Part shown: piece by piece, positions 1 to 64,000 of the stretch | Numbering within the stretch: position 1 is the stretch's first letter | How the letters are laid out: the number at the start of each line of letters is the position of its first letter | DNA from: a phage | Assembly: GCA_024682255.1 (NCBI GenBank) | Contig: GCA_024682255.1_4716.1 | DNA length: 64,000 nucleotides | Direction: 5' to 3' (one strand) | Translations under genes and position numbers: made by a program | The notes under the pieces: model-generated | The model's database searches: none | The model's input: the letters and a program-made list of their open reading frames with translations, nothing else | Told to the model about the DNA's origin: nothing

Positions 1-26
1 AAAAAAAAAAAAAATAGTTAGCACAT

Positions 27-59
27 CTTCCTCCCTACCCATAACGGGCGGGGAGGAAG
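27..59 (-). terminator. intrinsic terminator-like hairpin followed by T14 on minus strand
   Basis: CTTCCTCCC/GGGAGGAAG stem; minus-strand U-tract (plus-strand A14 at 1-14) about 12 nt downstream. Confidence 0.45.
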
Positions 60-76
60 GTTTATGTCAATTTAAT

Positions 77-415
77 TTAGAACCAGAGTTCTTTCATGAG
101 ATAGGCTTCCATATCGTAGATAAGCCACTCGTCAGGGATTTCTAAAGGATCGTCTTCGGTTAAGGTCAGCATGTGCAGGGCGAACGCACGCTTAATATCG
201 TTCAGCAGTTTCTCGTCGTCGTAACCTTCGGGTAGTTTACGGTCAACCAGCTGGGTTTGTTTATAGACGTCGCGGAACGCTTCAGGGCTGTGTTTATCCA
301 TCGGGAATTGTTCAGCAGCCTGAACCATCGAAAGCGTCCAGCTTACAACATTGTAGCGCTCACCGTTAATTTCACTGAACTGATCATCGATTAAACAGAT
401 TTGTTGTACGTTCAT
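77..415 (-). CDS. hypothetical protein (112 aa)
   Basis: ORF in minus-strand gene array; 4-nt overlap with upstream ORF; no recognisable motif. Confidence 0.5.
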   Translation of the reverse strand: MNVQQICLIDDQFSEINGERYNVVSWTLSMVQAAEQFPMDKHSPEAFRDVYKQTQLVDRKLPEGYDDEKLLNDIKRAFALHMLTLTEDDPLEIPDEWLIYDMEAYLMKELWF

Positions 416-1305
416 TCATTTTCTCCATTCTTATCTTGGTCGCAATCACACTCTTCGACGTCTTTCTTACTTAAACGTAAGACGCTGAGTGCAGCATGCT
501 TGAGTTCTTGCAACGCGCTTTTCAGCTGACCTTCTTCATCGAAATCAAAATACTTCTCGTTGTAGCTTAACGCTGGAATCATATTTACGAGAGGTTCGAT
601 GGCAGGCATCAGCATTTCAATGACGACCTTAGGATCAACAAAGCGTTCAAACCCTTCAGGAAGTTTGCTCGCTACAACCTTATCGTTTTTGATGTAGAAT
701 TTGTTCTTGAACAAATCGTCAAGAATAGCATTCTCTTCATCCGTACGTTTTGCGTGAGGACGATCGATCATCTGCACAAACACATCGCTCAACGCTTCAG
801 GCAACGTCGGATTTTCACGAAGATAAGTTCCAGCCGGAATTTCAATATCGATCTTCGTCCACTCAACAACCTGGTGGTCTCGCGTATAGATGACGTCAAC
901 TTCCCATGCCAGGCCATCAGCGCTTTCTACAGTGTAACGTGTTTTCGCTTGACCTTCCGGAGCCATACGCTCGATAGCATCAAACATCTCGACTGGAATT
1001 TCTACCTCGCTTTCCGTTGCGTCACCTGGACCACGATACACCTTCGTGGTCATGATGTATTTCGGCTCTTCGTTATCGATCTGTATCGCACGTGCGCGCA
1101 CCTGACCTTTCACACCACCAACAGCCGTGTTATCAAACAACCATTGATGTTGCACCATATGTTCGATTTTTGATGCGACTTGACGAAGACGTTCAACACC
1201 GTCTTCAGCCAGTTTACCAAAGAAGACCAGCTCACGTTCCTGCTGTGTCTCACCACTTAACATCATTAAATTGGCGATTTGTTTCACGCCTCTTACTTGT
1301 GACAT
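412..1305 (-). CDS. hypothetical protein (297 aa)
   Basis: Long ORF, co-directional; no recognisable motif. Confidence 0.55.
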   Translation of the reverse strand: MSQVRGVKQIANLMMLSGETQQERELVFFGKLAEDGVERLRQVASKIEHMVQHQWLFDNTAVGGVKGQVRARAIQIDNEEPKYIMTTKVYRGPGDATESEVEIPVEMFDAIERMAPEGQAKTRYTVESADGLAWEVDVIYTRDHQVVEWTKIDIEIPAGTYLRENPTLPEALSDVFVQMIDRPHAKRTDEENAILDDLFKNKFYIKNDKVVASKLPEGFERFVDPKVVIEMLMPAIEPLVNMIPALSYNEKYFDFDEEGQLKSALQELKHAALSVLRLSKKDVEECDCDQDKNGENE

Positions 1306-1373
1306 ACATGCTCCGGTTATAAGGGCCTGCTTCGAGGCCCCGCATTGATTTTTGATTCCACCAAACGCTATCG

Positions 1374-2948
1374 TTACAATTCAAAATCTTCATCGATAAC
1401 ACGCTGGGTAAGCACTTTGTCGCTGAAGAACTCCACCTTGCGCTGATGGTATTTACGGTGCGCTTCAATAGAAGTACATACCAGATACCAGAACGTTGGC
1501 GTCATTCCTTCAAACTTCCCTTTCAGCTGACGCAGTCGTCCCAACACCTGAATGTTGCCGGTTCGTGACCCCATCGCTAACGTCATGAACGTCATCACCA
1601 AGTCAGGAAGGTCGATACCCGTACCTGCCGATTTCACGGTTGTAACGCTGATATCGTTATCCAACAAGACCATGAAATCTTCTTCAGCAGTATAGGGACC
1701 GATCTCTAACTCAGGAATACGTTCACTGAGATAATGCGACAACGACTTACACATATCAACGGTTGCACAATACACCAGCATCTTCATACCTTCCTGATAC
1801 TGGTTCATGAAACCCTTGATGATAACGGTATAGATGAAGTTGAAATACGCGAGTTTGAGTTGCTTGTTCTTCATGATAGACTGTTCGAATATCGTGTGTG
1901 AATAAGCTCCGCCAAACCCTTTGTATCTGACTTTATCTGTACTGCGTAGTCGATATGTTACCGCATTTACCGCAATGTATTTCTTGTATTCGCCTTTTGC
2001 ATAACGGGCTTCTTTCGGATACATCAAATACAGCATCTGTTCGATAAACGGATCATCGGATACCGCTGTTGCCGACAGATAAATGATTTCCGGAATATTG
2101 GCGTAACACTTGACCTTAAACAAGAAATGCAATGCTTCGTGACACTCGTCATGAATCAGCAAACCTATGCCGGTCTTTTCCCAAAACTCAGCGGGATGGA
2201 AGGCATATGGCACAACGCAGTTATTCTTCTCGTAGTCCGCAATATAACGTTGGAACATGTTCAAGGAGAACAATGCAATTTTGAAGTCGAGCTCACCTTG
2301 TTCAACCAAGGTTTGAAACTCCAACATACTGTAACGAGGAATGTCGGGATGCGGTGGATCCTCCTTAGCGTTCCCGCGTATCTCAATAACGTCCCCTGGT
2401 TCCATCCCGAAGAAGTTCAGCAGTGAGCTTCGCCAACCTGGCATGTATCTCGGCGACAGAATGATGCCCGTCCGTACACCACGTCGGAAGGTAATCTCCT
2501 GCGACATGGCCGTTTTTCCTGACCCCGTTTGAGCGGTGTTTAGGCTCATTCTGAAGGGGGTATCCTTACCCCCGTCCATGTACTCCAACCATTCTTGCTG
2601 ATCTTGACGCCATGGAAACTTCCATTTCTTTACGAACTCCACTTCCTTACCTGGTACCGGATCGTGATAAACGATTTCCAACCACTCTTTTCGGATTCCT
2701 CGAGAGAAGATAAAATCCAAAAACGATTTCAACTGTTCACGGAGTAAGTATACCTCGCTATAATCGCTTCTCGCTGCGGCATACGTGTTTATGGTATCGG
2801 TAACCATTCTCCGTGTACGAGGGTCACGCCGTTTCCTCAGATGCAAACAACGGTCTCGAAGGTAATGGCCGATAAGATGGGCAAATCGAAGTCCGTATCC
2901 GCTCAGCCTCATGCCATGCGAGAAGACGTCGATACGAGCTAACTTCAT
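1374..2948 (-). CDS. SF2 (DExH-type) helicase
   Basis: Walker A TGSGKT, Walker B/motif II LLIHDECHE, downstream helicase-C-like SAGTGIDLPDL; 524 aa. Confidence 0.75.
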   Translation of the reverse strand: MKLARIDVFSHGMRLSGYGLRFAHLIGHYLRDRCLHLRKRRDPRTRRMVTDTINTYAAARSDYSEVYLLREQLKSFLDFIFSRGIRKEWLEIVYHDPVPGKEVEFVKKWKFPWRQDQQEWLEYMDGGKDTPFRMSLNTAQTGSGKTAMSQEITFRRGVRTGIILSPRYMPGWRSSLLNFFGMEPGDVIEIRGNAKEDPPHPDIPRYSMLEFQTLVEQGELDFKIALFSLNMFQRYIADYEKNNCVVPYAFHPAEFWEKTGIGLLIHDECHEALHFLFKVKCYANIPEIIYLSATAVSDDPFIEQMLYLMYPKEARYAKGEYKKYIAVNAVTYRLRSTDKVRYKGFGGAYSHTIFEQSIMKNKQLKLAYFNFIYTVIIKGFMNQYQEGMKMLVYCATVDMCKSLSHYLSERIPELEIGPYTAEEDFMVLLDNDISVTTVKSAGTGIDLPDLVMTFMTLAMGSRTGNIQVLGRLRQLKGKFEGMTPTFWYLVCTSIEAHRKYHQRKVEFFSDKVLTQRVIDEDFEL

Positions 2949-4951
2949 AACGTGATTACATCCTCCGGTTTAGGTTCTTTACGCGGTAACAGCATGTAGT
3001 CGATCGGATGATCCGGCTTCATGGTTGGGATATAACTGTTCGGGTTTTGGAACGCATCCAGTTGCTCTTGGTGAGCGAACTTCATACTCAAGGAGCGCAT
3101 GTTCATGTTCTTCTTGAAGGTACTGAAGTATCGTGTTGTTCCCTGTTTCGGCATGCGATAATCTTTCGTGTGTGGCGAACGAATCATGCTGGCGTAGAGA
3201 ATAACATCGAGATGCGAAAGGTTCATTCGTAGACGCTGGGCACACAGACGATGCCAATAGTACAGCACGTTTGCAACTTCTTCCGGCGTTGCTTCGTCTT
3301 CCGAAAGGAATCCGGCACTGAAAGAACCTTTCCCGAATTTGAATTCACGTTCGATTTCTTTTGCGTATTCCATCATGTTTTTGTGGATTAACGGCATCTG
3401 GAATAACGTACGTGAATTGTCCCAATGTTTCAAGTCGAAAATCACAATCCCGTCAGACGTCACTTCCCAGCTATGGCGTTTAAGATAACGGATAAACGCT
3501 TTACTCGGTACAACAGGACGGCCGCAGAAATCGAAATTGACTTTGAGCTTACGATAGCTTTCATCTTTCCTGTCGTAAATCTCCATATCGCAAAGCGTCA
3601 TGTTAAACAGGCGTTGCGGTATCAGCGAACTGATTTCTTCCGCTTCCGCTACGTCGTACAACATGTTCGCAAGACCTAACTTCATCTTAATCAGCACGTG
3701 TTTACCTTTCAGCTCACGTGCGAGTTTGATGTCGTTCATGTTCTGGCTATAGCGAAGGATATGTTGATATTCCGGTGGGATTGGTGCTGTGGATACCGTT
3801 GACGAACCATCGTGGTGTTTGGTAGAAAGAATGTTCTGCGTTACCTGTTGCGAACAGGTGCGCGCTGCGCCATCGCCGACATTATCAGTCAATGCGAAGT
3901 TATGACTTAATTCACCGTAACACGTCGTGCATACCCCAGCAGGATCGGGATGATGGCAATAGTTAACGGAGCGCATGCGTACCGTCGTACCAATCAATTC
4001 TTTCATGTGTGGTTGTATCGCTACCAACGAACCATCATCACGAATAATGAATCGACCATGGAAGCCACGCAGGTCGGTCTCATCACGGATTGGCATCGGG
4101 ATGGTCTCTTTACTACCACAATCACCAGGATGGAGTCGTTGTACAACCGCTGTCGCTATCTGAAGTTCACGACCGAAATATTCAGACTTTTTAATCTGCT
4201 CTTTGTTGAACAGCAACGATTTCGCCGCAGAACGACTTTCTTTCAAGCTGTCAGGAAGAGAGATCAAACCAGCTGCGTATGACCGCATCACTGGGTCACG
4301 GAATATCTCGGAGTTAATATCAGTCAAGAATCCACGCATCCCAATACACTGCAGCACCTGTCCGATCGAAACGTGTTCGGTTCTTACCGCACGTGCGATA
4401 GGGTTTGCATGTAACGTTTTATCGGTGCTCAGTACCTTTGTCAGTTTCTTGTATGCGCTTTCAATGCCTTCGCGGGTGGGTTCCGCTTCGGCGATGATTT
4501 TCTTAACTTCGGGGTGTACGGTAATCTGATAAAAATCGTCTGCGCAAATCGTTGTTACGTATTCCTCCAACGCATACGTAAAGAAGTTATACACATTGTT
4601 AAACATATCGAACAGTGCTTTCCAGAGAACCTCACGATTCTCTTGTGGGTAAGCATACATGCATTGACGATACGCGGCGCTTTGCAACGCAACCGATGAA
4701 CCCGCTGTGAACTTGCGTTTATCAACCAGGTTCTCTTTTGTCAATGGTGTCTCAGGATACATGCGATGCACAGACCAGTGCATGTAACTAAAGAAAATGC
4801 GTCGCGCACGCAACTCATGAACGCCATCGTCCATCTCGATATACACACGGTCATTAGGCTGTGCCCACTCGAACACCTCATCAACCGGCCAATGCATAAG
4901 CTCGCGTGCCCTCACACGACGTTTCGTGGTGGTTGTCTGTGTTGTAATCAT
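2945..4951 (-). CDS. multisubunit RNA polymerase beta-prime-like subunit, C-terminal piece
   Basis: 668 aa; NYCHHPDPAGVCTTCYGEL matches the bacterial beta-prime C-terminal Zn-binding segment (E. coli SCDTDFGVCAHCYGRDL); ATGA overlap with helicase gene. Confidence 0.7.
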   Translation of the reverse strand: MITTQTTTTKRRVRARELMHWPVDEVFEWAQPNDRVYIEMDDGVHELRARRIFFSYMHWSVHRMYPETPLTKENLVDKRKFTAGSSVALQSAAYRQCMYAYPQENREVLWKALFDMFNNVYNFFTYALEEYVTTICADDFYQITVHPEVKKIIAEAEPTREGIESAYKKLTKVLSTDKTLHANPIARAVRTEHVSIGQVLQCIGMRGFLTDINSEIFRDPVMRSYAAGLISLPDSLKESRSAAKSLLFNKEQIKKSEYFGRELQIATAVVQRLHPGDCGSKETIPMPIRDETDLRGFHGRFIIRDDGSLVAIQPHMKELIGTTVRMRSVNYCHHPDPAGVCTTCYGELSHNFALTDNVGDGAARTCSQQVTQNILSTKHHDGSSTVSTAPIPPEYQHILRYSQNMNDIKLARELKGKHVLIKMKLGLANMLYDVAEAEEISSLIPQRLFNMTLCDMEIYDRKDESYRKLKVNFDFCGRPVVPSKAFIRYLKRHSWEVTSDGIVIFDLKHWDNSRTLFQMPLIHKNMMEYAKEIEREFKFGKGSFSAGFLSEDEATPEEVANVLYYWHRLCAQRLRMNLSHLDVILYASMIRSPHTKDYRMPKQGTTRYFSTFKKNMNMRSLSMKFAHQEQLDAFQNPNSYIPTMKPDHPIDYMLLPRKEPKPEDVITL

Positions 4952-5096
4952 TATTACTTTCCGATTTAAATGGTTTTATCATACGGTTTACCAATTCCGT
5001 TGGAGTTTACTATCGTTGTGATAGCATCGGGAATCCCTTCCCTTAGGTTATGTAGGTGTTAATATATCTCCACTGCTGACCTTTATGTCGGCAGCA

Positions 5097-5582
5097 CTAT
5101 CCAGCTTTCTGTTGTAAAGCGTATGGATCCATAGCGTCTGACATATCCGCAAAAACGGTGAGAATAAACCCCTTTATCTGTCTCACTTCGGTCACACGCA
5201 ATCCTTTATCGTTACGATATACGTTTTCCTCACCAACCAACTTTGGTCGGATAACATAAACGCCATCAACAAACGGGAATGTCGAATACGGATAAACACC
5301 AATAGAAATGATGTTTGGATGATCGCCTCGAAGGTCACGTCCGAACTTATCGACTCGGCCATAAACCGTTCCATCCACACCCTCCACTTCAATAAGGTCG
5401 TTACGAATATCCTGAAATAGCTGCTCTAACGTGTCGGCGGGGTACGTATATGCGACGCCTAACGCTGGATCCTCGATCGTTTTGACATTGAATCCGTTAA
5501 GCCAAACAATCCGTTCATCCGCCCATGTTTCTTCATATACCGTTAATCCATCGCCGTATATGTTGGCGTGTGCTATCTCCAT
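5097..5582 (-). CDS. hypothetical protein (161 aa)
   Basis: ORF in minus-strand array. Confidence 0.5.
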   Translation of the reverse strand: MEIAHANIYGDGLTVYEETWADERIVWLNGFNVKTIEDPALGVAYTYPADTLEQLFQDIRNDLIEVEGVDGTVYGRVDKFGRDLRGDHPNIISIGVYPYSTFPFVDGVYVIRPKLVGEENVYRNDKGLRVTEVRQIKGFILTVFADMSDAMDPYALQQKAG

Positions 5583-5739
5583 AATCTCATTTCCTCTTCT
5601 ACGTTAGGATAGATGACATGTTGGATATACGTTGTCTTTGCATATATTGCTTTATTTCCGTCAGAAATAACGGAAAATAAAAACAACGACATAGTTCCCT
5701 CCCACCTCCACATGGGAGAGGGAGGGCTATTCGTGTTTA

Positions 5740-6102
5740 TTACTCGATGCTGTCTTCTTCCGTATCTTCCTCTTCGGAACCATCGAATGCACTCATTGTG
5801 ACGGTGGTATCCCAGTTAGCGGCGTAATCAGCCATCGCTTCACGCAGCGCTTCTTCACCAGCATCACCAGCCAGGTCAAGTACAACTAAACCTTGTGCGA
5901 CGTTTTGAGCAACGGTATCAATAACGGTTGCATCTTCTTCAAAACTACGTACCGGTTCAATGGTACCTACATCAACAGCGTAGTTCGTGGTTGCGGTGAG
6001 CACGGCGACTTGTAGCGCATTGCTATCTTCATCATGCAGTGCTGCTTCAATACCGATTGGACGAGCCAGTTCTTGCAGTGTTAATTTGCGAATTAAGTTC
6101 AT
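5740..6102 (-). CDS. hypothetical acidic protein (120 aa)
   Basis: ORF; acidic C-terminal tail EEEDTEEDSIE. Confidence 0.5.
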   Translation of the reverse strand: MNLIRKLTLQELARPIGIEAALHDEDSNALQVAVLTATTNYAVDVGTIEPVRSFEEDATVIDTVAQNVAQGLVVLDLAGDAGEEALREAMADYAANWDTTVTMSAFDGSEEEDTEEDSIE

Positions 6103-6124
6103 TATGTTTTTCCTCAGGTGAATG

Positions 6125-6553
6125 TTAGCAATCGTTTAAAACTTTTTCGATACGGTGGTTGACAAGTTCATTGAATGACTCTTCAACTTGTTCAATGATT
6201 TCATCAACGTCGATATCTAATTGTTGGGGTTGGATAACATGCTCTTTCATGGTTTCCAGCCAGTATTCGGCTTTAACCATGACGTTAGCGACGTGTTCGA
6301 CCTGGCTGCGTATGTCGACGATCTGGCAGTCAGGATTGTTAATGTCGATGATGTGTCCGTGGTGGTTGATAAAACCTAGCTTATTTGATGCCCTTACCGC
6401 ATCACGAGTCAGTTCTTGCAAGATTAAATTATTGACGTAGTTCACTGCTACGGAACGATTTTCGTTATCACTCATACCAGGGATCCTCTTTAAGTCTTCA
6501 CATTCTAGTGTTAAGCAGTTAAAATAAACCGTTCCTTTAATCAGCATAAACAT
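6125..6553 (-). CDS. hypothetical protein (142 aa)
   Basis: ORF in minus-strand array. Confidence 0.5.
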   Translation of the reverse strand: MFMLIKGTVYFNCLTLECEDLKRIPGMSDNENRSVAVNYVNNLILQELTRDAVRASNKLGFINHHGHIIDINNPDCQIVDIRSQVEHVANVMVKAEYWLETMKEHVIQPQQLDIDVDEIIEQVEESFNELVNHRIEKVLNDC

Positions 6554-6593
6554 CCTCCTCCCACCACATGGGCAGGAGGAGGCGTAATATGCA

Positions 6594-7004
6594 TCAGAAA
6601 GGAGGACGATCTTTAAATTCTAGCAACGTGTCTTCGAAGCAAGCAATAAGTTCAGACTGCAATTCGGTACGGCCTTGTTCACCGAAGAGTTCCAGCAACA
6701 TTAATCCCCGAGCGGTCTTCGTAGCAACCTCTTCGCAGATGCGGAGATCGTGAACCGCATCATCGTTGACATCTTTACGCAACTGCGCTGCAATGGACTT
6801 AAGATTGCCGTCTTCATCGTGTTCGTCACGAAATGCATCATAAGCCGCATCGATGTTCGCGATCCGTGTCAATCCTTCAGAATCCCGCCAGTCTCGATAT
6901 AATCCAAGCAGACGGTTATGATTCTTCGTTTTGACGTTCGGTGCTGGAAGGTTGCGCAACAGATGTGGTGTAATCATTGCTATCACGCTATCCGAATGAT
7001 CCAT
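6594..7004 (-). CDS. hypothetical protein (136 aa)
   Basis: ORF in minus-strand array. Confidence 0.5.
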   Translation of the reverse strand: MDHSDSVIAMITPHLLRNLPAPNVKTKNHNRLLGLYRDWRDSEGLTRIANIDAAYDAFRDEHDEDGNLKSIAAQLRKDVNDDAVHDLRICEEVATKTARGLMLLELFGEQGRTELQSELIACFEDTLLEFKDRPPF

Positions 7005-7015
7005 CGTATACCTCG

Positions 7016-9184
7016 TTAGCTTTCGCAGTCATCTGCGTCGATGATTTGTCCGCCAGCAACATTCAGTTGATGATACAGGATCCTCAACGCACGGTTGCCA
7101 CCAATGGGATACTTCTCGAAGTTGGTCGCAATAGGAATCGCTGACGGTTTATCGGTCGCGTAGATGCTTTCAGTGATGCTATCCACCTGTTTTGGATTGT
7201 TCGCATAATCCATAAAGACGCTTGCGAACCATCCGCCAGCAAAGGCGGTAACTTCGCGATGTTCAGATTCACCACAGTAACGAGTTGGTTGCTCTTTACC
7301 CGGAGAACTGTATTTATCGCTATTACTGAGTTTCGACGGTAATCCATGCGCTTGCAATTTAGGAATACCCACCGCAGACCAATCGTTCGCCGTCTTCTCC
7401 AACATCATGATGTACGTGTCGCCGATCGCAATATCGTTCTTGGTTGTCCGCCACTGCCCAGAACGCCCACGGTACCGTACAGGACCTTTCTTCAACGGGA
7501 ACTCACGAATCAGATTCTCCATACGTTCTGAACCTGCCGCGATACTGTCCGTCGGGATATAAACTTCCGTACCGTGGCGTTGTACGTACCGTAAATGATC
7601 CCATTTATCCTCATCCGTGATACAGTATTTTTCAACAACCTGTTCCACGAACTCAGGACTGACGATATAGTAGTAACGCATCAGTGTGTTCCAAGCGGTC
7701 TCCAGATCGCCTGCATCCATCACCGGTTTCAGTTCACGCATGATCTGATCACCAACGCCGTTGATGTACGGTGCGTTAACACGACTTAAACTCATCCTTT
7801 TGATTACCGTACTATCGTCGAACATGAAGTCCGCAACGTTACCCCATTGGTCGACCGGCATTTCATCGTCTTCCATGATGTCGGTTACGACGAATTTATC
7901 ACCCGCCATACCGGTGAATTTAAACCCGATACCTGGAACAACGTCGTAGGTGTACGTGATGGTCACACGCCAATCATCGAGATTCTCTTTACGGTAATCG
8001 CGGGTTGGTAACACATGACGAAGCTGTCCGTTCGGATTGCGGATATCAATGCCGTGTTCAGCATCAGCCAGGTTCAACCACCACATCACCGTTTGATGAT
8101 GACGTATCGGCGTACCAACGCGTTCACGTTCGTACTTACGAACAGCATCCTGAATTCGGGTGTAAAGCAAACCGATCGCGTTCTCGTATTTCAGGAATTG
8201 ACGATACGGTGGGCGCATCTTCTCTTCCATCATAATCGCACGCTCGCGGGCTTGACGTCCAGAACGACGATGTCGATCGCTGACAACATCGATATCCGTT
8301 ACACGCGCATTCGGTTCAGCGTAAGTGAGATCATCGTAAACATAATCCACACGCTGAAGGTTACACGTCATCATGTCAACAACGCTAAGGATAGGATCGA
8401 TTTCGCGTGTTGCTGCAAGTAACCCATCTTTACGAATACGTTCACCGTTCTCGGGTATTGCTTGGTATACCTCATCATCACCGTAGAGATTGATTGGGTA
8501 TCGTGATTTACCTGACGTGATTGTTCGCTTCTCAATGCCGGTGCTGGTGAAATGCTTCAATACACCACGACGGGCAACACCACCATCCTCGATACATTGA
8601 TAGAAGCTACCGAAACACACCTTGCAATCGCGACCGTAACCCCACTCACGTGTTTCTTGATTGATCGCTGGGCTTTCCATCAAACGAGAATATCGCGGTA
8701 CGATCTGGCCTCGACGAAGGGAATGGAACAAGTTGGTTGGTCGAAAACGGAAACCGTACTGCTGATGCATGATGTGATGCTCGGGCACTTCAAGCAAGCG
8801 TAGCTCGTGACGGTTACCATCCTCTTGGTTTTCATACAGCACGTAATGCATCGTGTTTGTTTTGATGCTGTTTGCTGTATGCCCTGGTTGGAAACGTGGG
8901 ATGATATCTATGATGCGAGATTCGACTGGAAACTCTACTGACCAAGTGTTCTGTCCGTACTGGTATTCAATCCCCGTCGTTAGTCGGGACGGTTTCGCAT
9001 CTTTGATAACCAACGCTTGGCTAAGATGTCCGCCAAACATCGCAGCGCGCTGTGCTGAGTTATAATGCAATAGCCCGTTAAGTCCAGTCCCTACGCCAGT
9101 ATACTCCTGTTTAATGGGAATGATTTTACCTTCAGCGATTGCCTGCTTCACAGATTCATAAAGAGGTTTTTCTTTATAATGCAT
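7016..9184 (-). CDS. multisubunit RNA polymerase beta-like subunit, C-terminal piece
   Basis: LHYNSAQRAAMFGGHLSQAL ~ E. coli beta EHDDANRALMGANMQRQAV; AGDKFVVTDIMEDDEMPVDQWGNVADF...IKRM ~ GDKMAGRHGNKG...EDMPYDENGTPVD...SRM; C-terminal GESEHREV..A ~ GGQRFGEMEVWA. Likely start is internal ATG at 9184 (MHYKEK...); ORF track extends to 9349. Confidence 0.72.
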   Translation of the reverse strand: MHYKEKPLYESVKQAIAEGKIIPIKQEYTGVGTGLNGLLHYNSAQRAAMFGGHLSQALVIKDAKPSRLTTGIEYQYGQNTWSVEFPVESRIIDIIPRFQPGHTANSIKTNTMHYVLYENQEDGNRHELRLLEVPEHHIMHQQYGFRFRPTNLFHSLRRGQIVPRYSRLMESPAINQETREWGYGRDCKVCFGSFYQCIEDGGVARRGVLKHFTSTGIEKRTITSGKSRYPINLYGDDEVYQAIPENGERIRKDGLLAATREIDPILSVVDMMTCNLQRVDYVYDDLTYAEPNARVTDIDVVSDRHRRSGRQARERAIMMEEKMRPPYRQFLKYENAIGLLYTRIQDAVRKYERERVGTPIRHHQTVMWWLNLADAEHGIDIRNPNGQLRHVLPTRDYRKENLDDWRVTITYTYDVVPGIGFKFTGMAGDKFVVTDIMEDDEMPVDQWGNVADFMFDDSTVIKRMSLSRVNAPYINGVGDQIMRELKPVMDAGDLETAWNTLMRYYYIVSPEFVEQVVEKYCITDEDKWDHLRYVQRHGTEVYIPTDSIAAGSERMENLIREFPLKKGPVRYRGRSGQWRTTKNDIAIGDTYIMMLEKTANDWSAVGIPKLQAHGLPSKLSNSDKYSSPGKEQPTRYCGESEHREVTAFAGGWFASVFMDYANNPKQVDSITESIYATDKPSAIPIATNFEKYPIGGNRALRILYHQLNVAGGQIIDADDCES

Positions 9185-9215
9185 AGGACTTCCTATTATC
9201 GAATTGAGGTACGTC

Positions 9216-9569
9216 ATGTCTAACACGCCCCTGAACGACTTTCTTAAGACAAACCCCGATGACCTCATCCACGATCTTGATTTCAGGAACGTTGTTGAGA
9301 TGCATCTGGAATATTTCAAAAATGCCGGACTGGTCTCTACGATAGACATACCACCCGAACGTGCCTACGAATTCGATGGTAACTTTTATGGATTGTGCCG
9401 TGTTCTGCTCGGCGAGGGTAGCGAACCAATGCACTGGATAACCATGAGACTCAATGGTTATCGTGACCCTACGGAATACACCGCCGATGTTCTAACCATG
9501 AAGATTGTCGATACAAGCGCAATCAACACATTAAAACAACAGTACCGCACAATCCACTACAGCGCTTAA
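9216..9569 (+). CDS. hypothetical protein (117 aa)
   Basis: ATG at 9216 preceded by GAGGT RBS; divergent from beta gene; followed by hairpin terminator. Confidence 0.5.
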   Translation: MSNTPLNDFLKTNPDDLIHDLDFRNVVEMHLEYFKNAGLVSTIDIPPERAYEFDGNFYGLCRVLLGEGSEPMHWITMRLNGYRDPTEYTADVLTMKIVDTSAINTLKQQYRTIHYSA

Positions 9570-9574
9570 GATAA

Positions 9575-9603
9575 CCCTCCCACAGCGTAAAGCGTAGGGA
9601 GGG
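9575..9603. terminator. bidirectional terminator hairpin between convergent genes
   Basis: CCCTCCC ... GGGAGGG stem followed by CATTTAT on plus strand. Confidence 0.45.
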
Positions 9604-9634
9604 CATTTATGCCGTCGTTCGCTGACTTAATACA

Positions 9635-10915
9635 TCAGAAACGATTTACAGTACGTCCTGTCCACGCGCTCAGGATGTTGTTACGTTCCATCTCAGCACG
9701 ACGACGTAAACCGTTTGGCGACTGCGGCGCTTGCGGCATCCCCCATCCAGCAGGTTGCATACCCATGCCCGGCCAAGCAGCGTTATTGAACATCGTACCG
9801 TTACGTTCCGCAACACGGTTCATCAACGCATCAAACGTGCTATTACCTGCCGGTTGGTTACCGCCGCTTTCCCACTGATTAGGTTGGACAGGTGCGGTTT
9901 TACCTAACAGGTTATCGATCACACTGCCTGTTGAAGCAGGACGCGGTTGCATACCTTCATGTGCAGCTGCTGATGGATTTGGCTTAACCGTCGGCTGCGG
10001 ACGACTGTTCAGCGTTACACCCATGTTGTATTTCGCTGGCGGAATCTGACCACGATGTTGATTAATCGGTTCAAAATCCTCGACCCAGGTAACATCGCAA
10101 TAACCGTTCTCTTTACCGTCGTACTTATCACCAAACAGTTTGATGAGGTTGTTCAGCGGTTCCATCAGCTTAGCGAAGCTGTGGATAAGACAATCGAAAT
10201 ACGGAGCATGGGGATCGCTTGACCCAGCGTTGTACGTTTCGCTTACTTCACCCGCGTGCGGGATAACGTACTCAACCAGGTTTCTCAGCATGTTAAGATC
10301 TTTCTTGGAAATCTCAACACCACACCAGTACGTTTTCTTATCTTTCGTGCTGATGTGTTCTTCTTCCATGAACGGGAAAGTAACGACCGCAACACGGGTC
10401 ATCTTCTTACCCATGTAGGTTGCGCCGGTACGACGAAGATAAATTTTGGACAGCGTATACGGCGTATCACGTTTCAACCAAACGGTGACCAGTTTACCTA
10501 ACGTCGTTAGCGTTTTATCGCTGGCATCCGCAAGGATATTGAAGAACTCTTTTTGCTTCGGCCCGAAACGTTTTGCTTCTTTAGGATTGATTGCGGTTTC
10601 AACCATCCAAATCAGCATGGAGCATAGCGTGGCATTAAAACGAACAACCATCGCACGACGCAGGAACTGAAGTACTTCCGATTCGCCGTTCATCACGTCT
10701 TCACTTAGTGGATGGAACAGCACGCGTTCAGCTAACTGGTTTCCGGTACGAACTTCGGAAACCGGCATCAGCAACGGCATGCTTTCCACGGTAGCGGCAA
10801 CTGCAACAACTTTACCATCCCCATCCGTAAAACGATATTCTAATTCGTGGGCGTCATTCTCAAAATAGTTAACGCTCTGTAGTGCTTTGCGATAAGCTTC
10901 GATAAGCTTCGACAT
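9635..10915 (-). CDS. hypothetical protein with Q/P/G-rich C-terminal region (426 aa)
   Basis: Long ORF; low-complexity C-terminus (QPAGWGMPQAPQSP). Confidence 0.55.
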   Translation of the reverse strand: MSKLIEAYRKALQSVNYFENDAHELEYRFTDGDGKVVAVAATVESMPLLMPVSEVRTGNQLAERVLFHPLSEDVMNGESEVLQFLRRAMVVRFNATLCSMLIWMVETAINPKEAKRFGPKQKEFFNILADASDKTLTTLGKLVTVWLKRDTPYTLSKIYLRRTGATYMGKKMTRVAVVTFPFMEEEHISTKDKKTYWCGVEISKKDLNMLRNLVEYVIPHAGEVSETYNAGSSDPHAPYFDCLIHSFAKLMEPLNNLIKLFGDKYDGKENGYCDVTWVEDFEPINQHRGQIPPAKYNMGVTLNSRPQPTVKPNPSAAAHEGMQPRPASTGSVIDNLLGKTAPVQPNQWESGGNQPAGNSTFDALMNRVAERNGTMFNNAAWPGMGMQPAGWGMPQAPQSPNGLRRRAEMERNNILSAWTGRTVNRF

Positions 10916-10970
10916 ATTGTATTTCCTTTTCTTTACGTCAACGGTCCCCTTACAACAGGGGACCTATGGA

Positions 10971-12557
10971 TTAGAAGTTGCCTTTGGTAGTTACCGCATC
11001 CACCAGGTTAAACAAATCAACGCTCAGCTTATATACCTCCTGCTGGCTACGGTTGAGCAGCGGGCTGTATGCAGATGGGTTGATGTTCGGCATGGTGTAC
11101 GGAATCGGTGCAGAACCGTCAACGCTGATCTTGAACTGGCTGTCCAGGAACAGGTTAATCGCGCCGCTCACCATAACCGCATTCGGGTTGTTGCCCAACA
11201 TGGAGGGTAGGATATTGGTAATCATGTCAGAACGCATTTGTTCGGCAGCACGGTTACAATCGTATCCTTTAATGAACGGTACAGCATCGGTAACCGCAAC
11301 AGCCCACTGACCAGGCATGATACCGAGTTCTGGGTGACCGTGGTTGTCAGCAATGAAACGGAACGACTCCAACATGCGATATGTCATCGCAGCAGGCATC
11401 ATTGCAGCAAGCGATGAACAATACAGCGTTGGATAATCGATCACGTCCCAGCTCTGGCTATCAGTCGGCATCCAACCAAACTCGGTGGTTGCTGACGTAC
11501 CACGACGAGCTTCCACATACGGGAATAACGTTAAGACGTCACGGATATGTTCACCGAACATCCGTTTCATGTCCGCCCAACTCAGGCTACCGCTGAAAGC
11601 GAATCCTTCATCACGCATAATCGCACCGAATACCGGATGCGCAACCAGCGGTTCTTCACGAACAGCTTGAGCGGCTTCTACGTAAATATCCTCGTTCTCT
11701 GCGCTACCTGGATGAGACCCATTTTCGTACGTCTGACGAATAGCTCCAACATTATCGAAGGCTTTTCTCAGATAGATGGTTGGGATGTTCGTATCAGCAC
11801 TAGCTGGTTTGATTTTCTCCGTTGCGAAACACATTGCTGCTTCCACACCACGGAAAACCGGTTCCGGCTGCGGTGGATAGGATGTACGATGAACCACATC
11901 AGCGTAGGCGGGATCGAACTGCTGCATTACGTTCTGCATGGCTGGGTCCATGAACTGGTTATCAAAACCACCATTGCCCACCCAACGTGCTGTCGATGCA
12001 TAAGTCAGCGTATCCTGAACACGAGTACTGAACTGAACATCACGATTAACAGGGTCGTATGCGCCGGTCAACAGGTTCGTTGCATCCATCGGGGTTGCAC
12101 GAACGATTTGCTTACCGAACATATCCGTTGTGGTTGTTTCGGTTACCTGGATTACGTTCGTGAAGAAGAACACCAGTTCATTCGGTAGATCGATAGCACG
12201 CGTTGTAAACGCATCGAGGCTTACAGAATGGTCGGTGTATCCAGAAATGTAATGGACACGCTTGGTTCCTGGTGCAAGGGCCAAGGATTCTTCTACAGCC
12301 ATCATGAAATGGAAACGGCGTGTGCCCCAACCATTTGCAATCTCCGAAACCCCCTCAGGTTCTGCAGACTGCTGCAACAAACCGGTTGCAAGCTTGTTGA
12401 TTGCTGATGGTGTTGTTGCCGTACCGAACCGCGTCGTGTTAATGAAGTCTTCGATGCTACGCATGCTATCTGCGTGGAATCGTAGTGGACGACGTTGTAC
12501 GTTGTTGTACGGTGCGGTTTCAACCATCAGTATTTCACGAACATTCATCGGGATCAT
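10971..12557 (-). CDS. hypothetical protein (528 aa)
   Basis: Long ORF, co-directional. Confidence 0.55.
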   Translation of the reverse strand: MIPMNVREILMVETAPYNNVQRRPLRFHADSMRSIEDFINTTRFGTATTPSAINKLATGLLQQSAEPEGVSEIANGWGTRRFHFMMAVEESLALAPGTKRVHYISGYTDHSVSLDAFTTRAIDLPNELVFFFTNVIQVTETTTTDMFGKQIVRATPMDATNLLTGAYDPVNRDVQFSTRVQDTLTYASTARWVGNGGFDNQFMDPAMQNVMQQFDPAYADVVHRTSYPPQPEPVFRGVEAAMCFATEKIKPASADTNIPTIYLRKAFDNVGAIRQTYENGSHPGSAENEDIYVEAAQAVREEPLVAHPVFGAIMRDEGFAFSGSLSWADMKRMFGEHIRDVLTLFPYVEARRGTSATTEFGWMPTDSQSWDVIDYPTLYCSSLAAMMPAAMTYRMLESFRFIADNHGHPELGIMPGQWAVAVTDAVPFIKGYDCNRAAEQMRSDMITNILPSMLGNNPNAVMVSGAINLFLDSQFKISVDGSAPIPYTMPNINPSAYSPLLNRSQQEVYKLSVDLFNLVDAVTTKGNF

Positions 12558-12558
12558 T

Positions 12559-14148
12559 TTATTTTTTTCCTCTTAAATTTACTACGTGTTCATTTAATCG
12601 AACAACTAATTGCACAAGCTGCTGACGGATATCAGCTGGACAAAGCATCAATCCTTTACGATCAGCTGGGACTTTCTCAAGGATTTCCGGGCCTGCTGCT
12701 GAAACATCCCAGTCCCATTCACAAAACGCATCGGCCACCATGTTAATACCGACAACCGGTAAAGTTGTACGTTCATCTTCATACATGGCGTGTGGATACA
12801 ATTTATTGACAGTAATGATCTCCTGTGGTTTTAATTGGTGGATAATCTGATAAACATCGTCGCGTTTAACCTGGATACCTACGGTCAGCGCGGCCAGTTG
12901 AGGAAAACCCCAATGGTCTAACAAGCAAGCTGCGATGGCTAACGCTTTTGCCTGATGCACGGCTTCAATCGGTGCCAGACTTCTCGCCGGAAGATGGCTA
13001 TCAAGCAACCATTGTGCCAGTGCTCGGCATCCACGGTTGATTGGTTTTAACTCAACGCTGTCATCATGCTTAGCGTACGTGTATCCGTCGTAACGTTTTG
13101 CGATACGCGCATACATGTCTTCAACTTTACCGTAAGGTGCCGTTTCGTCGACGTCGTGTAACACACGTTCCATCTGGGTAAGATACGCGATATCAAGAAT
13201 GAGTACACGCGGTGAACGTTTATCTTTCACCATCAGCGCATCAATCACGCCTTGACTGTCTTCATCTTGCGCGTTCCCTCGTGGGGTTTTCTCACGAATC
13301 GGTCCGCTGAAACGTCGTTCCGTACAAAGGTTATTCACATAGCTAAAGATCAGTGTTACCAGATGCGTACAACTTACCAACACCCCATCCTTAACGACAG
13401 GCTGTACAGCTTGGTCCAAATCACGTACGGCGAGACGGCGGACGATAGCTTGTGAACGCAACCAGCCGGGCACTTTCTCCGTCGACATGTAATCCACGGT
13501 CATCGACAGCGTGATCTTTTTATCACCCGTCTGTGCACGGATATAGTCTTCCAGTCGGTCGTAAGCAGCGATATCATGAATGCGTGTTTTATACATCAAC
13601 GACATAGCCACTTCTTCTTTACGGACCGTCCCGTACGTTTTCCCTGCGTCAATCAGAAACTCTGCCCAAATCGGCACCATCAGACGGACGTAGATTGCTA
13701 ACGCCGTTAACTCAACGTAATCATTTCGTAAATAGGTTTTCTCAGGTATGTCATCCTCACCTAATGTTGTTTTCATGTCCGGTGGTAATTTTACCCAACC
13801 TGGGGTATTACACAACGCCAGAATCTCTTCATACACAACCGGTTTGTAAATTTCACCAACAGCGCGACTCAACTCCTCCATTTGTTGCTGTGGAGCAATG
13901 TAGTTATCCATCGCTTCACGTGCTTTAACGAACCCTTCGAAGATGTCGTCAATTCGACGTGGGTTCTTTTGTTCTATCCAGGCGAGATACTTGTTAATCT
14001 CCCGCATCTGATTACTAGCCATATCCCCATCGATCTTGATATAACCCTGACCTGAAAATTCCACAGTACGTCCATCACGGTGTTTGATGAGGTAGTGATC
14101 CAGCTTTTCTTTTCCTTGCGTCGTAATGACGGGCACTATGTGCATAAC
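12559..14148 (-). CDS. hypothetical protein (about 530 aa)
   Basis: Long ORF; probable start at internal ATG (MHIVPV...) preceded by AAGAGG RBS; ORF track extends to 14280. Confidence 0.55.
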   Translation of the reverse strand, partial: VMHIVPVITTQGKEKLDHYLIKHRDGRTVEFSGQGYIKIDGDMASNQMREINKYLAWIEQKNPRRIDDIFEGFVKAREAMDNYIAPQQQMEELSRAVGEIYKPVVYEEILALCNTPGWVKLPPDMKTTLGEDDIPEKTYLRNDYVELTALAIYVRLMVPIWAEFLIDAGKTYGTVRKEEVAMSLMYKTRIHDIAAYDRLEDYIRAQTGDKKITLSMTVDYMSTEKVPGWLRSQAIVRRLAVRDLDQAVQPVVKDGVLVSCTHLVTLIFSYVNNLCTERRFSGPIREKTPRGNAQDEDSQGVIDALMVKDKRSPRVLILDIAYLTQMERVLHDVDETAPYGKVEDMYARIAKRYDGYTYAKHDDSVELKPINRGCRALAQWLLDSHLPARSLAPIEAVHQAKALAIAACLLDHWGFPQLAALTVGIQVKRDDVYQIIHQLKPQEIITVNKLYPHAMYEDERTTLPVVGINMVADAFCEWDWDVSAAGPEILEKVPADRKGLMLCPADIRQQLVQLVVRLNEHVVNLRGKK

Positions 14149-14349
14149 AACCTCTTTTCGCGGTTCCCTGTTAAAACGTCTTCTGTGACGTCTACCACAA
14201 AGGTAATATAAGCGTGAATAATTTTGGATTCCGGCTGAGTTATCGCTCAGCATGCAAGGCATCCCGCCGAAGCGAGACACCTTGCACTAACGGAAAATAT
14301 TCGCGTTACCTTCTGAATCGAAGACTCAGAATGCGATGCTAAAGCATGA

Positions 14350-15141
14350 TTAGAACGCTAAGCCATCAAAGGCTACGGACGGATCATCGTCGTCATTTGC
14401 GCTTGGCGCATCCCAACGGGTATCAGGGGCCGCTGAAGCCGAACTTGATGCGTTAGAGTTACCGTTGTACTGGCCGTTACCAGCATTACGGTTACCGCCA
14501 CCGTTGTTATTGTTACGGTTATAGCTATTGTTGCCACCATTACTTACGCTACGGCTTTCACCGTCGAAATTGGTTGCGAGGATGCTCGGCAACACTGCGC
14601 GATGAATACGTACAAATTCCAACGCACAAAGCGGAGAAACAACCCCGATCTGTAAAGGTTGACCAGACTCATCAACCAGAGCGTGGAAGCGCGGTGGCTT
14701 GAATACGAATTGGATGTTCGGTTTTTGGTACGCGGTTACAGCGATATATACCGAACCATCATCATTCTTACCAACCCATGTTGTACTTTCGGTAATCTGT
14801 TTCTTCTTACCTGGGTTATTGCGATCGTCGATAACCTTTTCGTTCTTCATCGCAAAACGTTGGCCTGGTTTACCCTTAGCAACCTGCTCGAGGATCGCAA
14901 GCAGGTTATAGAACGCGTATGAGCTCATGCGCGCCCAAATGCTTTCAGCGCGACCCTGCTGGTCTTTACGACCGGTGTAAACCGTGATACGCGGTTGATT
15001 CTTAGCAACGCTAATTTTCAATGAGGGGATTGAATTACCGCCCTCAACCTTTTCGTCCGCCCACAGTTTCCAGTTGTTGTCGTCATAAGCCGTAGGAATA
15101 ATGTTTCCTTGTGGTTTACTGCCCGAATTCCAATTGCTCAT
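14350..15141 (-). CDS. hypothetical protein; possible SSB-like architecture
   Basis: 263 aa; globular N-terminal part, then Asn/Gly-rich linker (NGGNNSYNRNNNNGGGNRNAGNGQYNGN), then acidic tip DDDDPSVAFDGLAF reminiscent of SSB C-terminal tails. Confidence 0.4.
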   Translation of the reverse strand: MSNWNSGSKPQGNIIPTAYDDNNWKLWADEKVEGGNSIPSLKISVAKNQPRITVYTGRKDQQGRAESIWARMSSYAFYNLLAILEQVAKGKPGQRFAMKNEKVIDDRNNPGKKKQITESTTWVGKNDDGSVYIAVTAYQKPNIQFVFKPPRFHALVDESGQPLQIGVVSPLCALEFVRIHRAVLPSILATNFDGESRSVSNGGNNSYNRNNNNGGGNRNAGNGQYNGNSNASSSASAAPDTRWDAPSANDDDDPSVAFDGLAF

Positions 15142-15214
15142 TTTCAGCCTCGTTACGTAGTGTGAATCAATTTCTGGTTCAGATGATAGTTAATATTAGT
15201 TAAAAATTACAGCC

Positions 15215-16048
15215 TCAGCGGAACATGTCCAACAGAAAACGTTTTGCAAAAGGGTCGCGTAACTGGTTGACACCGAAGCGTGTACGGTCTTCCGTTGTTA
15301 ATGGATTCCACTGACTCTGTTTCGCAAGATCTAACAGCATCCTTTTTATTTTCACCGGTCCGCTGTTAAACTGTACGGCCTGGTCACCGAACGTTCCCAA
15401 TGTCATCTTTGTAAATGGGAGGTTCGCAACCTCTGGACGATCCCCACCAGTAAGTTTGGTCGACCACTGATGTTTTCGTTTCAAGGTTCCGGTATGGCTT
15501 TCTACCAAAATAAGTTCACCAAAACCGGTTCTTGCCAACAAGTCAGAAACATAGTGCGTAGTGATATACGACGTTTTGGTTATCGTGGGTAATTTACAAT
15601 CCATCGATTCGATATTAGGGAGTCGATCTACAGACGCCATCAACCCACGATAAAGTGTAGCGAGTCCTTTTTGTTTTTCGGTATGTGGCTCCTTGTGTAT
15701 AGCGTGCGGATAAACACGCTTTATTGATGCATAGGTTGGCGCATATATCCGCAAGCGAATATGGGGAACGAGTTCATTCACCAGCTGCCTTAGCTGTAGT
15801 AACTCGTTTTGAAAATCCCCTGTTATCATCGATAATGGTAATTTATGCTGCTCGACGTCTTCAAAGCTTTCAACAAAATTGCGTGCTAAAGTACGCAGGT
15901 TGAACAACCAATCCATCGGTGTTTCTGGCTGTTGCTGCACTGCTGATAATGTTGCTGACGTCCCTACCGATAAAGGATAATCACCTAACGTGCGGGCGTA
16001 CATATTGCTCATACCCCACAACTCCTTCTTATCATGGCAACGTATCAA
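15215..16048 (-). CDS. hypothetical protein (277 aa)
   Basis: ORF in minus-strand array. Confidence 0.5.
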   Translation of the reverse strand: MIRCHDKKELWGMSNMYARTLGDYPLSVGTSATLSAVQQQPETPMDWLFNLRTLARNFVESFEDVEQHKLPLSMITGDFQNELLQLRQLVNELVPHIRLRIYAPTYASIKRVYPHAIHKEPHTEKQKGLATLYRGLMASVDRLPNIESMDCKLPTITKTSYITTHYVSDLLARTGFGELILVESHTGTLKRKHQWSTKLTGGDRPEVANLPFTKMTLGTFGDQAVQFNSGPVKIKRMLLDLAKQSQWNPLTTEDRTRFGVNQLRDPFAKRFLLDMFR

Positions 16049-17174
16049 GCCAAGCAGAAACCTTTAAGGCATCAACGTTCGGGTATTTATTACGAATGCG
16101 TTCGACCAACAAACGCTTAACGTTGTCCTTTGTCAAGTCCCCACCTTTCTCGATAACGTTATTGACAAAACTGTTCTTTAATAGCGACTGGTTGTTCTTA
16201 GCGTCCGTTTTAATTGACCAAACGAAGCCTGGATACAAAGAAGGAATGGAGCGAAACGTTTTCGCCGCATCGTCTTCCTTATCGCAGCGTATTCGAATAT
16301 GATCGCCCTTCTTCAATGGAGCCAGTTCCCGTTCCAGAACGCGGACGATTTCATCTCCAACAAGACCGTGCAGTTTTATCGTCTTGTAGACATCTGCTTT
16401 CTTGTTCTCAACAAATTCCCACTGGTCGTTAAACGTTTCCGTTAACATATAACGGAGATACCCTTTTGGACCTTCTTCACCGTGCGCCAAGCGACCGAAC
16501 GAACCACCAACCATGATACGTCCTTTCTGGGATTGTAAGTGGATGTGCCCGCTCACGACCCACCCTTGGGTCTTCTCCACCATTGCGTTATACGCATCAC
16601 TGCTATGAACACATGTTGCTTTTAACGCTTCTGGTGGAAGCTGATATTCAAACGCACCGTGCATCAGAATGAAGTCCGGCGATCCCTTCTCATCAATAAG
16701 TCGGTTCACAGCCGACAACGTCACATCCGGATCGTGGCTGTAGTTATCTGGAAGATAAAGTACTTTTAAACCGAAGTCTTCATCAACCATGCAGAGATCA
16801 TCGTAATAACGAACTTTCGCTCCTATCTCCATGACCTCGTTCTGTTCAACGAACCACTGGCTTTGCTTCTGGTCGTGTAAATTGGTACCCTCAAGAAAGA
16901 TCAACGTAATATCGTGTTTTCTTGCATACCGTAACAACCAGGTACCCCAGGCACGAACAGCAACCACGTCACTCGTCACAAATGTCGTGATACGATCGAA
17001 GACATCACCACTGAATGTAATCACGTCAAGCAGCGCAGGATCTTCTTTTGTAATGTAATAACGCAGTTGGCTAATCAGGTTTACTGTCGGTGTTTGACGA
17101 TGGATAAAGTGAATATCCGACAAGTTGATTCCACGTAATACCCCAGGCGTTTTATTTCGACTGAAGTCTCGCAT
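16032..17174 (-). CDS. Mre11/SbcD-family metallophosphoesterase nuclease
   Basis: Calcineurin-like motifs in order: LSDIH (I), SGDVFD (II), EGTNLHD (III, GNH[DE]), ILMHGAFE (IV), VSGHIHLQ (V). Confidence 0.7.
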   Translation of the reverse strand: MRDFSRNKTPGVLRGINLSDIHFIHRQTPTVNLISQLRYYITKEDPALLDVITFSGDVFDRITTFVTSDVVAVRAWGTWLLRYARKHDITLIFLEGTNLHDQKQSQWFVEQNEVMEIGAKVRYYDDLCMVDEDFGLKVLYLPDNYSHDPDVTLSAVNRLIDEKGSPDFILMHGAFEYQLPPEALKATCVHSSDAYNAMVEKTQGWVVSGHIHLQSQKGRIMVGGSFGRLAHGEEGPKGYLRYMLTETFNDQWEFVENKKADVYKTIKLHGLVGDEIVRVLERELAPLKKGDHIRIRCDKEDDAAKTFRSIPSLYPGFVWSIKTDAKNNQSLLKNSFVNNVIEKGGDLTKDNVKRLLVERIRNKYPNVDALKVSAWLDTLP

Positions 17175-17956
17175 CAGAATTCCTCTAAGTTGCTGCTGCT
17201 AATAGTCCCCGTCGTAGACGGTATGTTTCTACTACCCACCGACGCAGTTGTTGAAGACGTTCTGGCTAGATTCAATCCATTTAATAACCCACGCTCTTTT
17301 ACCGTACGACGTGAACCATCACGAACGTCGTAAAGAGGTACGTTATAATGGTCAAAAATCCGAAGCCATTGCACGTAATCAGCAACAACATGGTCTTTGC
17401 TTTCATTCGGAGCAAAGCGATCAAGCTGATGGTCGACGTAAGCTTTTGCGCTTTCAGGATTGAAGTTATACTGTCGGCGTGCTTTGTCCACCATCGCGAG
17501 GAAACATGTATTGGGGTCACGATTGATGTATGAACGTGTCCGGATAAAGATAGCCGGTACCGTAAACAGAACCTTGCTGTTATTCCCATCAGCAACGATG
17601 TTAACCGCACGATGTGGTTGGCCTGCTATCTTGCACCAATCGTGAACAATGGTGCTATTACTCAGCATCTCCGCGTATTCAGGATCCTGCGAAAACATTC
17701 CTGCGAACGGATACAAGAAATGTTTAACAAACAGCGATTCGGGCAGGATGTTGGGACGCGTCATCTCCTGTAAACCTTTTCGTAGAAGCTCGCTATTGTC
17801 TACCAGCTCCTGCCACATGTCCGGTCGTGTTTTCGGGATGGACGGATCCTGAGCGCGGCGAATGCGCTCTTCTTCATTTACAACCACTACCCCAGCCGGA
17901 TACCCCAATAAATCCGTTCCTTCGCTAACGTTGCTGTTAGTTTGGCGCGCCTTCAT
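17174..17956 (-). CDS. hypothetical protein (260 aa)
   Basis: ORF in minus-strand array. Confidence 0.5.
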   Translation of the reverse strand: MKARQTNSNVSEGTDLLGYPAGVVVVNEEERIRRAQDPSIPKTRPDMWQELVDNSELLRKGLQEMTRPNILPESLFVKHFLYPFAGMFSQDPEYAEMLSNSTIVHDWCKIAGQPHRAVNIVADGNNSKVLFTVPAIFIRTRSYINRDPNTCFLAMVDKARRQYNFNPESAKAYVDHQLDRFAPNESKDHVVADYVQWLRIFDHYNVPLYDVRDGSRRTVKERGLLNGLNLARTSSTTASVGSRNIPSTTGTISSSNLEEF

Positions 17957-18344
17957 TTACTTCCTCCTGCCACTTGATAAAATTACCACGCTCAGATCGC
18001 AGAACACCACCCAAATCGTACGATATACCTTTCTCTGTGACAATCCCACCAATCTGGAGATCAACACGTTCCGTCGTCGGATCGATATACTTGACACGGA
18101 CTTTCAATTCCACGCGATCGTAATAACGCATTAAATAATCATACAACATCCGGTATGTCGCATCTTCCAATTTGGGTGCACTGTACTGCGATGTTGCAAT
18201 GAGGTACGGTAGTGAAACGATAGAGCCTTGGTAGCAATACGACTGGGAATAATTCGATATTGCAAAATTGGTCATTAACCCATCCAGCTTTTTACCCGAC
18301 GCGGTTAAAAAGCTCGACAGTCCCGGTAACGGATTCGATGCCAT
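17937..18344 (-). CDS. hypothetical protein (135 aa)
   Basis: ORF in minus-strand array. Confidence 0.45.
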   Translation of the reverse strand: MASNPLPGLSSFLTASGKKLDGLMTNFAISNYSQSYCYQGSIVSLPYLIATSQYSAPKLEDATYRMLYDYLMRYYDRVELKVRVKYIDPTTERVDLQIGGIVTEKGISYDLGGVLRSERGNFIKWQEEVNEGAPN

Positions 18345-18357
18345 GAGGAACTCCTCT

Positions 18358-18807
18358 TTAAGCGTAATTCATTCCAACCAATCTATCGTAGTTAGGCATA
18401 TGCCCTAACTCCAGTTCGACAGGCAAGGATACATTGGTGCGTGGTGCGTAAAATGTTCGCGTATGCATATCGATATACCCACAGTCCAAATAAACAATAT
18501 CGGACAACTCCGACGGATGTTTAGGCGCGGGAATCTTTAATCGATTATAACACTCAAGCTGCCACCAGGCATGAAAAAAGTTATTGTAGGCGTACGATTT
18601 ACTGTTGGCGACTTTAAGTCCGTAGATCACCCATAACGCCGCCATGAAGTTGGTCGCGTTAATTCGCATCGGTTGTTCATTATTGAGCATGTGCGTGTAG
18701 GTAAACAACGGTGTGTTACCATCACCGAAACGTCCGACTAAGGTATTGTTCGTGCGTTCGACCTCAAATGAAAAATGCTGGCTGCTATTGCCATCAAAAT
18801 GGATCAT
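18358..18807 (-). CDS. hypothetical protein (149 aa)
   Basis: ORF in minus-strand array. Confidence 0.45.
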   Translation of the reverse strand: MIHFDGNSSQHFSFEVERTNNTLVGRFGDGNTPLFTYTHMLNNEQPMRINATNFMAALWVIYGLKVANSKSYAYNNFFHAWWQLECYNRLKIPAPKHPSELSDIVYLDCGYIDMHTRTFYAPRTNVSLPVELELGHMPNYDRLVGMNYA

Positions 18808-18925
18808 TCCGTTCTCCTCAAGCTTTTCATTTCATAGGGTGGTGGAAATTCGTAGAAAGTTACAAAAATAAAAAAGAATGGGCAGCCCCTCCCCACCCGA
18901 AGGTAGGGAGAGACCGCAAATATAC

Positions 18926-19390
18926 TTAAACCAAAGCTGCGATAACGTCGTTAACATTACGGCCTCGCAACTCTGCCGCTAAACGAATAACTTCATCCAG
19001 GGAACGGTTTGTACGAATCTTGGCCACTTTCCAATTTTCAGGATACTGTTCGAAGTTAAGCAACCAAGTCATTACCTTTGCTTGTTCCATACCGTTGAGT
19101 TTGATTGTCGTGCGCGGATTGGCTTTGAACCACTTCTTGCTCAGCTGTGCCATACGGCGAACAGGGTAAGCGTAAGCTCGAGTCCAGTCTTTGGACAGAT
19201 TGTCGAGTAATTCACAGTAGCTGCTGTCGTAGTCTTTGTTGATACGACGTAGTAACCAGTTGGCAGTCATCTGATAAAGTTTATCATCTTCACGTAACCG
19301 CATACCTGCTACTGCTAAATAAATGATAAGACCTGCGCCCAGGATGAGAGACAGGATGAACAGAATTTGGGTTTCTTGTGCTAAAGTCAT
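18926..19390 (-). CDS. hypothetical membrane-anchored protein (154 aa)
   Basis: N-terminal hydrophobic segment ILFILSLILGAGLIIYLAVAG; early-promoter-like motif about 95 nt upstream. Confidence 0.5.
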   Translation of the reverse strand: MTLAQETQILFILSLILGAGLIIYLAVAGMRLREDDKLYQMTANWLLRRINKDYDSSYCELLDNLSKDWTRAYAYPVRRMAQLSKKWFKANPRTTIKLNGMEQAKVMTWLLNFEQYPENWKVAKIRTNRSLDEVIRLAAELRGRNVNDVIAALV

Positions 19391-19475
19391 TTTACTATCC
19401 TCGGATTTCGTTAGGATTTAATTTCCAATATAAGGACAATGTGATATGCCTTATACAGTCGATTGATGTTGTACA

Positions 19476-19493
19476 TCACCTAAGTAATATAGC
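19476..19493 (-). promoter_or_regulatory. putative phage early promoter (TATATTAC core, minus strand)
   Basis: Minus-strand GGCTATATTACTTAGGTG; same motif upstream of two other genes. Confidence 0.4.
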
Positions 19494-19509
19494 CGTGAAA
19501 AATGTTGGA

Positions 19510-20346
19510 TTAACGTGTTCTCCTATCCCGATGCGTATACGACTGAAGACCGATGTCCATATGCGGTAACGTTAGCGTCTGCCAGATCTGTCGTGCGTAG
19601 CGATCAAGCGTATGATCGTCAGTAACACAATCGACGGGTTCGATGAGGTGAGTCGTATACTGGCTTTTCACAGAGAAAGGTTCGTTGTTAGCTGTATCTC
19701 CTAATCCGCTTTTCACCGTGAAGACAAGACGTGTGACTATCATCGCCTTATGTTGCTGTTCATTGTAACGAAGGCTGCGGTATACGGCATAGCTCCCTCC
19801 TTTTAAGCTTCGGGTATAACGAAGGTCGGAGGTCGTCTCGGAAATCTGATACAGCATCCAGTCTAACGTATCTCGCCAGTACACATCATCCACATCAGGA
19901 ACCGTGATACCGTACCGCGTAGGCAGCAATTCTAAAAGCAATTTATAAAGTCCGCGACGTAAGCCATGCTCTTCAGTTTCCGATAAACCGTTTCCAACGT
20001 AACGTGAAATACGCGTACGTAAATACGTACGGATGAACATATTCGCCATCAGTGTTTTCACTCTGCTACTGGTATCCTCAAAGCGATCAACGCTGAAACT
20101 CGTTTCAATCAACCGTCCATTAAAATACAATGCAGCAACATACATCGCATTATTGCTATCTCGTTCAATGTTTAAACGACCGCAGATATTGGCTGCGTCG
20201 TTCATGGTAAATTCTAATTTATCGTGTTCGATACGATAGATAATATCCTCTTGGGTTGCCAGGCTCGCAATGCGACGATAGCCTGGAGAAGTACGTTTTA
20301 CACTCATGATTGTCCTCGTTTTCAATTTTAAGATTGCATGCGGCAT
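19510..20346 (-). CDS. hypothetical protein (278 aa)
   Basis: ORF in minus-strand array. Confidence 0.5.
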   Translation of the reverse strand: MPHAILKLKTRTIMSVKRTSPGYRRIASLATQEDIIYRIEHDKLEFTMNDAANICGRLNIERDSNNAMYVAALYFNGRLIETSFSVDRFEDTSSRVKTLMANMFIRTYLRTRISRYVGNGLSETEEHGLRRGLYKLLLELLPTRYGITVPDVDDVYWRDTLDWMLYQISETTSDLRYTRSLKGGSYAVYRSLRYNEQQHKAMIVTRLVFTVKSGLGDTANNEPFSVKSQYTTHLIEPVDCVTDDHTLDRYARQIWQTLTLPHMDIGLQSYTHRDRRTR

Positions 20347-20389
20347 AAACCCTCCCCGCCTTATGCAGGGAGGGTAGCCATTAAATGGA

Positions 20390-21028
20390 TTAACCTAATT
20401 TACCACCAGCGATGTTGGTGAAATCTTCGCCATCAGGAACTTGCAGTAGAATACGTGCCATGTCCCAGTTGGTTAATGTAATTGCTTTATCATCGATACT
20501 CAGTTCTGGTAGGTCGAGTTCATGATCATCAAACTCGTAAGAAATACTCCATGTTTCATCTGTTTTAGGATCGGTTATCAACACACCGTCTGTTACACGC
20601 ATGTAGTCCGGATGCAGTTCATTACTGAACGTGCTGAACGGATCGGTGTAACATTCAGCATACCCCTCGATCTGCTGACGCTGTGCCTTCGTACGTAATT
20701 CAGGGCACGCCATGATCAGTTGTCGAGATATGCCGTTTGCAGCACGGAAGTCTTCCACGGTGTTACATGGCATGACCACATCGTCATGGAAGATGTTCTC
20801 CGATTGTCTCAACAGCGTCTTACGGAGTTCAGCATAGTTTATCTGATTGAACGCATCGAACGTTGCTAACGATTCAGCGTAAAAATGCTTTACGTGTTCG
20901 CTTGCGCCGCCGAGGCTATTCATCAGCTTGTGGCCGTACTCCATGAAGCTTTTATCGAGACCGGAGGACATTTCTCCGAACCTCAGTGCACGATAACTGT
21001 CTCGTCCACCTGTAAATATTTGCGCCAT
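20390..21028 (-). CDS. hypothetical protein (212 aa)
   Basis: ORF 15 nt downstream of beta-prime exon 3. Confidence 0.5.
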   Translation of the reverse strand: MAQIFTGGRDSYRALRFGEMSSGLDKSFMEYGHKLMNSLGGASEHVKHFYAESLATFDAFNQINYAELRKTLLRQSENIFHDDVVMPCNTVEDFRAANGISRQLIMACPELRTKAQRQQIEGYAECYTDPFSTFSNELHPDYMRVTDGVLITDPKTDETWSISYEFDDHELDLPELSIDDKAITLTNWDMARILLQVPDGEDFTNIAGGKLG

Positions 21029-21043
21029 TACAGGCGTCCTCCT

Positions 21044-21268
21044 TTAGCAATGGTTGTTAGTTGCTTCTATTTCGTCAAGATACGGTTCTACGTCATCGCC
21101 CTCCACGAATTCGTTGAACCAACAGTCAATGGTAGAAATAACCGGTGACTGGTGTTCACATTTCTTAGATACCTTAAAAGGTACGTTATTATCCATCATA
21201 CCGAGTTCGGGTCGAAAACGCCCGAAATGTTTCGCAGTCCAAATGTCTGGGACGATATGGTTGTTCAT
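21044..21268 (-). CDS. RNA polymerase beta-prime N-terminal subunit, exon 3 (MNNHIVP...; 74 codons)
   Basis: MNNHIVPDIW...GMMDNN aligns with the segment immediately after the catalytic DGD in beta-prime (E. coli DGDQMAVHVPL...LMMSTNN; Rpb1 DGDEMNLHVP). Frame is closed by TAG 3 codons upstream of the annotated ATG, so it cannot be contiguous with exon 1. Proposed 3' splice site after G21269; alternative after G21281. Confidence 0.55.
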   Translation of the reverse strand: MNNHIVPDIWTAKHFGRFRPELGMMDNNVPFKVSKKCEHQSPVISTIDCWFNEFVEGDDVEPYLDEIEATNNHC

Positions 21269-21623
21269 CGTGGTGTTCAGCATGAGTCGCTACCTCATAC
21301 CCGCAGCTTTACCTGCAGCTTCCGGTGTTACCGGAATGTCCAGAATACATCTTATCCATATTCCAAATGGAACGTAGGACTTCCGCGCTGGATCTCGCTT
21401 GAGACCACGTATTCGTTGAACGTTCTCCTGAACGGAGCTTCGCTGCTGATCGAACATTGTCACGTACGGTAGGCGTCCCCGAAGGGATTGTCATTGAAGC
21501 CGCGTACATCCGCTACCTTGTTTCTACCTTATCGGTTCCTCTTACGAGGCGTAGCGGCCTTAGCCCTTCCCAGCAATTCACGGAATCCAAGCTCTTCCTT
21601 TCGGAAGGCAGGGCCTATGATTA
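21269..21623 (-). ncRNA. group I intron B (ORF-less, about 355 nt) in beta-prime gene
   Basis: Minus-strand core elements in canonical order: P GAATTGCTGGGAAG (21566-21579), Q GATCAGCAGCGAAGC (21437-21451; P4 TTGCTG/CAGCAG), R GTTCAACGAATACG (21408-21421), S AAGATGTATTCTGG (21340-21353; P7 GAATAC/GTATTC); ends in G. Its 5' guide (P1) pairing was not identified, so boundaries are provisional. Confidence 0.5.
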
Positions 21624-21636
21624 AGCGTCACCGTCG
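21624..21636 (-). CDS. RNA polymerase beta-prime N-terminal subunit, 13-nt mini-exon encoding (F)DGDA
   Basis: Minus-strand cgacggtgacgct lies 8 nt after the HNH stop; first 6 nt CGACGG pair with intron A guide CCGTCG (P10); joined to exon 1 it restores YNADF-DGD; genomic continuation is GCT TAA (stop), so a second splice is required. Confidence 0.5.
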
Positions 21637-23051
21637 CTGTAGTTTAATTTGGTCGAACGTATTCCAATTTCAATCCATGCCAATTACCGCCTTTACTAAT
21701 AGCGGTACTTATCGTAGTCGGATGTACTTTATGTTCTTCAGCAAGGGCGAATCTATCAGGATAGACTTTATGTGTACCATCCTCAAACACCACCTTTACT
21801 GGGAACCTTTGTAATCCACCAGTTTTTGGTCTAGGCTCTTTAGGAATATATTTACACTCGTTCACATCACCAGGATAATTCCTTGTCCACCATGCTTTCC
21901 AACCGTTTCTGGAAAACGTCTTATCTCCATGACATAAGCTATGGCTTAATGTCGCATAACTCACTCCCGCCATTGTTGCCGCCATTACGGTACTTTCCAT
22001 GTGGTACTTGTCTCCATCGGGCGATATTAAAACCAGCCCGCCGTAAATAACATACGACTTACCGACGTCTTCGGATGTGAAACCAACAAATTCCATTCCA
22101 TGGGTAGCCGCATCGTAATACTTCATCAACGGCCATTGTCGTGTTGTACGGAACCATTTTGAAATCTGGGTGTGTGGGATACCGTAACACTTGGCTGCAT
22201 CACGCATGCTGTAATGTTCGGTTATCTCACCAGTTCTCAAATCCTTTATCCATACGGTTTTAGCTTTCCAGTTCAAGCCGGTACGATAGGCATGGTACGT
22301 ATTTTGGGATTGACTTGTCCATTCAAGATTATCCAGGCGGTTGTTATCTTTAACTCCATCAAGATGGTTACCTACTAACATTGATCCCTCAGGAAGCATA
22401 GGTTTTTCACGAAAGGTTGATAGAACAACATGATGAGCTGCTATATCTCTACCTTCATGTCTAACCCTTACATATCCGAATATGTTAGTTTTTCCTACTT
22501 CCTCTCCAGTATAGGCATCTATAATGACACCCTCCTCGGAAGCGGCAAGTCCTGGATAATCTTTACAGTGGTAAAATCCTGGGAATTTTGTCTCTCTAAG
22601 TTTCATCTTCTCTCCGTTATCGGCCAACAGAGAGAAAACGTTCCTCGGAGGCCGACGTTTTCAAATTAAACTATGTTATCGACTATATCTTCATCCTCAT
22701 TGCGAGGAGACTCTCGTTTGGGTTTGTGTTTAACAAAGCCTACTCTACTCAACATCGCGTCTTTCGATAGTCTGTGAGCACACATCTTAACGAATATTCG
22801 TAGATTCCTACAGGCAGGTGAATATTCTTGTTGAGATGCTTCGCTGCGGATTATTCCCGTCCTACCTCTTTTACCATACCCAGGTCATTACGCTGGCCCT
22901 CATCTATGTCACCATGATGAGTTGGTGTGTAGTCCGATTACAGAAACTTCCCGTCAATTAGAGAGTTTTAACTATGCTCCTGTTACCAGGAACCCGACTC
23001 CGACGGCATCAATAAATCAACGTAAGTTATTGATTTAATTGAAGAAATTGG
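21637..23051 (-). mobile_element. group I intron A (about 1.4 kb) carrying an HNH homing endonuclease gene, inserted in the beta-prime NADFDGD codons
   Basis: Minus strand: guide CCGTCG-GAGTCGG (23006-22994) pairs with exon 1 end CCGACTT (P1, U-G at splice site) and exon 2 start CGACGG (P10); P2 hairpin TCCTGGTAACAGGA; P TAATTGACGGGAAG (22947-22960); Q AATCCGCAGC (22843-22852; P4 with bulged A); R GCTCACAGACTAT (22767-22779); S AAGATATAGTC (22681-22691; P7 GACTA/TAGTC); HEG in 3' extension; terminal G at 21637. Confidence 0.8.
21644..22627 (-). CDS. HNH homing endonuclease (intron-encoded)
   Basis: 327-aa ORF; HNH motif HHVVL...VGNHLDGVKDNNRLDNLEW; sits between intron A core and 3' splice site; annotated start is TTG, first ATG 21 nt downstream (MKLRETK...). 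Confidence 0.8.
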   Translation of the reverse strand: MADNGEKMKLRETKFPGFYHCKDYPGLAASEEGVIIDAYTGEEVGKTNIFGYVRVRHEGRDIAAHHVVLSTFREKPMLPEGSMLVGNHLDGVKDNNRLDNLEWTSQSQNTYHAYRTGLNWKAKTVWIKDLRTGEITEHYSMRDAAKCYGIPHTQISKWFRTTRQWPLMKYYDAATHGMEFVGFTSEDVGKSYVIYGGLVLISPDGDKYHMESTVMAATMAGVSYATLSHSLCHGDKTFSRNGWKAWWTRNYPGDVNECKYIPKEPRPKTGGLQRFPVKVVFEDGTHKVYPDRFALAEEHKVHPTTISTAISKGGNWHGLKLEYVRPN

Positions 23052-24307
23052 AAGTCGGCATTGTAGCCTTTCAAGATCATCACGCTTAACCCGATGGTGT
23101 TATCCTGCGGATCGCGTTTAACCTTGGTGATTTCAAGACATTGGTTACTGCTTCGGTCAAGTGATGGGTTTCGAACAAAGCCGCACACAATCCCATCGAA
23201 CGGTGTATCAGCAATAAGCTCATCATGCAGCTCACTCATCATCGGATGATAATTACGGACATGTTCCGCAACGAACGCACGTGCTGCTCTTGGTGAATAA
23301 CCACGATGGAATAACTTGGATTGGATATGTTCTTTATTGGTTAAAGTAAATGGCGCGTATGGGAAATGCAGATGATAATAACGATGGTTCGCTGTTATCG
23401 AACTGATTACGGTACGCGTGGTGAATGGATGTAATGTACCTAATATGTTTTTACGTGTGATACCTTTCTTCTTACCGATGAACTCATCGAAAATAGCTGC
23501 GTGGTATTGCAGCAGCTTCAATTGCACTTTCGCCATCCAGTTTTCTTTCTTTCTGGCGCTCAAAGGTGTTGTTGGATGATAGATGCTATTCAGTGTACCA
23601 ATAGCATCGATCGCACCTTCCATTTTGCTATCCGCATAACGACCGGTTGGCGTATTCTCGATAACGAACATCATGGCTGCAGGAAAGCTGATATACTGAC
23701 TGAAGAACTTATCACGATGGATACGGATGAATTCTCGTAGCGTGTCAACTTTCTCCGTGTTCTTCGGTCCACGTAACGTCGGTCCTTTATACAAGATCTC
23801 CATGATGCGATCGAAGTTCTGTATAAAGCTATTTACGCCGCGACGTATCCCGAATACATCGAATTGCTGCTCCAGATAGTTCTTGAGTTCGATGGGTCGT
23901 TTTACATTTGGACGGTAACTGGCATCAATGAGCCACGTCATCGTTTCAAAGCTTTTGATATTCAACTCGCTTGCCAGCACGAGATGGACCAACGGGTTAA
24001 TGAACGCATCGATTCCTTCAGGAACACGCGCCCACACCGTCGAACGAATCTCTTGTTCTGCTGGGTAGGTTACAACCGTTTTACAGTTCGGACACACCGT
24101 GCCGAGCAGCTCACCACGATTGTAGAAACCGCAACCACATTGTGGTGTGATATCCAACGTATCGCTGGAGTAAACACGGGTGATGAAACTGTTTAATTTC
24201 TTCTTCTCTTCGACGACTTTTGTATCGTAATCATTCAACAAAATCGGCGTAAAAGGAAGTTCTGCGAGCTGTCTATCGAAACTCACGATATCGAGCATGA
24301 TGGCCAT
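23052..24307 (-). CDS. RNA polymerase beta-prime N-terminal subunit, exon 1
   Basis: ATG at 24307 with AGGAGA RBS; Zn finger CGCGFYNRGELLGTVCPNCK (like beta-prime Cys70-88); RNPSLDRSSNQ ~ NRAPTLHRLGIQ; ORF runs ...MILKGYNADF then QFLQLNQ-stop, truncating the universal NADFDGD motif; exon taken to end after the TT of the Phe codon (23052). Confidence 0.75.
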
Positions 24308-24348
24308 GGGGTATCTCCTACAAATGAAAAAGAACGTTAGGACGTATA

Positions 24349-24372
24349 AGGGAGGGAGGTTGCCCTCCCTCC
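24349..24372 (-). terminator. hairpin between chimallin-like gene and beta-prime gene (terminator/attenuator)
   Basis: GGGAGGGAGG ... CCTCCCTCCC stem; T-rich stretch downstream on minus strand. Confidence 0.4.
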
Positions 24373-24399
24373 CGTCAGATTACATCGAACGTTCTTCCA

Positions 24400-26295
24400 T
24401 TAGAACAGGTTGAATGCCCCACCCATGTTGTTAACGCCAACATTCGGACGATCGCTACGTGCGTAGATGTTACCGGAGATGTTACCCAGACCACGAGCAC
24501 GTGCTGCCATGTTACCACGAACAGCGGTACCTGCCAGGTGCTGGATGTTCTCAGGACGGATGGTGAAGCCAGCATCAGCCGCAGCTTCGATCAGCGCCTG
24601 CAGTGCTAACGGATCGAAGTCGTAACGCATTGCCCAGCCGGTTTGTTCCCAGCTACCAGACAGAACACGATCAATGATTTCGTGACGAGCGACAACACGC
24701 TGAGACATCGTCATATCGGTACGGTCGAAGCTGTCTTCCCAAGCTTCTACGGTATCCGGGTTAGTGATGTTCATCATGTACAGATCGTCCATATCACGAA
24801 TATCGTGACGGTGACCATCCTGGTGGTTGTAGTAACCCAGCGGGATACGGTTACCGGTAGCGTAGACCAGCGGTTGGCCGTATTGATATTTCTTGCTGAA
24901 GCAACCCAGGGTAGTATCATCGAATGCACGGAAGAGGGCTTTGTAACCTTCGGAGATTTCTTGAACTTTACCGTCAACGTTGCCCGTATAGATCTTCTCA
25001 GCCGCCGGGATCATACGCAGCAGCCAGCTATACTCGCCTTCTTCCGGTACGTCGATAGAAATCAGCAGAGACGGATACAGAACCTGTTGCAGGAACTTGT
25101 AAATCTGCTCGTTGGTTTGCGTAGACAGATCCAGCGGTGCAGTCACTTCAGGATCCAGCACCATCGCCAGAGCACCTGGGTTATGCGGACCAATACCACG
25201 AGCCGCGTTGCTGATTAAAGACTGTGCCCATGCCATGCCGCTGTTCAGCGTAGCGATGGTACCAATCAGACCCAGCACGAAGCTGTTCGGTGTGAACGCA
25301 TCCAGCTCCAGCGGGTAAACGCTGGTCATCACGTAACGCGGCTGGTATTGTACAGTCGGCGGTACCGGATAGCCGTTAACCAGAACAGGGCCTTGGTTGA
25401 AGGTCGGGTTCTGCGGGCTGTAGGTCAGGTCAATGTAACCGGTGGTGGCGACCAGACGCTGTTGACTATCGTAATCGCTCATCGCTTGACGGATGCGGTT
25501 AGAGATAGTTACAGTGATGTCAGAACGCACAGGGTTACCAACAATATCGCTGTCCTGCATACCGCTGGTGTTGTACTGAACGCTGCTGATTGGCTGATCG
25601 CTTGCCATCATGCCCAGGTTGAACTGCGGCAGACCCAGTTTATCACCGAGACGGATTTCGATCGCGGTTTGGATTGCGTTATCTGCAGCAGACAGCAGGG
25701 TGGTTGCCAGATGCGCAGATTCAGCGGTGATTTCATTGGTCACCACAGCCAGACCAGCGATACGAACAGTACCGTTAGACTTACCGCCAATAGCTGAGTA
25801 CATTGCCGCCATGACTTCGTTGATGAACGTACCGTTCAGGTTATCAACCCAGGTACGCGGTACCAGAATGTTACCATGCGGACCTTGTTCTTCACGACGC
25901 GGCAGCGGAGCCAGACCAGCAACCAGCGGCAGGACGTAACCGAAGAAGTGGTTATGATCACCAACTTTTGCACCGCTCATAACAACCAGGGTCGGATACG
26001 GTACGCTGTACTGGTTCGGGTCAACCGCAACAAAGATGAAGTCGTCTTTGAACTGGGTATCTTCCAGATATTTCTCCATCAGACGACGGAGATTCAGTAC
26101 CTGCTCGGAGCCGGTATTACGGCTGATACGACGGCTCAGTGTACGGTTGATCGTACGCATCGTATGAGTTACTTTAGGACGGTCGGCAAAATCTGCAGCG
26201 GTTTCCAGCGCCTCATCAGCACGTTGTGCGGTGCGGGTTTCAGCTGCACGAATTTCTACATTATCGTTACCGTTATTACGTACGTCTAAGCCCAT
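24400..26295 (-). CDS. abundant early protein; candidate phage-nucleus shell protein (chimallin-like)
   Basis: 631 aa; ATG with AAGAGGA RBS; strongly biased codon usage (CGT/GGT/CTG/AAC) typical of highly expressed genes; TATATTAC early-promoter motif about 72 nt upstream; immediately upstream of beta-prime N gene. Assignment rests on size and context only. Confidence 0.45.
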   Translation of the reverse strand: MGLDVRNNGNDNVEIRAAETRTAQRADEALETAADFADRPKVTHTMRTINRTLSRRISRNTGSEQVLNLRRLMEKYLEDTQFKDDFIFVAVDPNQYSVPYPTLVVMSGAKVGDHNHFFGYVLPLVAGLAPLPRREEQGPHGNILVPRTWVDNLNGTFINEVMAAMYSAIGGKSNGTVRIAGLAVVTNEITAESAHLATTLLSAADNAIQTAIEIRLGDKLGLPQFNLGMMASDQPISSVQYNTSGMQDSDIVGNPVRSDITVTISNRIRQAMSDYDSQQRLVATTGYIDLTYSPQNPTFNQGPVLVNGYPVPPTVQYQPRYVMTSVYPLELDAFTPNSFVLGLIGTIATLNSGMAWAQSLISNAARGIGPHNPGALAMVLDPEVTAPLDLSTQTNEQIYKFLQQVLYPSLLISIDVPEEGEYSWLLRMIPAAEKIYTGNVDGKVQEISEGYKALFRAFDDTTLGCFSKKYQYGQPLVYATGNRIPLGYYNHQDGHRHDIRDMDDLYMMNITNPDTVEAWEDSFDRTDMTMSQRVVARHEIIDRVLSGSWEQTGWAMRYDFDPLALQALIEAAADAGFTIRPENIQHLAGTAVRGNMAARARGLGNISGNIYARSDRPNVGVNNMGGAFNLF

Positions 26296-26359
26296 TTGGG
26301 ATTCCTCTTTTCTTAAACTTTATTAAATGACGTCATTGAATCAGCTTCTACTCGCTCAT

Positions 26360-26377
26360 TCACCTAGGTAATATAAC
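26360..26377 (-). promoter_or_regulatory. putative phage early promoter (TATATTAC core) upstream of chimallin-like gene
   Basis: Minus-strand GGTTATATTACCTAGGTG about 72 nt upstream of ATG 26295. Confidence 0.45.
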
Positions 26378-26549
26378 CCTGAAATTTTTTTCAATATTGG
26401 TGTAACCACATTGAACGATATAAACCCCTAGGCGAACGCTGCCGAGAAGCAACATTCTTTCTACATATAATCAGGATATGTCTGTAAACTTTTACTTCTC
26501 TTATTGAGAGTAAAGTCATATCCGTTTACCATCTTCTTACGGAGTTCGT

Positions 26550-27644
26550 ATGTTTCGTGTTTTAAATAACCTCCCGCGAACATCATCGGGTGTGCAACCC
26601 GTCCCTCAGAATGACTATCTAATACGCGAAGTTCAAAGAAACCTACAGACAATCCAGAACCACTATCAAGGTTTTACCTTCGCGGTTCAGAGCGATCACA
26701 TCCTTGCGTTGCTGCTTGCACAGCTCCCTATGAGATACGACATCTCAGTACAAACTTACTACGACATGATTCTCGATCTTACCCCAGAATTGGGTAATCG
26801 TGTCAAGTTGACAACATCAAGATACGCGGGTAAGTTATTCGACGGTGCTTTCTATCCGGGATTGCACGAAGCTATTATTGCAACCGGTGAAAGTCGTCTT
26901 ATTTCACGTGACATTCTTGACAACTGGCGTAATTGGTCACCAGTTAGAATCGTGACGCATCCATACGCAAATCTTCGTTACATTCCTCTTCACCGAAAGC
27001 AGGTTGAAGATGGACGAGGTTTTGCGGTCATTATGGTTGATGTACCTTTATTAGCGCTACAGTATCGAATGTGGTCTTTGGTCATGGGACATAACGTCGA
27101 CGGCAAATGGGTGGTTAAAGAACCGGTTACAAGCTTCCTTGCGAGTTTTCCGTTGGTTAACGCATTATACTCACACAACGATGTTGTTATACGCAATCGT
27201 TGTTTGTGGGTATCTCCGGCTAAGAATCCACTCAAATCACCAATTTACGTTAACGACCTTGATAACGTATTCAGCCAAGTCGTTCTGTCCGTACAGCATC
27301 ATTTATTACGAAGAAGACGAAGCTACACCGATATGCTTAAACAGATGCCGAGTTTATACGGTGATCAGTACCAAGCAACCCGAATGGGCTACACCGTCGA
27401 TCTTCGACAAACCCGATGGGCAAGGGATCTGGGTTGTCTGTCGTTATGGCAACAACTCGTCACATTGCAAAACGTATCTGAAAGCGTCGGATTCAGCAGC
27501 CAAATCGATAATGACCTGTACCGTGCTGCCGACCGGAGTCTAAAAGAAGGTAACTGGGAATCCTCTCCATTACCTGGCGATTTAAGACGTGAAGTTATTG
27601 CGCAGGTTGCCGACCTCTTAAAAATTCTTCCTGCTGGTGCATAA
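26550..27644 (+). CDS. hypothetical protein (364 aa)
   Basis: Plus-strand ORF divergent from the chimallin-like gene. Confidence 0.5.
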   Translation: MFRVLNNLPRTSSGVQPVPQNDYLIREVQRNLQTIQNHYQGFTFAVQSDHILALLLAQLPMRYDISVQTYYDMILDLTPELGNRVKLTTSRYAGKLFDGAFYPGLHEAIIATGESRLISRDILDNWRNWSPVRIVTHPYANLRYIPLHRKQVEDGRGFAVIMVDVPLLALQYRMWSLVMGHNVDGKWVVKEPVTSFLASFPLVNALYSHNDVVIRNRCLWVSPAKNPLKSPIYVNDLDNVFSQVVLSVQHHLLRRRRSYTDMLKQMPSLYGDQYQATRMGYTVDLRQTRWARDLGCLSLWQQLVTLQNVSESVGFSSQIDNDLYRAADRSLKEGNWESSPLPGDLRREVIAQVADLLKILPAGA

Positions 27645-27710
27645 TCACCTCCCTCTTCCCTTGCATCCTCCCAACCCGTAAGGGAAGGGAGGATGGGGTG
27701 GTGGATTATG

Positions 27711-29864
27711 TTACTCTGCGGTTTCTTGCTTCGGTAAATAACTTGCTGCGATGTCTTGGGCTAACAATGTATTGTTTTTATTCGAGATGAAAATACCGTA
27801 ACTTTCCATTAACGCGTAATACGAACGAACGAGCGTAGAGATCAATCGACGAATATCCATACCTTGAATAAAGATATCAGGAAGCCCGGAGGCTTCGATC
27901 ACCGGTAATGGTATCGTTAAGTTGCTTATCGTTTTCTTATCGTTACGTACAATCCAATCACGGAAACGTTGTTGTAACCCTTTATCCTCCCAGGAATCAA
28001 TCCAATCGTTAAGAAGCGTTTTGTTCTTCGTCGCCAACGGCACACGAACCCCAACATAGGGTGGTTCCTGGCAATGACCGTACGATTGAGCAAACACCTC
28101 TTCCCACATATCGTAAGACTGTTTCGTTACTGCAACATGCGGTTTCACTTTAACACGCGTTAAGAAATCAGGATCGCCTCGTTTCATGGACTCAACGATT
28201 TCGTTTTCTAACGAGATAATATCATCAAGAACCAATCGAATGCTGATCTTCTCATTACGTAACAGCTTATCCATGATACCACACATCATGCGTTCAACAC
28301 GTTTGACGATCATTTTTGGTGCTGACGCATCGCGCATAACCGGACCTTTCAATTCCAGCTTCGGTGGATTGATAGGAACCCCTTCACGCATGGTCATGTA
28401 ACCGTAATAGTTTTTACCCATCGAGGTTAACGACAGAATCAAGAACATATATTCGTTCTTCATTTCCATTACGTACATATGCTCTTTCGCCACACCGATA
28501 TTACCAGAACACATCGCCATCAGATGAACCGTAATCTGCGTAACCAGATAGATAAGCGTGTTTGCTAAGCGCGTCGAAACTGGATTGATCTCCATATTTC
28601 CAAATCGCCACTGAACCCACTCCTGGCAGGTAAACACCGTCGAGTCGGTATCAGACAACACACCCACTTCACGGATTGCTGATGGAAAAGCATAAACACC
28701 AGCCGGTTGATTCTCGGTACGCCAGAACGCCATAATCAAATCAGCGTAGCTTTGGATACGCTGTAGCATTAATTTTGTCGTTGCTGCGGTAAGACGATAA
28801 CCAAGTTCATTTCCTTTTTCTAGCGCTACGTAAATCGCTTCCCCGTTCAAGAACTCCGTGCATTGTGCTGTAATCCAAGCAACCGTGTTGTTATCCATGG
28901 AAGCAATAATGGCTTTAGCCTCTTCCATCGTTTCAACAGGTTCGGATGCCAGTTCACATAACGAGTCAAGAAAATCTCGAACAAATTCAGGATTAAGCTC
29001 ACGTAACGAGTACAGGTTATTGCTGTACATGTAGCAGGCGCGTTCCAGCGGGGTTAAACCGGTAATTAGCTCCCGGATAGTCAGTTCTTTCTCCGGGTCG
29101 AAAGTATATCGATGCAAGCATTTCGATACGTTAGCCCAAACCTCTTCCGGCGTAGGGTAATGCAGTTTGTATTTTACCATTACCTGCTCAATGGCTTTAC
29201 GATCGCTGTTGCGGACAATACTCACGATGTTTTCAATTGCGATATCACAATCGTAATAATGGAAATTGCCCGCAAGGAAGCGTTCGTTGTTCGCATTGGC
29301 TGAACCTGAAGCACAGCGACACGTTGTCGTTAAGCTTGGATGCGCAATCGGATTATAAAAAGGGTTGAACTTGGACGCTTGGGTTCCTGACAAGCTGTTG
29401 TTGTCTAACTTGGTATTGGTTTGTCGTTTATCGTGTAACTCCGCTTCGTCTTTACGTCCATGCGCTTGCGCTATCGACATTTGTTTCTTTTGTTTCTTAC
29501 GCAACTTACCGTTTTCAACCGCAAAGTCGCTTAGCACACTGGAGCGTGTCTCACGTGGATAACAGTTAGCCCACACCGGCGTGATAATTAAATTATTTTC
29601 TTTAATATCGTTGAAGTATTGGCTGAACTTGATGACTTCTTTTTCTCGATTTCCTTCGGTACGCTGTGTTAATACAAGGCAGTCGGGATCAACCATCCCG
29701 TATTTTCCACCAGGACGAACCGTTTCAAGAACAAACTGCAACGCTTCCTGCTGAGATATCCCACGCATGCGCATTAAGAACAGGGTATAATCCTGTACCG
29801 CTTCTTTGGTCATATCCAACGTACGACCATATCCGTTTTCATCGTAAAAGAACGGATTTTCCAT
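27711..29864 (-). CDS. hypothetical protein (717 aa)
   Basis: Long ORF; contains SDTDS and KNYYGY strings but not in a recognisable polymerase motif order. Confidence 0.55.
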   Translation of the reverse strand: MENPFFYDENGYGRTLDMTKEAVQDYTLFLMRMRGISQQEALQFVLETVRPGGKYGMVDPDCLVLTQRTEGNREKEVIKFSQYFNDIKENNLIITPVWANCYPRETRSSVLSDFAVENGKLRKKQKKQMSIAQAHGRKDEAELHDKRQTNTKLDNNSLSGTQASKFNPFYNPIAHPSLTTTCRCASGSANANNERFLAGNFHYYDCDIAIENIVSIVRNSDRKAIEQVMVKYKLHYPTPEEVWANVSKCLHRYTFDPEKELTIRELITGLTPLERACYMYSNNLYSLRELNPEFVRDFLDSLCELASEPVETMEEAKAIIASMDNNTVAWITAQCTEFLNGEAIYVALEKGNELGYRLTAATTKLMLQRIQSYADLIMAFWRTENQPAGVYAFPSAIREVGVLSDTDSTVFTCQEWVQWRFGNMEINPVSTRLANTLIYLVTQITVHLMAMCSGNIGVAKEHMYVMEMKNEYMFLILSLTSMGKNYYGYMTMREGVPINPPKLELKGPVMRDASAPKMIVKRVERMMCGIMDKLLRNEKISIRLVLDDIISLENEIVESMKRGDPDFLTRVKVKPHVAVTKQSYDMWEEVFAQSYGHCQEPPYVGVRVPLATKNKTLLNDWIDSWEDKGLQQRFRDWIVRNDKKTISNLTIPLPVIEASGLPDIFIQGMDIRRLISTLVRSYYALMESYGIFISNKNNTLLAQDIAASYLPKQETAE

Positions 29865-29929
29865 AAATCCTCCAAAAGTTATTTAGTCTGTCTACATCAT
29901 CTCGTATATCTGTTAAAAAAGAAGGACGG

Positions 29930-29957
29930 CATAAAAAAGAACCGATCCAGCCGAAGC
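29930..29957 (-). terminator. rho-independent terminator
   Basis: AACCGATC ... GATCGGTT stem followed on minus strand by CTTTTTTAT. Confidence 0.55.
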
Positions 29958-30162
29958 CAGATCGGTTAAAAAGGATAATAACTGACAGAAAGATATCGAT
30001 GATGTTCGTGAAACAAGATCTTCTCTCGTGTACAATGATGCTAGATCAGAGGGAGGTTGTAGCACGAGAGGTGATTCGCCAAAGAAGGGATAAAAACACG
30101 AATCTATCTTATTTCACTGATGGCACTAACCACTCAAAATATATAGTACGGTATGTAAAAGT

Positions 30163-30576
30163 TTACTGATTAATCAAGTCGTTAGCAACAATCTTAGTGT
30201 AACCTGCCTGATTAAGAATCTGATTAATTTTCGTCACGTCGGTCGCATCCTCAATAACGATGCTGGGTTTATAGATCAGCGTCTTGGTAACGACGATTGT
30301 ACTCTCCTTAATCCAAGGAATCCCTAGAATCACATACTCACCATCGGCTGTAATGACCTCGACGTAATTGTATTTCGTCGGATCGTTCGGTACACTAGAC
30401 GGGAGCCGGGAATAAATCTGTTGGTGAATGGCGTCTACATCACGGCCGTTACGCACAGCCGTACGATAGTTGTACACGGCACTAATTTCTACTCCGTTGA
30501 AGTTAACCCCAAGTTCTGGGGCGTATACATCAAAACTCACAACAGAGCCAATCTTTTCTAAATCAGAAGCTGGCAT
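30163..30576 (-). CDS. hypothetical protein (137 aa)
   Basis: ORF followed by rho-independent terminator. Confidence 0.5.
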   Translation of the reverse strand: MPASDLEKIGSVVSFDVYAPELGVNFNGVEISAVYNYRTAVRNGRDVDAIHQQIYSRLPSSVPNDPTKYNYVEVITADGEYVILGIPWIKESTIVVTKTLIYKPSIVIEDATDVTKINQILNQAGYTKIVANDLINQ

Positions 30577-30591
30577 AATAGCATCCTTTAT

Positions 30592-31110
30592 TTAAAAAAT
30601 GTATTCGTATCCGAAGGTCGTCGCCGACCAGACCCGGATAGATGATAGTGTTCCGCCACGATAAAACGTTTTTGTGAATTCCATATCCTGGGCAACACGA
30701 TAATAAACACGTCCGATAATACGCACGATAAGGTTTCGTGATAACGATCTCTCCTCGCAGTACTCATCGATAAAGTCATCGTCGATATCCGATAAGACAA
30801 CATCTGCAATTTCTTGCAGTAGATTCCTCATCAGCATCTGCCTTCCTTCGGTACCCCACCCAGACAAACAGTAATCGTCTTCTGCCTGACTATAGATGTC
30901 GTTAACCGCCTGTTCGAGCAGTTGCTCAAGATAGTAGTCATCGCGTTTTATAACGTGGCGACGGCGCTCAGTGGCGTATTTTTCCATCCTGTGTTTCTCT
31001 TGTTCGGCGTATGTATTAACGACGCCACAGTCTTTTCTGGATCGTCCCACAATGCACGACGAAAACTGGATACTACCATAACGGTAGGATAAATTTGTAC
31101 AACCTCCCAT
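30592..31110 (-). CDS. hypothetical protein
   Basis: ORF; 5' end overlaps next ORF in another frame, true start probably internal (MEKYATERRR). Confidence 0.4.
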   Translation of the reverse strand: MGGCTNLSYRYGSIQFSSCIVGRSRKDCGVVNTYAEQEKHRMEKYATERRRHVIKRDDYYLEQLLEQAVNDIYSQAEDDYCLSGWGTEGRQMLMRNLLQEIADVVLSDIDDDFIDEYCEERSLSRNLIVRIIGRVYYRVAQDMEFTKTFYRGGTLSSIRVWSATTFGYEYIF

Positions 31111-31436
31111 CCGTAACGATGTGCGTTAGTCGTACGTCCGACATTGAACAGACATAGCTGATTTAAGAAACAGAGCTGCATCTTCGTAAACAACACCATG
31201 TCCTCACGTTTAACGTATCCGAGGATATACGCATTCTCGAACGCCTCGCGTGACAAGACGGGACGATTAAGATACCGCAACGCCAGTACCAACAACGTTG
31301 TTATGCGTAACGGATCTTCTGGGTCATTCATGGTACTCAGCTCTGCTTGTAACCAGTCAGGGATAGTAACCGTCAGACGATAGGTATCTGTTCCACGATC
31401 AACCACATTCAATGTTGAAAAAGGCAACATATCCAT
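30948..31436 (-). CDS. hypothetical protein (162 aa)
   Basis: ORF in overlapping cluster. Confidence 0.4.
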   Translation of the reverse strand: MDMLPFSTLNVVDRGTDTYRLTVTIPDWLQAELSTMNDPEDPLRITTLLVLALRYLNRPVLSREAFENAYILGYVKREDMVLFTKMQLCFLNQLCLFNVGRTTNAHRYGWEVVQIYPTVMVVSSFRRALWDDPEKTVASLIHTPNKRNTGWKNTPLSAVATL

Positions 31437-31974
31437 GAATTCCTTCTAGCTCGAGGTTGTTCTCGCCGGTCTTCGGTAATAACCCACTGGCCGTTAACAT
31501 CTGTGTCATCGAGTAGTCAAAGCACGGAAATATCAGATTAACGGTTTCCTGGATCGCGTCAACATAACTATAAATGGCTTCATAATACTCACCGTCATGA
31601 TCTACGCTAACCAGTTCCTGACACAGTTCTTCGCTTATCATTTCATATACCGGTGGATACCACGATTGAAATGGTCGCTGCATGCGTAACGACCAGTACT
31701 CATACGTCGTATACTGAAGCACGTCATATGCCGATACGTTAATGCGGTCGAAGAAAGCATACTTGTCCATATGCTGATACAACATCGCCAGCACGGTTTC
31801 CAAGCACACCGATATCCGCACGCCGTCATCTTTCCCATTAAGAAAATTAGGTTTCTGCCGATAACGCACAAACGCCGACGGCTTTGATTGCATTATTCCA
31901 CCACCAACCATAACGTCATACTCGTATCTAACGTAAAATTGAAATGCCACCAATCTTCTACACGTGGAATCCAC
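31399..31974 (-). CDS. hypothetical protein (191 aa)
   Basis: ORF in overlapping cluster. Confidence 0.45.
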   Translation of the reverse strand: MDSTCRRLVAFQFYVRYEYDVMVGGGIMQSKPSAFVRYRQKPNFLNGKDDGVRISVCLETVLAMLYQHMDKYAFFDRINVSAYDVLQYTTYEYWSLRMQRPFQSWYPPVYEMISEELCQELVSVDHDGEYYEAIYSYVDAIQETVNLIFPCFDYSMTQMLTASGLLPKTGENNLELEGIHGYVAFFNIECG

Positions 31975-32576
31975 GTACGAAGGATTTGGTTAACTTCGCT
32001 TCGCATCACCGATAAACGACAACGAAAATCGAACTTCTCATCATGGCCGTAGTCTTCATGCATGAAAACTTCATCCAGAACGAACTCAAGTTGCATGTCG
32101 ACATCACGACCAGAGATATTCCGTTTGTACAAATACAGTTCAATCGTGTCGTAAAGCAACGTATGAATATCATAATTTCCGTTCGGTGAGAAATAAGGCA
32201 ATCGCTCATCGAGCATCGTAAACAGATATTCGCTGTAGTTTAATAACGGGATGATGTACCGACGCCCTGTCTGTGGTGTGCGAATATGTATCGAAACCTG
32301 ACTTGGGCGCGGAATAACCGACGGCTTAGAATCGTCTCTCTGAAATTGCTCTAAAGATCGCAACAAAGGTGGCCGCATTGTAACTCTCCAACGCCCAATT
32401 GTAAGGCCCTTCCAACATGTGTTCCCATACGTGAATAAACTCACTACCGAAGACAGGCTCCAGCGCCATGGTGAGATTCGTAAGTTCTGACGCGGCCGCA
32501 TGGTAAGCATCAACATGTCTTTCCATTGACGGATCGTCTTCATTGAAAATACGTTCTGTGTCGCCAGCCCGTTCAA
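31893..32576 (-). CDS. hypothetical protein (227 aa)
   Basis: ORF; start abuts stop of upstream ORF. Confidence 0.45.
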   Translation of the reverse strand: MNGLATQNVFSMKTIRQWKDMLMLTMRPRQNLRISPWRWSLSSVVSLFTYGNTCWKGLTIGRWRVTMRPPLLRSLEQFQRDDSKPSVIPRPSQVSIHIRTPQTGRRYIIPLLNYSEYLFTMLDERLPYFSPNGNYDIHTLLYDTIELYLYKRNISGRDVDMQLEFVLDEVFMHEDYGHDEKFDFRCRLSVMRSEVNQILRTWIPRVEDWWHFNFTLDTSMTLWLVVE

Positions 32577-33550
32577 TAAGTTCGGTAATGAGATCTGTCC
32601 ATGTCTCGTGACACGTCATCATTTCCTGTTCTCGACTTAGTATGCCGATGTCTGCGTGGACGCTGGACTCGAACCGGTCTAAAAGGACCCGAAGAACGTG
32701 CACCTTGTCGATGTATTTCACCGTTATCCAAGAAAGCGGTTGCCACCGACTCAGCATCCATCCGGTACTCGGGAACCCCAAACTCATATAGTACGGGTTG
32801 CACCGGACCGAAGACGGAGCGGCGTTGTTTAAATCGCTCCTTAAGGGCAAGGCCTTGTTTAATATAAACGGGTTCATTGGCGAGTTGTTCCGCTTTTCGT
32901 TTTGCGTGAGCCAATCGAAGTTCTTCCAATTGCCCAAGCCATTCAAATTGTTCATCTGTTAGCTCCTGGGGACGTTCAACAATCGCGCCAGACGGGCAGA
33001 TATTGATCGTAATGTTAATTGACGGCATCGCCATCACTCGAGGATTACTATTACGTACACGGACAACGTGTTCGGTTGCTGATTTACGATCGACGCAATA
33101 CTCTGTTTCTTGGAACTCAAATGCTTTTAACGGCGTTGGTTTTGTTTGACGTTTAGGAACGCGGCCAAGATCAACAATATAGGCATAATCGCACACACGT
33201 TCTATTCCGTAAATACGGTTATCCGACCAGTTCTTACCAAACAGCTTATTGTGATGATAAGACAGATATTCGGTTACCATACCCTGGACAACATCGAAGT
33301 CTTCTCGAAATTCAGGTTGGTACCAAATCGGGCCGAGAATATCTGCGAACGATTCATGACGATATCGAGGATCATGTCGAGTCCAGGTCATTCTCTGATT
33401 AAGATCGAAATCCACCAACAGCTCGGTTAATTGCAATTTTTCCTTCGGAGAAAGCTGGCGTTGATGATGCAAACTCAGACAATCGATAAGCGGTAATGAA
33501 ACCCACGATGCTAATGTGTACAAATCGATCCTGGCTAATCTCTTGGTCAT
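32573..33550 (-). CDS. hypothetical protein (325 aa)
   Basis: Long ORF. Confidence 0.5.
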   Translation of the reverse strand: MTKRLARIDLYTLASWVSLPLIDCLSLHHQRQLSPKEKLQLTELLVDFDLNQRMTWTRHDPRYRHESFADILGPIWYQPEFREDFDVVQGMVTEYLSYHHNKLFGKNWSDNRIYGIERVCDYAYIVDLGRVPKRQTKPTPLKAFEFQETEYCVDRKSATEHVVRVRNSNPRVMAMPSINITINICPSGAIVERPQELTDEQFEWLGQLEELRLAHAKRKAEQLANEPVYIKQGLALKERFKQRRSVFGPVQPVLYEFGVPEYRMDAESVATAFLDNGEIHRQGARSSGPFRPVRVQRPRRHRHTKSRTGNDDVSRDMDRSHYRTY

Positions 33551-33641
33551 ACTCTTTTCCTAAGTCCCCATTGTTTATACACACGATATCTGGGAATAGT
33601 TAAAATATACGGCGTAAAACGAAGCAGGAGAGTTTCTGACG

Positions 33642-33962
33642 TCATTTTCTCCCTCTTCGAATACCACCGATACCTCTTTCGTCTAAGACGTCCCAAGCAC
33701 GCTTTATTTCATCCTCCGTTGCTCTGGTATCTGGAGGGACAACCATAACACAGTCGTGGAATGGCCAATGTGCAGGTCTGGGGTTAGCGAACAAATCATC
33801 CCATTCAAATGTCCATTCTTTCTTTGAGCGATTGTAGTAGAGCGTAAGGTACGTGTTGGTATATGCTGGATAACCACGCATAACTTCAATATCCTTACGA
33901 TCTTGCCGTTCCTGATTCCAATCGTTAAACCGCTTTCTTATTTTCTCCCACCATTTTCCCAT
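33642..33962 (-). CDS. hypothetical protein (106 aa)
   Basis: ORF in minus-strand array. Confidence 0.45.
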   Translation of the reverse strand: MGKWWEKIRKRFNDWNQERQDRKDIEVMRGYPAYTNTYLTLYYNRSKKEWTFEWDDLFANPRPAHWPFHDCVMVVPPDTRATEDEIKRAWDVLDERGIGGIRRGRK

Positions 33963-34015
33963 GCTTTCTCCTACGCGGCATAAAAGCCTGCCCCGAAGGA
34001 CAGGCTCGATAGAAC

Positions 34016-34216
34016 TTAACGACCATCCAATTTCAATGAAGGATGGTTGACGATATGTGCGTGTTTTGCTGGGTCATATAGCTGATATGGAAAATAGCCA
34101 TGCCATTGACGGCCTTGGCATTTCGTACACAAGAACTGACCAGCAGCTTGTCGATTCTCGTAAGCGAGTTCGGTACTATCAACATGACCGCAACGTTCGC
34201 AGATAAACAGCGACAT
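34016..34216 (-). CDS. small Zn-ribbon protein (66 aa)
   Basis: CERCGH ... CTKCQG paired Cys motifs. Confidence 0.4.
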   Translation of the reverse strand: MSLFICERCGHVDSTELAYENRQAAGQFLCTKCQGRQWHGYFPYQLYDPAKHAHIVNHPSLKLDGR

Positions 34217-34253
34217 AGCGCATCCCCATTCACTTGAACCTTTTGGTTCGGCA

Positions 34254-35234
34254 TTAGAAAAGCAAGAAACCGCTATTCTTCGCTTCCGCTACAGTTTCGT
34301 CACCAACTTTCGGTGCTTGTTGACGTGCGTTACGATGTTCGATGTAACGTTTCGCTTCGTCCGCGATCTGTTTGATAATACCCCCTAAACGATCGGTACT
34401 TAAAACAAACGACGTCGCTTCACGAATTGGGCTGCTTTCAGGCACAAAACCATCACAGCTGTAAATAGCGCTAACACCCATGACTTTGGTCGCGTCTTTC
34501 GGATAAAGCGTACAGAAAGCAATCGGGCTATCGTTCTCTTTCGTCCAATCGTATCCCATGAACGTATTCAGTTCGGTGATCGTTGGTTCCAAACCGGTAA
34601 CACGTGGATGGTTTAAGAAGTTTTCCAGGTCGGCGCTGTCAAGACGGCGGTTCTCGCCAGAAAACAGAACACAAAGCTGGCTGATAACAACCTGCACGTC
34701 CAGGTTGACATCCTGCTCCGATTTCCCATTTTCGCCATTCATGTGATAGCTAACAATCACTGGACGTTTCAACCCTTCTGCAGCAGCCATCAGTCCTTTG
34801 AAGGTGCGATCGGCGTTGATGGTTTGGCGTTCATCATCGAACGAGGCGACGATACAACACACCACACGTTCACCGCGTTCCAGCAGATTAGCAACCAACG
34901 CAGGACCGGCAACAGAACCTGAACCACCGCTCAAACTAAAGACCACGATATTAAATTTACCTGGTGTATGCTTATTGAGAATACCTGGGATTTGCGAGCA
35001 GATCAGTTCAGCGTTCTCGTCACGCTTCTTACCGGAACCGTCTAACTCACGACCAGCTGCATCTTTAAAGATGTAAATATGATCGTCGCCCAGTGTGCTA
35101 TCGCGTAGGTTAGCGCGGCTGGTATCAACATACGTCATGCTGTGTAATCCTTTCGCGACTTCGCCTTCAAATGCTGAGCCGATTTCGCCACCACAACCAC
35201 CAACAGCCCAAATATGTACTTGGTTCTCTTGCAT
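34254..35234 (-). CDS. phuZ: tubulin/FtsZ-like GTPase (PhuZ-like)
   Basis: 326 aa; N-terminal VGGCGGEIGSAF and tubulin signature SLSGGSGSVAGPAL ([SAG]GGTG[SA]G-like); size matches phage PhuZ proteins. Confidence 0.7.
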   Translation of the reverse strand: MQENQVHIWAVGGCGGEIGSAFEGEVAKGLHSMTYVDTSRANLRDSTLGDDHIYIFKDAAGRELDGSGKKRDENAELICSQIPGILNKHTPGKFNIVVFSLSGGSGSVAGPALVANLLERGERVVCCIVASFDDERQTINADRTFKGLMAAAEGLKRPVIVSYHMNGENGKSEQDVNLDVQVVISQLCVLFSGENRRLDSADLENFLNHPRVTGLEPTITELNTFMGYDWTKENDSPIAFCTLYPKDATKVMGVSAIYSCDGFVPESSPIREATSFVLSTDRLGGIIKQIADEAKRYIEHRNARQQAPKVGDETVAEAKNSGFLLF

Positions 35235-35298
35235 GTGAACTCCTAACTTAATATGTATTTAACGCACAATGAATCTTTCTTTGCTAAAGGGGTGACCC

Positions 35299-36141
35299 AT
35301 GGGTGCTATTGACTACAGTGTAGATCGTATCTGTCGTACAATACCGGCAGATATCCTACAGTATTGCTATATCGATCGTTACGACTGGCGTAATCGCTAT
35401 CCTCGTTCCGTAGAAGACATCATTACCGATTGGGTAATCCGTAAACGGGTTATCGGCGACATCGATATCTACGGGGGACTACAAACCGTTATCCCCCTCG
35501 ATGATGCCGGTGTCACTATCGAAGAAGTCACCATTAACTGTTATGTTTTCCACATCCCGTTGGAAGCCACACAGGGACGTTATATCACGTCTGCATTATC
35601 CATTATTTCAGGGAGCGTGAACAACTACGGAATAAACTATAACGGGCAATGGGGTGCTTTCAACCAAACCCAGTTTCAACGTCAGCTTTGTGGGTGGAAC
35701 CCCGCAAGCAACACGTTACAGCAAGGGATGAACGCGTTCGGTCCCATGAACGTTCTTAGTACAGCCAACGTTGATATCATCGCCCCTAACACCATCATGG
35801 TGAACAACGTCACGCCTGTACAATTTCCCCTGAGTCTACGTTGTTTCCTTGCCCACGATCCGGAACTTACCAACCTCAGCATGGAGGTTTGGAACGACTT
35901 TTACAAACTCTGTTTATACGCCACACAAAGCGACATCTACAACAGAACCGTTATCCGTCTTGACAGAGGTGTTACAGCACAAGGACAAGAAGTCGGTGCA
36001 TTCAAGGAATACATCGATCGCTTTGCTGATGCTGAAAACACATATCAAGAATTCCTGAACGAAACGTGGGCGGGCGTTGCTGCCTGGAACGATCCACAAA
36101 CTAAACGTCGCGCTATTCGTTTGCAAACCGGTTACTTCTGA
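35299..36141 (+). CDS. hypothetical protein (280 aa)
   Basis: Plus-strand ORF divergent from phuZ. Confidence 0.5.
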   Translation: MGAIDYSVDRICRTIPADILQYCYIDRYDWRNRYPRSVEDIITDWVIRKRVIGDIDIYGGLQTVIPLDDAGVTIEEVTINCYVFHIPLEATQGRYITSALSIISGSVNNYGINYNGQWGAFNQTQFQRQLCGWNPASNTLQQGMNAFGPMNVLSTANVDIIAPNTIMVNNVTPVQFPLSLRCFLAHDPELTNLSMEVWNDFYKLCLYATQSDIYNRTVIRLDRGVTAQGQEVGAFKEYIDRFADAENTYQEFLNETWAGVAAWNDPQTKRRAIRLQTGYF

Positions 36142-36749
36142 TTAACAACAGCTTCCTCCCTCGGTGTTTTTGAGGGAGGTATTTGCCGCTTGAACACTTT
36201 CAGCACGTTCGCAAATTCAGCAGCAATAATACAGGCCGAGGTTGATAGCTTATTGCTGAAAATGAGATCGTCCGGTAAACAATCGAACTGAATACCGTAT
36301 TGCGTCTTTGTCTCATCAACGATCAATGATGGTGTCGATCTTGTCTTCGCGATATCGGTGATATACAAACGTAAAAATAATTCACCGTCTTCGCTATCCA
36401 TAAAACGATAGGTGTTACCAGAAAACGCAACACATGGCGTAACGATAAATTGAACACGATCGTCGATCGGATGGATATTTAACCAACGTTCGATATCACT
36501 GCTACTCACATTCCGCATATTTACTACGGTAAAAGCAAATAGCGTATCGTGATGTTTGGAATAATGCAGCACATACGCCGCACCTTTCTTCCTGTGAATC
36601 CCTTCAATGTATTCTATTGTCGTATAGCCGGATTTATATAGCTTTACTTGCGGTTTCTCACTCATCATAACAACCCTTCCCGTTTCATCGCAGCACGCAT
36701 ACTTGCGTAAAGCGCATTCTTCATTGCACCTGGACGCAACGGATAACAA
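36132..36749 (-). CDS. hypothetical protein (205 aa)
   Basis: ORF in minus-strand array. Confidence 0.45.
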   Translation of the reverse strand: MLSVASRCNEECALRKYACCDETGRVVMMSEKPQVKLYKSGYTTIEYIEGIHRKKGAAYVLHYSKHHDTLFAFTVVNMRNVSSSDIERWLNIHPIDDRVQFIVTPCVAFSGNTYRFMDSEDGELFLRLYITDIAKTRSTPSLIVDETKTQYGIQFDCLPDDLIFSNKLSTSACIIAAEFANVLKVFKRQIPPSKTPREEAVVNQK

Positions 36750-36964
36750 ATCTCATATCGACGTCCTTGTTTTACAGCAATTTTCCTTCCATTCAGAAAC
36801 AACGTGCCATTATCCAGCAACAACTCACCTTGTAGTATCATGAGTCCTGCTTTAACATGACGTCCTTCTTCTTTCGTTAAGACCTTATAGCCATGTTTAT
36901 CCAATAACCACAATTCGTAGATACCACGCGCAGCCTTCGGCATTACTTTCTTCTTCGTCGTCAT
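36665..36964 (-). CDS. hypothetical protein (99 aa)
   Basis: ORF; overlaps downstream ORF by 85 nt. Confidence 0.4.
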   Translation of the reverse strand: MTTKKKVMPKAARGIYELWLLDKHGYKVLTKEEGRHVKAGLMILQGELLLDNGTLFLNGRKIAVKQGRRYEICYPLRPGAMKNALYASMRAAMKREGLL

Positions 36965-36976
36965 GGAAGATCCTCC

Positions 36977-37351
36977 TTAAACTCCTTGTCGGATCATCAC
37001 CAACCGGAGCATGTTGTATTCCAATGTAGCGCTTTCTAATTCGAATTCATATCGATACCAGAAATTCGGCTCTAATTGACCTACAACACATTTACGAACA
37101 TCTGTCTGCACCTTCCTCGACAACACCTGTAACAGTTGTGTTATCTCCGGCTTGAAGTAATACGCCAAACCTAACTGATCAGAATAAAACAGGCCACAAT
37201 CAAAGATGGCCTGTAAAATAACATATTCAACCATCAGGTGACGCGCATCGGGGTCAGGGAATGGCGAACGTAAAGCGAGGTCTAACACATCGACGATTGG
37301 GCCGACATAAATGGCGGCGCGGTACTCACGAATAACACTGATGTTATCCAT
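36977..37351 (-). CDS. hypothetical protein (124 aa)
   Basis: ORF in minus-strand array. Confidence 0.45.
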   Translation of the reverse strand: MDNISVIREYRAAIYVGPIVDVLDLALRSPFPDPDARHLMVEYVILQAIFDCGLFYSDQLGLAYYFKPEITQLLQVLSRKVQTDVRKCVVGQLEPNFWYRYEFELESATLEYNMLRLVMIRQGV

Positions 37352-37364
37352 GGTAGCCTATTCA

Positions 37365-38189
37365 TTAACTATCGCTTTCTGATGTATCGACGTAGTTGAA
37401 AATACGATCCCGTAAACACTCGTAACGAGGCAACGCGCTAAGAATGATCATCTTCAACTGCATCGCGATCGATATGCGTTCTTCATCCGATGCATCATCT
37501 CCCCATTTACCCGGCTTAACCTGAATAGGTTCATGCGGATCCTGCGGGAATATAAAACTTAACAACAGATAATCCGTGCGGAACTCCCACACTTCTCGAC
37601 CGTCGTTATCGGTTTCTTTACGCAACGTGAAGAGTTGACGTTCGGTGGTTGGATCCAGCATCAGCGGTCGACCACGAACGATCTCCAGTTTACGTGGGCT
37701 GACGAACGTCGTACGTTCAGGAAGGTATTTTTCAACATCATCCGTATCCAACAAGAACAAAATGATGTCGTCGAAATACTTCGGTGCGTACGTGTGTATC
37801 GGTTCACCGTCGCTATACGAAGAGATCTCTTGGAGTATTGGTGTCTTAGACGAAAAGTTCTGGCATGAACCACGGGTGATCGGTAAGGTGGTCCATTGAT
37901 GTTCTGTAGACAATTCAACAGGCACCAACGGATAATCATCGATGAATACCACACACGTTGTACTAATGGGTATTCTTCCATCATTGCCGGGTTCAAAAAC
38001 CAAACGTATCTTACCAGTAATCAGCGCCATCTCGTCCGGCATTAAATGGCTTGCTGACCGGGCAAGTCTGAAACCGGCCGCCTGTTTATAAGGTTCAGGT
38101 TTATAGCCACGGACAATAAGAGAGACATCCGCAAGTTCAACGCTCACGAATACATCTTTGGTGTCTTCATTGTTCGTCGTTAACGTCAT
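37365..38189 (-). CDS. hypothetical protein (274 aa)
   Basis: ORF in minus-strand array. Confidence 0.5.
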   Translation of the reverse strand: MTLTTNNEDTKDVFVSVELADVSLIVRGYKPEPYKQAAGFRLARSASHLMPDEMALITGKIRLVFEPGNDGRIPISTTCVVFIDDYPLVPVELSTEHQWTTLPITRGSCQNFSSKTPILQEISSYSDGEPIHTYAPKYFDDIILFLLDTDDVEKYLPERTTFVSPRKLEIVRGRPLMLDPTTERQLFTLRKETDNDGREVWEFRTDYLLLSFIFPQDPHEPIQVKPGKWGDDASDEERISIAMQLKMIILSALPRYECLRDRIFNYVDTSESDS

Positions 38190-39204
38190 TGTTCATTTTC
38201 TCCATTGCAACGAATCGTTCAAGCTCGCGTAATAAACGCTCTTTTAACGCAGGATCAACTTCCGGAGCATGTTTATCACGATACCACTCTGTCCCGTTGT
38301 ATTGCAGGCTAACATGCCATGTTCCTAACGGGCTTTCCTCTGCAGCAGCGATGAAATTCTTAACGCCGGTTTTGGTAGGATACTCCATGATAGGAACGGC
38401 CTGCTTCAGATCCATTACGGTAAGATCCTGGAAGTTATAATCCAGAAGCGTTAATGCGCGTTTGTCGCGTAGCAGTAGCCCGCAATCTAAGATGGTGAAA
38501 TCGATACCCCAGAAACGTAACTTGCCTCCAACTCCAACAGGAGTGTGGCCACGATAAACCGCGAGATAAATCTCACCTTTATCGGTTTCCTTGTTGTACC
38601 CAGCAATGAACGCCGCTGTAATTAATGGTTGATGTCCTTTCGCTAAGAAGACAGGGTGGTTATGATACAACCAGTCACTACGAATCAGATCGGTAACCTG
38701 ACCTAAACGTGCTGTTGGTACCATCACCGATCCCAGAGTCTCATCAACAGGAACCTCGTAATATTCAAACAGAACGCCATCGATTTCTTCGGTAGCGTAA
38801 GGCGTACGTGTAGGATCGTTAAGGAGTTTACGGAGTTTTGTGTCGATTTCGTTAACACGGCTACCCTGTTCTTTCTCACGACTACCGATAACAAAAGCAA
38901 CAAGATTGCGCACGCTAACAAAAACATCATCTTTCTCGGTGTCGCTGAGATCAGCTTCATCCGGCATTGTTGTCCAATGTAACGGACCTTCAACGACCTT
39001 AAGCCATTTATCTTCACGTTCAGGATAAACAAAAGGCTTATGCACAGGAACACTGGTATGCTGAACCCGTAATAACAGGTTACATAACGATGGCAATGTT
39101 TTCTCCAGAGGAGGGACAATACCTGATGTAACGGAAATAACGTAACGATTAAGAACAAGAGAAGCTGAATAGGTGATGTTATCTAATCCTGGTAATTGAT
39201 CCAT
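38167..39204 (-). CDS. hypothetical protein (345 aa)
   Basis: ORF in minus-strand array. Confidence 0.5.
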   Translation of the reverse strand: MDQLPGLDNITYSASLVLNRYVISVTSGIVPPLEKTLPSLCNLLLRVQHTSVPVHKPFVYPEREDKWLKVVEGPLHWTTMPDEADLSDTEKDDVFVSVRNLVAFVIGSREKEQGSRVNEIDTKLRKLLNDPTRTPYATEEIDGVLFEYYEVPVDETLGSVMVPTARLGQVTDLIRSDWLYHNHPVFLAKGHQPLITAAFIAGYNKETDKGEIYLAVYRGHTPVGVGGKLRFWGIDFTILDCGLLLRDKRALTLLDYNFQDLTVMDLKQAVPIMEYPTKTGVKNFIAAAEESPLGTWHVSLQYNGTEWYRDKHAPEVDPALKERLLRELERFVAMEKMNNDVNDEQ

Positions 39205-39462
39205 GATAAGAATCCTTAGTATGTTTGATATGTTGTTTAATTAACATATTAAGTTTAAAAGAGGTTATGTTTTACGTATTGTTAATAACGTATTCTTATC
39301 TCTATTAGGTTATGTTCTATCTAAAGATAGTAAACAGATATAATGCTCCCCACCTCCCCATTCTCCCAAGTAATACTGGCCTACCGGCCCTCTCCTTTTT
39401 AAGGGAGAGAGTAAGCATTCAGTATTGCTCAAATGAATAAGCAAAACAGTATAAACTTACCG

Positions 39463-39488
39463 TCTCGAGTTGTCTCGAGACGGTGTAG
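39463..39488. terminator. perfect palindromic hairpin (terminator-like)
   Basis: ACCGTCTCGAG-TTG-TCTCGAGACGGT in a 308-nt AT-rich intergenic region. Confidence 0.4.
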
Positions 39489-39512
39489 TAGTATCTGTTT
39501 ATCTCTTTTATG

Positions 39513-39866
39513 TTAACAGCCTATTTCTGCATGAACCTTTAACGATTCGAATACATCTTCCTTCTTTATCATCGTCTTGTATAAACGTGATTGAGCAATG
39601 ATCTTTATCCATTGTTGCGGATCGTGTAAACTCACATTTTCAAAACGGGGTGGGGTATTAGCTCCATCGAGTCGGATGTACCCTAAGAGCAATCCTTCAT
39701 GGTCTCCTCGACGGATTTCGATATGTGGTTTGAGGAAGGTATGATTGTCTGGTGGATACCAGCTTACGGTGTAGTAATGGTTTCCTGAAACAACGAATTC
39801 GTGAACGGTTTTTGTTTCATCATCAATGACCGCATTTACGCTGGGAATCATTAATTTTTGAAGCAC
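39513..39866 (-). CDS. hypothetical protein (117 aa)
   Basis: ORF in minus-strand array. Confidence 0.45.
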   Translation of the reverse strand: MLQKLMIPSVNAVIDDETKTVHEFVVSGNHYYTVSWYPPDNHTFLKPHIEIRRGDHEGLLLGYIRLDGANTPPRFENVSLHDPQQWIKIIAQSRLYKTMIKKEDVFESLKVHAEIGC

Positions 39867-40450
39867 GGGACATAAACCTCCATCAACATCGCATAAAGCG
39901 CACCAAGCCCATGCAGGACTTGGTTAGGTGCAAAGGTCGGTGCGTAACATACTTGTTCGGTTGGTGCTTGCTGACGTAAGTCTAACGGATCCCCGTTGAT
40001 AAGCATCTGTAGGAGATCAGCATCATCTTGCAATGTGTCTTCATCGATGTATGCGTCAACACAAAGCAGTCGGTGTAACTGTTCTGGTTTAATTGAAATA
40101 CCTACAACCATGCAGTTGTTGTAGGTGGCGTTGTCCAGAAAGAAGTGGATGACGCCCGCTTGAGGATCGCCACCGTAATGGAGCCAACGCGTAAAACCGG
40201 CCGACATCATCCATAGCGGGTTGTGTTGTAACGCGCTGACGACGCGGGTCTCGAAATCCAAACCAAACTTCTGGAAGATCGCACCCATCTGGAAACGATC
40301 TTCATCGAGACGGTAGCGGAATATACAAGCATCCGATCCCGTTGAGTTATCATACACCGAAAGATACCCACGATGGATTTCCACGGTAACATTGTTGTCG
40401 TCAAGCGTAGCGCTCGCAACGCCGTTAGAAAAGGTTGGAACAAAGCTCAT
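39851..40450 (-). CDS. hypothetical protein (199 aa)
   Basis: ORF in minus-strand array. Confidence 0.45.
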   Translation of the reverse strand: MSFVPTFSNGVASATLDDNNVTVEIHRGYLSVYDNSTGSDACIFRYRLDEDRFQMGAIFQKFGLDFETRVVSALQHNPLWMMSAGFTRWLHYGGDPQAGVIHFFLDNATYNNCMVVGISIKPEQLHRLLCVDAYIDEDTLQDDADLLQMLINGDPLDLRQQAPTEQVCYAPTFAPNQVLHGLGALYAMLMEVYVPCFKN

Positions 40451-40998
40451 CTTGTAATCCTTAATTTACCTGAATGAATTATCGTTGATGGGTCCACGAC
40501 GCGACCGTATTTCGCGTTACGTAATACACGATGCCCGAAGAAGTCAGCGGTTTCCAAAACAACCGTGTAACAACCCAGCTGATGTTGATGCCCCCAAAAC
40601 CGTTCAATGGGAATCCAGCAGGGCGACATGCCTTTGTGTCGCCAATCCGTAACACAACCGAATTCAGCAAACTGTTCAGTAAACCACTCGTCAATGTCGG
40701 TATCCGTAAAGAGAAATACGTGGTTTTTAACCAGATAAGCGAACCCAGGATAAAAAAGCTGAGGGTCATCCGGGTCACGTAGATAAATACGAAGTTTGTC
40801 TAGCGTACCCTCGATAACGATCGTATCGGGTAATCCTGGCGGCGTGAACCGAAGTTGGAAGTTATCCTCGTTTGCCGAGGCGTTAACCAAATACCCCAGT
40901 TGAAGGGGTCGATGCAGTTCGAAAAGGTTAAACGTTAATGCATATTCGATATACTCTAATCCTATATTCATGTCTGACCTATGTGGTATGGACGGCAT
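40447..40998 (-). CDS. hypothetical protein (183 aa)
   Basis: ORF in minus-strand array. Confidence 0.45.
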   Translation of the reverse strand: MPSIPHRSDMNIGLEYIEYALTFNLFELHRPLQLGYLVNASANEDNFQLRFTPPGLPDTIVIEGTLDKLRIYLRDPDDPQLFYPGFAYLVKNHVFLFTDTDIDEWFTEQFAEFGCVTDWRHKGMSPCWIPIERFWGHQHQLGCYTVVLETADFFGHRVLRNAKYGRVVDPSTIIHSGKLRITR

Positions 40999-41103
40999 TG
41001 CATTGCCTTCCGCGAGTGTAATCAGGAAGGTAATGTAGGTTTATTTTAATCTCCATTTCGCGATGATATGACAGTCTTTATTACGTTTACCATCTGAGGG
41101 AGC

Positions 41104-42348
41104 ATGCTCATGTCTTCTATTTTACAGGTGTTTAATGCGCATGCGGAAGGCATTGACATCGACGAGTATTTTGTTAATCAGGTTATCCGTTACGCGACAC
41201 GCTTCCGTACGCAAGACCAAGAACATATGCGTTTTTTCGGTGGGGTTCTGTTAGGTGTACAGAAAATCCGATTCACAACAAGACATAACGATATGTGGTT
41301 TTCCGACGTCTTGATGATGGATGAAGAAAGCTTACGACGCGATTTGAGTAAACTGCCCTTTTACAATACGCAGACCAACCGTGTCGCCTCAAACGCCTTT
41401 AATCTAAGTTGCTGTTGGTTGCTTTATGCGATCTTCCACAGCAAACAAATCAAAAAAGAAAAGGTTCGTGAAGCCGGGATGCTTGCAGCAATGCAAGTCC
41501 TCCATTATAAATTTATTTGTGGTCTGGTAGCACGACGTTATCCTTATAACGCCGATCCGGCTATCGCTATTAAAGCGTACGATGAGTTAACCCTCAAATC
41601 AGGCATCAAGCGTATGAATAGCTGGAATGAGTACATCGACGAACGCTGTAATGCCATCATTGCGCGTAATAGTACACATTTCAGTCGTTGGTCAACCCTA
41701 GAACCTGATAGCGTCGCCGAACGTTTTGTACGTGATGTGAATACCGGAATCCGTAAGGTTATCAACCGTATCACCGATACGTACTATGCGATGTATGAAG
41801 AGGGTAAGAAGATAGGCACGTCCTCTCAAACCGTAGAATTAGACGACGGCCTCGCTGTTCGCGATATCAAACGCAACGAAACCACTTATCGTCAATATCT
41901 GTTCGAAATCGCTTATGACCGAACAAGTTTCGTTAAACGTGAACTCATGGTCGTCATACTCGACGTGCATCATACGACCAATCTTTTATCCCTTGAGCGA
42001 GCGTTAAGCTATATCAGCGCTAACGTAGAACGACCGACAAGAGACGGAAAACAGGTCTCTCAGATGTTGCGGCTTGTAATGGAGCATGCTATCGAGTATA
42101 TCATCTTGAATAAGGTCGATATGCGCGATCTTACGTTCTTATTCTACATGCGTAACGTGTACACGTCTAACCGCACCAGCAACCCGAAACTGTTGGAACT
42201 GCGTAAACTCGGCTCTGAAGTCATTAAGAAAGCAACCAACGCGAGAAACGACGCTGAAGCCGCAGCGACACGCACTGGTGTCTTTCTGTATATCCTACTT
42301 CGTGTGTTTAGCCGTAACTACTATGTTCGACGCGCGATGTCTCGCTAA
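41104..42348 (+). CDS. hypothetical protein (414 aa)
   Basis: Plus-strand ORF; convergent with next minus gene, hairpin terminator between them. Confidence 0.5.
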   Translation: MLMSSILQVFNAHAEGIDIDEYFVNQVIRYATRFRTQDQEHMRFFGGVLLGVQKIRFTTRHNDMWFSDVLMMDEESLRRDLSKLPFYNTQTNRVASNAFNLSCCWLLYAIFHSKQIKKEKVREAGMLAAMQVLHYKFICGLVARRYPYNADPAIAIKAYDELTLKSGIKRMNSWNEYIDERCNAIIARNSTHFSRWSTLEPDSVAERFVRDVNTGIRKVINRITDTYYAMYEEGKKIGTSSQTVELDDGLAVRDIKRNETTYRQYLFEIAYDRTSFVKRELMVVILDVHHTTNLLSLERALSYISANVERPTRDGKQVSQMLRLVMEHAIEYIILNKVDMRDLTFLFYMRNVYTSNRTSNPKLLELRKLGSEVIKKATNARNDAEAAATRTGVFLYILLRVFSRNYYVRRAMSR

Positions 42349-42500
42349 CAACGTAACGGTAAAACTTTACTGACGTTGGTTATTATTTGAAGCATAGGGC
42401 TTCACCCAGGAGTACCATCCCTTTAAGTCGTTTGTCCTCTCCTGGTTAACTGTCGTTCTCTCACAGTGCTCGACAGACCAAAAATGCTCAGGCCTCATAG

Positions 42501-42529
42501 CCTCCTCTGGGAATGGAACCCAGAGGAGG
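42501..42529. terminator. bidirectional terminator between convergent genes
   Basis: CCTCCTCTGGG-AATGGAA-CCCAGAGGAGG stem-loop. Confidence 0.5.
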
Positions 42530-42541
42530 ACTATGTTTGCC

Positions 42542-42862
42542 TTAAAATTCAATGCGACCTTTTGCCGTAAATAATACACCTCTTTGCCAACAGAAAAAAT
42601 CCTCCGATTGAGCGCAGACACGAATACCCACATCGAATAGATGTTTTGTTCTGGCGCTTAAACAATCTGGATCTTCTACATACAACAGAAGACGTTGGCA
42701 TTTATTTTGAATGCGTTCGACAAGGATATTCTTATCGCTTAAAATAAAGTGCGCGTTATCTGTTAAGTTATCGTCGGTTTCCAGCTGCTTGACGAGTTTG
42801 ATTAAAATACGTAATTGCTCAAGTGTGTCATGATCAAGTGAATCACCCATGGCGTACCTCAA
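42542..42862 (-). CDS. hypothetical protein (106 aa)
   Basis: ORF in minus-strand array. Confidence 0.45.
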   Translation of the reverse strand: MRYAMGDSLDHDTLEQLRILIKLVKQLETDDNLTDNAHFILSDKNILVERIQNKCQRLLLYVEDPDCLSARTKHLFDVGIRVCAQSEDFFCWQRGVLFTAKGRIEF

Positions 42863-42935
42863 CGTTATACGTCGTTTGTATTATAATACGCTATCGTCTC
42901 CCCGCCTGTATTAACGGGGAGTCTGCAGACTACTC

Positions 42936-45167
42936 TTAGAAAAAACCGCCCGGACGGTATTGACCCATCGTCATCCACGCATTACGAGAAATATTCCGTT
43001 CATTCGAAGAGCGGCTTATTTGACGATAAGTATTCGCTCGTTCCTCCCTTGCTTTCGTGATCATCGCATCAATAGAAACAGCCGCTGAATCTTCCCCACG
43101 TATTTTTCCTTTATACGTAAGAAGCTCTGCCTCCAATCGATCCAAGATAAGGCCGTTGGTTTCGGTCTTAAGCAACTCATAGATTTCAGCAACGCGTTGA
43201 CGTAGCTTCGCCTGCTGTTGGTTAAGATACGCTTCATACGGATCGATTTCACCCGTTACAGATGCCGGTAAACGACTCATGACTTTAAGCGGATCGATAC
43301 CGTAATGAATCTGTTTCTTAGCGCGCTTGATGAACCACATCGCTAACATCCAGGCGAACGTCATGTCATCATGCATTCCGTCCTGGTGGTCGACACGTCC
43401 ATCTTTGATAACCAATCCAAGGATCTCGGAACACAGCATCTTATCGCGTAACTGCCCGCGGGTTTCTACGATACCTTCCATCAAGATGTCGGAATACAAC
43501 TCCATGCGTTTGCGTGCATCCGTCGTGAAGCCCAAATGCCGTTTACGCTGAGCGTACCAACTTTCATCACGCATGCTCAATGGCAGTTTCAGGTCTTCGA
43601 ACATCGCTGGGTTATCAGCATGTCTGTCCACAATGGTGTTGTATACACGTTTGAACACGTCGATGCCTGCTTGTCTCAGGAACTCTTCAATCGCGTCTAA
43701 CAACATGATTGCACTGCTTTTACGTTCAGGAATCAACGTAACGTTCTTAAAACGCATCATGAAGTTGGCCATCCAACGAGCAAAAGAAAGCAGGCTCAGT
43801 TTATTAAAACGTCCTGTCGCAACAACTTCTGCTGTTTCCACATCCACCATCACCAAACCGATAGCATCACGACCTATTGCATCACTGGTGTCTAAACCAG
43901 CAACCACCTTATTGTTCTGCATGTATGTCTCGATTTTACCTCGAGGTATATACCAGTTAATGCAGTAGCCTTCAGGTGAGATCTCGATATGGTCGATTTC
44001 ACGTTGTCCTGCCATGATCATCTCAACCATCTCAGCGGTTAACGGGCTTTCTGCTGAACCGTTGGTCCAAATGTTCATGTAGTCACGGTCTTTCTGAAGT
44101 TTATCACCTTCCGTTTCGTTCATGGTTTTTGCTAACCATTCGTCACTGAATCCCAATTGAGCATGGTTCCATTGTGCCCCTATCCTGACGGTCGCTTTGC
44201 TAAGTTCACACGGTACGTTGTTCAATACCGTCTGATGCAGATGCTTTTCGTTACGGCAGTCAAAGAAACTTTCAGAGAACGGCGCTGAACGCATGAAAAC
44301 TTCATAAGCCCATTTGCCTTCGCGTTTATCCAATTCACCTGCTGTTGTCGTGTAGATGATACTTGTCAGGTCGCCGTTGCTTAATGCTTCATCGCGTGCC
44401 GCACCCATCGCACCGATACCAGCAGGAACAATGATTTCGATGTATTTCGTAAACGCGGTTTCGTCGCTATGGAATAGCGGGGTTGTTAGACCACGACCGA
44501 TGTTTGTTGCTTGTTTCTTATCCGAACGCGGAATCTTTACCGATAGCTTGTTCTTGAAACGCGTGTAGGTCACGTTCTCTTTGTTCGATGAATCGCGACT
44601 ATCCAGCGTCCAGAGATACGCAGGCAACAGATCGCGTATACTACGCACGTCTTCTACCGTTTTCGTACGGGCATCACCGTCTTTTGTTAACTGAATAACC
44701 TCGGTGTTTCGACTACGAACATAGGTTAGATAACAGAACAACCCTAACATGGTCATGGATTTACCCGTCTGACGTATCTGTATCTGATACCAGTTCGTTC
44801 GGGTAAATATCCCCCAGAGCATCGGAATGTTACCGCGGTTAGCACGGAATGAAATTTTGTTATCACCCGCTTTAGCCGGAACACGCATCACTTCACGGAA
44901 GAAGTACCACGGATTAAGATAGCATTCCGCACTGATCATCTGAATCTGTTCTGACGTCAAATTCGGTGCGTGGGGATCGACACCAATCAATCTTGGGTTT
45001 AATAACGCCATGAAAAACGCAGAGTTCCGGACACCGAATTCACGACGATACAAGATCGCTAAATCACGCCAACTTGTGTTTGTTGTTTCCCAGTGTGGAA
45101 CAGCCTGAGGAAAATAATCCCAATCTTCCTCAAACAGGATGATTTTCTTCGGATCGACAATCGACAT
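42936..45167 (-). CDS. terL: terminase large subunit
   Basis: 743 aa; terminase-type Walker A IRQTGKSMTM (Q-x-GKS); C-terminal nuclease-like acidic motifs GLDTSDAIGRDAIG and HDDMTFAW. Confidence 0.65.
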   Translation of the reverse strand: MSIVDPKKIILFEEDWDYFPQAVPHWETTNTSWRDLAILYRREFGVRNSAFFMALLNPRLIGVDPHAPNLTSEQIQMISAECYLNPWYFFREVMRVPAKAGDNKISFRANRGNIPMLWGIFTRTNWYQIQIRQTGKSMTMLGLFCYLTYVRSRNTEVIQLTKDGDARTKTVEDVRSIRDLLPAYLWTLDSRDSSNKENVTYTRFKNKLSVKIPRSDKKQATNIGRGLTTPLFHSDETAFTKYIEIIVPAGIGAMGAARDEALSNGDLTSIIYTTTAGELDKREGKWAYEVFMRSAPFSESFFDCRNEKHLHQTVLNNVPCELSKATVRIGAQWNHAQLGFSDEWLAKTMNETEGDKLQKDRDYMNIWTNGSAESPLTAEMVEMIMAGQREIDHIEISPEGYCINWYIPRGKIETYMQNNKVVAGLDTSDAIGRDAIGLVMVDVETAEVVATGRFNKLSLLSFARWMANFMMRFKNVTLIPERKSSAIMLLDAIEEFLRQAGIDVFKRVYNTIVDRHADNPAMFEDLKLPLSMRDESWYAQRKRHLGFTTDARKRMELYSDILMEGIVETRGQLRDKMLCSEILGLVIKDGRVDHQDGMHDDMTFAWMLAMWFIKRAKKQIHYGIDPLKVMSRLPASVTGEIDPYEAYLNQQQAKLRQRVAEIYELLKTETNGLILDRLEAELLTYKGKIRGEDSAAVSIDAMITKAREERANTYRQISRSSNERNISRNAWMTMGQYRPGGFF

Positions 45168-45217
45168 ATAAACTCCTCCGATGGAGGGTGCTCGGCACCC
45201 TCCATCGTTGTATTACC

Positions 45218-46957
45218 TTATGCGACTTTACTAATAACGACTGCTGTGATACCGAGATGTAGGTCGACGCCATTCTGTACTTTAATCCAGCGGATATACA
45301 GGTTAGCGTTATCCTGTCCCGTACCACCTGGGACGTTATTGTTCCTATTCCATTGCGAGATTTCGAAACGTTTCTGCACGTTAGGACCAACCATGATTTC
45401 AAAGTGGGTCGGTTCTGGTGCTTTCGATTCCGTTTTCTCAAGATAGAGCGGATGTATCGGGTAGTAAAGCTGCTTCAACCATTCACCCAGATCTGAGTGT
45501 TTGTTCGTCAAGTCAACATACGCGTTACCAGCAACATCGTAAGTAAACAATGCTTTCGTGTTACGACCGTACACATCCGTTGTCGTCGGCGTTGTTTGCG
45601 AGCTGAACGTTACTGTCCAATAATCACCAGATGTTGCCGAACCTGCTTGCAGTAACGTCATTCGAATAGTCTGCGTATGACGTACGCGTTTGTAAACGGT
45701 AGGATCGACTTCATCTAACCAGATGTTATACGCAAATTCCTGAGGTTGTCCGTATTTCTTCGGATTAAACTCAGGGCTGTTCAGTGCCAATTGTACTTTA
45801 TCGGTTACGTTGTAGTATCGTTCACGGTCAACGTTATACAACCAGAACACCAGCTCGTATCCCACTGCATCAGATACCCATTGTGGATAGCAGAACAGTT
45901 TAACACTGTAAGCCCCTTTCGCTTCTTTAGAAACGACAGTATAAGGTACGCTGATATGTTTCACTGCGCCAGGTAACGCGTAGGATGTGTCCTCATCATC
46001 GTCCAGGTAGTAGTGTAACGCCAGCGGGTGTTTGCTGTTGATAACCTGGGACGTGAAGACGTTAAGGCCGTCCAACACAACCTTGTTGCCAGTAACCGGC
46101 CAATGTTTAATGGAGCCGTCACTGTAAGTGACTTCAGCCTGAAGGTCAACGGAATCCAGGTTGACGTTGATCGGCAACTCAAGCAGTTTGGTATCGCTGC
46201 TGCTCAACCACGTTGATTTCAGTCGTACCCCGTCTTCCAGAATATATTTAATACCCTGATCTGGTGTGCGTACATAGTCGGTGATACGAACAATCATACG
46301 TTTCATGGATAGCGGCTGTGGGCCATCGCCATAACCTACTACCATCACCTGCTCAAAATCTTCGACCGGCTTGATGCAGTAACCTTCGCGGGGTGCCCAG
46401 ATAGCTTTATTCGTTCCGTCTTTGTAAGCGATAAGCTGGCACGGAATGAAATCGCTAATCTTATTCCCGCTGTTATCATACATCGCACTGATGATTTCGC
46501 CTTTGGCGCTAATATCAGAACCGCGGAACACCGCGATACGTCGAATATCCGAGCCATGCAGATGGAAACGACGATCGATATTCATCGTAGCTGGGATCGT
46601 GTTCGTATTAATCAAGACACGCCACGTATCGTACGACCATGTCGGATCAATACCTTCGAAGGTTGTCGTCCCATCGTCCTGACCATCGAACGGAGCAGAC
46701 AGCTGACCGATAAGTTTAAGGGTACTTAGTTTAGTGCGATCGTCTACGGCGATAACACGGTATACTGCGTTGGTATCCCAGTCTTCAACTTTATCGTCCA
46801 CGTTGGGAACGTAAAGTTTCCAGTCTTCTTCAACGCCATTATAGATCTCTTTATACGCATAGGTGGTATAGCGTCTGTCGAGATCCTGAATAGCGAGTTT
46901 ATCCGGATGCTGTTGTGCATAAAGCACCGGATTGGTAATCTCTCTTCCCATTATCAC
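45218..46957 (-). CDS. hypothetical protein, possibly virion-associated (579 aa)
   Basis: Long ORF next to terminase. Confidence 0.5.
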   Translation of the reverse strand: MIMGREITNPVLYAQQHPDKLAIQDLDRRYTTYAYKEIYNGVEEDWKLYVPNVDDKVEDWDTNAVYRVIAVDDRTKLSTLKLIGQLSAPFDGQDDGTTTFEGIDPTWSYDTWRVLINTNTIPATMNIDRRFHLHGSDIRRIAVFRGSDISAKGEIISAMYDNSGNKISDFIPCQLIAYKDGTNKAIWAPREGYCIKPVEDFEQVMVVGYGDGPQPLSMKRMIVRITDYVRTPDQGIKYILEDGVRLKSTWLSSSDTKLLELPINVNLDSVDLQAEVTYSDGSIKHWPVTGNKVVLDGLNVFTSQVINSKHPLALHYYLDDDEDTSYALPGAVKHISVPYTVVSKEAKGAYSVKLFCYPQWVSDAVGYELVFWLYNVDRERYYNVTDKVQLALNSPEFNPKKYGQPQEFAYNIWLDEVDPTVYKRVRHTQTIRMTLLQAGSATSGDYWTVTFSSQTTPTTTDVYGRNTKALFTYDVAGNAYVDLTNKHSDLGEWLKQLYYPIHPLYLEKTESKAPEPTHFEIMVGPNVQKRFEISQWNRNNNVPGGTGQDNANLYIRWIKVQNGVDLHLGITAVVISKVA

Positions 46958-49548
46958 TCACCTTTGATTGTGTAAAACTTCGTGAAGTCCACGCGATCTT
47001 TCAAGAACTCACGACTGACGCGTTCTAAGAATCGCAGTTGTTTAACCGTAACTTCAAGCGGTGTCCAACTGTCGTGTGGATGAATAGAGACCATCCGCCA
47101 ATCGTAATTACGTAACGCAGGATCGTAGTCATAGAACCATTTATACGGCCCCATGAAATCCATCAGTTTAACGTCCTGCATGTCAGGATCGGGATCGATA
47201 ACACCATTGATAAGATCGTACGTTACCGCCATCAACGTCGGGCTGATAAGCTGGTATTTGTTTTCAATCGTTACCGGCGTATCGTACTTCACACGAGGGA
47301 AATACAAGGACATATAGTCTTCAACGCGCTTATCGGTTTCAAGACTTTTGTCGCGTAGATAATACGTGTCTGTGTTCACGAGACCACGGATAGGGGCAAT
47401 AACGTGATAAATCGCATAAGGTACCCCATCGTTGACTTTGATGTCGGCAGGGTATTGCGTGTCCTCTGCTGTAACCACTTCGCTACGATCGTAAATACGT
47501 CCACCAACCACAATACGAACAACATGATCGTCGCGAACATTAAACACGTCGTCGTAAGAAAGCTGGTTATGCATCGTCCAACCGGTATCGTAAACGGTTT
47601 CGCCGGTTAAGTCCGTGCGTGGAAAACCGGTGCATCTCACGGTAACCGTGTGTGTGTTCCCTTCACTGAAATACCGTTTCGCGTTGATCACGATCGTTGG
47701 CCATTTTACGATATAATCGATATCGCGTACCAAGCTGTAGCTTTTGGTTGCTCGCTCGTCACCTAACCATACTTCGATTTGACCAGGTTCGAAAGGCAGC
47801 GGATATTCAACATCAATACCCGTCGTAACATCCAACCATACGGTATGGTTACGATGTTGTATTGTGGTCTTATACGCTAAGAAGTAGGTGTCGAACAACA
47901 CTAAACCGGTTTGCTTTCTTCCATCCAACGACCATTTTATCACCCCGTTCTCTTCCGTTACCACAGAAGCATCGTCGGTAACATCCTTCCATGTGTTCGC
48001 AACAGGTTGTCCGTTACGAAGGTTTACGCTATAGCAACGGTAGCTTGCCCATTCACGGATTGGGACGTCGGCAACACCCATCACGTAATCAAGCGTTCTC
48101 CCACCAACACCCGATCGACCCTCAACATAGGACGTGGTTTCATATTGCGGATAAAAATGTCGGCCTGCTGGATGTTGCGTGATACCCAATAATAGACCGT
48201 CACTGTCGTACTCGAAAAACGTCGCATTTGCACGCAAACCCCATGGTACTTCAGCAGTAGGGGTACCCATATCGTCAGTAACGCGTTGTGGACTATCTGC
48301 AACCAGTTTTGCCATCGCGTTATACCCGTAAGCGGAGGTCACCATGTCGATGGTGATATTGCTTTCCTTATTACGCATGATGCGTGTATAATCACTGGCT
48401 TCAAGGGTACGTGCAAAGAACTCAGGTATATTAGCGTTCTGTTCTAACATTGCACCGACGATGACGTCGTCTGGAAGTTTATACAATTCGTGAATGCGAT
48501 TATGTTCAAAGGTTAACTGCGTTTTCAGCCCACTATCGCGGATAACCACTTCCAGGGTTAAATCCCGAAGCGATTCTGCACCATCAACCCGTTCGACGAA
48601 GTAACTGACATAATCAACAGGAATCCCGTAATCACGATGCGTGAGCATGCGGATACTATTTTCCTGGTTGGTATGGTAATAACGTCCTTTTCCGTTAGGT
48701 CCTTTCACGTAGATATCAACATCATCACGATACTGGATCTTAGTATCTATTTCATCTTTCGGTGGATGAATAAGGTACTTCACTTTTTTGTCCAGATCGC
48801 TGTTGTACGTTTTAAGATCTTCTACACGGAAGCTGTACCGATGAACAACCGTACCGTCATAGACGACCTGAATGCTATCGCCGATCTTAAAACTTGACGG
48901 TGGGATGTCTTCAACCGCTTCACCATTGATGCTGCAGTGCGTCCAGCCGATACCGGTTTCCTGGATCTTTTTACGCCAGGCGTATAGCTGACGTTGCCAC
49001 TGCAGAACCTGTGTCGAGCTGGTTACAATCCCCCCAAGGACATGCACTTCACGCCCCGTCGGTTTCGTGTATGATGGATAGCCTTCTGCGAAGTCAGCAT
49101 TGAGATAAGTGCGCCAGTAATAATCACCAACGCCAAGGTCAGCGATATTCGGTTGGTCGAGCACACAGACCAGCATCGTTTCGTTTTCCAGATTACCCGT
49201 CCACGTTAATGTCAACGGGAATTCTTTACCGTCCTCGGTATAGATGTTGTAATACGATCCCTTCACCTCACAGAACTTGCTGAGTTCTCGCCACCACAAC
49301 CGCCCAGCCCCGACATTAAAATCCTCTCCCATATGTCGTCCAATAACAAACACATGGAACGTATTCGTATCGTCAGGAAGATTGAATGTACGATGCCACG
49401 CCGTAAAGTTTTTTACTGCGCCGGTCTTTCCGGTAATACGACGCATCTTGATACGATGCTGGTTGTCCATTAATGGACGGCAGTTCACATTCAGCGCAGC
49501 ATGATTTATCAAGTATTGCGCTGTAGGATTAGAAGCGTTCAACACCAC
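46954..49548 (-). CDS. hypothetical large protein, possibly virion-associated (864 aa)
   Basis: Long ORF; ATGA overlap with downstream gene. Confidence 0.5.
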   Translation of the reverse strand: MVLNASNPTAQYLINHAALNVNCRPLMDNQHRIKMRRITGKTGAVKNFTAWHRTFNLPDDTNTFHVFVIGRHMGEDFNVGAGRLWWRELSKFCEVKGSYYNIYTEDGKEFPLTLTWTGNLENETMLVCVLDQPNIADLGVGDYYWRTYLNADFAEGYPSYTKPTGREVHVLGGIVTSSTQVLQWQRQLYAWRKKIQETGIGWTHCSINGEAVEDIPPSSFKIGDSIQVVYDGTVVHRYSFRVEDLKTYNSDLDKKVKYLIHPPKDEIDTKIQYRDDVDIYVKGPNGKGRYYHTNQENSIRMLTHRDYGIPVDYVSYFVERVDGAESLRDLTLEVVIRDSGLKTQLTFEHNRIHELYKLPDDVIVGAMLEQNANIPEFFARTLEASDYTRIMRNKESNITIDMVTSAYGYNAMAKLVADSPQRVTDDMGTPTAEVPWGLRANATFFEYDSDGLLLGITQHPAGRHFYPQYETTSYVEGRSGVGGRTLDYVMGVADVPIREWASYRCYSVNLRNGQPVANTWKDVTDDASVVTEENGVIKWSLDGRKQTGLVLFDTYFLAYKTTIQHRNHTVWLDVTTGIDVEYPLPFEPGQIEVWLGDERATKSYSLVRDIDYIVKWPTIVINAKRYFSEGNTHTVTVRCTGFPRTDLTGETVYDTGWTMHNQLSYDDVFNVRDDHVVRIVVGGRIYDRSEVVTAEDTQYPADIKVNDGVPYAIYHVIAPIRGLVNTDTYYLRDKSLETDKRVEDYMSLYFPRVKYDTPVTIENKYQLISPTLMAVTYDLINGVIDPDPDMQDVKLMDFMGPYKWFYDYDPALRNYDWRMVSIHPHDSWTPLEVTVKQLRFLERVSREFLKDRVDFTKFYTIKGE

Positions 49549-50476
49549 GGCATGCCTCCAGGAGGTATTTCATGTTGGCTTGGAAATCATTGACGTCACG
49601 CGCCATACGACGCTGATCCGCCATGAGACGAGCCAACACGGTATCACGGTAACCACGATCGTGGTCAGCAGCAGAGCATAAAAGAATAAATGTTGGTGGG
49701 TGCTCTAAAGCAATCCCGGCAACTTCTTTACTATAACCCCCAACCCAACTGTAAGCGGTGATTTCAAACAACAACGCCTGGGTTAACGTGTTCAAACGGG
49801 GACTAATATTACTTTCTTTTAACGCTGTTACAAAAGCTGCCATGTTAGGGATATAACCCAGGTTTTCGGTTACGATACCGATGCTCGCAAAATCGTAACG
49901 AAGCGTTGTCTGGATGGTGCGCACCATAGTTAGTCTTTCATTATTTGTAAGGCTATCTTTAAACAAGCAAAGATAATACCATGCTGTTATGATGGCAACA
50001 TCGCGACGTTGTTGAAGGTCCAGTCCTAAACGTTGTGTGATTTGTCCGCTAATCCAATCACAAAAGACACGCATCGGGATAGGGCCAAGACGTTCAAAAG
50101 GGCGTGTGCCCAAGGATTCCCATCCTACCTGAAGATACGCACGTGATTGAAGAAAGTTATATTCACGTTCGTTAACAACGGTAGTACGCGATCCTGGGCG
50201 TGAAGTATCTGTTGGGGTGCGCGCGTAGGCGCGTTGGTCGATAACAACGCGCTGTCCGTCCATCACTGTTTTAATGACCAATGGATGACCAAAAGAAGGG
50301 ATATCGTCCAACGTATTTTTGTTGCCGATGACTTCGAGAACGGGAGTGTTTACGCCACTTTCTTCACCGGGTGCACTTAACAATCCGCCGACGTAAGCAA
50401 CTTCGATAGCGGTTCGGATACGGTCAATGCCTTTTAGTTTTGTTCCAACAGTTGTGTCGTAAGGAGAGATGAACAT
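49529..50476 (-). CDS. hypothetical protein (315 aa)
   Basis: ORF in minus-strand array. Confidence 0.5.
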   Translation of the reverse strand: MFISPYDTTVGTKLKGIDRIRTAIEVAYVGGLLSAPGEESGVNTPVLEVIGNKNTLDDIPSFGHPLVIKTVMDGQRVVIDQRAYARTPTDTSRPGSRTTVVNEREYNFLQSRAYLQVGWESLGTRPFERLGPIPMRVFCDWISGQITQRLGLDLQQRRDVAIITAWYYLCLFKDSLTNNERLTMVRTIQTTLRYDFASIGIVTENLGYIPNMAAFVTALKESNISPRLNTLTQALLFEITAYSWVGGYSKEVAGIALEHPPTFILLCSAADHDRGYRDTVLARLMADQRRMARDVNDFQANMKYLLEACRGVERF

Positions 50477-50619
50477 ATGTAATTCCTTTATTACGGCATA
50501 TAAGAAAACGGGTTAAGCACACAGATTTACGCATAATTGTAATATTTTACGTTATGCCTATGACATTGTGTCACGTGTGCAATTATGTCATACAATTTCC
50601 TTAAATTAAGGAGAGTTCC

Positions 50620-52692
50620 ATGAGGCTTAAGAATAGCACGCCTCGCGCGATTTTTACGGGCTTTAAAGAGGGTCTTACCACGGATCCGGTTACAGCCCCA
50701 GAGATCACGCCCATTCACCTCCCGTATGTTTTCATTCAGGGTGGTCGTGGTAAAGAGGACACCTTGCTGTTAACAGGGGACGCCCTGTCTACAGTCTACG
50801 GTGAAGATATGCTGAACTACCGCAGTAAGTACGCTTCTCCAGCAACACTGATTGCTCGCCAGGCTGCTTCTACAGGTAGCGCGATCTTCACAAAACGTTT
50901 GGTTGCACCGGATGCAACGGCAGCACGCATCCGTATCGGTGTTGAAGTGGTCGCCGATAAACTGGTCGTTTACCAGCGTAACGCTGACGGGTCTTTCAAA
51001 AAGGACACCGGCGGCAACAAAATCCCTGACGGCGATAAAACCGTTGACGGGTTGAAAATGCGTTGGGTTGTTAACCACGACAAAGATGCCGAAACACCGA
51101 ATGCTTTCGGTAAAGATGAAGTGGTTCTCGGACAACTGACTGCAACAGGTGGTGCCCAGAGCAACTACTATCCTATTCTGGATGGATTGGTGAGCTGGCG
51201 TGGTGCTGACGGGGACAACATCGGCTTACGTCTGGAAGCACCGACCGCGCTGAGCAGTAACCCTACCCGTACCGATATTATCGAACGCATCGGTGCTTTC
51301 CTGTACCGCATTCAGTTCGTGGAACGCAAGTCTTCACGAACTGCGCCGACGGTCATTCGTACGATCGGCGGTATGGAACAAGAAACCTTCGCGTTGCAGG
51401 AAGGTGTTATCCAGCCTGATGACGAAACCGATCTGTCCTTCGGTAAAGTGGTCGTTGATGCCTACGAGTATAATGAAACGGGTAACACCCCAATCTTTGC
51501 TCCAATGGATCAGATGCATCTTTATCAGAAGAACATCGATGACGTCGTCAAGATGCTGTACGAATCTGAAAGCAAAGTTAACAACGATCTGTTAACCGAC
51601 GTCGAATTCGTCGAAGGTCAGATGAACATCTTCACCGGTGTCGATTACAACGGCATTCCGTATCAAACCATCGAAGTTCTCGATGCGGATCAGGGCGGTG
51701 CTATCTTCGACGGTACCAGCACCTTCTACGCGATCGATGGTAGCGACGGCGACGTCAGCTGGGATACCTTCGATGCGTTAGCGAAGCAGCAGTTCGAATC
51801 GTTCGGCAACATGGGCGAAGATCTGGAAGACATGGCTTTCTATCCGTTCTCTATCGTGTATGACATTGGTTACAAAGTCGACACGAAGAAAGCGATGGCA
51901 AACGTCTTGTCTCTGCGTCCGGATGTCATGATCATTGCGTCAACCCATACCTGGAAGGGTGTGGAACTGAATGTCGATGAAGAAAGCTCCATGGGCGCGA
52001 TGCTGCGTAACTACTATCGTCTGCATCCAGAAAGCGTGCTTTACAATACCCCAGCCTGTCGTGCTGCCGTATTCATGCAATACGGGGAGAGCATCGAAGC
52101 GCCAAGCCTGGGTAAAGTTCCGTTGACGCTGGAAGTTGCTAATAAACTCGCAACTTACATGGGTGCTTCGGATGGTGTTATCCGTGGTACTCGCATCGAT
52201 AACAACCCTGGTAACGTTGTCACAACGATGCGTAAAATCAACAAGACGTATCGTAACGCAACGGTCCGTGATCGTGATTGGGAAAACGGCTTGAACTATG
52301 TTCAGACCTACAACCGTAATTCCAACTTCTTCCCGGCTTGGGGCACGATCTACAATAACGACCGTTCGGTATGGCGTTCGTTGATCAACGTGATCATCGG
52401 TTGCGATCTGACTCGTGTCTGCTATCGTCTCTGGGCAGAAACCACCGGTACCACAGGAATGGATGAAGCGCTGTTCCTGAAACTGATGGGCGAACGCTTC
52501 CTGGAATACACCACGGGCCGTTACAACGACCATGTGACTGTTAAGGGGCGTTTCTACCTGGATAAAGAAGACGGCTATAACGGCTTCAGCTATCACGGCG
52601 ATATCAGCCTGATCGGCGATCCAGGCATGACCGTGGGTACGTTTACCATCACCGGGCTGCGTCGTAACACCGAAGCAGCAGAAGCGGCGTAA
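50620..52692 (+). CDS. putative tail sheath protein
   Basis: 690 aa; AAGGAGAG RBS; strong highly-expressed codon bias; immediately followed by a roughly 300-aa gene (sheath/tube arrangement) and a strong terminator. Assignment rests on size and context only. Confidence 0.5.
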   Translation: MRLKNSTPRAIFTGFKEGLTTDPVTAPEITPIHLPYVFIQGGRGKEDTLLLTGDALSTVYGEDMLNYRSKYASPATLIARQAASTGSAIFTKRLVAPDATAARIRIGVEVVADKLVVYQRNADGSFKKDTGGNKIPDGDKTVDGLKMRWVVNHDKDAETPNAFGKDEVVLGQLTATGGAQSNYYPILDGLVSWRGADGDNIGLRLEAPTALSSNPTRTDIIERIGAFLYRIQFVERKSSRTAPTVIRTIGGMEQETFALQEGVIQPDDETDLSFGKVVVDAYEYNETGNTPIFAPMDQMHLYQKNIDDVVKMLYESESKVNNDLLTDVEFVEGQMNIFTGVDYNGIPYQTIEVLDADQGGAIFDGTSTFYAIDGSDGDVSWDTFDALAKQQFESFGNMGEDLEDMAFYPFSIVYDIGYKVDTKKAMANVLSLRPDVMIIASTHTWKGVELNVDEESSMGAMLRNYYRLHPESVLYNTPACRAAVFMQYGESIEAPSLGKVPLTLEVANKLATYMGASDGVIRGTRIDNNPGNVVTTMRKINKTYRNATVRDRDWENGLNYVQTYNRNSNFFPAWGTIYNNDRSVWRSLINVIIGCDLTRVCYRLWAETTGTTGMDEALFLKLMGERFLEYTTGRYNDHVTVKGRFYLDKEDGYNGFSYHGDISLIGDPGMTVGTFTITGLRRNTEAAEAA

Positions 52693-52707
52693 TGAGAGGA
52701 GTCCATA

Positions 52708-53598
52708 ATGCGTCCTGATAATACCCTACTCGGTGAACAGGGTGTTGGTGCTCTTAGCAACGCGGCTATGGTCGATATTCGTGCGGGTGCCCAAAACGGG
52801 TACATCAGCAATATCGGTACGTACGTTGCTAACGCCAACTACATTCCGAACCAAATGTTCTGTCTCCTGCTGGAGGCACCACGTGGTTTCAACTATCTGC
52901 CTAACCCGGATGTACAGATTGGTTATCTGAAGGCGCTGGTAGAAGAGGTTGCGCATTCGATTACCGGTCTGCAACGCGGATTGGAAGTTGAATTCGTTAG
53001 CGTCCCGGTTTCTGGTTCCGGTGAAATCCAGGAAGAAGTCTCTGACGTTAAACGTCCTCGCTCTAACCCGACTTTCGGGATCTATGAGAAAGAAGGTCGT
53101 TCCGTTAGTTACTTCCTGGAACAATGGATCACGTATCTGTTGATGGATCCGGATGCCAAATATCCGATGTTGTCGTCTATCGTATCCACCGGTGGTCCAA
53201 CCGACCTGCTGGCGGATTATCGTAGCGCAACAATGCTGTTCGTTGAGCCAGACCGTCAACACAAGAAAGTGGTTAACGCCTGGCTGTGCACGAACATGAT
53301 GCCTCACGGTACCGGTGACTGGACATCACGTCGTAACAAGAACGATGCGCCAAACGTGGTAGAATTGAGCATTCAGTTCACCGCGTTAACACAGACCAAC
53401 TACGGCGTGCGTGCTTTTGCACAACGTCTGCTGGATAAGATGAACCTACTCAAAGTTAACCCGGATTTCCGTCCGGCTTATCTGAGCGACATCGATCCGG
53501 CTGTGGCGGCGCAGAAGGTTGGCTATACCTTCGACTTTGATAACAACGATACCTTTGAGGTACCGAATACTTATCAAAACGTAACACCTCGCGTGTAA
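52708..53598 (+). CDS. putative tail tube protein
   Basis: 296 aa; GAGAGGAG RBS 15 nt after sheath stop; same codon bias; followed by hairpin plus T-tract. Confidence 0.45.
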   Translation: MRPDNTLLGEQGVGALSNAAMVDIRAGAQNGYISNIGTYVANANYIPNQMFCLLLEAPRGFNYLPNPDVQIGYLKALVEEVAHSITGLQRGLEVEFVSVPVSGSGEIQEEVSDVKRPRSNPTFGIYEKEGRSVSYFLEQWITYLLMDPDAKYPMLSSIVSTGGPTDLLADYRSATMLFVEPDRQHKKVVNAWLCTNMMPHGTGDWTSRRNKNDAPNVVELSIQFTALTQTNYGVRAFAQRLLDKMNLLKVNPDFRPAYLSDIDPAVAAQKVGYTFDFDNNDTFEVPNTYQNVTPRV

Positions 53599-53624
53599 CG
53601 TAAAAAAAAAAGCATATTAACCTC

Positions 53625-53661
53625 CCTTCCTTCCCTAGCCGTCAAGGCCGGGGAAGGAAGG
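53625..53661. terminator. bidirectional rho-independent terminator after sheath/tube operon
   Basis: CCTTCCTTCCC ... GGGAAGGAAGG stem; TTTATGGTTTATTTA downstream on plus strand, T10 on minus strand. Confidence 0.6.
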
Positions 53662-53673
53662 TTTATGGTTTAT

Positions 53674-54213
53674 TTACTGTGTGTTCTTAGCTTCACGAAT
53701 GAAAATAACATCAGGATATTCTTGAGATTCAATGAATTCAGGATTACGATAACGACGAATATGACGCATCGTTGTACAAGCAAGTTTGTAAAGATGTTCC
53801 TCCTCACGTTGTGTTAATAACATCAGTTGCGCGTCTGGGATCACGAATGGGAGTCTTTCATTCACATATTCCCGAAGGTCATCGAGATCATCGTGATGAA
53901 TGCCCTCTGAGAGCTTATATAACGCTTCCAGCAATTCTAATCCACCGAACTGGTAACTTCCTATTGTCGTCTTAAACAATGCGCCAGAACGCGTGGTGGA
54001 TGCTCTATCGGCGACATCGTATTGTTCTAACATATATCCGTAGACCATGCTACGTCGATCCAGGGTATCCGTAACGAGATTACGCCACCGTTCCAATCTT
54101 TCGAGCGCTTTGTCGATAGAGTAAACGATCATGCCATGTTCATCCAACTCTTCCGCAATACCCAATAGTTCATTGTTGTTAGGTTTTGCTGCACCGATAA
54201 GAAAAACACTCAT
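53674..54213 (-). CDS. hypothetical protein (179 aa)
   Basis: ORF in minus-strand array. Confidence 0.45.
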   Translation of the reverse strand: MSVFLIGAAKPNNNELLGIAEELDEHGMIVYSIDKALERLERWRNLVTDTLDRRSMVYGYMLEQYDVADRASTTRSGALFKTTIGSYQFGGLELLEALYKLSEGIHHDDLDDLREYVNERLPFVIPDAQLMLLTQREEEHLYKLACTTMRHIRRYRNPEFIESQEYPDVIFIREAKNTQ

Positions 54214-54626
54214 TACTCAAACTCCTTATTCCAAAACTCGATTAATGAATCGAGCTGTTCCTTACTGGTTATCTCACCTCCCCTAACAAAATGAAATCGT
54301 TCTTGAATGGCGATCTTTTCCAGGATATCGGTAAGCAAATGACGGTGACAGAAATTTCCTGCAGGACAATAACACCCTAACACCACAACCGGATGGGAGA
54401 ATAAAGCCAACCATTCCGGTGTATGATCAACAAAGCTTTTGCGCATAAGCGTGTAGTAGCCTGCGGTATATTCATCCTCGGTTAACGTTTTTGATTTGAT
54501 TCCTGTAACAAGTTCCCATGAAGGTGCGAAGAGCGGGTTACCTGTTTTCACCGTCGTGTCCAGTAGGAACGCTCGTGTGTCTGAAAGCCAACGATACTTG
54601 GCTAATTGAAGGGTGTATAAAAACAC
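54213..54626 (-). CDS. hypothetical protein (137 aa)
   Basis: ORF in minus-strand array. Confidence 0.45.
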   Translation of the reverse strand: MFLYTLQLAKYRWLSDTRAFLLDTTVKTGNPLFAPSWELVTGIKSKTLTEDEYTAGYYTLMRKSFVDHTPEWLALFSHPVVVLGCYCPAGNFCHRHLLTDILEKIAIQERFHFVRGGEITSKEQLDSLIEFWNKEFE

Positions 54627-54729
54627 AGCGCTAACCCCAAAGGATAAAAATAAAACCTTGACATAACCACCACCGCAACCCCATACAGGGCTACGGTGGG
54701 GTCATACAGAGAGACGTGTTAAGTTACAA

Positions 54730-55209
54730 TCAGTCTTTCAGCAGCTCAGCTGCATACGCACTGATGTTGTCGCGAATATGCTTAACCTGAGTTGTTGGGA
54801 AAGATTTCTTATACGCGGTGGTCAGGCGTCCGTAAACCTGTTTCTTCTCGTTAGAGCCGAAACCAACTTCAGCGCTACGTTGAACCGTTGCAGACACAAC
54901 GTCTTTGCCCAGCGGCAGGGTTACAGAAACAACGTCAACCTGTTTGTTATCCGCCATGAACTGCGCGCCAACGCGGCCAACCGCCAGACCGTGAGCCAGA
55001 CCGATATCGGTGGTCAGTTTCTGTGCTTTTTCCAGGATTTCTTTTTCTTCCGGTGTTACCAGAGTACCCAGGAAATCACTGCCCAGCTTCTGGCTACCAG
55101 ATTCGTCCAGTTTAATACCAGCGGCGATTTTATCAGAAAGAGCCTGAACTTCCGGACGTACGTTAGAAGTGGTTTCAGTCGCTACGGTGGTTTCTACAGC
55201 TTCAGACAT
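54730..55209 (-). CDS. abundant small protein (159 aa), function unknown
   Basis: Strong highly-expressed codon bias; TATATTAC motif about 124 nt upstream. Confidence 0.5.
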   Translation of the reverse strand: MSEAVETTVATETTSNVRPEVQALSDKIAAGIKLDESGSQKLGSDFLGTLVTPEEKEILEKAQKLTTDIGLAHGLAVGRVGAQFMADNKQVDVVSVTLPLGKDVVSATVQRSAEVGFGSNEKKQVYGRLTTAYKKSFPTTQVKHIRDNISAYAAELLKD

Positions 55210-55325
55210 GTTAATACTCCAATTAGTTTTTTCGATCGATCAAAAGGATAAAATCAGAAGATTGTTTCTTCATAGGGAAAACACAAGTCGGTTAAGGTTT
55301 ACTTCTTAAACTCCTTGCGTTCTAT

Positions 55326-55344
55326 CAGTTAGGTAATATAGACC
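55326..55344 (-). promoter_or_regulatory. putative phage early promoter (TATATTAC core)
   Basis: Minus-strand GGTCTATATTACCTAACTG about 124 nt upstream of ATG 55209. Confidence 0.4.
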
Positions 55345-56145
55345 TCAACTTTTTTCCAATAATGCCGCAACGTTCCGCGCGAAACGAATCACCTTGTAAT
55401 TGCGGGTCTGTTTGATATCTTCTTCCCCATCATTGTCACCTTCGGACGGATCTTCCCACATGAAGTCTTGTTCATCTGCTTTCTGTAAGTAGCGGTATAA
55501 CTGCACCATACTGCGTGCGGTCGGAGAGATAGCGCGAAGCTCATCCAATTCTTCATCCGTCAACAGAACGTGCGGTGAACGCAGTGGTTCCATTGTCGTA
55601 TTACACAACAGACGAATCAGCAGATCGACACACGGAATAACAGAACCTGGCGATGCGATTTCTGGATGTAACGTATAACCCCAATATACGGTGTTAAAAT
55701 ACGTCAAAACAGCAGGTAGTGACGGATGTTCCATCGCACGACCAATTTGTTGTCTTACGATAGATGCACGATCGTTCAACACATCGAAAGTAATCTGCTG
55801 CGGTTCCATAACCGCAAGTGAAATACCGTACGCGTCAGCCACGCCCAGGATTTCATGAAGGGTCGAACGTTCTTCTTCGGCGGATATTGTCCCGATTGCC
55901 TTACGTCCTGCAAGGTCAATCAGCATCGGTGAAACAGCTTCTTTAACCGCATTAAAAGAAGCCTGGTAAGCGTGTTTATGAATATACAGTGTCCACGCTA
56001 ATGCGCGCTCAGCCGCATGAAGCAGATCGACATAAGACAGTTCTTGATGGCATGGGCCATACACACTCACAGCAAGCTTGGTGGCTTTCTCAGAGGCTTG
56101 CATAATAACATCTGGTGATTTAGGCATATCGCGTTCTTCTTGCAT
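55345..56145 (-). CDS. hypothetical protein (266 aa)
   Basis: ORF in minus-strand array. Confidence 0.5.
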   Translation of the reverse strand: MQEERDMPKSPDVIMQASEKATKLAVSVYGPCHQELSYVDLLHAAERALAWTLYIHKHAYQASFNAVKEAVSPMLIDLAGRKAIGTISAEEERSTLHEILGVADAYGISLAVMEPQQITFDVLNDRASIVRQQIGRAMEHPSLPAVLTYFNTVYWGYTLHPEIASPGSVIPCVDLLIRLLCNTTMEPLRSPHVLLTDEELDELRAISPTARSMVQLYRYLQKADEQDFMWEDPSEGDNDGEEDIKQTRNYKVIRFARNVAALLEKS

Positions 56146-56427
56146 CTTTTTAAATTCCTACTTAACAATAAAGTTCATATACGGCGTATGTATCCGTAGA
56201 ATAATGGGTTCTGGTAAGATCTTACATCAAAATGACGGCATAAAAAGTACCTCCTTACCCATGTGGGTAAGGAGGTTCGTCCATCACGACGAAAGGACGT
56301 TATGTGACGCGGTGTCCATAACGGCCCTGGTAGCAGGCATTAAAGATAACAAAAAGGATGTAAGTTGAGCTAAACCACCTAAATACGGTAACGATTACTT
56401 CCGTACACAATATAACGCAACATCTTT

Positions 56428-57237
56428 TTACCAATGATTAAAGCTGCCCGCTTTAACGACGTCGCAACGCAGATGGTTACGTAACTGATCCAGGAAGACA
56501 ACCGGACTGTCGCCAGACAACATGGCCAGCGCGTGTTGACCACCGGAACGAACAACAAGCTCATCAACCATTGGTGCTGTGATCGGGAGATCGTACGCAT
56601 CCATGATTGCTTTGGCTTCCTGTTCTACGTCTTTCTGGAACCCTTCCATCGTCGGAGAGTCATATTTGGTTGCAAACTCGATCCCAGGTAAGTTAACGTA
56701 ATCGTAAGTCATGACACGGGTCATAACACGACGGCGTTCACGCTGCCAGATCTGAGGATCGGTTAACGCGCGAACAGAAAAACACACGTTCACCAGCGGC
56801 GTTTCAAAATCTTTACGTAATGGATCACCGTACGGTCCGCAAGGAATAACATCCCCCATCACCATCACGACAGGACGCCCACGACGATCACGTCCAGCTT
56901 CTTCTAACCAAATCTTAGAAAAACAATGGCTTACCTTCGTTTCTTCGATTCGTAATGCTCGCTGCAAAAAGCTGGTTGCATCCTGACCGATCTCTGGTTT
57001 AGGGTGACCGTATTCACCTTTCAACGAACGATTGCGTGCGTTTGTTTGCAGTAAGCTGTTTTCCAGGAACAGCGGTTTCGAACGCTCAAGTTCGTAATAC
57101 TCTTCGGTATTGTTAAAACAGTTAAATCCGCCTATAACACAGGTGTAGGCACCGTCAGCATTAGGACGGATAATACCTTTCTTATTCACACCAAGATAAC
57201 TGGTGCAAACAAGATTACTAATTGGTGGTTGCATCAT
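56428..57237 (-). CDS. hypothetical protein (269 aa)
   Basis: ORF in minus-strand array. Confidence 0.5.
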   Translation of the reverse strand: MMQPPISNLVCTSYLGVNKKGIIRPNADGAYTCVIGGFNCFNNTEEYYELERSKPLFLENSLLQTNARNRSLKGEYGHPKPEIGQDATSFLQRALRIEETKVSHCFSKIWLEEAGRDRRGRPVVMVMGDVIPCGPYGDPLRKDFETPLVNVCFSVRALTDPQIWQRERRRVMTRVMTYDYVNLPGIEFATKYDSPTMEGFQKDVEQEAKAIMDAYDLPITAPMVDELVVRSGGQHALAMLSGDSPVVFLDQLRNHLRCDVVKAGSFNHW

Positions 57238-57316
57238 AACCCCTTTATAAGCAACTGAATGAAAAAAGCGTTACATTCCCGCTTTTACGTCAAGAAGGTG
57301 ACGCGTAAGCGTTATA

Positions 57317-58048
57317 TCACCATTCATACGATCCGGCGCACTGATGCCCCAATAGTACCAACGCGTCGTCTTTGGCAGCTAGGTATTTTTCTAACGTTAT
57401 CCGTGAAACAGACACATTAGAGAAATCCATCACGCCTAAGCGATGATCGTAATGGTTAATTTGCATCCGGTAATAACCTTTCTTTACCACCAGAAACTCG
57501 CCTTGACGCAACCATAGCGGAACGTTGTCAACCTCCGCATGGATATAAAACACCGGACATTCTGTCGTAACAGAGTTTTCCTTTCCATCGCTATCTGTAA
57601 TTTTCCCTTTGGGAACAGCCGCGATAAAACATTCTCCGATACGCTCGGTTTGATACCTGTTTGGATAACGCGGATCGTGAAATAACCAGTGCTCATCGCT
57701 AATATCAACATCGGATAATAACGTACGATGCGGACGTAGGGCGATATCAAACGGAACACGATAAATAACGTACCCGCCTAACCAACGGGCTAAGTGACCA
57801 CCGGAATAGTACTGCTTGATTGCGGTACTGTAACCGTATATACAACCCATCAAACTGCTGGATACACAGATCCTTGGAAACGACCCGTCTTCCATACGCA
57901 AGGTACGTTGAGGGATACGCGGCATCATCGTTTTCAGTTCGGTGTCGGTGCTGATATGCAATAAACCGAAAGGAAGCGTTTTACTCGGTACCCACGCGCA
58001 ACGTTCCATGATCGCTCTTGGGACAATAGTCTCGATAGACGATAACAT
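57317..58048 (-). CDS. hypothetical protein (243 aa)
   Basis: ORF in minus-strand array. Confidence 0.5.
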   Translation of the reverse strand: MLSSIETIVPRAIMERCAWVPSKTLPFGLLHISTDTELKTMMPRIPQRTLRMEDGSFPRICVSSSLMGCIYGYSTAIKQYYSGGHLARWLGGYVIYRVPFDIALRPHRTLLSDVDISDEHWLFHDPRYPNRYQTERIGECFIAAVPKGKITDSDGKENSVTTECPVFYIHAEVDNVPLWLRQGEFLVVKKGYYRMQINHYDHRLGVMDFSNVSVSRITLEKYLAAKDDALVLLGHQCAGSYEW

Positions 58049-58049
58049 A

Positions 58050-58760
58050 TCACCCCCTCAGAATCGCTTCTGTTTCGCTGATCGTATCCGCAGGATAAAC
58101 CAAACTACTATCGATTGCGTTATTCACGTAACCACCCATTAAGTTGGTGATGGTGTTTGTACCGCTATCGATAATGTTTCGTAATCCGATGTCGATGGCT
58201 TTTAACGTACTGCGTTCTTCATCCGAAAGCAAACGCCACGCTCGACGACGATCGTTGGGGTCACGTGTGGTGATAGACGCCAGAACAGAATAGATGCTGC
58301 TGTCTGCGTTCAATTTAACGCCAGCCAATTTCGCTGACGTATAGAGCAGCTGATATTTTTCTTTCTCAGTGTACCACCATGGCACCTTACCGAGCGTATA
58401 GATCTCGTTATACATCAGCCATGGGAAAGAGTTTCGCATCACGACATCGGTCGACACCAACACCGTGTCGCCGGGAAGAAACACAAATTCATAAAACGGC
58501 TGACCATCCATGGTAATTTCACGGATGTCAGACGGGTCGATATGGAGCTGGGTCAATGCGTGGCTGACACCATACTGTCCATCAGGAAGAATAATCGGGC
58601 AGCACGCACAAACCCGGTTCTCACTCCCGATGATAGATAAACCCAATCCCTCGTAACGGACGGGTGTCAGAATCGAACACCCGCCACGAGTAACAACAGA
58701 TTTATCTTCTTGTATGTCCCAGTCCGCAAGCACCGCAGCACCGTTGCGGACAAGCGCCAT
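58050..58760 (-). CDS. hypothetical protein (236 aa)
   Basis: ORF in minus-strand array. Confidence 0.5.
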   Translation of the reverse strand: MALVRNGAAVLADWDIQEDKSVVTRGGCSILTPVRYEGLGLSIIGSENRVCACCPIILPDGQYGVSHALTQLHIDPSDIREITMDGQPFYEFVFLPGDTVLVSTDVVMRNSFPWLMYNEIYTLGKVPWWYTEKEKYQLLYTSAKLAGVKLNADSSIYSVLASITTRDPNDRRRAWRLLSDEERSTLKAIDIGLRNIIDSGTNTITNLMGGYVNNAIDSSLVYPADTISETEAILRG

Positions 58761-60284
58761 TTACACCTCGCTAATCTGGATAACGTAAAGCTGCTGGGCC
58801 ACGTAATCGGTGGTCAGATGCATCGTTGCGATGGTCGCTGCTTCGAACACCGTGAGTTCAGGACGTTCACGCATAATCAAATCGATCTCGTCGATGAGAC
58901 GGTTAACGCCTTGAGCGTCTTCGTGATGCATCGTTTTCACGTAGAGCGTACGGAAATACTGCTGGAAATTAGCTACGTCGGTATCGGTAAGGTTAGCAAC
59001 TTCACCACGCACAATTTCCATGACCTTCTTACGGGTATCTTCATCGAGGTCTACCGTAATCAGGTCAGCAAATACACCCTGCAATGCCAACGCATATGCA
59101 CGTAAGCGGTTTGCGGCTTGCTGGCTGGCTTTCATGTTGATGTAGTTACGGTAATGCTGCATGAAGCCCGCACCGTTAGCCAGCAGTTCATCTTTACTGA
59201 TGAGTTCACGTTCTAACAGCACAGCTGCGGTCAGTGCTTCCGGCGAACCACCTTCTTGCAGATAACCCATGTAGACGTCTGCGTTAACGAAAATCGTCAT
59301 CGTTGACGCGTCTTCAGCACGTTGAATCTGAGAAGCTGACGGTGCAGAAAGAATCAGTTCACCACGCTCCATACGCAGGATACGATCGCGACCGACGCGG
59401 GCCATCCCGTTGATCGCCGCAGCGCGAGCTTGTTGCATTTTAGCACGGTAGTTTTCAAGCATCATGTCGTTGCCGTCCTGGATATCTTCCAGCAGGTTAA
59501 CGGCCCACATATAGCAGAGGAATGCAGGAGTTGCCGCAGCGCGGGAACCGTGGAATGCAACGTTATCGCTATCCGGATATGTAATCAGATAAGCGGTGTT
59601 GTTCGAAGAAGGAGCAGAACCACGGAAGAAATAGTTGTAGATGTCTTCCAATGCCTGATCGCTCATCCCTTCCGTTGCTTGCTGTACAAAACGATCCAGG
59701 TTTTCATTACCGGTATACAGCAACGTACGCAGCTTATCACCGGTGATAAACGCAAGCTTTCCGGTTGGGGTGAAATCGTTATTAATCGAAATCAAGCCGT
59801 TGAGATCGTAATCGCTAACTAATGCCTGGTACTCTTCGGAGTTATAAAACTCAGGATAGTAACTCAGACTTACTGTCGGGATCAGTTTCGGTGCCAGGAT
59901 GATCGAATCAATGCGTTTTTCCAGTTCCGGGTACAGCGCACGGCATTTCGGCAGGATGGTATTACGCGCCAACTCTTTGGCATACACCACTTTTTCCACC
60001 ACGTCTTGAACTGCGGTCTGTAAAACTTCATCGTGGATATAAACCTCGCGTTCGCTGGCAGGTGCTACAACGCCATCTTCGGTTTCATCAAGTGTTTCAG
60101 CAACAACCATACGTTCAGCACTAAGCTGCACCAACGCATCCGCATCTTCCGGCGGCTGGTTCCAATGCATGGTTTCACAAACCGCGGCTAACGGCGTGCC
60201 CGGAATGGCTGCGACGATTTGGTTACGTTTGATAAACCCTTCGACAATGGGCTCAACGGCATAAACGGTTTTATTGGTGATCAT
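58761..60284 (-). CDS. hypothetical protein (507 aa)
   Basis: Long ORF in minus-strand array. Confidence 0.5.
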   Translation of the reverse strand: MITNKTVYAVEPIVEGFIKRNQIVAAIPGTPLAAVCETMHWNQPPEDADALVQLSAERMVVAETLDETEDGVVAPASEREVYIHDEVLQTAVQDVVEKVVYAKELARNTILPKCRALYPELEKRIDSIILAPKLIPTVSLSYYPEFYNSEEYQALVSDYDLNGLISINNDFTPTGKLAFITGDKLRTLLYTGNENLDRFVQQATEGMSDQALEDIYNYFFRGSAPSSNNTAYLITYPDSDNVAFHGSRAAATPAFLCYMWAVNLLEDIQDGNDMMLENYRAKMQQARAAAINGMARVGRDRILRMERGELILSAPSASQIQRAEDASTMTIFVNADVYMGYLQEGGSPEALTAAVLLERELISKDELLANGAGFMQHYRNYINMKASQQAANRLRAYALALQGVFADLITVDLDEDTRKKVMEIVRGEVANLTDTDVANFQQYFRTLYVKTMHHEDAQGVNRLIDEIDLIMRERPELTVFEAATIATMHLTTDYVAQQLYVIQISEV

Positions 60285-60517
60285 TACTGCGCTCCCTCCA
60301 ACGCATTACTACCTACGGGTTCTTTGGTTTCCAGACGGCTGTTTAAGCGCGCAGCAACCGCATCTTCCAATCCCAACGGCATAACCTTTTTGTTCACGTC
60401 AGGATCGGCGGCATCATTACCAACGGTTTGACGTACGACCTCAGCAACCAACGTTACCGCGTTCGTCAGCGCAACAAAGCTCGCTGCCCGAGCCGTGTTA
60501 AGTTGTTCTTGGTTCAT
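60284..60517 (-). CDS. hypothetical protein (77 aa)
   Basis: Short ORF. Confidence 0.4.
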   Translation of the reverse strand: MNQEQLNTARAASFVALTNAVTLVAEVVRQTVGNDAADPDVNKKVMPLGLEDAVAARLNSRLETKEPVGSNALEGAQ

Positions 60518-60592
60518 TCACTTTTCCTTTTAATGTCAGAGCATCGCATTCTTGACGTACGTCAAGAAGGTACTGCGTTCAGCGAAATAAAC

Positions 60593-60618
60593 GAGCAGGG
60601 GCATGACGCCCCCTGCTC
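60593..60618 (-). terminator. terminator hairpin after beta gene exon 2
   Basis: GAGCAGGGGC-ATGAC-GCCCCCTGCTC immediately after stop, T-rich flank. Confidence 0.5.
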
Positions 60619-61769
60619 TTATTTAGCGTCGTTAAAGTAAATATCAACAGCTCGTTCCGTTGCGTAGAGGAGACCAAGATTCACAGTCCCAACCACTTCC
60701 GGTGAACCGATGATACGGTTAGCGATACTGGTGCCACTGAAGATAGCATCAAGGGTGTGCCCGTCTTCGGTTTTGTTCACACCATGACCCACGGAAGAGA
60801 CAACGGATTTCGCTTGAGCTGCGAAGGTACCTTTATCACCCATCCCCGCACCAAGGTCGTAACGCATGAAAATACGGATGGCGATCTGGTTCTCGCCTAA
60901 CGGATTACCGTCTATTCTCACGTTACTGTTATTGATACGCCCCGTTGTTGCTTCGTTGAGTTTCAGTTCCTTAACGCGTTTAGCTCGTGCTTTATCCGCT
61001 TCACCGACGAGCGCTGCCATGGTTTCACTCATATCCTCAATCTGAGCGCGGTACAGTACATCGATCTGTACAACTTCACCATGAACGTCAGCACGTGGGT
61101 TATACTGACTCATACGACGTAATGCTTCAACGGCTTCCTGACTCTCATCACTCAGATCGGTTGCAATCGGTTCTTCCAGTGTTGCAAGGATCGTTCGAGG
61201 TTCAACGTGATCGCCGATTTTCACGAGACCGCGAATGTTGAGATGGGCGTCAACGATAAGCGTACGGCTCTTAATCGATGGTGTTACGAGACGATCGGCA
61301 AGATTGTCGAAGATATACGAACTGTCCTCGTGGGTCTCTGGAATATCCAGAATACCGACAAGAGACAGCACGCCTGCGCGCCAAACAACCTGACCTGGGT
61401 TCCACCAGTCGCGTTTAAAATAAAGACGATGGAAAACCACCACATCCTGATCCTTAACGCGATCCCCGACTTTATAATCGGTAATGAGATCGTGAGGATA
61501 ATACTTACCTGGTCCTTTCCCGATTATCGTACCGAGCTGGAAAACCTCTTCCCCTAACTCTGGATCGTCGTACTGTATCGTCAGCGCAGTTTTGGTGACC
61601 TTCTTGACAACACCATCGCCTTGGGCGGCAGCTGCGAAGAGTTTACCAACACGATGCGCGATAACAGTCTCACCGCCGGTGCGCCACGGTTGTACATCGT
61701 AACCTTCAGCAGCAATCATGCGGTTGTGCTGTATACCTATAAATACCAATCTCTTGGGCGAATTTAGTT
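60619..61769 (-). CDS. RNA polymerase beta-like subunit (second beta gene), exon 2 / middle segment
   Basis: VGILDIPETHEDSSYIFDNL ~ E. coli [33 protein letters not shown] ~ SGTVIDVQVFTRD; IAIRIFMRYDLGAGMGDKGTF...SVVS ~ [29 protein letters not shown]. No ATG at ORF start (annotated start is TTG), frame open back to 61770; 5' boundary approximate. Confidence 0.6.
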
Positions 61770-62261
61770 CTTATTCAACATAATCGTACTATTACCAGAA
61801 TAAGACTGAGATTAGATTGTTCAGATAAGGTCGTTGCTTGAAACGATCGTTTCAGCGCTCATCTTATCCCGGAGGCGACGATAGGCACATCACCTCCCGC
61901 TTGCGCTCTCACGCAAGAGCAGACTATATCACATCTCGTTTCAAACGGTGCTTCTTCAGCACCTCAACGAGAGTTCACTTCTTCCCAGCGCATCCAGCGC
62001 CATTCTCTTATCCAAGGAGAATGCCTCACTCGAGGGGTACAGGGGGATGAATCCCTTAGTCGTTGAACCTTTACCTTAGAACGCTTCACAGCGATCCTTA
62101 GGTACTTGGCTGCGGATTGTCCTTAAGCTATTATCTGTTTTTATACCATACCGTCTTTCTTTTCAGAATCCGTTTTGGTCGATAACAGCGATGGATGTCT
62201 TCGCAATTCAGTGAATCTCATCTACATGTCGCCACATAGACGGACCCTGCTATTAAAAGCG
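61770..62261 (-). ncRNA. group I intron C (ORF-less, about 0.5 kb) in beta gene
   Basis: Minus-strand core elements in order: P TGAATTGCGAAGAC (62197-62210), Q AATCCGCAGC (62109-62118), R GTTCAACGACTAAG (62055-62068), S GATATAGTC (61922-61930; P7 GACTA/TAGTC); sits between two beta-homologous ORFs that are consecutive in the beta alignment; exact splice sites not resolved. Confidence 0.6.
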
Positions 62262-64000
62262 TTAATCATCTCTATCAGCAGCAGGTACTGCAAGTGCTGA
62301 TGTACTCATTATTGACGAGCTACCATCCGTTTTCTCGTCGTAGGGTTTCGTTTCACCGTATACAGACACAATGTTTGCGTTAGGTGCAAGGTAAGCAGAG
62401 ATACCTACGTCCCCACTATCCTTCGTACCTTCGGATACAACACCAATGTCCGACTTGTCGTATTCACGATCGCGTGCGCGTCGAAGCGATGTCTTTGAAC
62501 GACCCCCAATACCGGTCATCGTCGCTTCTTCACCCTGCTTGATATCCAGCATCGGGTTGGTTTCATCGATCACGATGGAAGCACTGTCGTCGAGAATTTG
62601 GTTCCAGACACTTACCGGACTGATTGAGATTTTCTGGCGATTTCCTTGACTGCTGTTCTCATTCTGACGAATAGCGCCAACCAGATCCTTATACACCAAT
62701 TCAGCGAACTTATCGTACGTTTTAAAACGTTGGTAGTTCACATCGTTCGTGTTAGGAGCCCAATCATCCAGAAGCAATTCAACAGCACGCAGTAACAACA
62801 TGGCGAAATCGGTAGGTTCTCCCATGTTCTGCAGCAACATACGGCTTACCGGATCAACGAAAAGACGCTCCATGAGTTCAAGTTCGCGTAAATGACGAAC
62901 CTTAAGTCCGGCACCATCGACAACGTTAAAATAGATATCTCGATTGTCAAAAGCGCCGCGAGCGTAACCAATGTAGTTACGGTATTCGTTAAACCCACCC
63001 AGCAACAACGTCGTCATGCGGTCGTCTTTACTGAAGATCAAACTTTCGTCGTCAAAGCTCACCGCGAATTCATCGGGTGCTAGACCCATACGAGAACCGC
63101 GAGGTACCGTACGATAGTTTGCTTTAAGATGTTCTAATAACGGGGTGAGTCCGCCCAGATAACTTAGAACAACACCGACCGGAATACGTACACCCATGAA
63201 TTCAAGATCGGCAGCTTCGATCGGCATCTTGGCCGCATTGATGCCGAAGAAATCAGGGAACGTCCCTACAGGTGTTGGTGTTTGTCCTGACTGACAGATA
63301 TAGAGCTGATTGCGTTTATCGATTGCTAAGAATTCACCCAGCGTGTTACGCGCAAACGTCAGGAGCCCTTCGGCTAACTGTTCGTTGAACCGATCTTCCC
63401 CAATGAACTCCGGTAGCGTTTTTATATCGAGACGTATATCCCAATCAGCAAATTGGATTTGGGTATAATTGCGCGCAAGCACAGCGAAGTAGTACGGAAC
63501 TTTGACAGCTGGATCAAAGACGTTACCACGTTTTAACGTGGTTAAGGGTGAGGACTTATCGTAATACATCGCTGTAAGTTGACGTGTTAGCCAACGACCC
63601 GCATTATTAACGACGCGCTCTGAACGTTTAACAAACACCTTACCGTAGGCGGTACTCAATGCAACTTCGGATGACGATACCTTTCTAATAGGTTTATCAA
63701 CACGTTGTTTACGCATCCGGTATTTGATGCCGTTAACGACATAAATGCCGTCCTTACGAACCTTCGGCAACATCACCGGGAACGTGGTCGGGACACCGCC
63801 TACAGGAGCCAGTTTAATCGTGATGACTTGATAATCCCCCATCACGTCAACGACATCTTCAACTTTATATCCCGTGACAGGGTAACCTGCCTGCTGTACC
63901 GCAACAACGGCAGCTGCGATGTCCTTTTGCATTACGTGTTCGACGTAATGTTTATCCCACACCGCGAGCGTCGATTTACATAAGCTCTTGTCGACGATAA
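62262..64000 (-). CDS. RNA polymerase beta-like subunit (second beta gene), exon 1; 5' end beyond window
   Basis: TGIGGRSKTSLRRARDREYDKSDIGVVSEGTKDSGDVGISAYLAPNANIVSVYGE ~ E. coli beta [52 protein letters not shown]; frame open to window edge (annotated start is GTG). Confidence 0.7.
   Translation of the reverse strand, partial: IVDKSLCKSTLAVWDKHYVEHVMQKDIAAAVVAVQQAGYPVTGYKVEDVVDVMGDYQVITIKLAPVGGVPTTFPVMLPKVRKDGIYVVNGIKYRMRKQRVDKPIRKVSSSEVALSTAYGKVFVKRSERVVNNAGRWLTRQLTAMYYDKSSPLTTLKRGNVFDPAVKVPYYFAVLARNYTQIQFADWDIRLDIKTLPEFIGEDRFNEQLAEGLLTFARNTLGEFLAIDKRNQLYICQSGQTPTPVGTFPDFFGINAAKMPIEAADLEFMGVRIPVGVVLSYLGGLTPLLEHLKANYRTVPRGSRMGLAPDEFAVSFDDESLIFSKDDRMTTLLLGGFNEYRNYIGYARGAFDNRDIYFNVVDGAGLKVRHLRELELMERLFVDPVSRMLLQNMGEPTDFAMLLLRAVELLLDDWAPNTNDVNYQRFKTYDKFAELVYKDLVGAIRQNENSSQGNRQKISISPVSVWNQILDDSASIVIDETNPMLDIKQGEEATMTGIGGRSKTSLRRARDREYDKSDIGVVSEGTKDSGDVGISAYLAPNANIVSVYGETKPYDEKTDGSSSIMSTSALAVPAADRDD

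What the first reader, a model, noticed from the sequence alone, without database searches (positions are those of the whole stretch)
21637..23051. Group I intron with an HNH homing endonuclease inserted in the catalytic NADFDGD codons of an RNA polymerase beta-prime gene
The beta-prime N-terminal ORF stops 8 codons after YNADF, inside the universal Mg-binding motif. On the minus strand, 45 nt downstream of the proposed 5' splice site, there is a 13-nt guide CCGTCG-GAGTCGG. Its 3' half pairs with the exon 1 end CCGACTT (P1, with U-G at the splice site) and its 5' half pairs with CGACGG, found 1.4 kb downstream right after a G (P10). Between them lie P, Q (AATCCGCAGC), R (GCTCACAGACTAT) and S (AAGATATAGTC) in canonical order, then an HNH endonuclease ORF. 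Joining at these sites yields ...YNADF-DGD..., restoring the active site.
Basis: partly seen in the sequence, partly recalled or inferred. Interest (0 to 1): 0.85.

Follow-up and report, generated by a model that had tools for sequence, protein, structure and literature searches.

The report
Two self-splicing introns flank catalytic micro-exon

Summary
Window 23051..21637 (minus strand) is a group I intron (Rfam RF00028, 54.8 bits, above the 50-bit cutoff). It carries an HNH endonuclease ORF and sits between NADF and DGD of the non-virion RNA polymerase beta-prime gene of a phage 97% identical to E. coli phage Goslar. Its 13-nt guide pairs 13/13 with the ligated exons and covaries with the exon in relatives.

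"Exon 2" is a 13-nt micro-exon (21636..21624). It is followed by a second, ORF-less group I intron (21623..21269) that routine Rfam scans miss. Comparative structure supports it: 98% of cells paired, and 32 of 105 pairs show compensatory changes.

Removing both introns gives a 497-aa protein that is:
- collinear with intron-less homologs;
- matched at DNA level by a close relative whose two sites are empty;
- present, residue for residue, in a public protein collection.

Related genomes show four intron insertion sites within 26 nt, up to three tandem introns with 13-nt micro-exons, and swapped or lost endonuclease cassettes.

Goslar's GenBank record already annotates intron 1, and phage RNAP introns with HNH genes are published. 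I found no description of the tandem architecture. Splicing and homing are inferred, not shown.

The parts
23052..24307 (-). Exon 1 of the nvRNAP beta-prime N-terminal subunit gene (ends ...GGC TAC AAT GCC GAC TT, phase 2 in the Phe codon)
   Evidence: ORF list. 100% identical to Goslar gp247 over 419 aa, and 260 phage records cover at least 80% of the spliced protein. PF00623 hit.
21637..23051 (-). Intron 1: group I intron, 1,415 nt, carrying an HNH ORF
   Evidence: Rfam RF00028 at 54.8 bits over 23041..22660. U23052.G23000 at the 5' splice site and omega-G at 21637. The core is 97% identical to Goslar's annotated Intron_gpI.
22994..23006 (-). Internal guide sequence of intron 1: CCGUCG (P10 half) + GAGUCGG (P1 half)
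   Evidence: 13/13 complementary to the ligated junction; 2 of 20,000 shuffles reach this. In L003/L008 the exon is CAGAUUU and the guide is GGAUCUG, two compensatory pairs.
23009..23042 (-). Hairpin inside the P1 loop (UCAAUUAAAUCAAU...GUUGAUUUAUUGA). Rfam's alignment mislabels it as P1.
22681..22852 (-). Catalytic core landmarks of intron 1: Q 22852..22843, R 22779..22767, S 22691..22681
   Evidence: Aligned to the conserved P4/P6/P7 columns of RF00028.
22662..22673 (-). 5' arm (UAGUUUAAUUUG) of the 12-bp stem that closes the ORF-containing loop
   Evidence: Perfect complement of 21651..21640. Goslar has a 14-bp perfect stem of unrelated sequence at the same place. ORF-less copies have only GAUAACAG here.
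21644..22606 (-). HNH (I-HmuI-like) endonuclease ORF, 320 aa from ATG 22606 (327 aa if from TTG 22627). Its stop codon lies in the 3' arm of the closing stem.
   Evidence: PF13392 HNH_3, 25.7 bits against a cutoff of 24.8. 29% identical to Goslar's intron HNH, 34% to the L012 intron HNH, 23% to PhiPA3 gp210 at E 3e-8. PDB 1U3E (I-HmuI) at E 0.0095.
21640..21651 (-). 3' arm (CAAAUUAAACUA) of the closing stem, 2 nt upstream of omega-G 21637
21624..21636 (-). 13-nt micro-exon C GAC GGT GAC GCT (completes Phe, then Asp-Gly-Asp-Ala). Bases 1-6 pair with intron 1's guide (P10); bases 11-13 pair with intron 2's guide (P1).
   Evidence: The same micro-exon with synonymous changes (CGACGGGGATGCT) occurs in L003.
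21269..21623 (-). Intron 2: ORF-less group I intron, 355 nt. P1 is GCU|UA with UAGGC (21617..21613); P2 21607..21594; P3 21586..21579 with 21387..21379; Q 21450..21442; R 21421..21410; S 21353..21342; P9 21337..21319; P9.1 21318..21301; 3' hairpin 21300..21280; 11-nt tail; omega-G at 21269.
   Evidence: Rfam 21.3 bits, E 0.015, in a local scan only; missed in whole-window scans. Six-sequence alignment: 98.1% of cells paired, 32 of 105 pairs with changes on both sides, slid controls at most 2. P7 is GAAUA/UAUUC, GAUCA/UGAUC or GAGUA/UACUC in three lineages.
21044..21268 (-). Exon 3 (ATG AAC AAC CAT... = MNNHIVPD... to the stop codon). The annotated 79-aa ORF 21283..21044 starts 15 nt inside intron 2.
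   Evidence: Collinear with intron-less homologs. Relatives call only a 74-aa ORF starting at MNNH.

Best explanation
The window comes from a Goslar-like nucleus-forming jumbo phage. [quoted passage not shown] Both lie in the codons of the catalytic loop G-Y-N-A-D-F-D-G-D-A-M-N.

Intron 1 (23051..21637). It recognises its 5' splice site through a 7-bp P1 between exon CCGACUU and guide GAGUCGG, with a U.G pair at the cleavage site. It aligns its 3' splice site through a 6-bp P10 between guide CCGUCG and the first six bases of the next exon. A 12-bp stem loops out a 1-kb cassette, which brings the terminal G next to the core. The cassette encodes an I-HmuI-like HNH endonuclease with its own ribosome-binding site.

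The micro-exon. The next exon is only 13 nt and encodes (F)DGDA.

Intron 2 (21623..21269). This ORF-less intron uses a short P1 (GCU|UA with UAGGC) on the last three bases of the micro-exon. It ends at G21269.

The product. Removing both introns gives a 497-aa protein with an intact NADFDGD Mg-binding motif.

What is shown:
- both ribozyme structures;
- the splice-site signatures;
- exact collinearity of the ligated product with intron-less alleles.

What is inferred:
- that splicing is autocatalytic in vivo;
- that the endonuclease nicks intron-less alleles of co-infecting relatives to drive homing, or to interfere with those phages, as shown for PhiPA3 gp210.
For: Intron 1:
- Rfam scores above the curated cutoff.
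- The guide pairs 13/13 with the junction, reached by 2 of 20,000 shuffles, and shows two compensatory exon/guide changes in L003/L008.
- ORF-less, HNH-A and HNH-B versions share a 92-97% identical core and the same splice sites.
- Independent closing stems flank the two cassettes.

Intron 2:
- It has the group I core order with the P3/P7 pseudoknot.
- 98.1% of cells pair and 32 of 105 pairs change on both sides, against at most 2 in slid controls and 0 of 500 shuffles.
- P1 is predicted independently by RNAalifold and shows compensatory changes.
- The 3' hairpin plus an 11-nt spacer to the terminal G is shared with the site-a intron (i0), whose 3' splice site is fixed by the reading frame.

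Ligated product:
- It is in frame.
- It aligns without gaps to 16 homologs. The two closest full-length intron-less ones (65% and 62% identical) read KGYNADFDGDAMNHH and TAYNADFDGDEMNNH.
- 260 phage records cover at least 80% of the spliced protein.
- The Pfam RNA_pol_Rpb1_2 match spans residues 371-428, across both junctions.
- Close relative L012 has both sites empty and reads AAT GCT GAT TTC GAC GGG GAC GCG ATG AAC AAC CAT.
- The exact 497-aa predicted protein is on record as P0075.

Precedent: a PhiPA3 intron-encoded HNH nicks the intron-less RNAP gene of phiKZ (PMC11620839).
Against: - No RNA data were available, so splicing itself is unobserved.
- Intron 2 scores only 21.3 bits against Rfam's model, below the 50-bit cutoff, and its P1 uses just three exon bases.
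- One relative (L007) has C rather than U at intron 2's 5' splice site. That would make a C-G pair where U.G is almost universal.
- ORF-less copies of intron 1 have no P9, which is atypical.
- The HNH Pfam score is barely above threshold and no NUMOD module was detected in the window's protein.
- P0075 could be an intron-less allele rather than spliced mRNA. It validates the junctions, not the chemistry.
Confidence: 0.88

Rival explanations
1. Only intron 1 splices. The beta-prime N-terminal module is then made as two polypeptides: a 423-aa chain ending ...NADFDGDA, and the 79-aa ORF (21283..21044) translated from its own start. The 355-nt spacer would be a decayed intron or an untranslated region.
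For: The intron 1 join runs into TAA right after GCT. GAGG lies 9 nt upstream of the ATG at 21283. Goslar's record annotates the 79-aa ORF as a separate CDS.
Against: - The spacer is under strong structural selection as a group I ribozyme.
- The GAGG and ATG lie inside a conserved hairpin whose stem covaries.
- In L007-type genomes that ATG is absent and only MNNH... is callable.
- A member of the same intron family (iA in L007) sits where the downstream piece is an 18-nt micro-exon that cannot be a separate protein.
- All homologs, and L012, are contiguous here.
Confidence: 0.05
2. One long intron from 23051 to 21269. Intron 1's 5' splice site is joined to intron 2's 3' splice site and the 13 nt between are skipped.
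For: Exon skipping by tandem group I ribozymes was reported for phage Twort (title cited as reference 45 in PMC11620839). Both splice sites are chemically compatible.
Against: The product would read GAC TT|A TGA, an immediate stop, and would lack the DGD that every homolog has. Intron 1's guide is complementary to CGACGG of the micro-exon, not to ATGAAC. This could occur as a by-product but cannot be the productive path.
Confidence: 0.02
3. The gene is a decaying pseudogene and the intron-like features are relics with no current splicing.
For: No expression data. Intron 2 is below Rfam's threshold.
Against: - The exons are 97-100% conserved at protein level across at least ten independent genomes, with synonymous changes only.
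- The guide covaries with synonymous exon changes.
- No second intact copy of this subunit is evident: the tblastn of the spliced protein hit Goslar only at this locus, in two exon pieces.
Confidence: 0.02

Closest known systems
Intron_gpI + HNH endonuclease annotated at the same locus of Escherichia phage vB_EcoM_Goslar (NC_048170 / MK327938)
   Same: Same gene, same insertion point and the same ribozyme core (97% identity). Goslar also has the same downstream intron 2 and micro-exon.
   Different: The endonuclease cassette is replaced. There is no DNA similarity over window 22675..21639, the proteins are 29% identical, and the closing stem has a different sequence. The Goslar record does not annotate intron 2, the micro-exon or the spliced CDS; it lists two separate CDSs.
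PhiPA3 gp210 intron in the virion RNAP beta gene (Birkholz et al. 2024, PMC11620839)
   Same: A group I intron with an HNH nicking endonuclease, inserted at catalytic-site codons of a chimallivirus multisubunit RNAP gene. The window's HNH is a detectable homolog (23% identity, E 3e-8).
   Different: Different RNAP (virion versus non-virion), different subunit (beta versus beta-prime) and different motif. That one is a single intron, not a tandem pair. Its activity is experimentally shown; activity is not shown here. The window also has an ORF-less intron at the PhiPA3-type site (after DRDD) in its own beta gene.
I-HmuI / I-HmuII introns in the DNA polymerase genes of Bacillus phages SPO1 and SP82 (Goodrich-Blair & Shub 1994, title cited as reference 37 in PMC11620839)
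   Same: Similar group I introns at one site carry highly divergent HNH ORFs. The endonuclease family is the same (PDB 1U3E hit).
   Different: Different host gene and phage group. No tandem introns or micro-exons there, as far as I recall.
Phage Twort orf142 with three group I introns (Landthaler & Shub 1999, title cited as reference 45 in PMC11620839)
   Same: [quoted passage not shown]
   Different: The paper was not readable here, so I could not compare exon sizes. In the present case the introns are packed 13 nt apart within a single catalytic motif, and configurations differ between near-identical genomes.
Mini-exons between group I/II introns in fungal and other mitochondrial genes (PMC8971849)
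   Same: Very short exons (down to 3 nt or 1 nt) flanked by self-splicing introns.
   Different: Those are organellar genes such as cox1, often maturase-dependent. I found no report of this in a phage or in an RNA polymerase active site.

Membership tests
Group I intron (Rfam RF00028): intron 1 | Covariance-model score at or above the curated gathering cutoff (50 bits) | tested here: met
   54.8 bits, E 3.7e-11, full model 1-253.
Group I intron: intron 1 | P1 helix between the 5' exon end and an internal guide, with U.G at the cleavage site; P10 with the 3' exon | tested here: met
   CCGACUU/GAGUCGG with U23052.G23000; CGACGG/CCGUCG. 13/13 positions pair. Two compensatory changes in L003/L008.
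Group I intron: intron 1 | Terminal guanosine (omega-G) immediately before the 3' splice site | tested here: met
   G21637. Also G in Goslar (GUAAG|) and in ORF-less copies (AACAG|).
Group I intron: intron 1 | P9 / P9.0 elements positioning the 3' splice site | tested here: inconclusive
   ORF-bearing copies have a 12- or 14-bp stem at this spot. ORF-less copies have only 8 nt between P7 and the splice site.
Group I intron: intron 2 | Covariance-model score at or above the curated cutoff | tested here: not met
   21.3 bits, E 0.015 in a 2.3-kb scan. Not reported in whole-window scans.
Group I intron: intron 2 | Conserved P3-P8 core with the P3/P7 pseudoknot, supported by covariation | tested here: met
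   105 pairs, 98.1% of cells paired, 32 pairs with changes on both sides; slid controls at most 2. P7 has three different complementary sequences.
Group I intron: intron 2 | U.G at the 5' splice site and omega-G at the 3' splice site | tested here: met
   U21624.G21615 and G21269 in the window. One relative (L007 iB) has C-G instead of U.G.
Group I introns: both | Exon ligation restores a continuous host reading frame, collinear with intron-less alleles | tested here: met
   In-frame 497-aa product. Gap-free alignment to homologs. L012 DNA with both sites empty. Exact protein on record as P0075.
Group I introns: both | Guanosine-dependent self-splicing | not testable with these tools
   Needs in vitro transcription with GTP/Mg, or RNA from infected cells.
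HNH homing endonuclease (I-HmuI-like) | HNH catalytic motif or domain | tested here: met
   PF13392, 25.7 bits against a cutoff of 24.8. The motif HH...NHLDG..DNNRLDNLEW...N..H is readable in the ORF. 1U3E hit at E 0.0095.
HNH homing endonuclease (I-HmuI-like) | NUMOD-type DNA-binding modules C-terminal to the HNH domain | tested here: inconclusive
   Not detected in the window protein at E <= 0.01. NUMOD1 is detected in the collinear Goslar homolog.
HNH homing endonuclease (I-HmuI-like) | Site-specific nicking of the intron-less allele and intron mobility | not testable with these tools
   Indirect only: presence/absence polymorphism of the introns and cassettes among genomes 95-99% identical in the exons.
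Multisubunit RNAP beta-prime (chimallivirus nvRNAP beta-prime N-terminal subunit, PhiPA3 gp054-like) | Rpb1 domain 2 with the NADFDGD Mg-binding loop; conserved position next to chimallin | tested here: met
   PF00623, 36.9 bits against a cutoff of 25.3 on the spliced protein. tblastn hits to PhiPA3 gp054 and to features annotated as nvRNAP beta-prime. The chimallin gene lies directly upstream.

The most novel reading that the evidence does not exclude
The 26 bases encoding G-Y-N-A-D-F-D-G-D-A of this polymerase may be an arena of intron-versus-intron conflict.

Endonuclease-bearing introns at sites a and c attack empty alleles of co-infecting relatives. The small ORF-less introns at sites b and d, and ORF-less derivatives at a and c, would persist because they break up the endonucleases' recognition sequence and so immunise their carrier. 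That would explain why the commonest genotype (84 contigs) carries two endonuclease-free introns bracketing an 18-nt micro-exon.

The intron 2 family may also have colonised a second site by reverse splicing. Sites b and d both follow an Ala codon GCU that matches its 3-nt guide.
Probability: 0.2. Interest if true: 0.7.

Novelty: new member of a known kind. Interest (0 to 1): 0.45.

Why it matters
- Annotation. In Goslar-like phages this essential polymerase subunit is currently recorded as a truncated "beta subunit" plus an unrelated 79-aa hypothetical protein. The correct product needs two splices and a 13-nt exon. Standard Rfam scans see only one of the two introns, so similar tandem introns are probably under-called elsewhere.

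- Biology. Goslar is a tractable E. coli model for nucleus-forming phages, in which transcription is separated from translation. Two adjacent ribozymes must each find a few bases of one 13-nt exon without help from ribosomes. That makes a clean test case for group I folding and for the order of splicing.

- Evolution. Near-identical genomes carry four insertion sites, three diverged endonuclease cassettes and ORF-less derivatives. This is a natural experiment on homing, cassette turnover and the "intron endonuclease as a weapon" idea demonstrated for PhiPA3 and phiKZ.

Tried and rejected
1. Frame-preserving alternatives for intron 2's splice sites. I tried a 5' site after GCUU, and 3' sites after CAUG or UAG. 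These add residues absent from all homologs, give the wrong frame or lack a terminal G, so I rejected them.
2. For the side intron at 62 kb I first placed the 3' splice site at 61729 (DD|HNRM). Goslar's intron-less gene showed this was wrong, and the site is after G61759.
3. Aligning the site-a intron (i0) with the intron 2 family failed outside the 3' end, so I excluded it from the covariation count.
4. Searches for an intron-less Goslar-like allele or spliced cDNA at DNA level found nothing: IMG/VR pattern scan, complete E. coli genomes and PLSDB plasmids.
6. An nhmmer scan of the window with the intron 2 profile found no further copies. A whole-window permissive Rfam scan found no further introns.
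7. Pfam found nothing in the two halves of the large beta-like gene, so its identity rests on Goslar's annotation.
8. Literature searches for Goslar introns, for NADFDGD plus intron, and for phage mini-exons found no description of this arrangement. The Twort paper could not be read.
Full report
WHAT THE WINDOW IS

The region is 97% identical in DNA to Escherichia phage vB_EcoM_Goslar, a nucleus-forming jumbo phage (chimallivirus). The gene in question lies directly downstream of the chimallin (nuclear shell) gene.

Its spliced product matches PhiPA3 gp054 and genes annotated as non-virion RNA polymerase beta-prime in RAY, Noxifer and others. In 260 phage records one match covers at least 80% of the spliced protein. 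The product also hits Pfam RNA_pol_Rpb1_2 above threshold. So the host gene is the N-terminal beta-prime module of the phage's non-virion RNAP.

CHECKING THE OBSERVATION

- Exon 1 (24307..23052, minus strand) ends ...GGC TAC AAT GCC GAC TT. Read-through stops after QFLQLNQ.
- The 13-nt guide CCGUCG-GAGUCGG is at 23006..22994, 45 nt into the intron.
- It is complementary at 13 of 13 positions to the proposed ligated junction CCGACUU^CGACGG, with U.G at the cleavage site. Only 2 of 20,000 shuffles of the first 150 intron bases do as well.
- The ORF is an HNH endonuclease. It hits PF13392 above cutoff. It is 29% identical to Goslar's intron-encoded HNH and 23% to the characterised PhiPA3 gp210, and it gives a weak hit to I-HmuI, PDB 1U3E.
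- Its likely start is ATG 22606 behind a GGAG, not TTG 22627.

The proposed join reads GAC TTC GAC GGT GAC GCT TAA: NADFDGDA, then stop. The rest of the domain (MNNHIVPD...) lies 355 nt further on, in what Goslar's record calls a separate 79-aa hypothetical protein.

A local Rfam scan gives a sub-threshold group I hit on the intervening stretch (21.3 bits, E 0.015). Whole-window scans miss it.

I therefore modelled three pieces:
- a 13-nt micro-exon (21636..21624, C GAC GGT GAC GCT);
- a second intron (21623..21269);
- exon 3 starting at ATG 21268.

The product is in frame and 497 aa long.

EVIDENCE THAT INTRON 2 IS REAL

Related genomes supplied three lineages of this intron: window/Goslar/L003/L008, and iB and iA from L007.

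On their alignment I counted a group I structure that includes the P3/P7 pseudoknot. It pairs 98.1% of cells, and 32 of 105 pairs change on both sides. Slid controls give at most 2, and 0 of 500 shuffles reach the observed value. P7 alone has three different mutually complementary versions: GAAUA/UAUUC, GAUCA/UGAUC and GAGUA/UACUC.

RNAalifold independently predicts a 5-bp P1 (GCU|UA with UAGGC), with U.G at the splice site and compensatory changes on the intron side.

The intron ends with a covarying hairpin followed by 11 nt and a G. The same hairpin and spacing occur in the site-a intron, whose 3' splice site is fixed by the reading frame. The GAGG and ATG that make the 79-aa ORF look like a gene lie inside that hairpin. 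In L007-type genomes the ATG is absent and gene callers find only a 74-aa ORF starting at MNNH.

EVIDENCE FOR THE JUNCTIONS

1. The spliced protein aligns without gaps to 16 homologs. The two closest full-length intron-less ones (65% and 62% identical) read KGYNADFDGDAMNHHSAPD and TAYNADFDGDEMNNHIPPD (DNA).
2. A close relative from a metagenome, L012, has both sites empty. It reads AAT GCT GAT TTC GAC GGG GAC GCG ATG AAC AAC CAT.
3. An exact-sequence look-up found my predicted 497-aa protein, first to last residue, in the public collection. It is P0075, called on one 1,864-nt Logan contig. I could not fetch that contig, so it is either a fully intron-less allele or assembled spliced mRNA. Either way both junctions are right.
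4. In L003/L008 the exon differs synonymously (GCA GAT TT instead of GCC GAC TT) and intron 1's guide has changed to match (GGAUCUG instead of GAGUCGG). That gives two compensatory pairs.

THE WIDER PICTURE

Ten related loci fall into four configurations. Taking the contiguous sequence AAAGGGT^AT AAT GCT^GAT TT^C GAC GGG GAC GCG^ATG, there are four insertion sites (a, b, c, d) within 26 nt.

- Window and Goslar: c (with HNH) + d.
- L003, L008, L010, L011 and L014: a + c + d, all ORF-less. This is three tandem introns separated by two 13-nt micro-exons. In the first micro-exon, bases 2-6 pair with the upstream intron's guide and bases 7-13 with the downstream intron's guide.
- L007 and L013: an intron at site b. 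L007 also has one at d, leaving an 18-nt micro-exon; the L013 locus ends before site d.
- L012: a only, carrying a third HNH gene in its P1 loop.

Read-through protein variants in the 159-member cluster suggest the site-b type is the commonest, on 84 contigs.

The three HNH proteins are collinear but only 27-34% identical. The ribozyme cores and exons around them are 92-99% identical.

In window and Goslar the cassette sits between P7 and the 3' splice site. It is closed by a perfect stem of 12 bp (22673..22662 with 21651..21640) and 14 bp respectively, with unrelated sequences. ORF-less copies have just GAUAACAG at that spot.

This is the pattern of similar introns carrying highly divergent ORFs, described for HMU-phage DNA polymerase introns (title cited in PMC11620839).

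HOW IT MOST LIKELY WORKS

The pre-mRNA folds into two ribozymes.

- Intron 1 binds the last 7 nt of exon 1 (P1) and the first 6 nt of the micro-exon (P10). Its closing stem brings omega-G 21637 to the core.
- Intron 2 binds the last 3 nt of the micro-exon. The two guides use non-overlapping parts of the 13-nt exon.
- Two rounds of guanosine-initiated transesterification give the mRNA for a 497-aa subunit with an intact Mg-binding loop.
- The HNH protein, translated from its own start, presumably nicks unoccupied alleles in co-infecting relatives. This would promote homing or, as shown for PhiPA3 gp210 against phiKZ (PMC11620839, PMC12908238), damage a competitor.

The ribozyme structures, the splice signals and the product are shown. 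The chemistry and the endonuclease's activity and target are inferred from family membership.

COMPARISON WITH WHAT IS KNOWN

- Goslar's GenBank and RefSeq records already carry "Intron_gpI" and "HNH endonuclease" at this locus. Intron 1 as such is therefore known at annotation level.
- Introns in chimallivirus RNAP genes are published: the PhiPA3 vRNAP beta gp209/211 with gp210 (PMC11620839) and the PhiPA3 nvRNAP gp65-66 (PMC11077065).
- Endonuclease genes next to RNAP genes were long ago predicted to be intronic in phiKZ, but no splicing was seen there (PMC10914365).
- Multiple introns in one phage gene are known from Twort. Mini-exons of a few bases are known in mitochondria (PMC8971849).

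What I could not find described:
- the second intron;
- the 13-nt catalytic micro-exon;
- the four-site, four-configuration polymorphism;
- the window's distinct HNH cassette.

I rate the finding a new member of a known kind, with an architectural twist that deserves a note.

OPEN POINTS

- L007's intron at site d would have a C-G instead of a U.G splice-site pair.
- ORF-less intron 1 has no P9.
- The nature of the P0075 contig is unknown.
- The idea that ORF-less introns protect against the endonucleases is speculation.

Noticed in passing
window 62264..61759 (-): A third group I intron, 506 nt and ORF-less (Rfam 56.3 bits over 62266..61900). It interrupts the large RNAP beta-like gene (homolog of Goslar gp207) immediately after ...AADRDD. 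Goslar lacks it, and the exon junction is exactly collinear (24 nt = 24 nt, DD|PKRLVFIGIQHNRM against DDGKRLVFVGIQHNRM). By the description in PMC11620839, this is the same site as the PhiPA3 gp210 intron (after two conserved aspartates).
   Followed up: partly
window 22675..21639 (-) compared with L001 4723..5787: Between two phages 97% identical on both sides, the intron's endonuclease cassette is completely replaced. The proteins are 29% identical, and each cassette brings its own perfect closing stem (12 bp and 14 bp, unrelated sequences). Relatives have an ORF-less version of the same intron.
   Followed up: yes
L003 1468..1833; L008 5244..5608; L012 6644..8024 (-): Some Goslar-like genomes carry an additional group I intron 13 nt upstream of intron 1, after AAAGGGU. 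It is ORF-less in L003, L008, L010, L011 and L014. In L012 it has a 323-aa HNH gene in its P1 loop. This gives three tandem introns with two 13-nt micro-exons.
   Followed up: partly
L007 5252..5601 and 5620..5976: Another configuration: an intron of the intron 2 family sits after AAC GCT (N-A|D), 5 nt upstream of intron 1's site, and a second one at intron 2's site. This leaves an 18-nt micro-exon GACTTTGACGGTGATGCC. The second intron would have a C-G rather than a U.G splice-site pair.
   Followed up: partly
window 21283..21044 (-) and Goslar gp185 / gp247: The public Goslar annotation lists exon 1 read-through as an "RNA polymerase beta subunit" CDS and exon 3 as a separate 79-aa hypothetical protein. 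The first 15 nt of that ORF and its apparent ribosome-binding site lie inside a conserved hairpin of intron 2.
   Followed up: yes
protein cluster of window 24307..23027: The 159-member cluster of exon-1 read-through proteins comes largely from isolate assemblies labelled Salmonella, E. coli, Shigella and Enterobacter, with contigs of about 240 kb. Goslar-like phages evidently travel with clinical or food isolates. One member (P0081...KGSTLICNFV) points to yet another intron type at site a.
   Followed up: no
window 24400..26295 (-): A 631-aa ORF directly upstream is the chimallin (phage nuclear shell) gene, which identifies the window as a nucleus-forming phage.
   Followed up: partly

What the first reader, a model, noticed from the sequence alone, without database searches (positions are those of the whole stretch)
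24400..26295. Highly expressed 631-aa early gene: candidate phage-nucleus shell protein, with PhuZ tubulin nearby
It has strongly optimised codon usage, a TATATTAC early-promoter motif upstream, and sits directly upstream of the beta-prime N gene. As far as I recall, that is where the shell protein gene lies in phiKZ-type phages. A clear tubulin-like PhuZ (GGCGG and SGGSGS motifs) lies at 34254-35234. Together these suggest a nucleus-forming phage. The shell assignment is by context and size only.
Basis: inference. Interest (0 to 1): 0.55.

Follow-up and report, generated by a model that had tools for sequence, protein, structure and literature searches.

The report
Goslar-type phage nuclear shell protein (chimallin)

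Summary
The observation and the interpretation both hold. ORF 24400-26295 (-) encodes 631 aa. It is 616/631 identical, without gaps, to Goslar chimallin gp189 (PDB 7SQT). It passes the Pfam chimallin model (98.8 bits, cutoff 27). The whole window is collinear with Goslar at about 97% nucleotide identity.

The sub-claims also check out:
- Codon bias is extreme: lowest ENC of 58 ORFs, CAI z = +3.5.
- TATATTAC lies 72 nt upstream. It is one of four sense-strand copies, and each is followed by N5-TG.
- The next gene is the nvRNAP beta-prime N subunit, the same order as phiKZ gp54-gp55-gp56.
- PhuZ at 34254-35234 is 325/326 identical to Goslar PhuZ, with both quoted motifs.

The exact protein is already in NCBI as an E. 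coli "hypothetical protein" on a 240.8-kb contig. Goslar-like phages in bacterial assemblies have been described. This is therefore already known, and interest is low.

Seen in passing:
- The neighbouring beta-prime gene is split by two tandem group I introns around a 13-nt micro-exon that encodes the catalytic DGD.
- Its homing endonuclease differs from Goslar's.
- A third intron, absent from Goslar, splits an RNAP beta gene.

The parts
24400..26295 (-). [quoted passage not shown]
   Evidence: ORF. Pfam PF25677 98.8 bits. PHROG 4795. PDB 7SQT 1403 bits, full length. 616/631 identical to Goslar gp189. Exact sequence = NCBI HCJ9335912.1.
26361..26400 (-). Putative virion-RNAP early promoter. 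A/T run, then TATATTAC (26375-26368), then N5-TG. Predicted start is G at 26361, giving a 66-nt 5' UTR.
   Evidence: Motif found. Four sense-strand copies share flanks and the 6N-G spacing. The architecture parallels the AR9/phiKZ early promoters, AT-rich element-(6N)-G+1 (PMC5312081). It is identical in Goslar. The transcription start site is inferred, not measured.
26303..26308 (-). Shine-Dalgarno-like AGAGGA; its GAGG core (26307-26304) lies 8 nt before the ATG
   Evidence: Read directly from the sequence.
24328..24398 (-). Terminator-like extended hairpin right after the stop codon. Inner stem GGGAGGGAGGG-CAAC-CCTCCCTCCC (24373-24350) is followed by TTAT (24349-24346).
   Evidence: MFE -40.3 kcal/mol, z = -7.2, 0 of 200 shuffles fold as well. 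It resembles the phiKZ terminator motif, a G/C hairpin plus TTAT (PMC10914365). The simple T-run scan missed it.
23052..24307 (-). Context: exon 1 of the non-virion RNAP beta-prime N-terminal subunit (phiKZ gp55 homologue), ending in ...YNADF
   Evidence: 7ogp_A E = 6.6e-63. PHROG 2987. Splice model.
34254..35234 (-). Context: phuZ, the phage tubulin, 326 aa
   Evidence: PHROG 4733 E = 2.9e-68. PDB 9pm9 732.8 bits and phiKZ TubZ 3zbp E = 7.8e-29. 325/326 identical to Goslar PhuZ. GGCGG, SGGSGS and D202 present.
14353..15141 (-). Context: chmC, the nucleus-associated RNA-binding protein (Goslar gp176 homologue)
   Evidence: tblastn 98.5% identity over 262 aa. Goslar gp176 = ChmC (PMC11077065).

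Best explanation
The gene encodes chimallin (ChmA), the protein that self-assembles into the square-lattice shell of the phage nucleus. The phage is a Goslar-type (Goslarvirus, Chimalliviridae) jumbo phage of E. coli or Salmonella.

Mechanism, taken from work on the 97.6%-identical Goslar protein:
1. The injected genome sits in an early-infection (EPI) vesicle. There the virion RNA polymerase transcribes early genes, including chmA.
2. The mRNA is translated in the cytoplasm. The extreme host-adapted codon bias fits the need for very many copies quickly.
3. ChmA protomers form tetramers through an N-terminal segment. The tetramers link through two C-terminal segments into a flexible 2-D lattice.
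4. The lattice encloses the replicating genome and excludes host nucleases and ribosomes.
5. PhuZ filaments, encoded 8 kb away, rotate the compartment.

Shown here: the identity of the protein, its intact full-length architecture, the synteny, the codon bias, and the promoter-like and terminator-like elements that frame a monocistronic unit.

Inferred: early timing, the transcription start site, high expression, and shell assembly by this particular variant.
For: Identity of the protein:
- Full-length 1403-bit match to PDB 7SQT. That entry is Goslar chimallin gp189, solved at 2.3-4.2 A and seen as an 11.5-nm square lattice in situ (PMC9365700).
- 616/631 identity, no gaps.
- No amino-acid change in residues 40-80 or 489-631. 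These ranges hold the NTS and CTS1/CTS2 assembly segments if Goslar's boundaries resemble those of 201phi2-1.
- Pfam and PHROG family hits.
- Distant chimallins of PhiPA3, phiKZ, 201phi2-1, RAY and Eowyn are also recovered.

Genome context:
- The window is collinear with Goslar 146584-210099 at 96.5-96.9% identity.
- It also carries PhuZ, ChmC, a divergent family-B DNA polymerase and multisubunit RNAP pieces.

Published function of the Goslar protein:
- Goslar ChmA knock-down arrests infection at the EPI-vesicle stage, and ChmA is made from early vesicle transcripts (PMC10541120).
- GFP-ChmA marks the rotating nucleus, and PhuZ(D202A) stops the rotation (PMC9891218).

Expression signals:
- Codon bias.
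- Promoter-like motif with 6N-G spacing.
- Terminator hairpin.
Against: Nothing contradicts the assignment. The caveats are:
- No expression or localisation data exist for this exact variant.
- TATATTAC is not numerically enriched over shuffles, and no Goslar transcription start map was available to me.
- 15 substitutions separate it from the solved protein, 8 of them clustered at residues 439-488. Their structural location was not examined.
Confidence: 0.97

Rival explanations
1. The ORF is a capsid or other virion structural protein rather than a shell protein. This is the alternative the first reader named as refuting.
For: None found. The only structural-looking neighbour is the divergently transcribed ORF 26550-27644, which has a weak PHROG 'virion structural protein' hit.
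Against: All significant hits are chimallins. Identity to an experimentally defined shell protein is 97.6%.
Confidence: 0.005
2. The protein is chimallin, but the TATATTAC element is not its promoter. chmA would instead be transcribed from another (middle, nvRNAP) promoter or by read-through, so 'early gene' would not follow from the motif.
For: - The motif count is not above shuffles.
- In 201phi2-1 and phiKZ, promoter class does not always match expectation, and the phiKZ shell gene appears in many transcription units.
- I found no Goslar transcription start map.
Against: - All four copies are sense-strand, 57-123 nt upstream of gene starts. They share an A/T run and an exact N5-TG downstream, which matches the AR9/phiKZ vRNAP promoter layout.
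- One of the other three copies precedes the only ORF with a higher CAI.
- Goslar ChmA is reported to be produced from early EPI-vesicle transcripts.
Confidence: 0.12
3. The sequence is not from an isolated lytic phage. It would be a 'persistent' Goslar-like phage genome carried in a bacterial isolate's assembly. The function of ChmA is the same and only the provenance differs.
For: - The exact ChmA sequence is NCBI HCJ9335912.1, 'hypothetical protein [Escherichia coli]', on a 240,846-bp contig. Its 90% cluster has 249 members, mostly from E. coli and Salmonella assemblies on ~235-260 kb contigs.
- 59 Goslar-like persistent phages were reported from bacterial assemblies, against a single isolate (10.1101/2024.12.31.630880).
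- Goslar itself is the only near match among 50,697 phage records.
Against: No match among complete RefSeq E. coli genomes. The window's source record was not identified directly.
Confidence: 0.7

Closest known systems
Escherichia phage vB_EcoM_Goslar chimallin (ChmA, gp189; YP_009820873; PDB 7SQT/7SQU/7SQV)
   Same: Same length (631 aa), gapless alignment, 97.6% identity. Same flanking genes, identical upstream region including TATATTAC, and the same terminator position.
   Different: 15 substitutions: G38D Q39R R81Q A167S A177V A326V T338S K439N E441D E443K R445Q Y455F V461T L474Q H488Y. Eight of them lie in residues 439-488 (permutation p = 0.0004), while synonymous changes there are at the expected level. 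ChmA is the 6th most diverged of 45 shared proteins of at least 150 aa (median 99.5%).
Chimallins of Pseudomonas phages 201phi2-1 gp105 (7SQQ), PhiPA3 gp53/PhuN (8FNE) and phiKZ gp54 (8IGG)
   Same: Same family (Pfam PF25677). Alignments span most of the protein. Same gene order, shell then nvRNAP beta-prime N then HNH endonuclease, in phiKZ.
   Different: Only about 19-24% identity. CTS2 is reported to be shorter in Goslar-type proteins, with a distinct set of contacts.
Goslar PhuZ (gp201) and phiKZ TubZ/PhuZ (3ZBP)
   Same: The window's PhuZ is 325/326 identical to Goslar PhuZ and keeps D202, the residue whose mutation stops nucleus rotation.
   Different: Goslar-type PhuZ forms a vortex rather than a bipolar spindle and does not centre the nucleus. 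It falls just under Pfam's tubulin gathering score (29.9 bits against 33).

Membership tests
Chimallin / ChmA (Pfam PF25677, PHROG 4795) | Sequence match to the family model above the curated threshold | tested here: met
   PF25677 98.8 bits against cutoff 27, covering residues 19-596. PHROG 4795 E = 2.2e-54 over residues 20-629.
Chimallin / ChmA (Pfam PF25677, PHROG 4795) | Full-length colinearity with an experimentally validated shell protein | tested here: met
   Residues 1-631 align with residues 4-634 of 7sqt_A, 1403 bits. 616/631 identical to Goslar gp189. 7SQT is confirmed as Goslar chimallin.
Chimallin / ChmA (Pfam PF25677, PHROG 4795) | N-terminal segment (NTS) and C-terminal segments (CTS1, CTS2) that link protomers into the lattice | tested here: met
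   No amino-acid difference from Goslar ChmA in residues 40-80 or 489-631. The segment boundaries I have are those of 201phi2-1: NTS 48-61, CTS1 590-611, CTS2 622-631. Exact Goslar boundaries were not retrieved.
Chimallin / ChmA (Pfam PF25677, PHROG 4795) | Encoded in a genome with the chimallivirus core set (two split multisubunit RNAPs, ChmC, usually PhuZ) | tested here: met
   nvRNAP beta-prime N. RNAP beta pieces. PhuZ. ChmC. Divergent PolB PF20286.
Chimallin / ChmA (Pfam PF25677, PHROG 4795) | Self-assembly into a square lattice that encloses replicating phage DNA | not testable with these tools
   Shown for the 97.6%-identical Goslar protein, not for this variant.
Chimallin / ChmA (Pfam PF25677, PHROG 4795) | Early, abundant expression | tested here: inconclusive
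   Indirect evidence only: ENC 34.4 and CAI 0.634, and a vRNAP-promoter-like motif with 6N-G spacing. There are no transcript data for this sequence.
PhuZ phage tubulin | Tubulin/FtsZ GTPase domain with the glycine-rich nucleotide-binding motifs and the catalytic Asp | tested here: met
   PHROG 4733 E = 2.9e-68. PDB 9pm9 732.8 bits, and phiKZ 3zbp E = 7.8e-29. GGCGG at residue 12, SGGSGS at residue 102, D202 present. Pfam PF00091 reaches only 29.9 bits against cutoff 33.
Goslarvirus goslar (species-level relative) | At least 95% nucleotide identity and collinear gene order | tested here: met
   96.5% over 21.6 kb, 96.9% over 39.1 kb and 92.8% over 1.7 kb, collinear apart from two mobile-element patches. 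Only this 64-kb window was tested, not the whole genome.

The most novel reading that the evidence does not exclude
The cluster of eight amino-acid replacements at ChmA residues 439-488 might mark a surface patch under diversifying selection among Goslar-like phages that persist in E. coli and Salmonella isolates. Synonymous changes there are at the expected level, and the assembly tails are fully conserved. Such a patch could be a contact site for a host sensor, or for phage import or docking partners, and could set compatibility between co-infecting relatives.
Probability: 0.1. Interest if true: 0.45.

Novelty: already known. Interest (0 to 1): 0.15.

Why it matters
As a discovery it matters little. 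Chimallin of Goslar-type phages has a high-resolution structure, in-situ tomography and knock-down phenotypes, and this variant differs at only 15 positions.

The practical value is in annotation. The exact protein, and a 249-member cluster of near-identical proteins in E. coli and Salmonella assemblies, are labelled 'hypothetical protein'. They can now be named ChmA, which flags those contigs as nucleus-forming jumbo phages.

The naturally occurring substitutions give a small map of tolerated variation on a solved structure. The side observations on the RNAP introns are more unusual than the finding itself.

Tried and rejected
- **Literature search for TATATTAC**: returned only unrelated papers. 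What I could cite is the general AT-rich element-(6N)-G+1 layout.
- **Simple promoter/terminator scan**: found nothing meaningful and missed the hairpin after chmA because it lacks a long T-run. Folding showed it.
- **Megablast of chmA against complete E. coli genomes**: no match.
- ****: failed because fetched loci are stored together in one file. ****: failed on a phrase-length limit.
- **First splice model for the beta-prime gene** (exon 3 starting at 21280, 'DGDALNTTMNNH'): replaced by a junction 12 nt further on (21268, 'DGDAMNNH'). The new junction scores higher (255.3 against 251.5 bits), needs no gap against phiKZ, and matches the homologous 3' end of the phiKZ intron.
- **Recombination import as the cause of the 439-488 cluster**: rejected, because synonymous differences there are at the expected level.
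- **Gene behind the 14203-14210 motif copy**: I considered that it served chmC. It lies downstream of chmC and upstream of the gp175 homologue.
- **Structure prediction and fold search**: deliberately not run, as they are redundant at 97.6% identity to a solved structure.

Full report
**Observation.** The 2-kb bin that contains it has the highest G+C in the window, 0.521 against about 0.45-0.49 elsewhere.

**Identity.** Three independent libraries agree.
- Pfam PF25677 (Phikzvirus chimallin family) scores 98.8 bits against a cutoff of 27, over residues 19-596.
- PHROG 4795 'nuclear shell protein' gives E = 2.2e-54 over residues 20-629.
- A search of PDB sequences gives a full-length, gapless 1403-bit match to chain 7sqt_A 'Chimallin'. 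Weaker matches are PhiPA3 PhuN (8fne, 1.8e-22) and the chimallin chains 8igg_E and 7sqq_A (both 1.2e-11).

Laughlin et al. 2022 (PMC9365700) identify 7SQT/7SQU/7SQV as chimallin gp189 (631 aa) of E. coli phage Goslar. It was solved to 2.3-4.2 A and seen in infected cells as an 11.5 x 11.5 nm square lattice.

Pairwise comparison with the Goslar gene gives 616/631 identical residues and no gaps.

**Genome context.** Window 22600-27700 matches Goslar at 96.9%. The whole window is collinear with Goslar 146,584-210,099, at 96.5% and 96.9% over the two long blocks. RefSeq annotates the Goslar counterparts as nuclear shell protein, RNA polymerase beta subunit, group I intron, HNH endonuclease, DNA polymerase and tubulin PhuZ. 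In the phage collection the next-nearest chimallin after Goslar is only 23.6% identical, in Klebsiella phage Eowyn.

- *Codon usage.* ENC is 34.4, the lowest of 58 ORFs of at least 100 aa (mean 49.9, sd 5.4). CAI with E. coli weights is 0.634 (mean 0.307, z = +3.5, second of 58). CTG is 89% of Leu codons and CGT is 95% of Arg.
- *Promoter motif.* TATATTAC is at 26375-26368 (-), 72 nt before the ATG. The raw count is not above shuffles, 4 against 2.3. But all four copies are on the sense strand, 57-123 nt upstream of gene starts. They follow an A/T run, and each is followed by N5-TG. This mirrors the virion-RNAP early promoters of AR9, AAATATATATTAT-(6N)-G+1, and the stated rule that phiKZ-type early promoters start 6 nt after an AT-rich element (PMC5312081). 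By analogy the chmA transcript would start at G 26361. One of the other three copies precedes the only ORF with a higher CAI (54730-55209). The Goslar upstream region is identical across the motif and differs at only a few bases further upstream.
- *Terminator.* Directly after the stop codon is an extended hairpin of -40.3 kcal/mol (z = -7.2). Its core is GGGAGGGAGGG-CAAC-CCTCCCTCCC followed by TTAT. This resembles the phiKZ terminator motif described in PMC10914365. chmA therefore looks like a self-contained, monocistronic unit.
- *Downstream gene.* ORF 23027..24307 matches phiKZ nvRNAP gp55 (7ogp_A, E = 6.6e-63), which is the beta-prime N-terminal subunit. The phiKZ record shows the same order: gp54 shell, gp55 RNAP, gp56 HNH, gp56.1.
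- *PhuZ.* ORF 34254..35234 hits PHROG 'tubulin PhuZ' at 2.9e-68, a near-identical solved structure (9pm9, 732.8 bits) and phiKZ TubZ (3zbp). It is 325/326 identical to Goslar PhuZ. It carries GGCGG, SGGSGS and D202. D202 is the residue whose mutation abolishes nucleus rotation in Goslar (PMC9891218).
- *ChmC.* The window also encodes ChmC at 14353-15141, 98.5% identical to Goslar gp176.

**How it works.** The mechanism is inferred from the near-identical Goslar protein.
1. The genome is injected into an early-infection vesicle.
2. The virion RNAP transcribes early genes there, including chmA.
3. ChmA then assembles next to the vesicle into the nuclear shell, which receives the genome.
4. Knock-down of ChmA arrests infection at the vesicle stage (PMC10541120).
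5. Lattice assembly uses an N-terminal segment within tetramers and two C-terminal segments between tetramers.

The window's protein has no substitution in residues 40-80 or 489-631.

**Differences from Goslar ChmA.** There are fifteen substitutions. Eight fall in residues 439-488 (permutation p = 0.0004), while synonymous changes there are as expected, 4 against 3.5. This argues for a locally tolerant or selected patch rather than a recombination import. ChmA is the 6th most diverged of 45 shared proteins of at least 150 aa, at 97.6% against a median of 99.5%.

**Novelty.** The exact protein is already in NCBI as HCJ9335912.1, 'hypothetical protein [Escherichia coli]', on a 240,846-bp contig. 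Its 90% cluster has 249 members, largely from E. coli and Salmonella assemblies. A preprint reports 59 Goslar-like 'persistent' phages in bacterial assemblies, 59 of 60 genomes having chimallin more than 90% similar to Goslar's (10.1101/2024.12.31.630880). The finding is correct but already known.

**Noticed in passing: introns in the RNAP genes.**
- *The catalytic motif is split.* The beta-prime ORF ends ...YNADF plus a few junk residues, so the universal NADFDGD catalytic motif is interrupted.
- *Intron 1.* Rfam finds a group I intron core at 23041-22660 (54.8 bits). An HNH endonuclease ORF follows at 22627-21644.
- *Micro-exon.* Seven nucleotides after that ORF's stop codon, and right after a G, lies CGACGGTGACGCT (21636-21624). 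Joined to exon 1, it reads F-D-G-D-A.
- *Intron 2.* A second, ORF-less intron follows. It has a weak Rfam hit (21.3 bits, E = 0.015). It is clearly homologous to the phiKZ gp55 intron core, which scores 75.6 bits.
- *Exon 3.* Exon 3 (21268-21044) is what Goslar annotates as 'gp185 hypothetical protein'.
- *Test of the splice model.* The spliced 497-aa product aligns with phiKZ gp55/56.1 to residue 495 of 508 at 255.3 bits, against 216.3 unspliced. It also now recovers cellular beta-prime subunits.
- *Comparison with phiKZ.* phiKZ has one intron, at N|ADFDGD. This lineage has two, at NADF|DGDA|M. Goslar shares the micro-exon and intron 2.
- *Different endonuclease.* The endonuclease here is only 26% identical to Goslar's in global alignment (29% by BLASTP). 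The DNA is non-homologous over 21639-22675.
- *Third intron.* A third group I intron (62264-61759, Rfam 56.3 bits) splits an RNAP beta gene that is uninterrupted in Goslar. The adjoining exon is only 92.8% identical.

Introns and intron endonucleases in chimallivirus RNAP genes are known. I found no description of the micro-exon arrangement.

Noticed in passing
window 21044-24307 (-): The nvRNAP beta-prime N gene next to chmA appears to be split by two tandem group I introns. They flank a 13-nt micro-exon (21636-21624, CGACGGTGACGCT) that supplies the catalytic DGD of NADFDGD.
- Exon 1: 24307-23052.
- Intron 1: 23051-21637, containing the HNH endonuclease ORF.
- Intron 2: 21623-21269, no ORF.
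- Exon 3: 21268-21044.

The spliced 497-aa product scores 255 bits against phiKZ gp55/56.1, compared with 216 bits unspliced. phiKZ has a single intron a few codons upstream.
   Followed up: yes
window 21639-22675 (-); L001 7954-8964: The intron-encoded HNH endonuclease (ORF 21644-22627, 327 aa) is only 26% identical to Goslar's gp186 in global alignment (29% by BLASTP) and lacks its NUMOD1 hit. The DNA is non-homologous, although the flanking intron core and exons are about 97% identical. This is an endonuclease swap within the same intron. This exact ORF is not in the 15-billion-protein collection.
   Followed up: partly
window 61759-62264 (-): A 506-nt ORF-less group I intron (Rfam 56.3 bits) interrupts the RNAP beta-subunit gene (Goslar gp207 homologue; PHROG 3148 positions 487-1050 | 1055-1420). 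It is absent from Goslar. The upstream exon flank (62279-64000) drops to 92.8% identity, against 96.9% elsewhere. This is as expected for co-conversion after intron homing.
   Followed up: partly
L001 7341-7580 (Goslar 167622-167861, gp185): RefSeq annotates Goslar gp185 as a free-standing 'hypothetical protein'. It is the 3' exon of the beta-prime N subunit. The 13-nt micro-exon and intron 2 are not annotated.
   Followed up: partly
window 54730-55209 (-), motif at 55333-55340: This 159-aa ORF of unknown function (PHROG 9746; Goslar gp214) has the highest CAI in the window (0.666) and the second-lowest ENC. It is preceded by the same TATATTAC-N5-TG element as chmA. It is probably another very abundant early protein.
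   Followed up: partly
window 24832-24981 (ChmA residues 439-488): Eight of the 15 amino-acid differences from Goslar ChmA cluster here (permutation p = 0.0004), with synonymous changes at the expected level. Residues 489-631 and 40-80 are invariant. The structural location was not examined.
   Followed up: partly
window 14353-15141 (-): A ChmC homologue (the nucleus-associated Whirly-fold RNA-binding protein, Goslar gp176), 98.5% identical to Goslar's. A TATATTAC copy (14203-14210) lies between its stop codon and the next gene.
   Followed up: partly
window 38167-39204 (-) and 5097-5582, 36132-36749: A few proteins are much more diverged from Goslar than the 99.5% median: 83.5% (gp228 homologue), 93.2% and 93.7%. 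All are of unknown function.
   Followed up: no
protein cluster of window 24400-26295: The exact ChmA sequence, and 248 near-identical ones, sit in E. coli and Salmonella enterica assemblies on ~235-260 kb contigs. All named members listed are labelled 'hypothetical protein'. This is consistent with the reported 'persistent' Goslar-like phages.
   Followed up: partly

What the first reader, a model, noticed from the sequence alone, without database searches (positions are those of the whole stretch)
61770..62261. ORF-less group I intron splitting a second RNA polymerase beta gene
Two ORFs that are consecutive in the beta-subunit alignment (Rif-region segment ending ...VSVYGE...DRDD, then a segment with the IPETHED and GDK regions) are separated by about 500 nt of non-coding DNA. 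The downstream ORF has no ATG start. On the minus strand the gap contains P (AATTGCGAAGA), Q (AATCCGCAGC), R (GTTCAACGACTA) and S (GATATAGTC) in order, with P7 GACTA/TAGTC.
Basis: partly seen in the sequence, partly recalled or inferred. Interest (0 to 1): 0.75.

Follow-up and report, generated by a model that had tools for sequence, protein, structure and literature searches.

The report
ORF-less group I intron in virion RNA polymerase gene
A 506-base self-splicing-type (group I) intron without an endonuclease gene interrupts the virion RNA polymerase beta gene of a Goslar-like E. coli jumbo phage, at the same conserved Asp-Asp site as the known mobile intron of Pseudomonas phage PhiPA3; it is a real but fairly ordinary new member of a known kind.

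Summary
Window 62264-61759 (minus strand, 506 nt) is a group I intron: Rfam RF00028 scores 56.3 bits against a gathering score of 50. All four P/Q/R/S strings are present. The canonical fold, including the P3/P7 pseudoknot, holds in four natural variants and shows compensatory changes.

Removing exactly these 506 nt gives one open reading frame, 98.5% identical in protein and without indels to the uninterrupted gp207 of E. coli phage Goslar. That gene is the PhiKZ gp178 homologue, the virion RNA polymerase beta subunit.

The insertion point (…DRDD|PKRLVF…) is the site occupied by the HNH-endonuclease intron of PhiPA3 (Birkholz et al. 2024), and by introns in Serratia phage 2050HW and Pseudomonas phage HPP-Temi.

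Goslar-like genomes show the full allele series: no intron (Goslar), intron with a gp210-like HNH endonuclease (L008), and ORF-less introns (window, L002, L009). A diverged exon block from -120 to +30 marks acquisition by homing with co-conversion.

The one element not established is P1. The internal guide sequence pairing is weak and not better than chance.

Novelty: new member of a known kind; moderate to low interest.

The parts
62265..64000 (-). Exon 1 of the virion RNAP beta gene (PhiKZ gp178 / Goslar gp207 homologue). Its 5' part runs off the window end. It ends ...AADRDD (GAUGAU).
   Evidence: In L002 the complete exon 1 is 1069 aa.
62262..62264 (-). In-frame UAA stop formed by the first three intron bases. 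Unspliced RNA would end translation right at the junction.
   Evidence: The same arrangement (GATGAT|TAA or TGA) is seen in L002, L008, L009, HPP-Temi and 2050HW.
61759..62264 (-). Group I intron, 506 nt, ORF-less. It starts UAACGC and ends AAAUUCG (terminal G = omega-G at 61759).
   Evidence: Rfam RF00028 56.3 bits. The 506-nt excess over Goslar gives exact ORF restoration. No ORF above 41 aa. MFE z-score -4.55.
62238..62247 (-). Candidate internal guide sequence GG|GUC(C)GUCU (intron 18-27). GG would pair with exon 2 CC (P10). GUC(C)GUCU would pair with exon 1 AGAU-GAU (P1), with a U(-1)-G20 wobble. Inferred, weak.
   Evidence: G20 is the only G in the first 70 nt that gives the wobble plus further pairs and a P10. 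The duplex energy is not better than shuffles (19%).
62219..62242 (-). P2 hairpin with a GCGA (GNRA) tetraloop.
   Evidence: compensatory and one-sided changes in L008. The same hairpin with covarying stems occurs in PhiPA3 and HPP-Temi.
62211..62215 (-). P3 5' strand UUCAC. It pairs with GUGAA at 61978-61974 (pseudoknot).
   Evidence: C-G becomes U-G in two variants.
62111..62205 (-). P4 (62205-62200 / 62116-62111), P5 (62195-62193 / 62122-62120) and the P5 extension.
   Evidence: compensatory changes in P4, P5 and P5a-c.
62067..62110 (-). P6 / P6a-c stem-loop.
   Evidence: two pairs with compensatory double changes.
62057..62061 (-). It pairs with UAGUC at 61926-61922 (within S). This is the guanosine-binding helix.
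   Evidence: invariant.
61988..62055 (-). Four hairpins inserted between P7 and the P3 3' strand (P7.1/P7.2-type insertion, typical of subgroup IA).
   Evidence: Treated as an insertion by the Rfam alignment.
61934..61972 (-). P8 and P8a.
   Evidence: L009 has a 19-nt extra hairpin here.
61823..61917 (-). P9 (61917-61900), P9.1 (61897-61871) and P9.2 (61869-61823, with an inner 24-nt hairpin present only in the window and L009).
   Evidence: P9.1 has compensatory changes.
61769..61805 (-). Terminal hairpin UCUUAUUC...GAAUAAGA, specific to the window allele.
60619..61758 (-). Exon 2 (379 codons plus stop). It starts CCC AAG AGA UUG = PKRL... and has no start codon of its own at this point.
61729..62384 (-). 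Co-conversion block: the intron plus about 120 nt of exon 1 and about 30 nt of exon 2. The exon parts are 28-43% diverged from Goslar, against about 6% background, and are shared with L002.

Best explanation
Window 62264-61759 (minus strand) is a genuine group I intron in the gene for the virion-packaged RNA polymerase beta subunit of a Goslar-like, nucleus-forming E. coli jumbo phage. The pre-mRNA is inferred to fold into the P3-P9 catalytic core. An external guanosine attacks after the U of ...GAUGAU. The freed exon 1 then attacks after the terminal G (…UUCG|CCC…). This joins …AADRDD to PKRLVFIGIQ… and gives one beta polypeptide of about 1448 aa. The intron sits at the same homing site, directly after two conserved Asp codons, as the PhiPA3 gp210 HNH-endonuclease intron. 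It is the endonuclease-less form of an element whose endonuclease-bearing form exists in a sister phage genome (L008). It entered this lineage by endonuclease-triggered recombination that also copied about 150 nt of flanking exon from a more distant donor. It can no longer promote its own spread, but its presence destroys the endonuclease target site. Shown here: the intron's identity, its boundaries, the structure covariation, the site homology, the allele series and the co-conversion tract. Inferred: actual splicing, the P1 pairing, the direction of endonuclease gain or loss, and immunity to cleavage.
For: (1) The Rfam group I model scores above its gathering score (56.3 vs 50 bits, E=1.3e-11, full model 1-253). 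(2) Goslar gp207 is continuous across the site. The window has exactly 506 extra nt. Removing 62264-61759 gives a 957-aa ORF (its 5' end is cut by the window) that is 98.5% identical to Goslar with no indels. (3) The intron follows a U and ends in G in all five intron alleles of Goslar-like, Pseudomonas and Serratia phages examined. (4) The canonical structure including P3/P7 is 99.3% paired across four natural variants, against 37-45% for slid controls. Six pairs show compensatory double changes there, and 13 in the RNAalifold structure. (5) Both exons are under purifying selection: 110 synonymous vs 11 non-synonymous codon changes in exon 1, and 41 vs 3 in exon 2. The 13 codons between the 3' splice site and the first possible start codon differ only synonymously between intron alleles, so they are translated as part of a larger protein. 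(6) The site matches PhiPA3 (…MNDD|MKRVGFISIQ), HPP-Temi (…TNDD|PKRINFVSIQ) and 2050HW (…TYDD|PKRVSFISIQ). (7) L008 carries the same intron with a 403-aa HNH/NUMOD ORF that is 36% identical (E=3e-56) to PhiPA3 gp210. The window intron is collinear with L008 from its second base onward. (8) The exon block from -120 to +30 is shared by the intron-bearing alleles and is 28-43% diverged from intron-less Goslar.
Against: No RNA data are available, so splicing is inferred. P1 is weak: 3 contiguous pairs, or 7 with a bulged C, plus a 2-bp P10. Its duplex energy is no better than 19% of shuffled exons. The minimum-free-energy fold sequesters the candidate guide sequence in an extended P2 hairpin. Rfam's own P1 alignment is full of mismatches. 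ONT-cappable-seq did not detect splicing of the predicted PhiKZ introns under the conditions tested (PMC10914365), so predicted chimallivirus introns are not automatically spliced. The four variants used for covariation are closely related, and the tested structure was derived from the window sequence, which inflates the percentage paired.
Confidence: 0.9

Rival explanations
1. The gene is truly split. The two ORFs are translated separately as two beta fragments, as happens elsewhere in PhiKZ-like RNA polymerases, and the intron-like RNA between them is a non-splicing relic.
For: PhiKZ-type RNAPs are known to be built from split beta and beta' polypeptides (annotation notes). The weak P1 could mean that splicing has been lost. 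An in-frame stop ends exon 1 exactly at the junction.
Against: Exon 2 has no conserved start codon. The window's TTG is replaced by CTC in L002, L008 and L009, where the first possible start is 13 codons further on and has no Shine-Dalgarno sequence. Yet those 13 codons are conserved in protein with only synonymous differences. Goslar encodes one continuous protein. The ribozyme core shows compensatory changes, so its structure is under selection. The break falls within a conserved motif next to a fidelity residue.
Confidence: 0.04
2. It is a group I intron that splices, but not on its own. Because P1 is weak and the guide sequence is sequestered, it needs a phage or host protein cofactor, or the conditions of the phage nucleus, to splice efficiently.
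For: P1/P10 amount to only 3+2 contiguous pairs. An extended P2 hairpin competes with P1 and P3 in the MFE and consensus folds, and it is conserved in all four variants. Many group I introns depend on protein cofactors (general knowledge).
Against: The catalytic core is complete and conserved. Phage subgroup IA introns such as T4 td and nrdB self-splice in vitro despite short P1 helices (general knowledge, not tested here). No maturase-like ORF lies in or next to the intron.
Confidence: 0.12
3. The allele is a dead gene: an intron that cannot splice has inactivated the virion RNAP beta gene in a defective genome.
For: The window comes from an unknown source that may be a metagenome. Splicing is unproven.
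Against: Four independent Goslar-like genomes of 183-238 kb carry an intron here with intact exons: the window, L002, L009 and L008. The synonymous to non-synonymous ratio is about 10:1 on both sides. The virion RNAP is needed for early transcription in this phage family (PMC11620839).
Confidence: 0.02

Closest known systems
PhiPA3 gp210 intron: a group I intron with an HNH nicking homing endonuclease in the vRNAP beta gene gp211/gp209 (Birkholz et al., Science 2024, PMC11620839)
   Same: Same host gene (PhiKZ gp178 homologue). Same insertion point, directly after the two conserved Asp codons (GAUGAU|). Group I core recognised by Rfam (67.8 bits). The same GCGA-capped P2 hairpin sits just 5' of P3. 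The endonuclease of the sister allele L008 is 36% identical to gp210.
   Different: The window intron has no endonuclease ORF (506 nt against about 1.35 kb). Nucleotide similarity to the PhiPA3 intron is too low for blastn. The hosts differ (E. coli Goslar-like vs Pseudomonas). The first exon 2 codon is Pro rather than Met. The candidate guide sequence lies next to P2, whereas PhiPA3 and HPP-Temi have a better candidate (GUUAUUG) at the very 5' end.
ORF-less group I intron of Pseudomonas phage HPP-Temi (PP968062), unannotated
   Same: Same site (…TNDD|PKR…). ORF-less. A stop codon follows GATGAT directly. Exon 2 starts with a Pro codon.
   Different: It is 334 nt long, belongs to the PhiPA3-like sequence lineage (76% identical to the PhiPA3 core), and has a clear 7-bp P1 with a 4-nt loop.
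Endonuclease-bearing introns at the same site in Serratia phage 2050HW and relatives (Moabitevirus)
   Same: Layout exon…YDD|TAA – HNH ORF – ribozyme – PKRVSF… exon. The endonuclease is 36% identical to that of L008.
   Different: They carry the endonuclease and infect different host genera.
Phage subgroup IA group I introns (T4 td, nrdB, nrdD; SPO1 and Twort introns)
   Same: They interrupt a conserved site of an essential nucleic-acid enzyme gene. They have hairpins between P7 and P3', an in-frame stop soon after the 5' splice site, and mobility through an endonuclease with co-conversion of flanking exons (general knowledge).
   Different: Different host gene. This copy lacks the endonuclease. 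The phage separates transcription (in the phage nucleus) from translation, so ribosome-assisted folding as described for T4 cannot apply (inference from PMC12908238).

Membership tests
Group I catalytic intron (Rfam RF00028) | Covariance-model score at or above the curated gathering score | tested here: met
   56.3 bits vs 50, E=1.3e-11, model positions 1-253, window 62266-61900 minus strand.
Group I catalytic intron (Rfam RF00028) | Conserved core helices P3-P9, including the P3/P7 pseudoknot and the P/Q/R/S elements | tested here: met
   All four strings found once each, in order. 100 pairs in 16 helices are 99.3% paired in four variants, against 37-45% for slid controls, with 6 compensatory pairs.
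Group I catalytic intron (Rfam RF00028) | 5' splice site after a U that forms a U-G wobble with an internal guide sequence (P1), and P10 with the 3' exon | tested here: inconclusive
   The exon ends in U. Only G20 gives the wobble with further pairs (3 contiguous, or 7 with a bulged C) and a 2-bp P10. The energy is not better than 19% of shuffles.
Group I catalytic intron (Rfam RF00028) | Terminal guanosine (omega-G) at the 3' end of the intron | tested here: met
   The intron ends …UUCG| in the window, L002 and L008, …UCCG| in L009, …AAGG| in HPP-Temi and …CUCG| in PhiPA3.
Group I catalytic intron (Rfam RF00028) | Precise removal restores a continuous gene that exists without the intron in a relative | tested here: met
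   Goslar gp207 is continuous. Removing 506 nt restores the ORF at 98.5% aa identity with no indels.
Group I catalytic intron (Rfam RF00028) | Guanosine-dependent splicing of the RNA | not testable with these tools
   No transcript data. Needs RT-PCR or an in vitro assay.
Subgroup IA group I introns | Extra helices P7.1/P7.2 between P7 and the 3' strand of P3 | tested here: inconclusive
   About 78 nt with four hairpins lie between P7 (62061-62057) and P3' (61978-61974). No subgroup-specific model was available, so the assignment rests on this feature only.
Mobile (homing) group I intron | Intron-encoded homing endonuclease | tested here: not met
   The largest sense ORF in the intron is 41 aa. 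Only the ribozyme-overlapping tail of the L008 endonuclease frame is alignable. The sister allele L008 does encode an HNH/NUMOD protein.
Mobile (homing) group I intron | Intron-plus and intron-minus alleles among close relatives, with co-conversion of flanking exon | tested here: met
   Goslar has no intron; the window, L002, L009 and L008 have one. The block from -120 to +30 is 28-43% diverged from Goslar and shared by the intron alleles.
PhiPA3 gp210-type intron at the vRNAP beta Asp-Asp site | Insertion directly after the codon homologous to PhiKZ gp178 D1072 | tested here: met
   Window …DRDD|PKRLVFIGIQ vs PhiPA3 …MNDD|MKRVGFISIQ. The host gene is 41% identical to PhiKZ gp178.

The most novel reading that the evidence does not exclude
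The endonuclease-less intron is kept because it protects the phage, not merely as a decaying selfish element. By occupying the Asp-Asp site of the virion RNAP beta gene, it removes the target of the gp210-type nicking endonucleases carried by co-infecting Goslar-like phages (the L008 type). This would shield the phage from the 'weaponised intron' interference shown for PhiPA3 against PhiKZ, without the cost of carrying the endonuclease. The conserved extended P2 hairpin that masks the guide sequence might additionally make splicing conditional.
Probability: 0.25. Interest if true: 0.55.

Novelty: new member of a known kind. Interest (0 to 1): 0.3.

Why it matters
Goslar is a laboratory model for nucleus-forming jumbo phages, and its reference genome lacks this intron. 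The window and three public metagenomic genomes together show that natural Goslar-like phages carry all three states of the same homing site: empty, intron with a gp210-like endonuclease, and intron alone. This extends the PhiPA3/PhiKZ intron-endonuclease competition system to E. coli phages. It also provides a natural immune allele and a matching candidate endonuclease for testing. For annotation, the two 'RNA polymerase beta' ORFs should be joined into one gene. Beyond that, it is an expected kind of element at a known site.

Tried and rejected
1. Rfam's own P1 assignment (ACGCUUUUA/AGGGUCCGU) was rejected. It is full of non-pairs, and the model's P1 5' strand should be exon sequence (compare the clean P1 of the other window intron).

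2. Alternative splice-site registers were rejected. 5' after GAUGAUU, or 3' after CCCAAG, either break the frame, delete conserved residues, or end the intron in a base other than G (reasoned).

3. An A-U paired P1 (AUUAA/UUAAU, 5 bp) and an upstream CUGCU/AGCAG pairing were considered. They were rejected because they lack the U-G wobble and are not conserved in L002.

4. Pfam gave no hit for either exon protein. PHROGs and tblastn identified them.

5. blastn of the intron against the phage collection found no full-length copy, only core fragments in Vibrio phage pir03/C-ZP2022 and in Goslar's other intron.

6. A scan of representative bacterial and archaeal genomes for a 28-mer of the intron found nothing.

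7. Loci L006-L008 were not available to the Python sandbox. L008 was therefore analysed with the other tools and with pasted sequence.

8. Programmed bypassing, an intein and a group II intron were not pursued, given the covariance-model hit and the non-coding nature of the insert.

Full report
**1. What is in the sequence**

On the minus strand, an ORF ending …NIVSVYGETKPYDEKTDGSSSIMSTSALAVPAADRDD* (63962-62262) is followed about 500 nt later by an ORF running to 60619 that contains …LDIPETHEDSSYIF… and …GAGMGDKGTF…. PHROGs assigns both to the same RNA polymerase beta family, phrog_3148. They match consecutive profile positions 487-1050 and 1055-1420 of 1424, with E=3.9e-193 and 1.2e-118. Pfam found nothing.

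P is at 62208-62198, Q at 62118-62109, R at 62068-62057 and S at 61930-61922. Elsewhere in the window, Q and S recur together only in the other group I intron.

**2. Covariance-model test**

An Rfam scan of the whole window gives two hits, both to RF00028 (group I catalytic intron). One is at 62266-61900 on the minus strand: 56.3 bits against a gathering score of 50, E=1.3e-11, covering the full model. The other is at 23041-22660: 54.8 bits.

**3. Boundaries from an intron-less relative**

The only close relative in the phage collection is E. coli jumbo phage vB_EcoM_Goslar, at 94% nucleotide identity. It matches in two pieces and its span is 506 nt shorter.

In Goslar the region is one gene, gp207, annotated 'RNA polymerase beta subunit', 1448 aa. 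Goslar reads …AVDRDD-G-KRLVFVGIQHNRM…. The window reads …AADRDD|[506 nt]|PKRLVFIGIQHNRM….

Removing window 62264-61759 yields a single ORF of 957 aa, with its 5' end cut by the window edge. It is 98.5% identical to Goslar and has no indels.

The intron starts UAACGC…, so an in-frame UAA follows the last exon codon directly. It ends …AAAUUCG. This gives a 5' splice site after U and a terminal G, as expected for group I introns.

Other splice registers either break the frame or end the intron in a base other than G. The same junction rule (GAUGAU| … G|CCN AAR) holds in every related intron examined.

**4. The host gene and the site are known**

The spliced junction peptide matches PhiKZ gp178 at 41% identity, and 293 phage records in total. 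gp178 is the beta subunit of the virion-packaged RNA polymerase.

Birkholz et al. (Science 2024, PMC11620839) showed three things about PhiPA3:
- PhiPA3 gp210 is an HNH nicking homing endonuclease encoded in a putative group I intron in the homologous PhiPA3 gene (gp211/gp209).
- PhiKZ escape mutations fall in the second Asp codon (D1072).

In the PhiPA3 record, exon 1 ends …SMNDD and exon 2 starts MKRVGFISIQ. The HNH ORF comes first and an Rfam-positive core (67.8 bits) follows it. This is the same position as DRDD|PKRLVFIGIQ in the window.

Two further occupied sites were found:
- Pseudomonas phage HPP-Temi has an unannotated 334-nt ORF-less intron (Rfam 70.5 bits, …TNDD|PKRINFVSIQ).
- Serratia phage 2050HW has an endonuclease-bearing intron (…TYDD|PKRVSFISIQ).

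Group I introns in chimallivirus RNAP genes are also mentioned in reviews and other papers.

**5. An allele series in Goslar-like phages**

Exact-word scans and a peptide scan recovered three more Goslar-like genomes.

- L002 (IMG/VR UViG_3300045988_173921) is collinear with window 51228-64000 at 96%. It has a 461-nt ORF-less intron at the same site.
- L009 (metagenome contig OGZS01000006.1, 237,972 nt) is 97% identical to the window. It has a 503-nt ORF-less variant with an extra hairpin in P8.
- L008 (IMG/VR UViG_3300011560_000001, 237,533 nt) has a ~1583-nt intron at the same site.

In L008, the intron contains a 403-aa ORF with NUMOD1 (34.4 bits, above cut-off), I-TevI-type DNA-binding and weak HNH_3 matches, and an HNH motif. 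That protein is 36% identical (E=3e-56) to PhiPA3 gp210.

The window intron is collinear with the L008 intron from its second base onward. What it lacks is the ~1.07-kb segment that holds the leader and the first 330 endonuclease codons. In L008 the endonuclease's last ~70 codons overlap P2-P6 of the ribozyme.

No ORF longer than 41 aa lies on the sense strand of the window intron.

The lineage therefore shows an empty site (Goslar), an intron with endonuclease (L008) and an intron alone (window, L002, L009). This is the classic homing cycle. Whether the window form arose by loss of the ORF, or the L008 form by gain, cannot be decided from these data.

**6. Signature of acquisition by homing**

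Against Goslar, the exons are about 6% diverged overall. The divergence rises to 34/120 nt in the 120 nt before the intron and 13/30 nt in the 30 nt after it, then drops to 0/30.

In a three-way comparison, the window and L002 share this diverged block, with 4 differences in the 120 nt upstream of the intron. Further out, L002 is identical to Goslar (0 differences in +120…+300).

The intron and about 150 nt of flanking exon therefore arrived together from a more distant donor. This is the co-conversion expected after endonuclease-induced repair.

**7. Evidence that the RNA structure and both exons are functional**

The intron's minimum free energy is -164.1 kcal/mol, with a z-score of -4.55 against shuffles.

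RNAalifold on the four Goslar-type variants finds 13 pairs with compensatory double changes.

A hand-built canonical structure covers P2, P3, P4, P5, P6-P6c, P7, four hairpins between P7 and P3', P8, P8a, P9, P9.1 and P9.2, with P3 and P7 written as pseudoknots. It is 99.3% paired, against 37-45% when partners are slid by 1-3 columns. Six pairs show compensatory changes, in P2, P4, P5, P6a (two) and P9.1.

Two caveats apply. There are only four, closely related, sequences. And the structure was derived from the window sequence.

Codon differences from Goslar are 110 synonymous vs 11 non-synonymous in exon 1, and 41 vs 3 in exon 2.

The 13 codons between the 3' splice site and the first possible start codon in L002, L008 and L009 differ from the window only synonymously (CCC/CCA/CCG, AGA/CGT, TTG/CTC). 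They are therefore translated, although no start codon precedes them. This argues for splicing and against separate translation of exon 2.

**8. What remains unresolved: P1**

Rfam's P1 alignment is poor.

Among all G residues in the first 70 nt, only G20 (62245) can form the U(-1)-G wobble with further pairs. G20-U21-C22 pairs with G(-3)A(-2)U(-1). With C23 bulged, G24-U27 pairs with A(-7)-U(-4). G18-G19 can pair with the CC that begins exon 2, forming P10.

This duplex is no more stable than 19% of shuffled exon sequences. The guide sequence is also buried in an extended P2 hairpin in the minimum-free-energy and consensus folds. The base of that hairpin is mutually exclusive with P3.

PhiPA3 can form a P1 of the same 3-bp / 1-nt bulge / 4-bp geometry (GUU[U]AUUG). 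HPP-Temi has a clean 7-bp P1 (GUUAUUG). These were read directly from the sequences and give only weak support.

I therefore treat P1 as inferred. I keep a 12% rival in which splicing needs a cofactor.

ONT-cappable-seq did not detect splicing of the predicted PhiKZ introns (PMC10914365). This is a reminder that RNA evidence is needed.

**9. Verdict**

The interpretation, an ORF-less group I intron splitting an RNA polymerase beta gene, is supported.

The element is not a new kind. It occupies the same homing site as the characterised PhiPA3 gp210 intron, and its endonuclease-bearing sister allele encodes a gp210 homologue.

What is new:
- It occurs in Goslar-like E. coli phages, whose reference genome lacks it.
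- It is the endonuclease-less form.
- All three site states are documented in one lineage, with a clear co-conversion tract.

The most interesting reading still open is that the ORF-less intron serves as an immunity allele against gp210-type endonucleases of competing phages.

Noticed in passing
window 23041-22660 (-), with ORFs 24307-23027 (-) and 22627-21644 (-): A second Rfam group I intron (54.8 bits). The upstream 426-aa ORF ends …GYNADFQFLQLNQ*, so the intron appears to sit inside the NADFDGD catalytic motif of a beta'-like RNAP subunit. The 327-aa ORF just downstream of the ribozyme core matches HNH_3 (25.7 bits) and is 28% identical to the L008 endonuclease, so it is probably an intron-encoded homing endonuclease.
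   Followed up: partly
L001 835-1263 (Goslar), L002 14878-14446; just beyond window position 64000: Goslar and L002 carry another group I core (67.7 and 64.9 bits) directly upstream of the gp207 ORF. It is preceded by gp206, a 490-aa HNH_3/NUMOD1 protein 'weakly similar to PhiKZ ORF179', and by gp205 (RNAP beta subunit, gp180-like). The layout gp205-[HNH+ribozyme]-gp207 resembles the PhiPA3 exon-[HNH+ribozyme]-exon arrangement. It suggests a further intron near the start of the same gene region, and the window phage probably has it too.
   Followed up: partly
window 62247-62213 (intron 18-52): An extended P2 hairpin pairs the candidate guide sequence GGGUCCGUCU with the intron-internal AGAUGAGAUUC, which resembles the 5' exon end AGAGAUGAU. 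The hairpin is conserved with one-sided and compensatory changes in L008. Its base competes with P3. It could be an alternative, splicing-inhibitory conformation.
   Followed up: partly
L008 2502-2700 and L009 vs window 62247-62067: The intron variants are mosaic. In L008 and L009 the 5' half of the ribozyme (P2-P6) differs from the window, by about 30% in L008 and less in L009. The 3' half (P7-P9) is about 98% identical. The exon 1 flank of L008 equals the window's, while its exon 2 flank equals that of L002. This suggests recombination among intron alleles.
   Followed up: no
window 61758-61756; L002, L009, L004 (HPP-Temi), L010 (2050HW): Most intron-bearing alleles (all those examined except PhiPA3) begin exon 2 with a Pro codon (CCC, CCA or CCG). 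Intron-less Goslar has Gly (GGA) and PhiPA3 has Met (AUG). The CC may be kept for P10 pairing, or it may travel with the intron by co-conversion.
   Followed up: no
L003 (PhiPA3) 3020-2973; GenBank annotation: The annotated PhiPA3 gp211 reads through the 5' splice site for 15 codons (…MNDD CYCLLNVCEVYTPML*). In HPP-Temi, a 39-aa 'hypothetical protein' is annotated inside the intron, which itself is not annotated.
   Followed up: no
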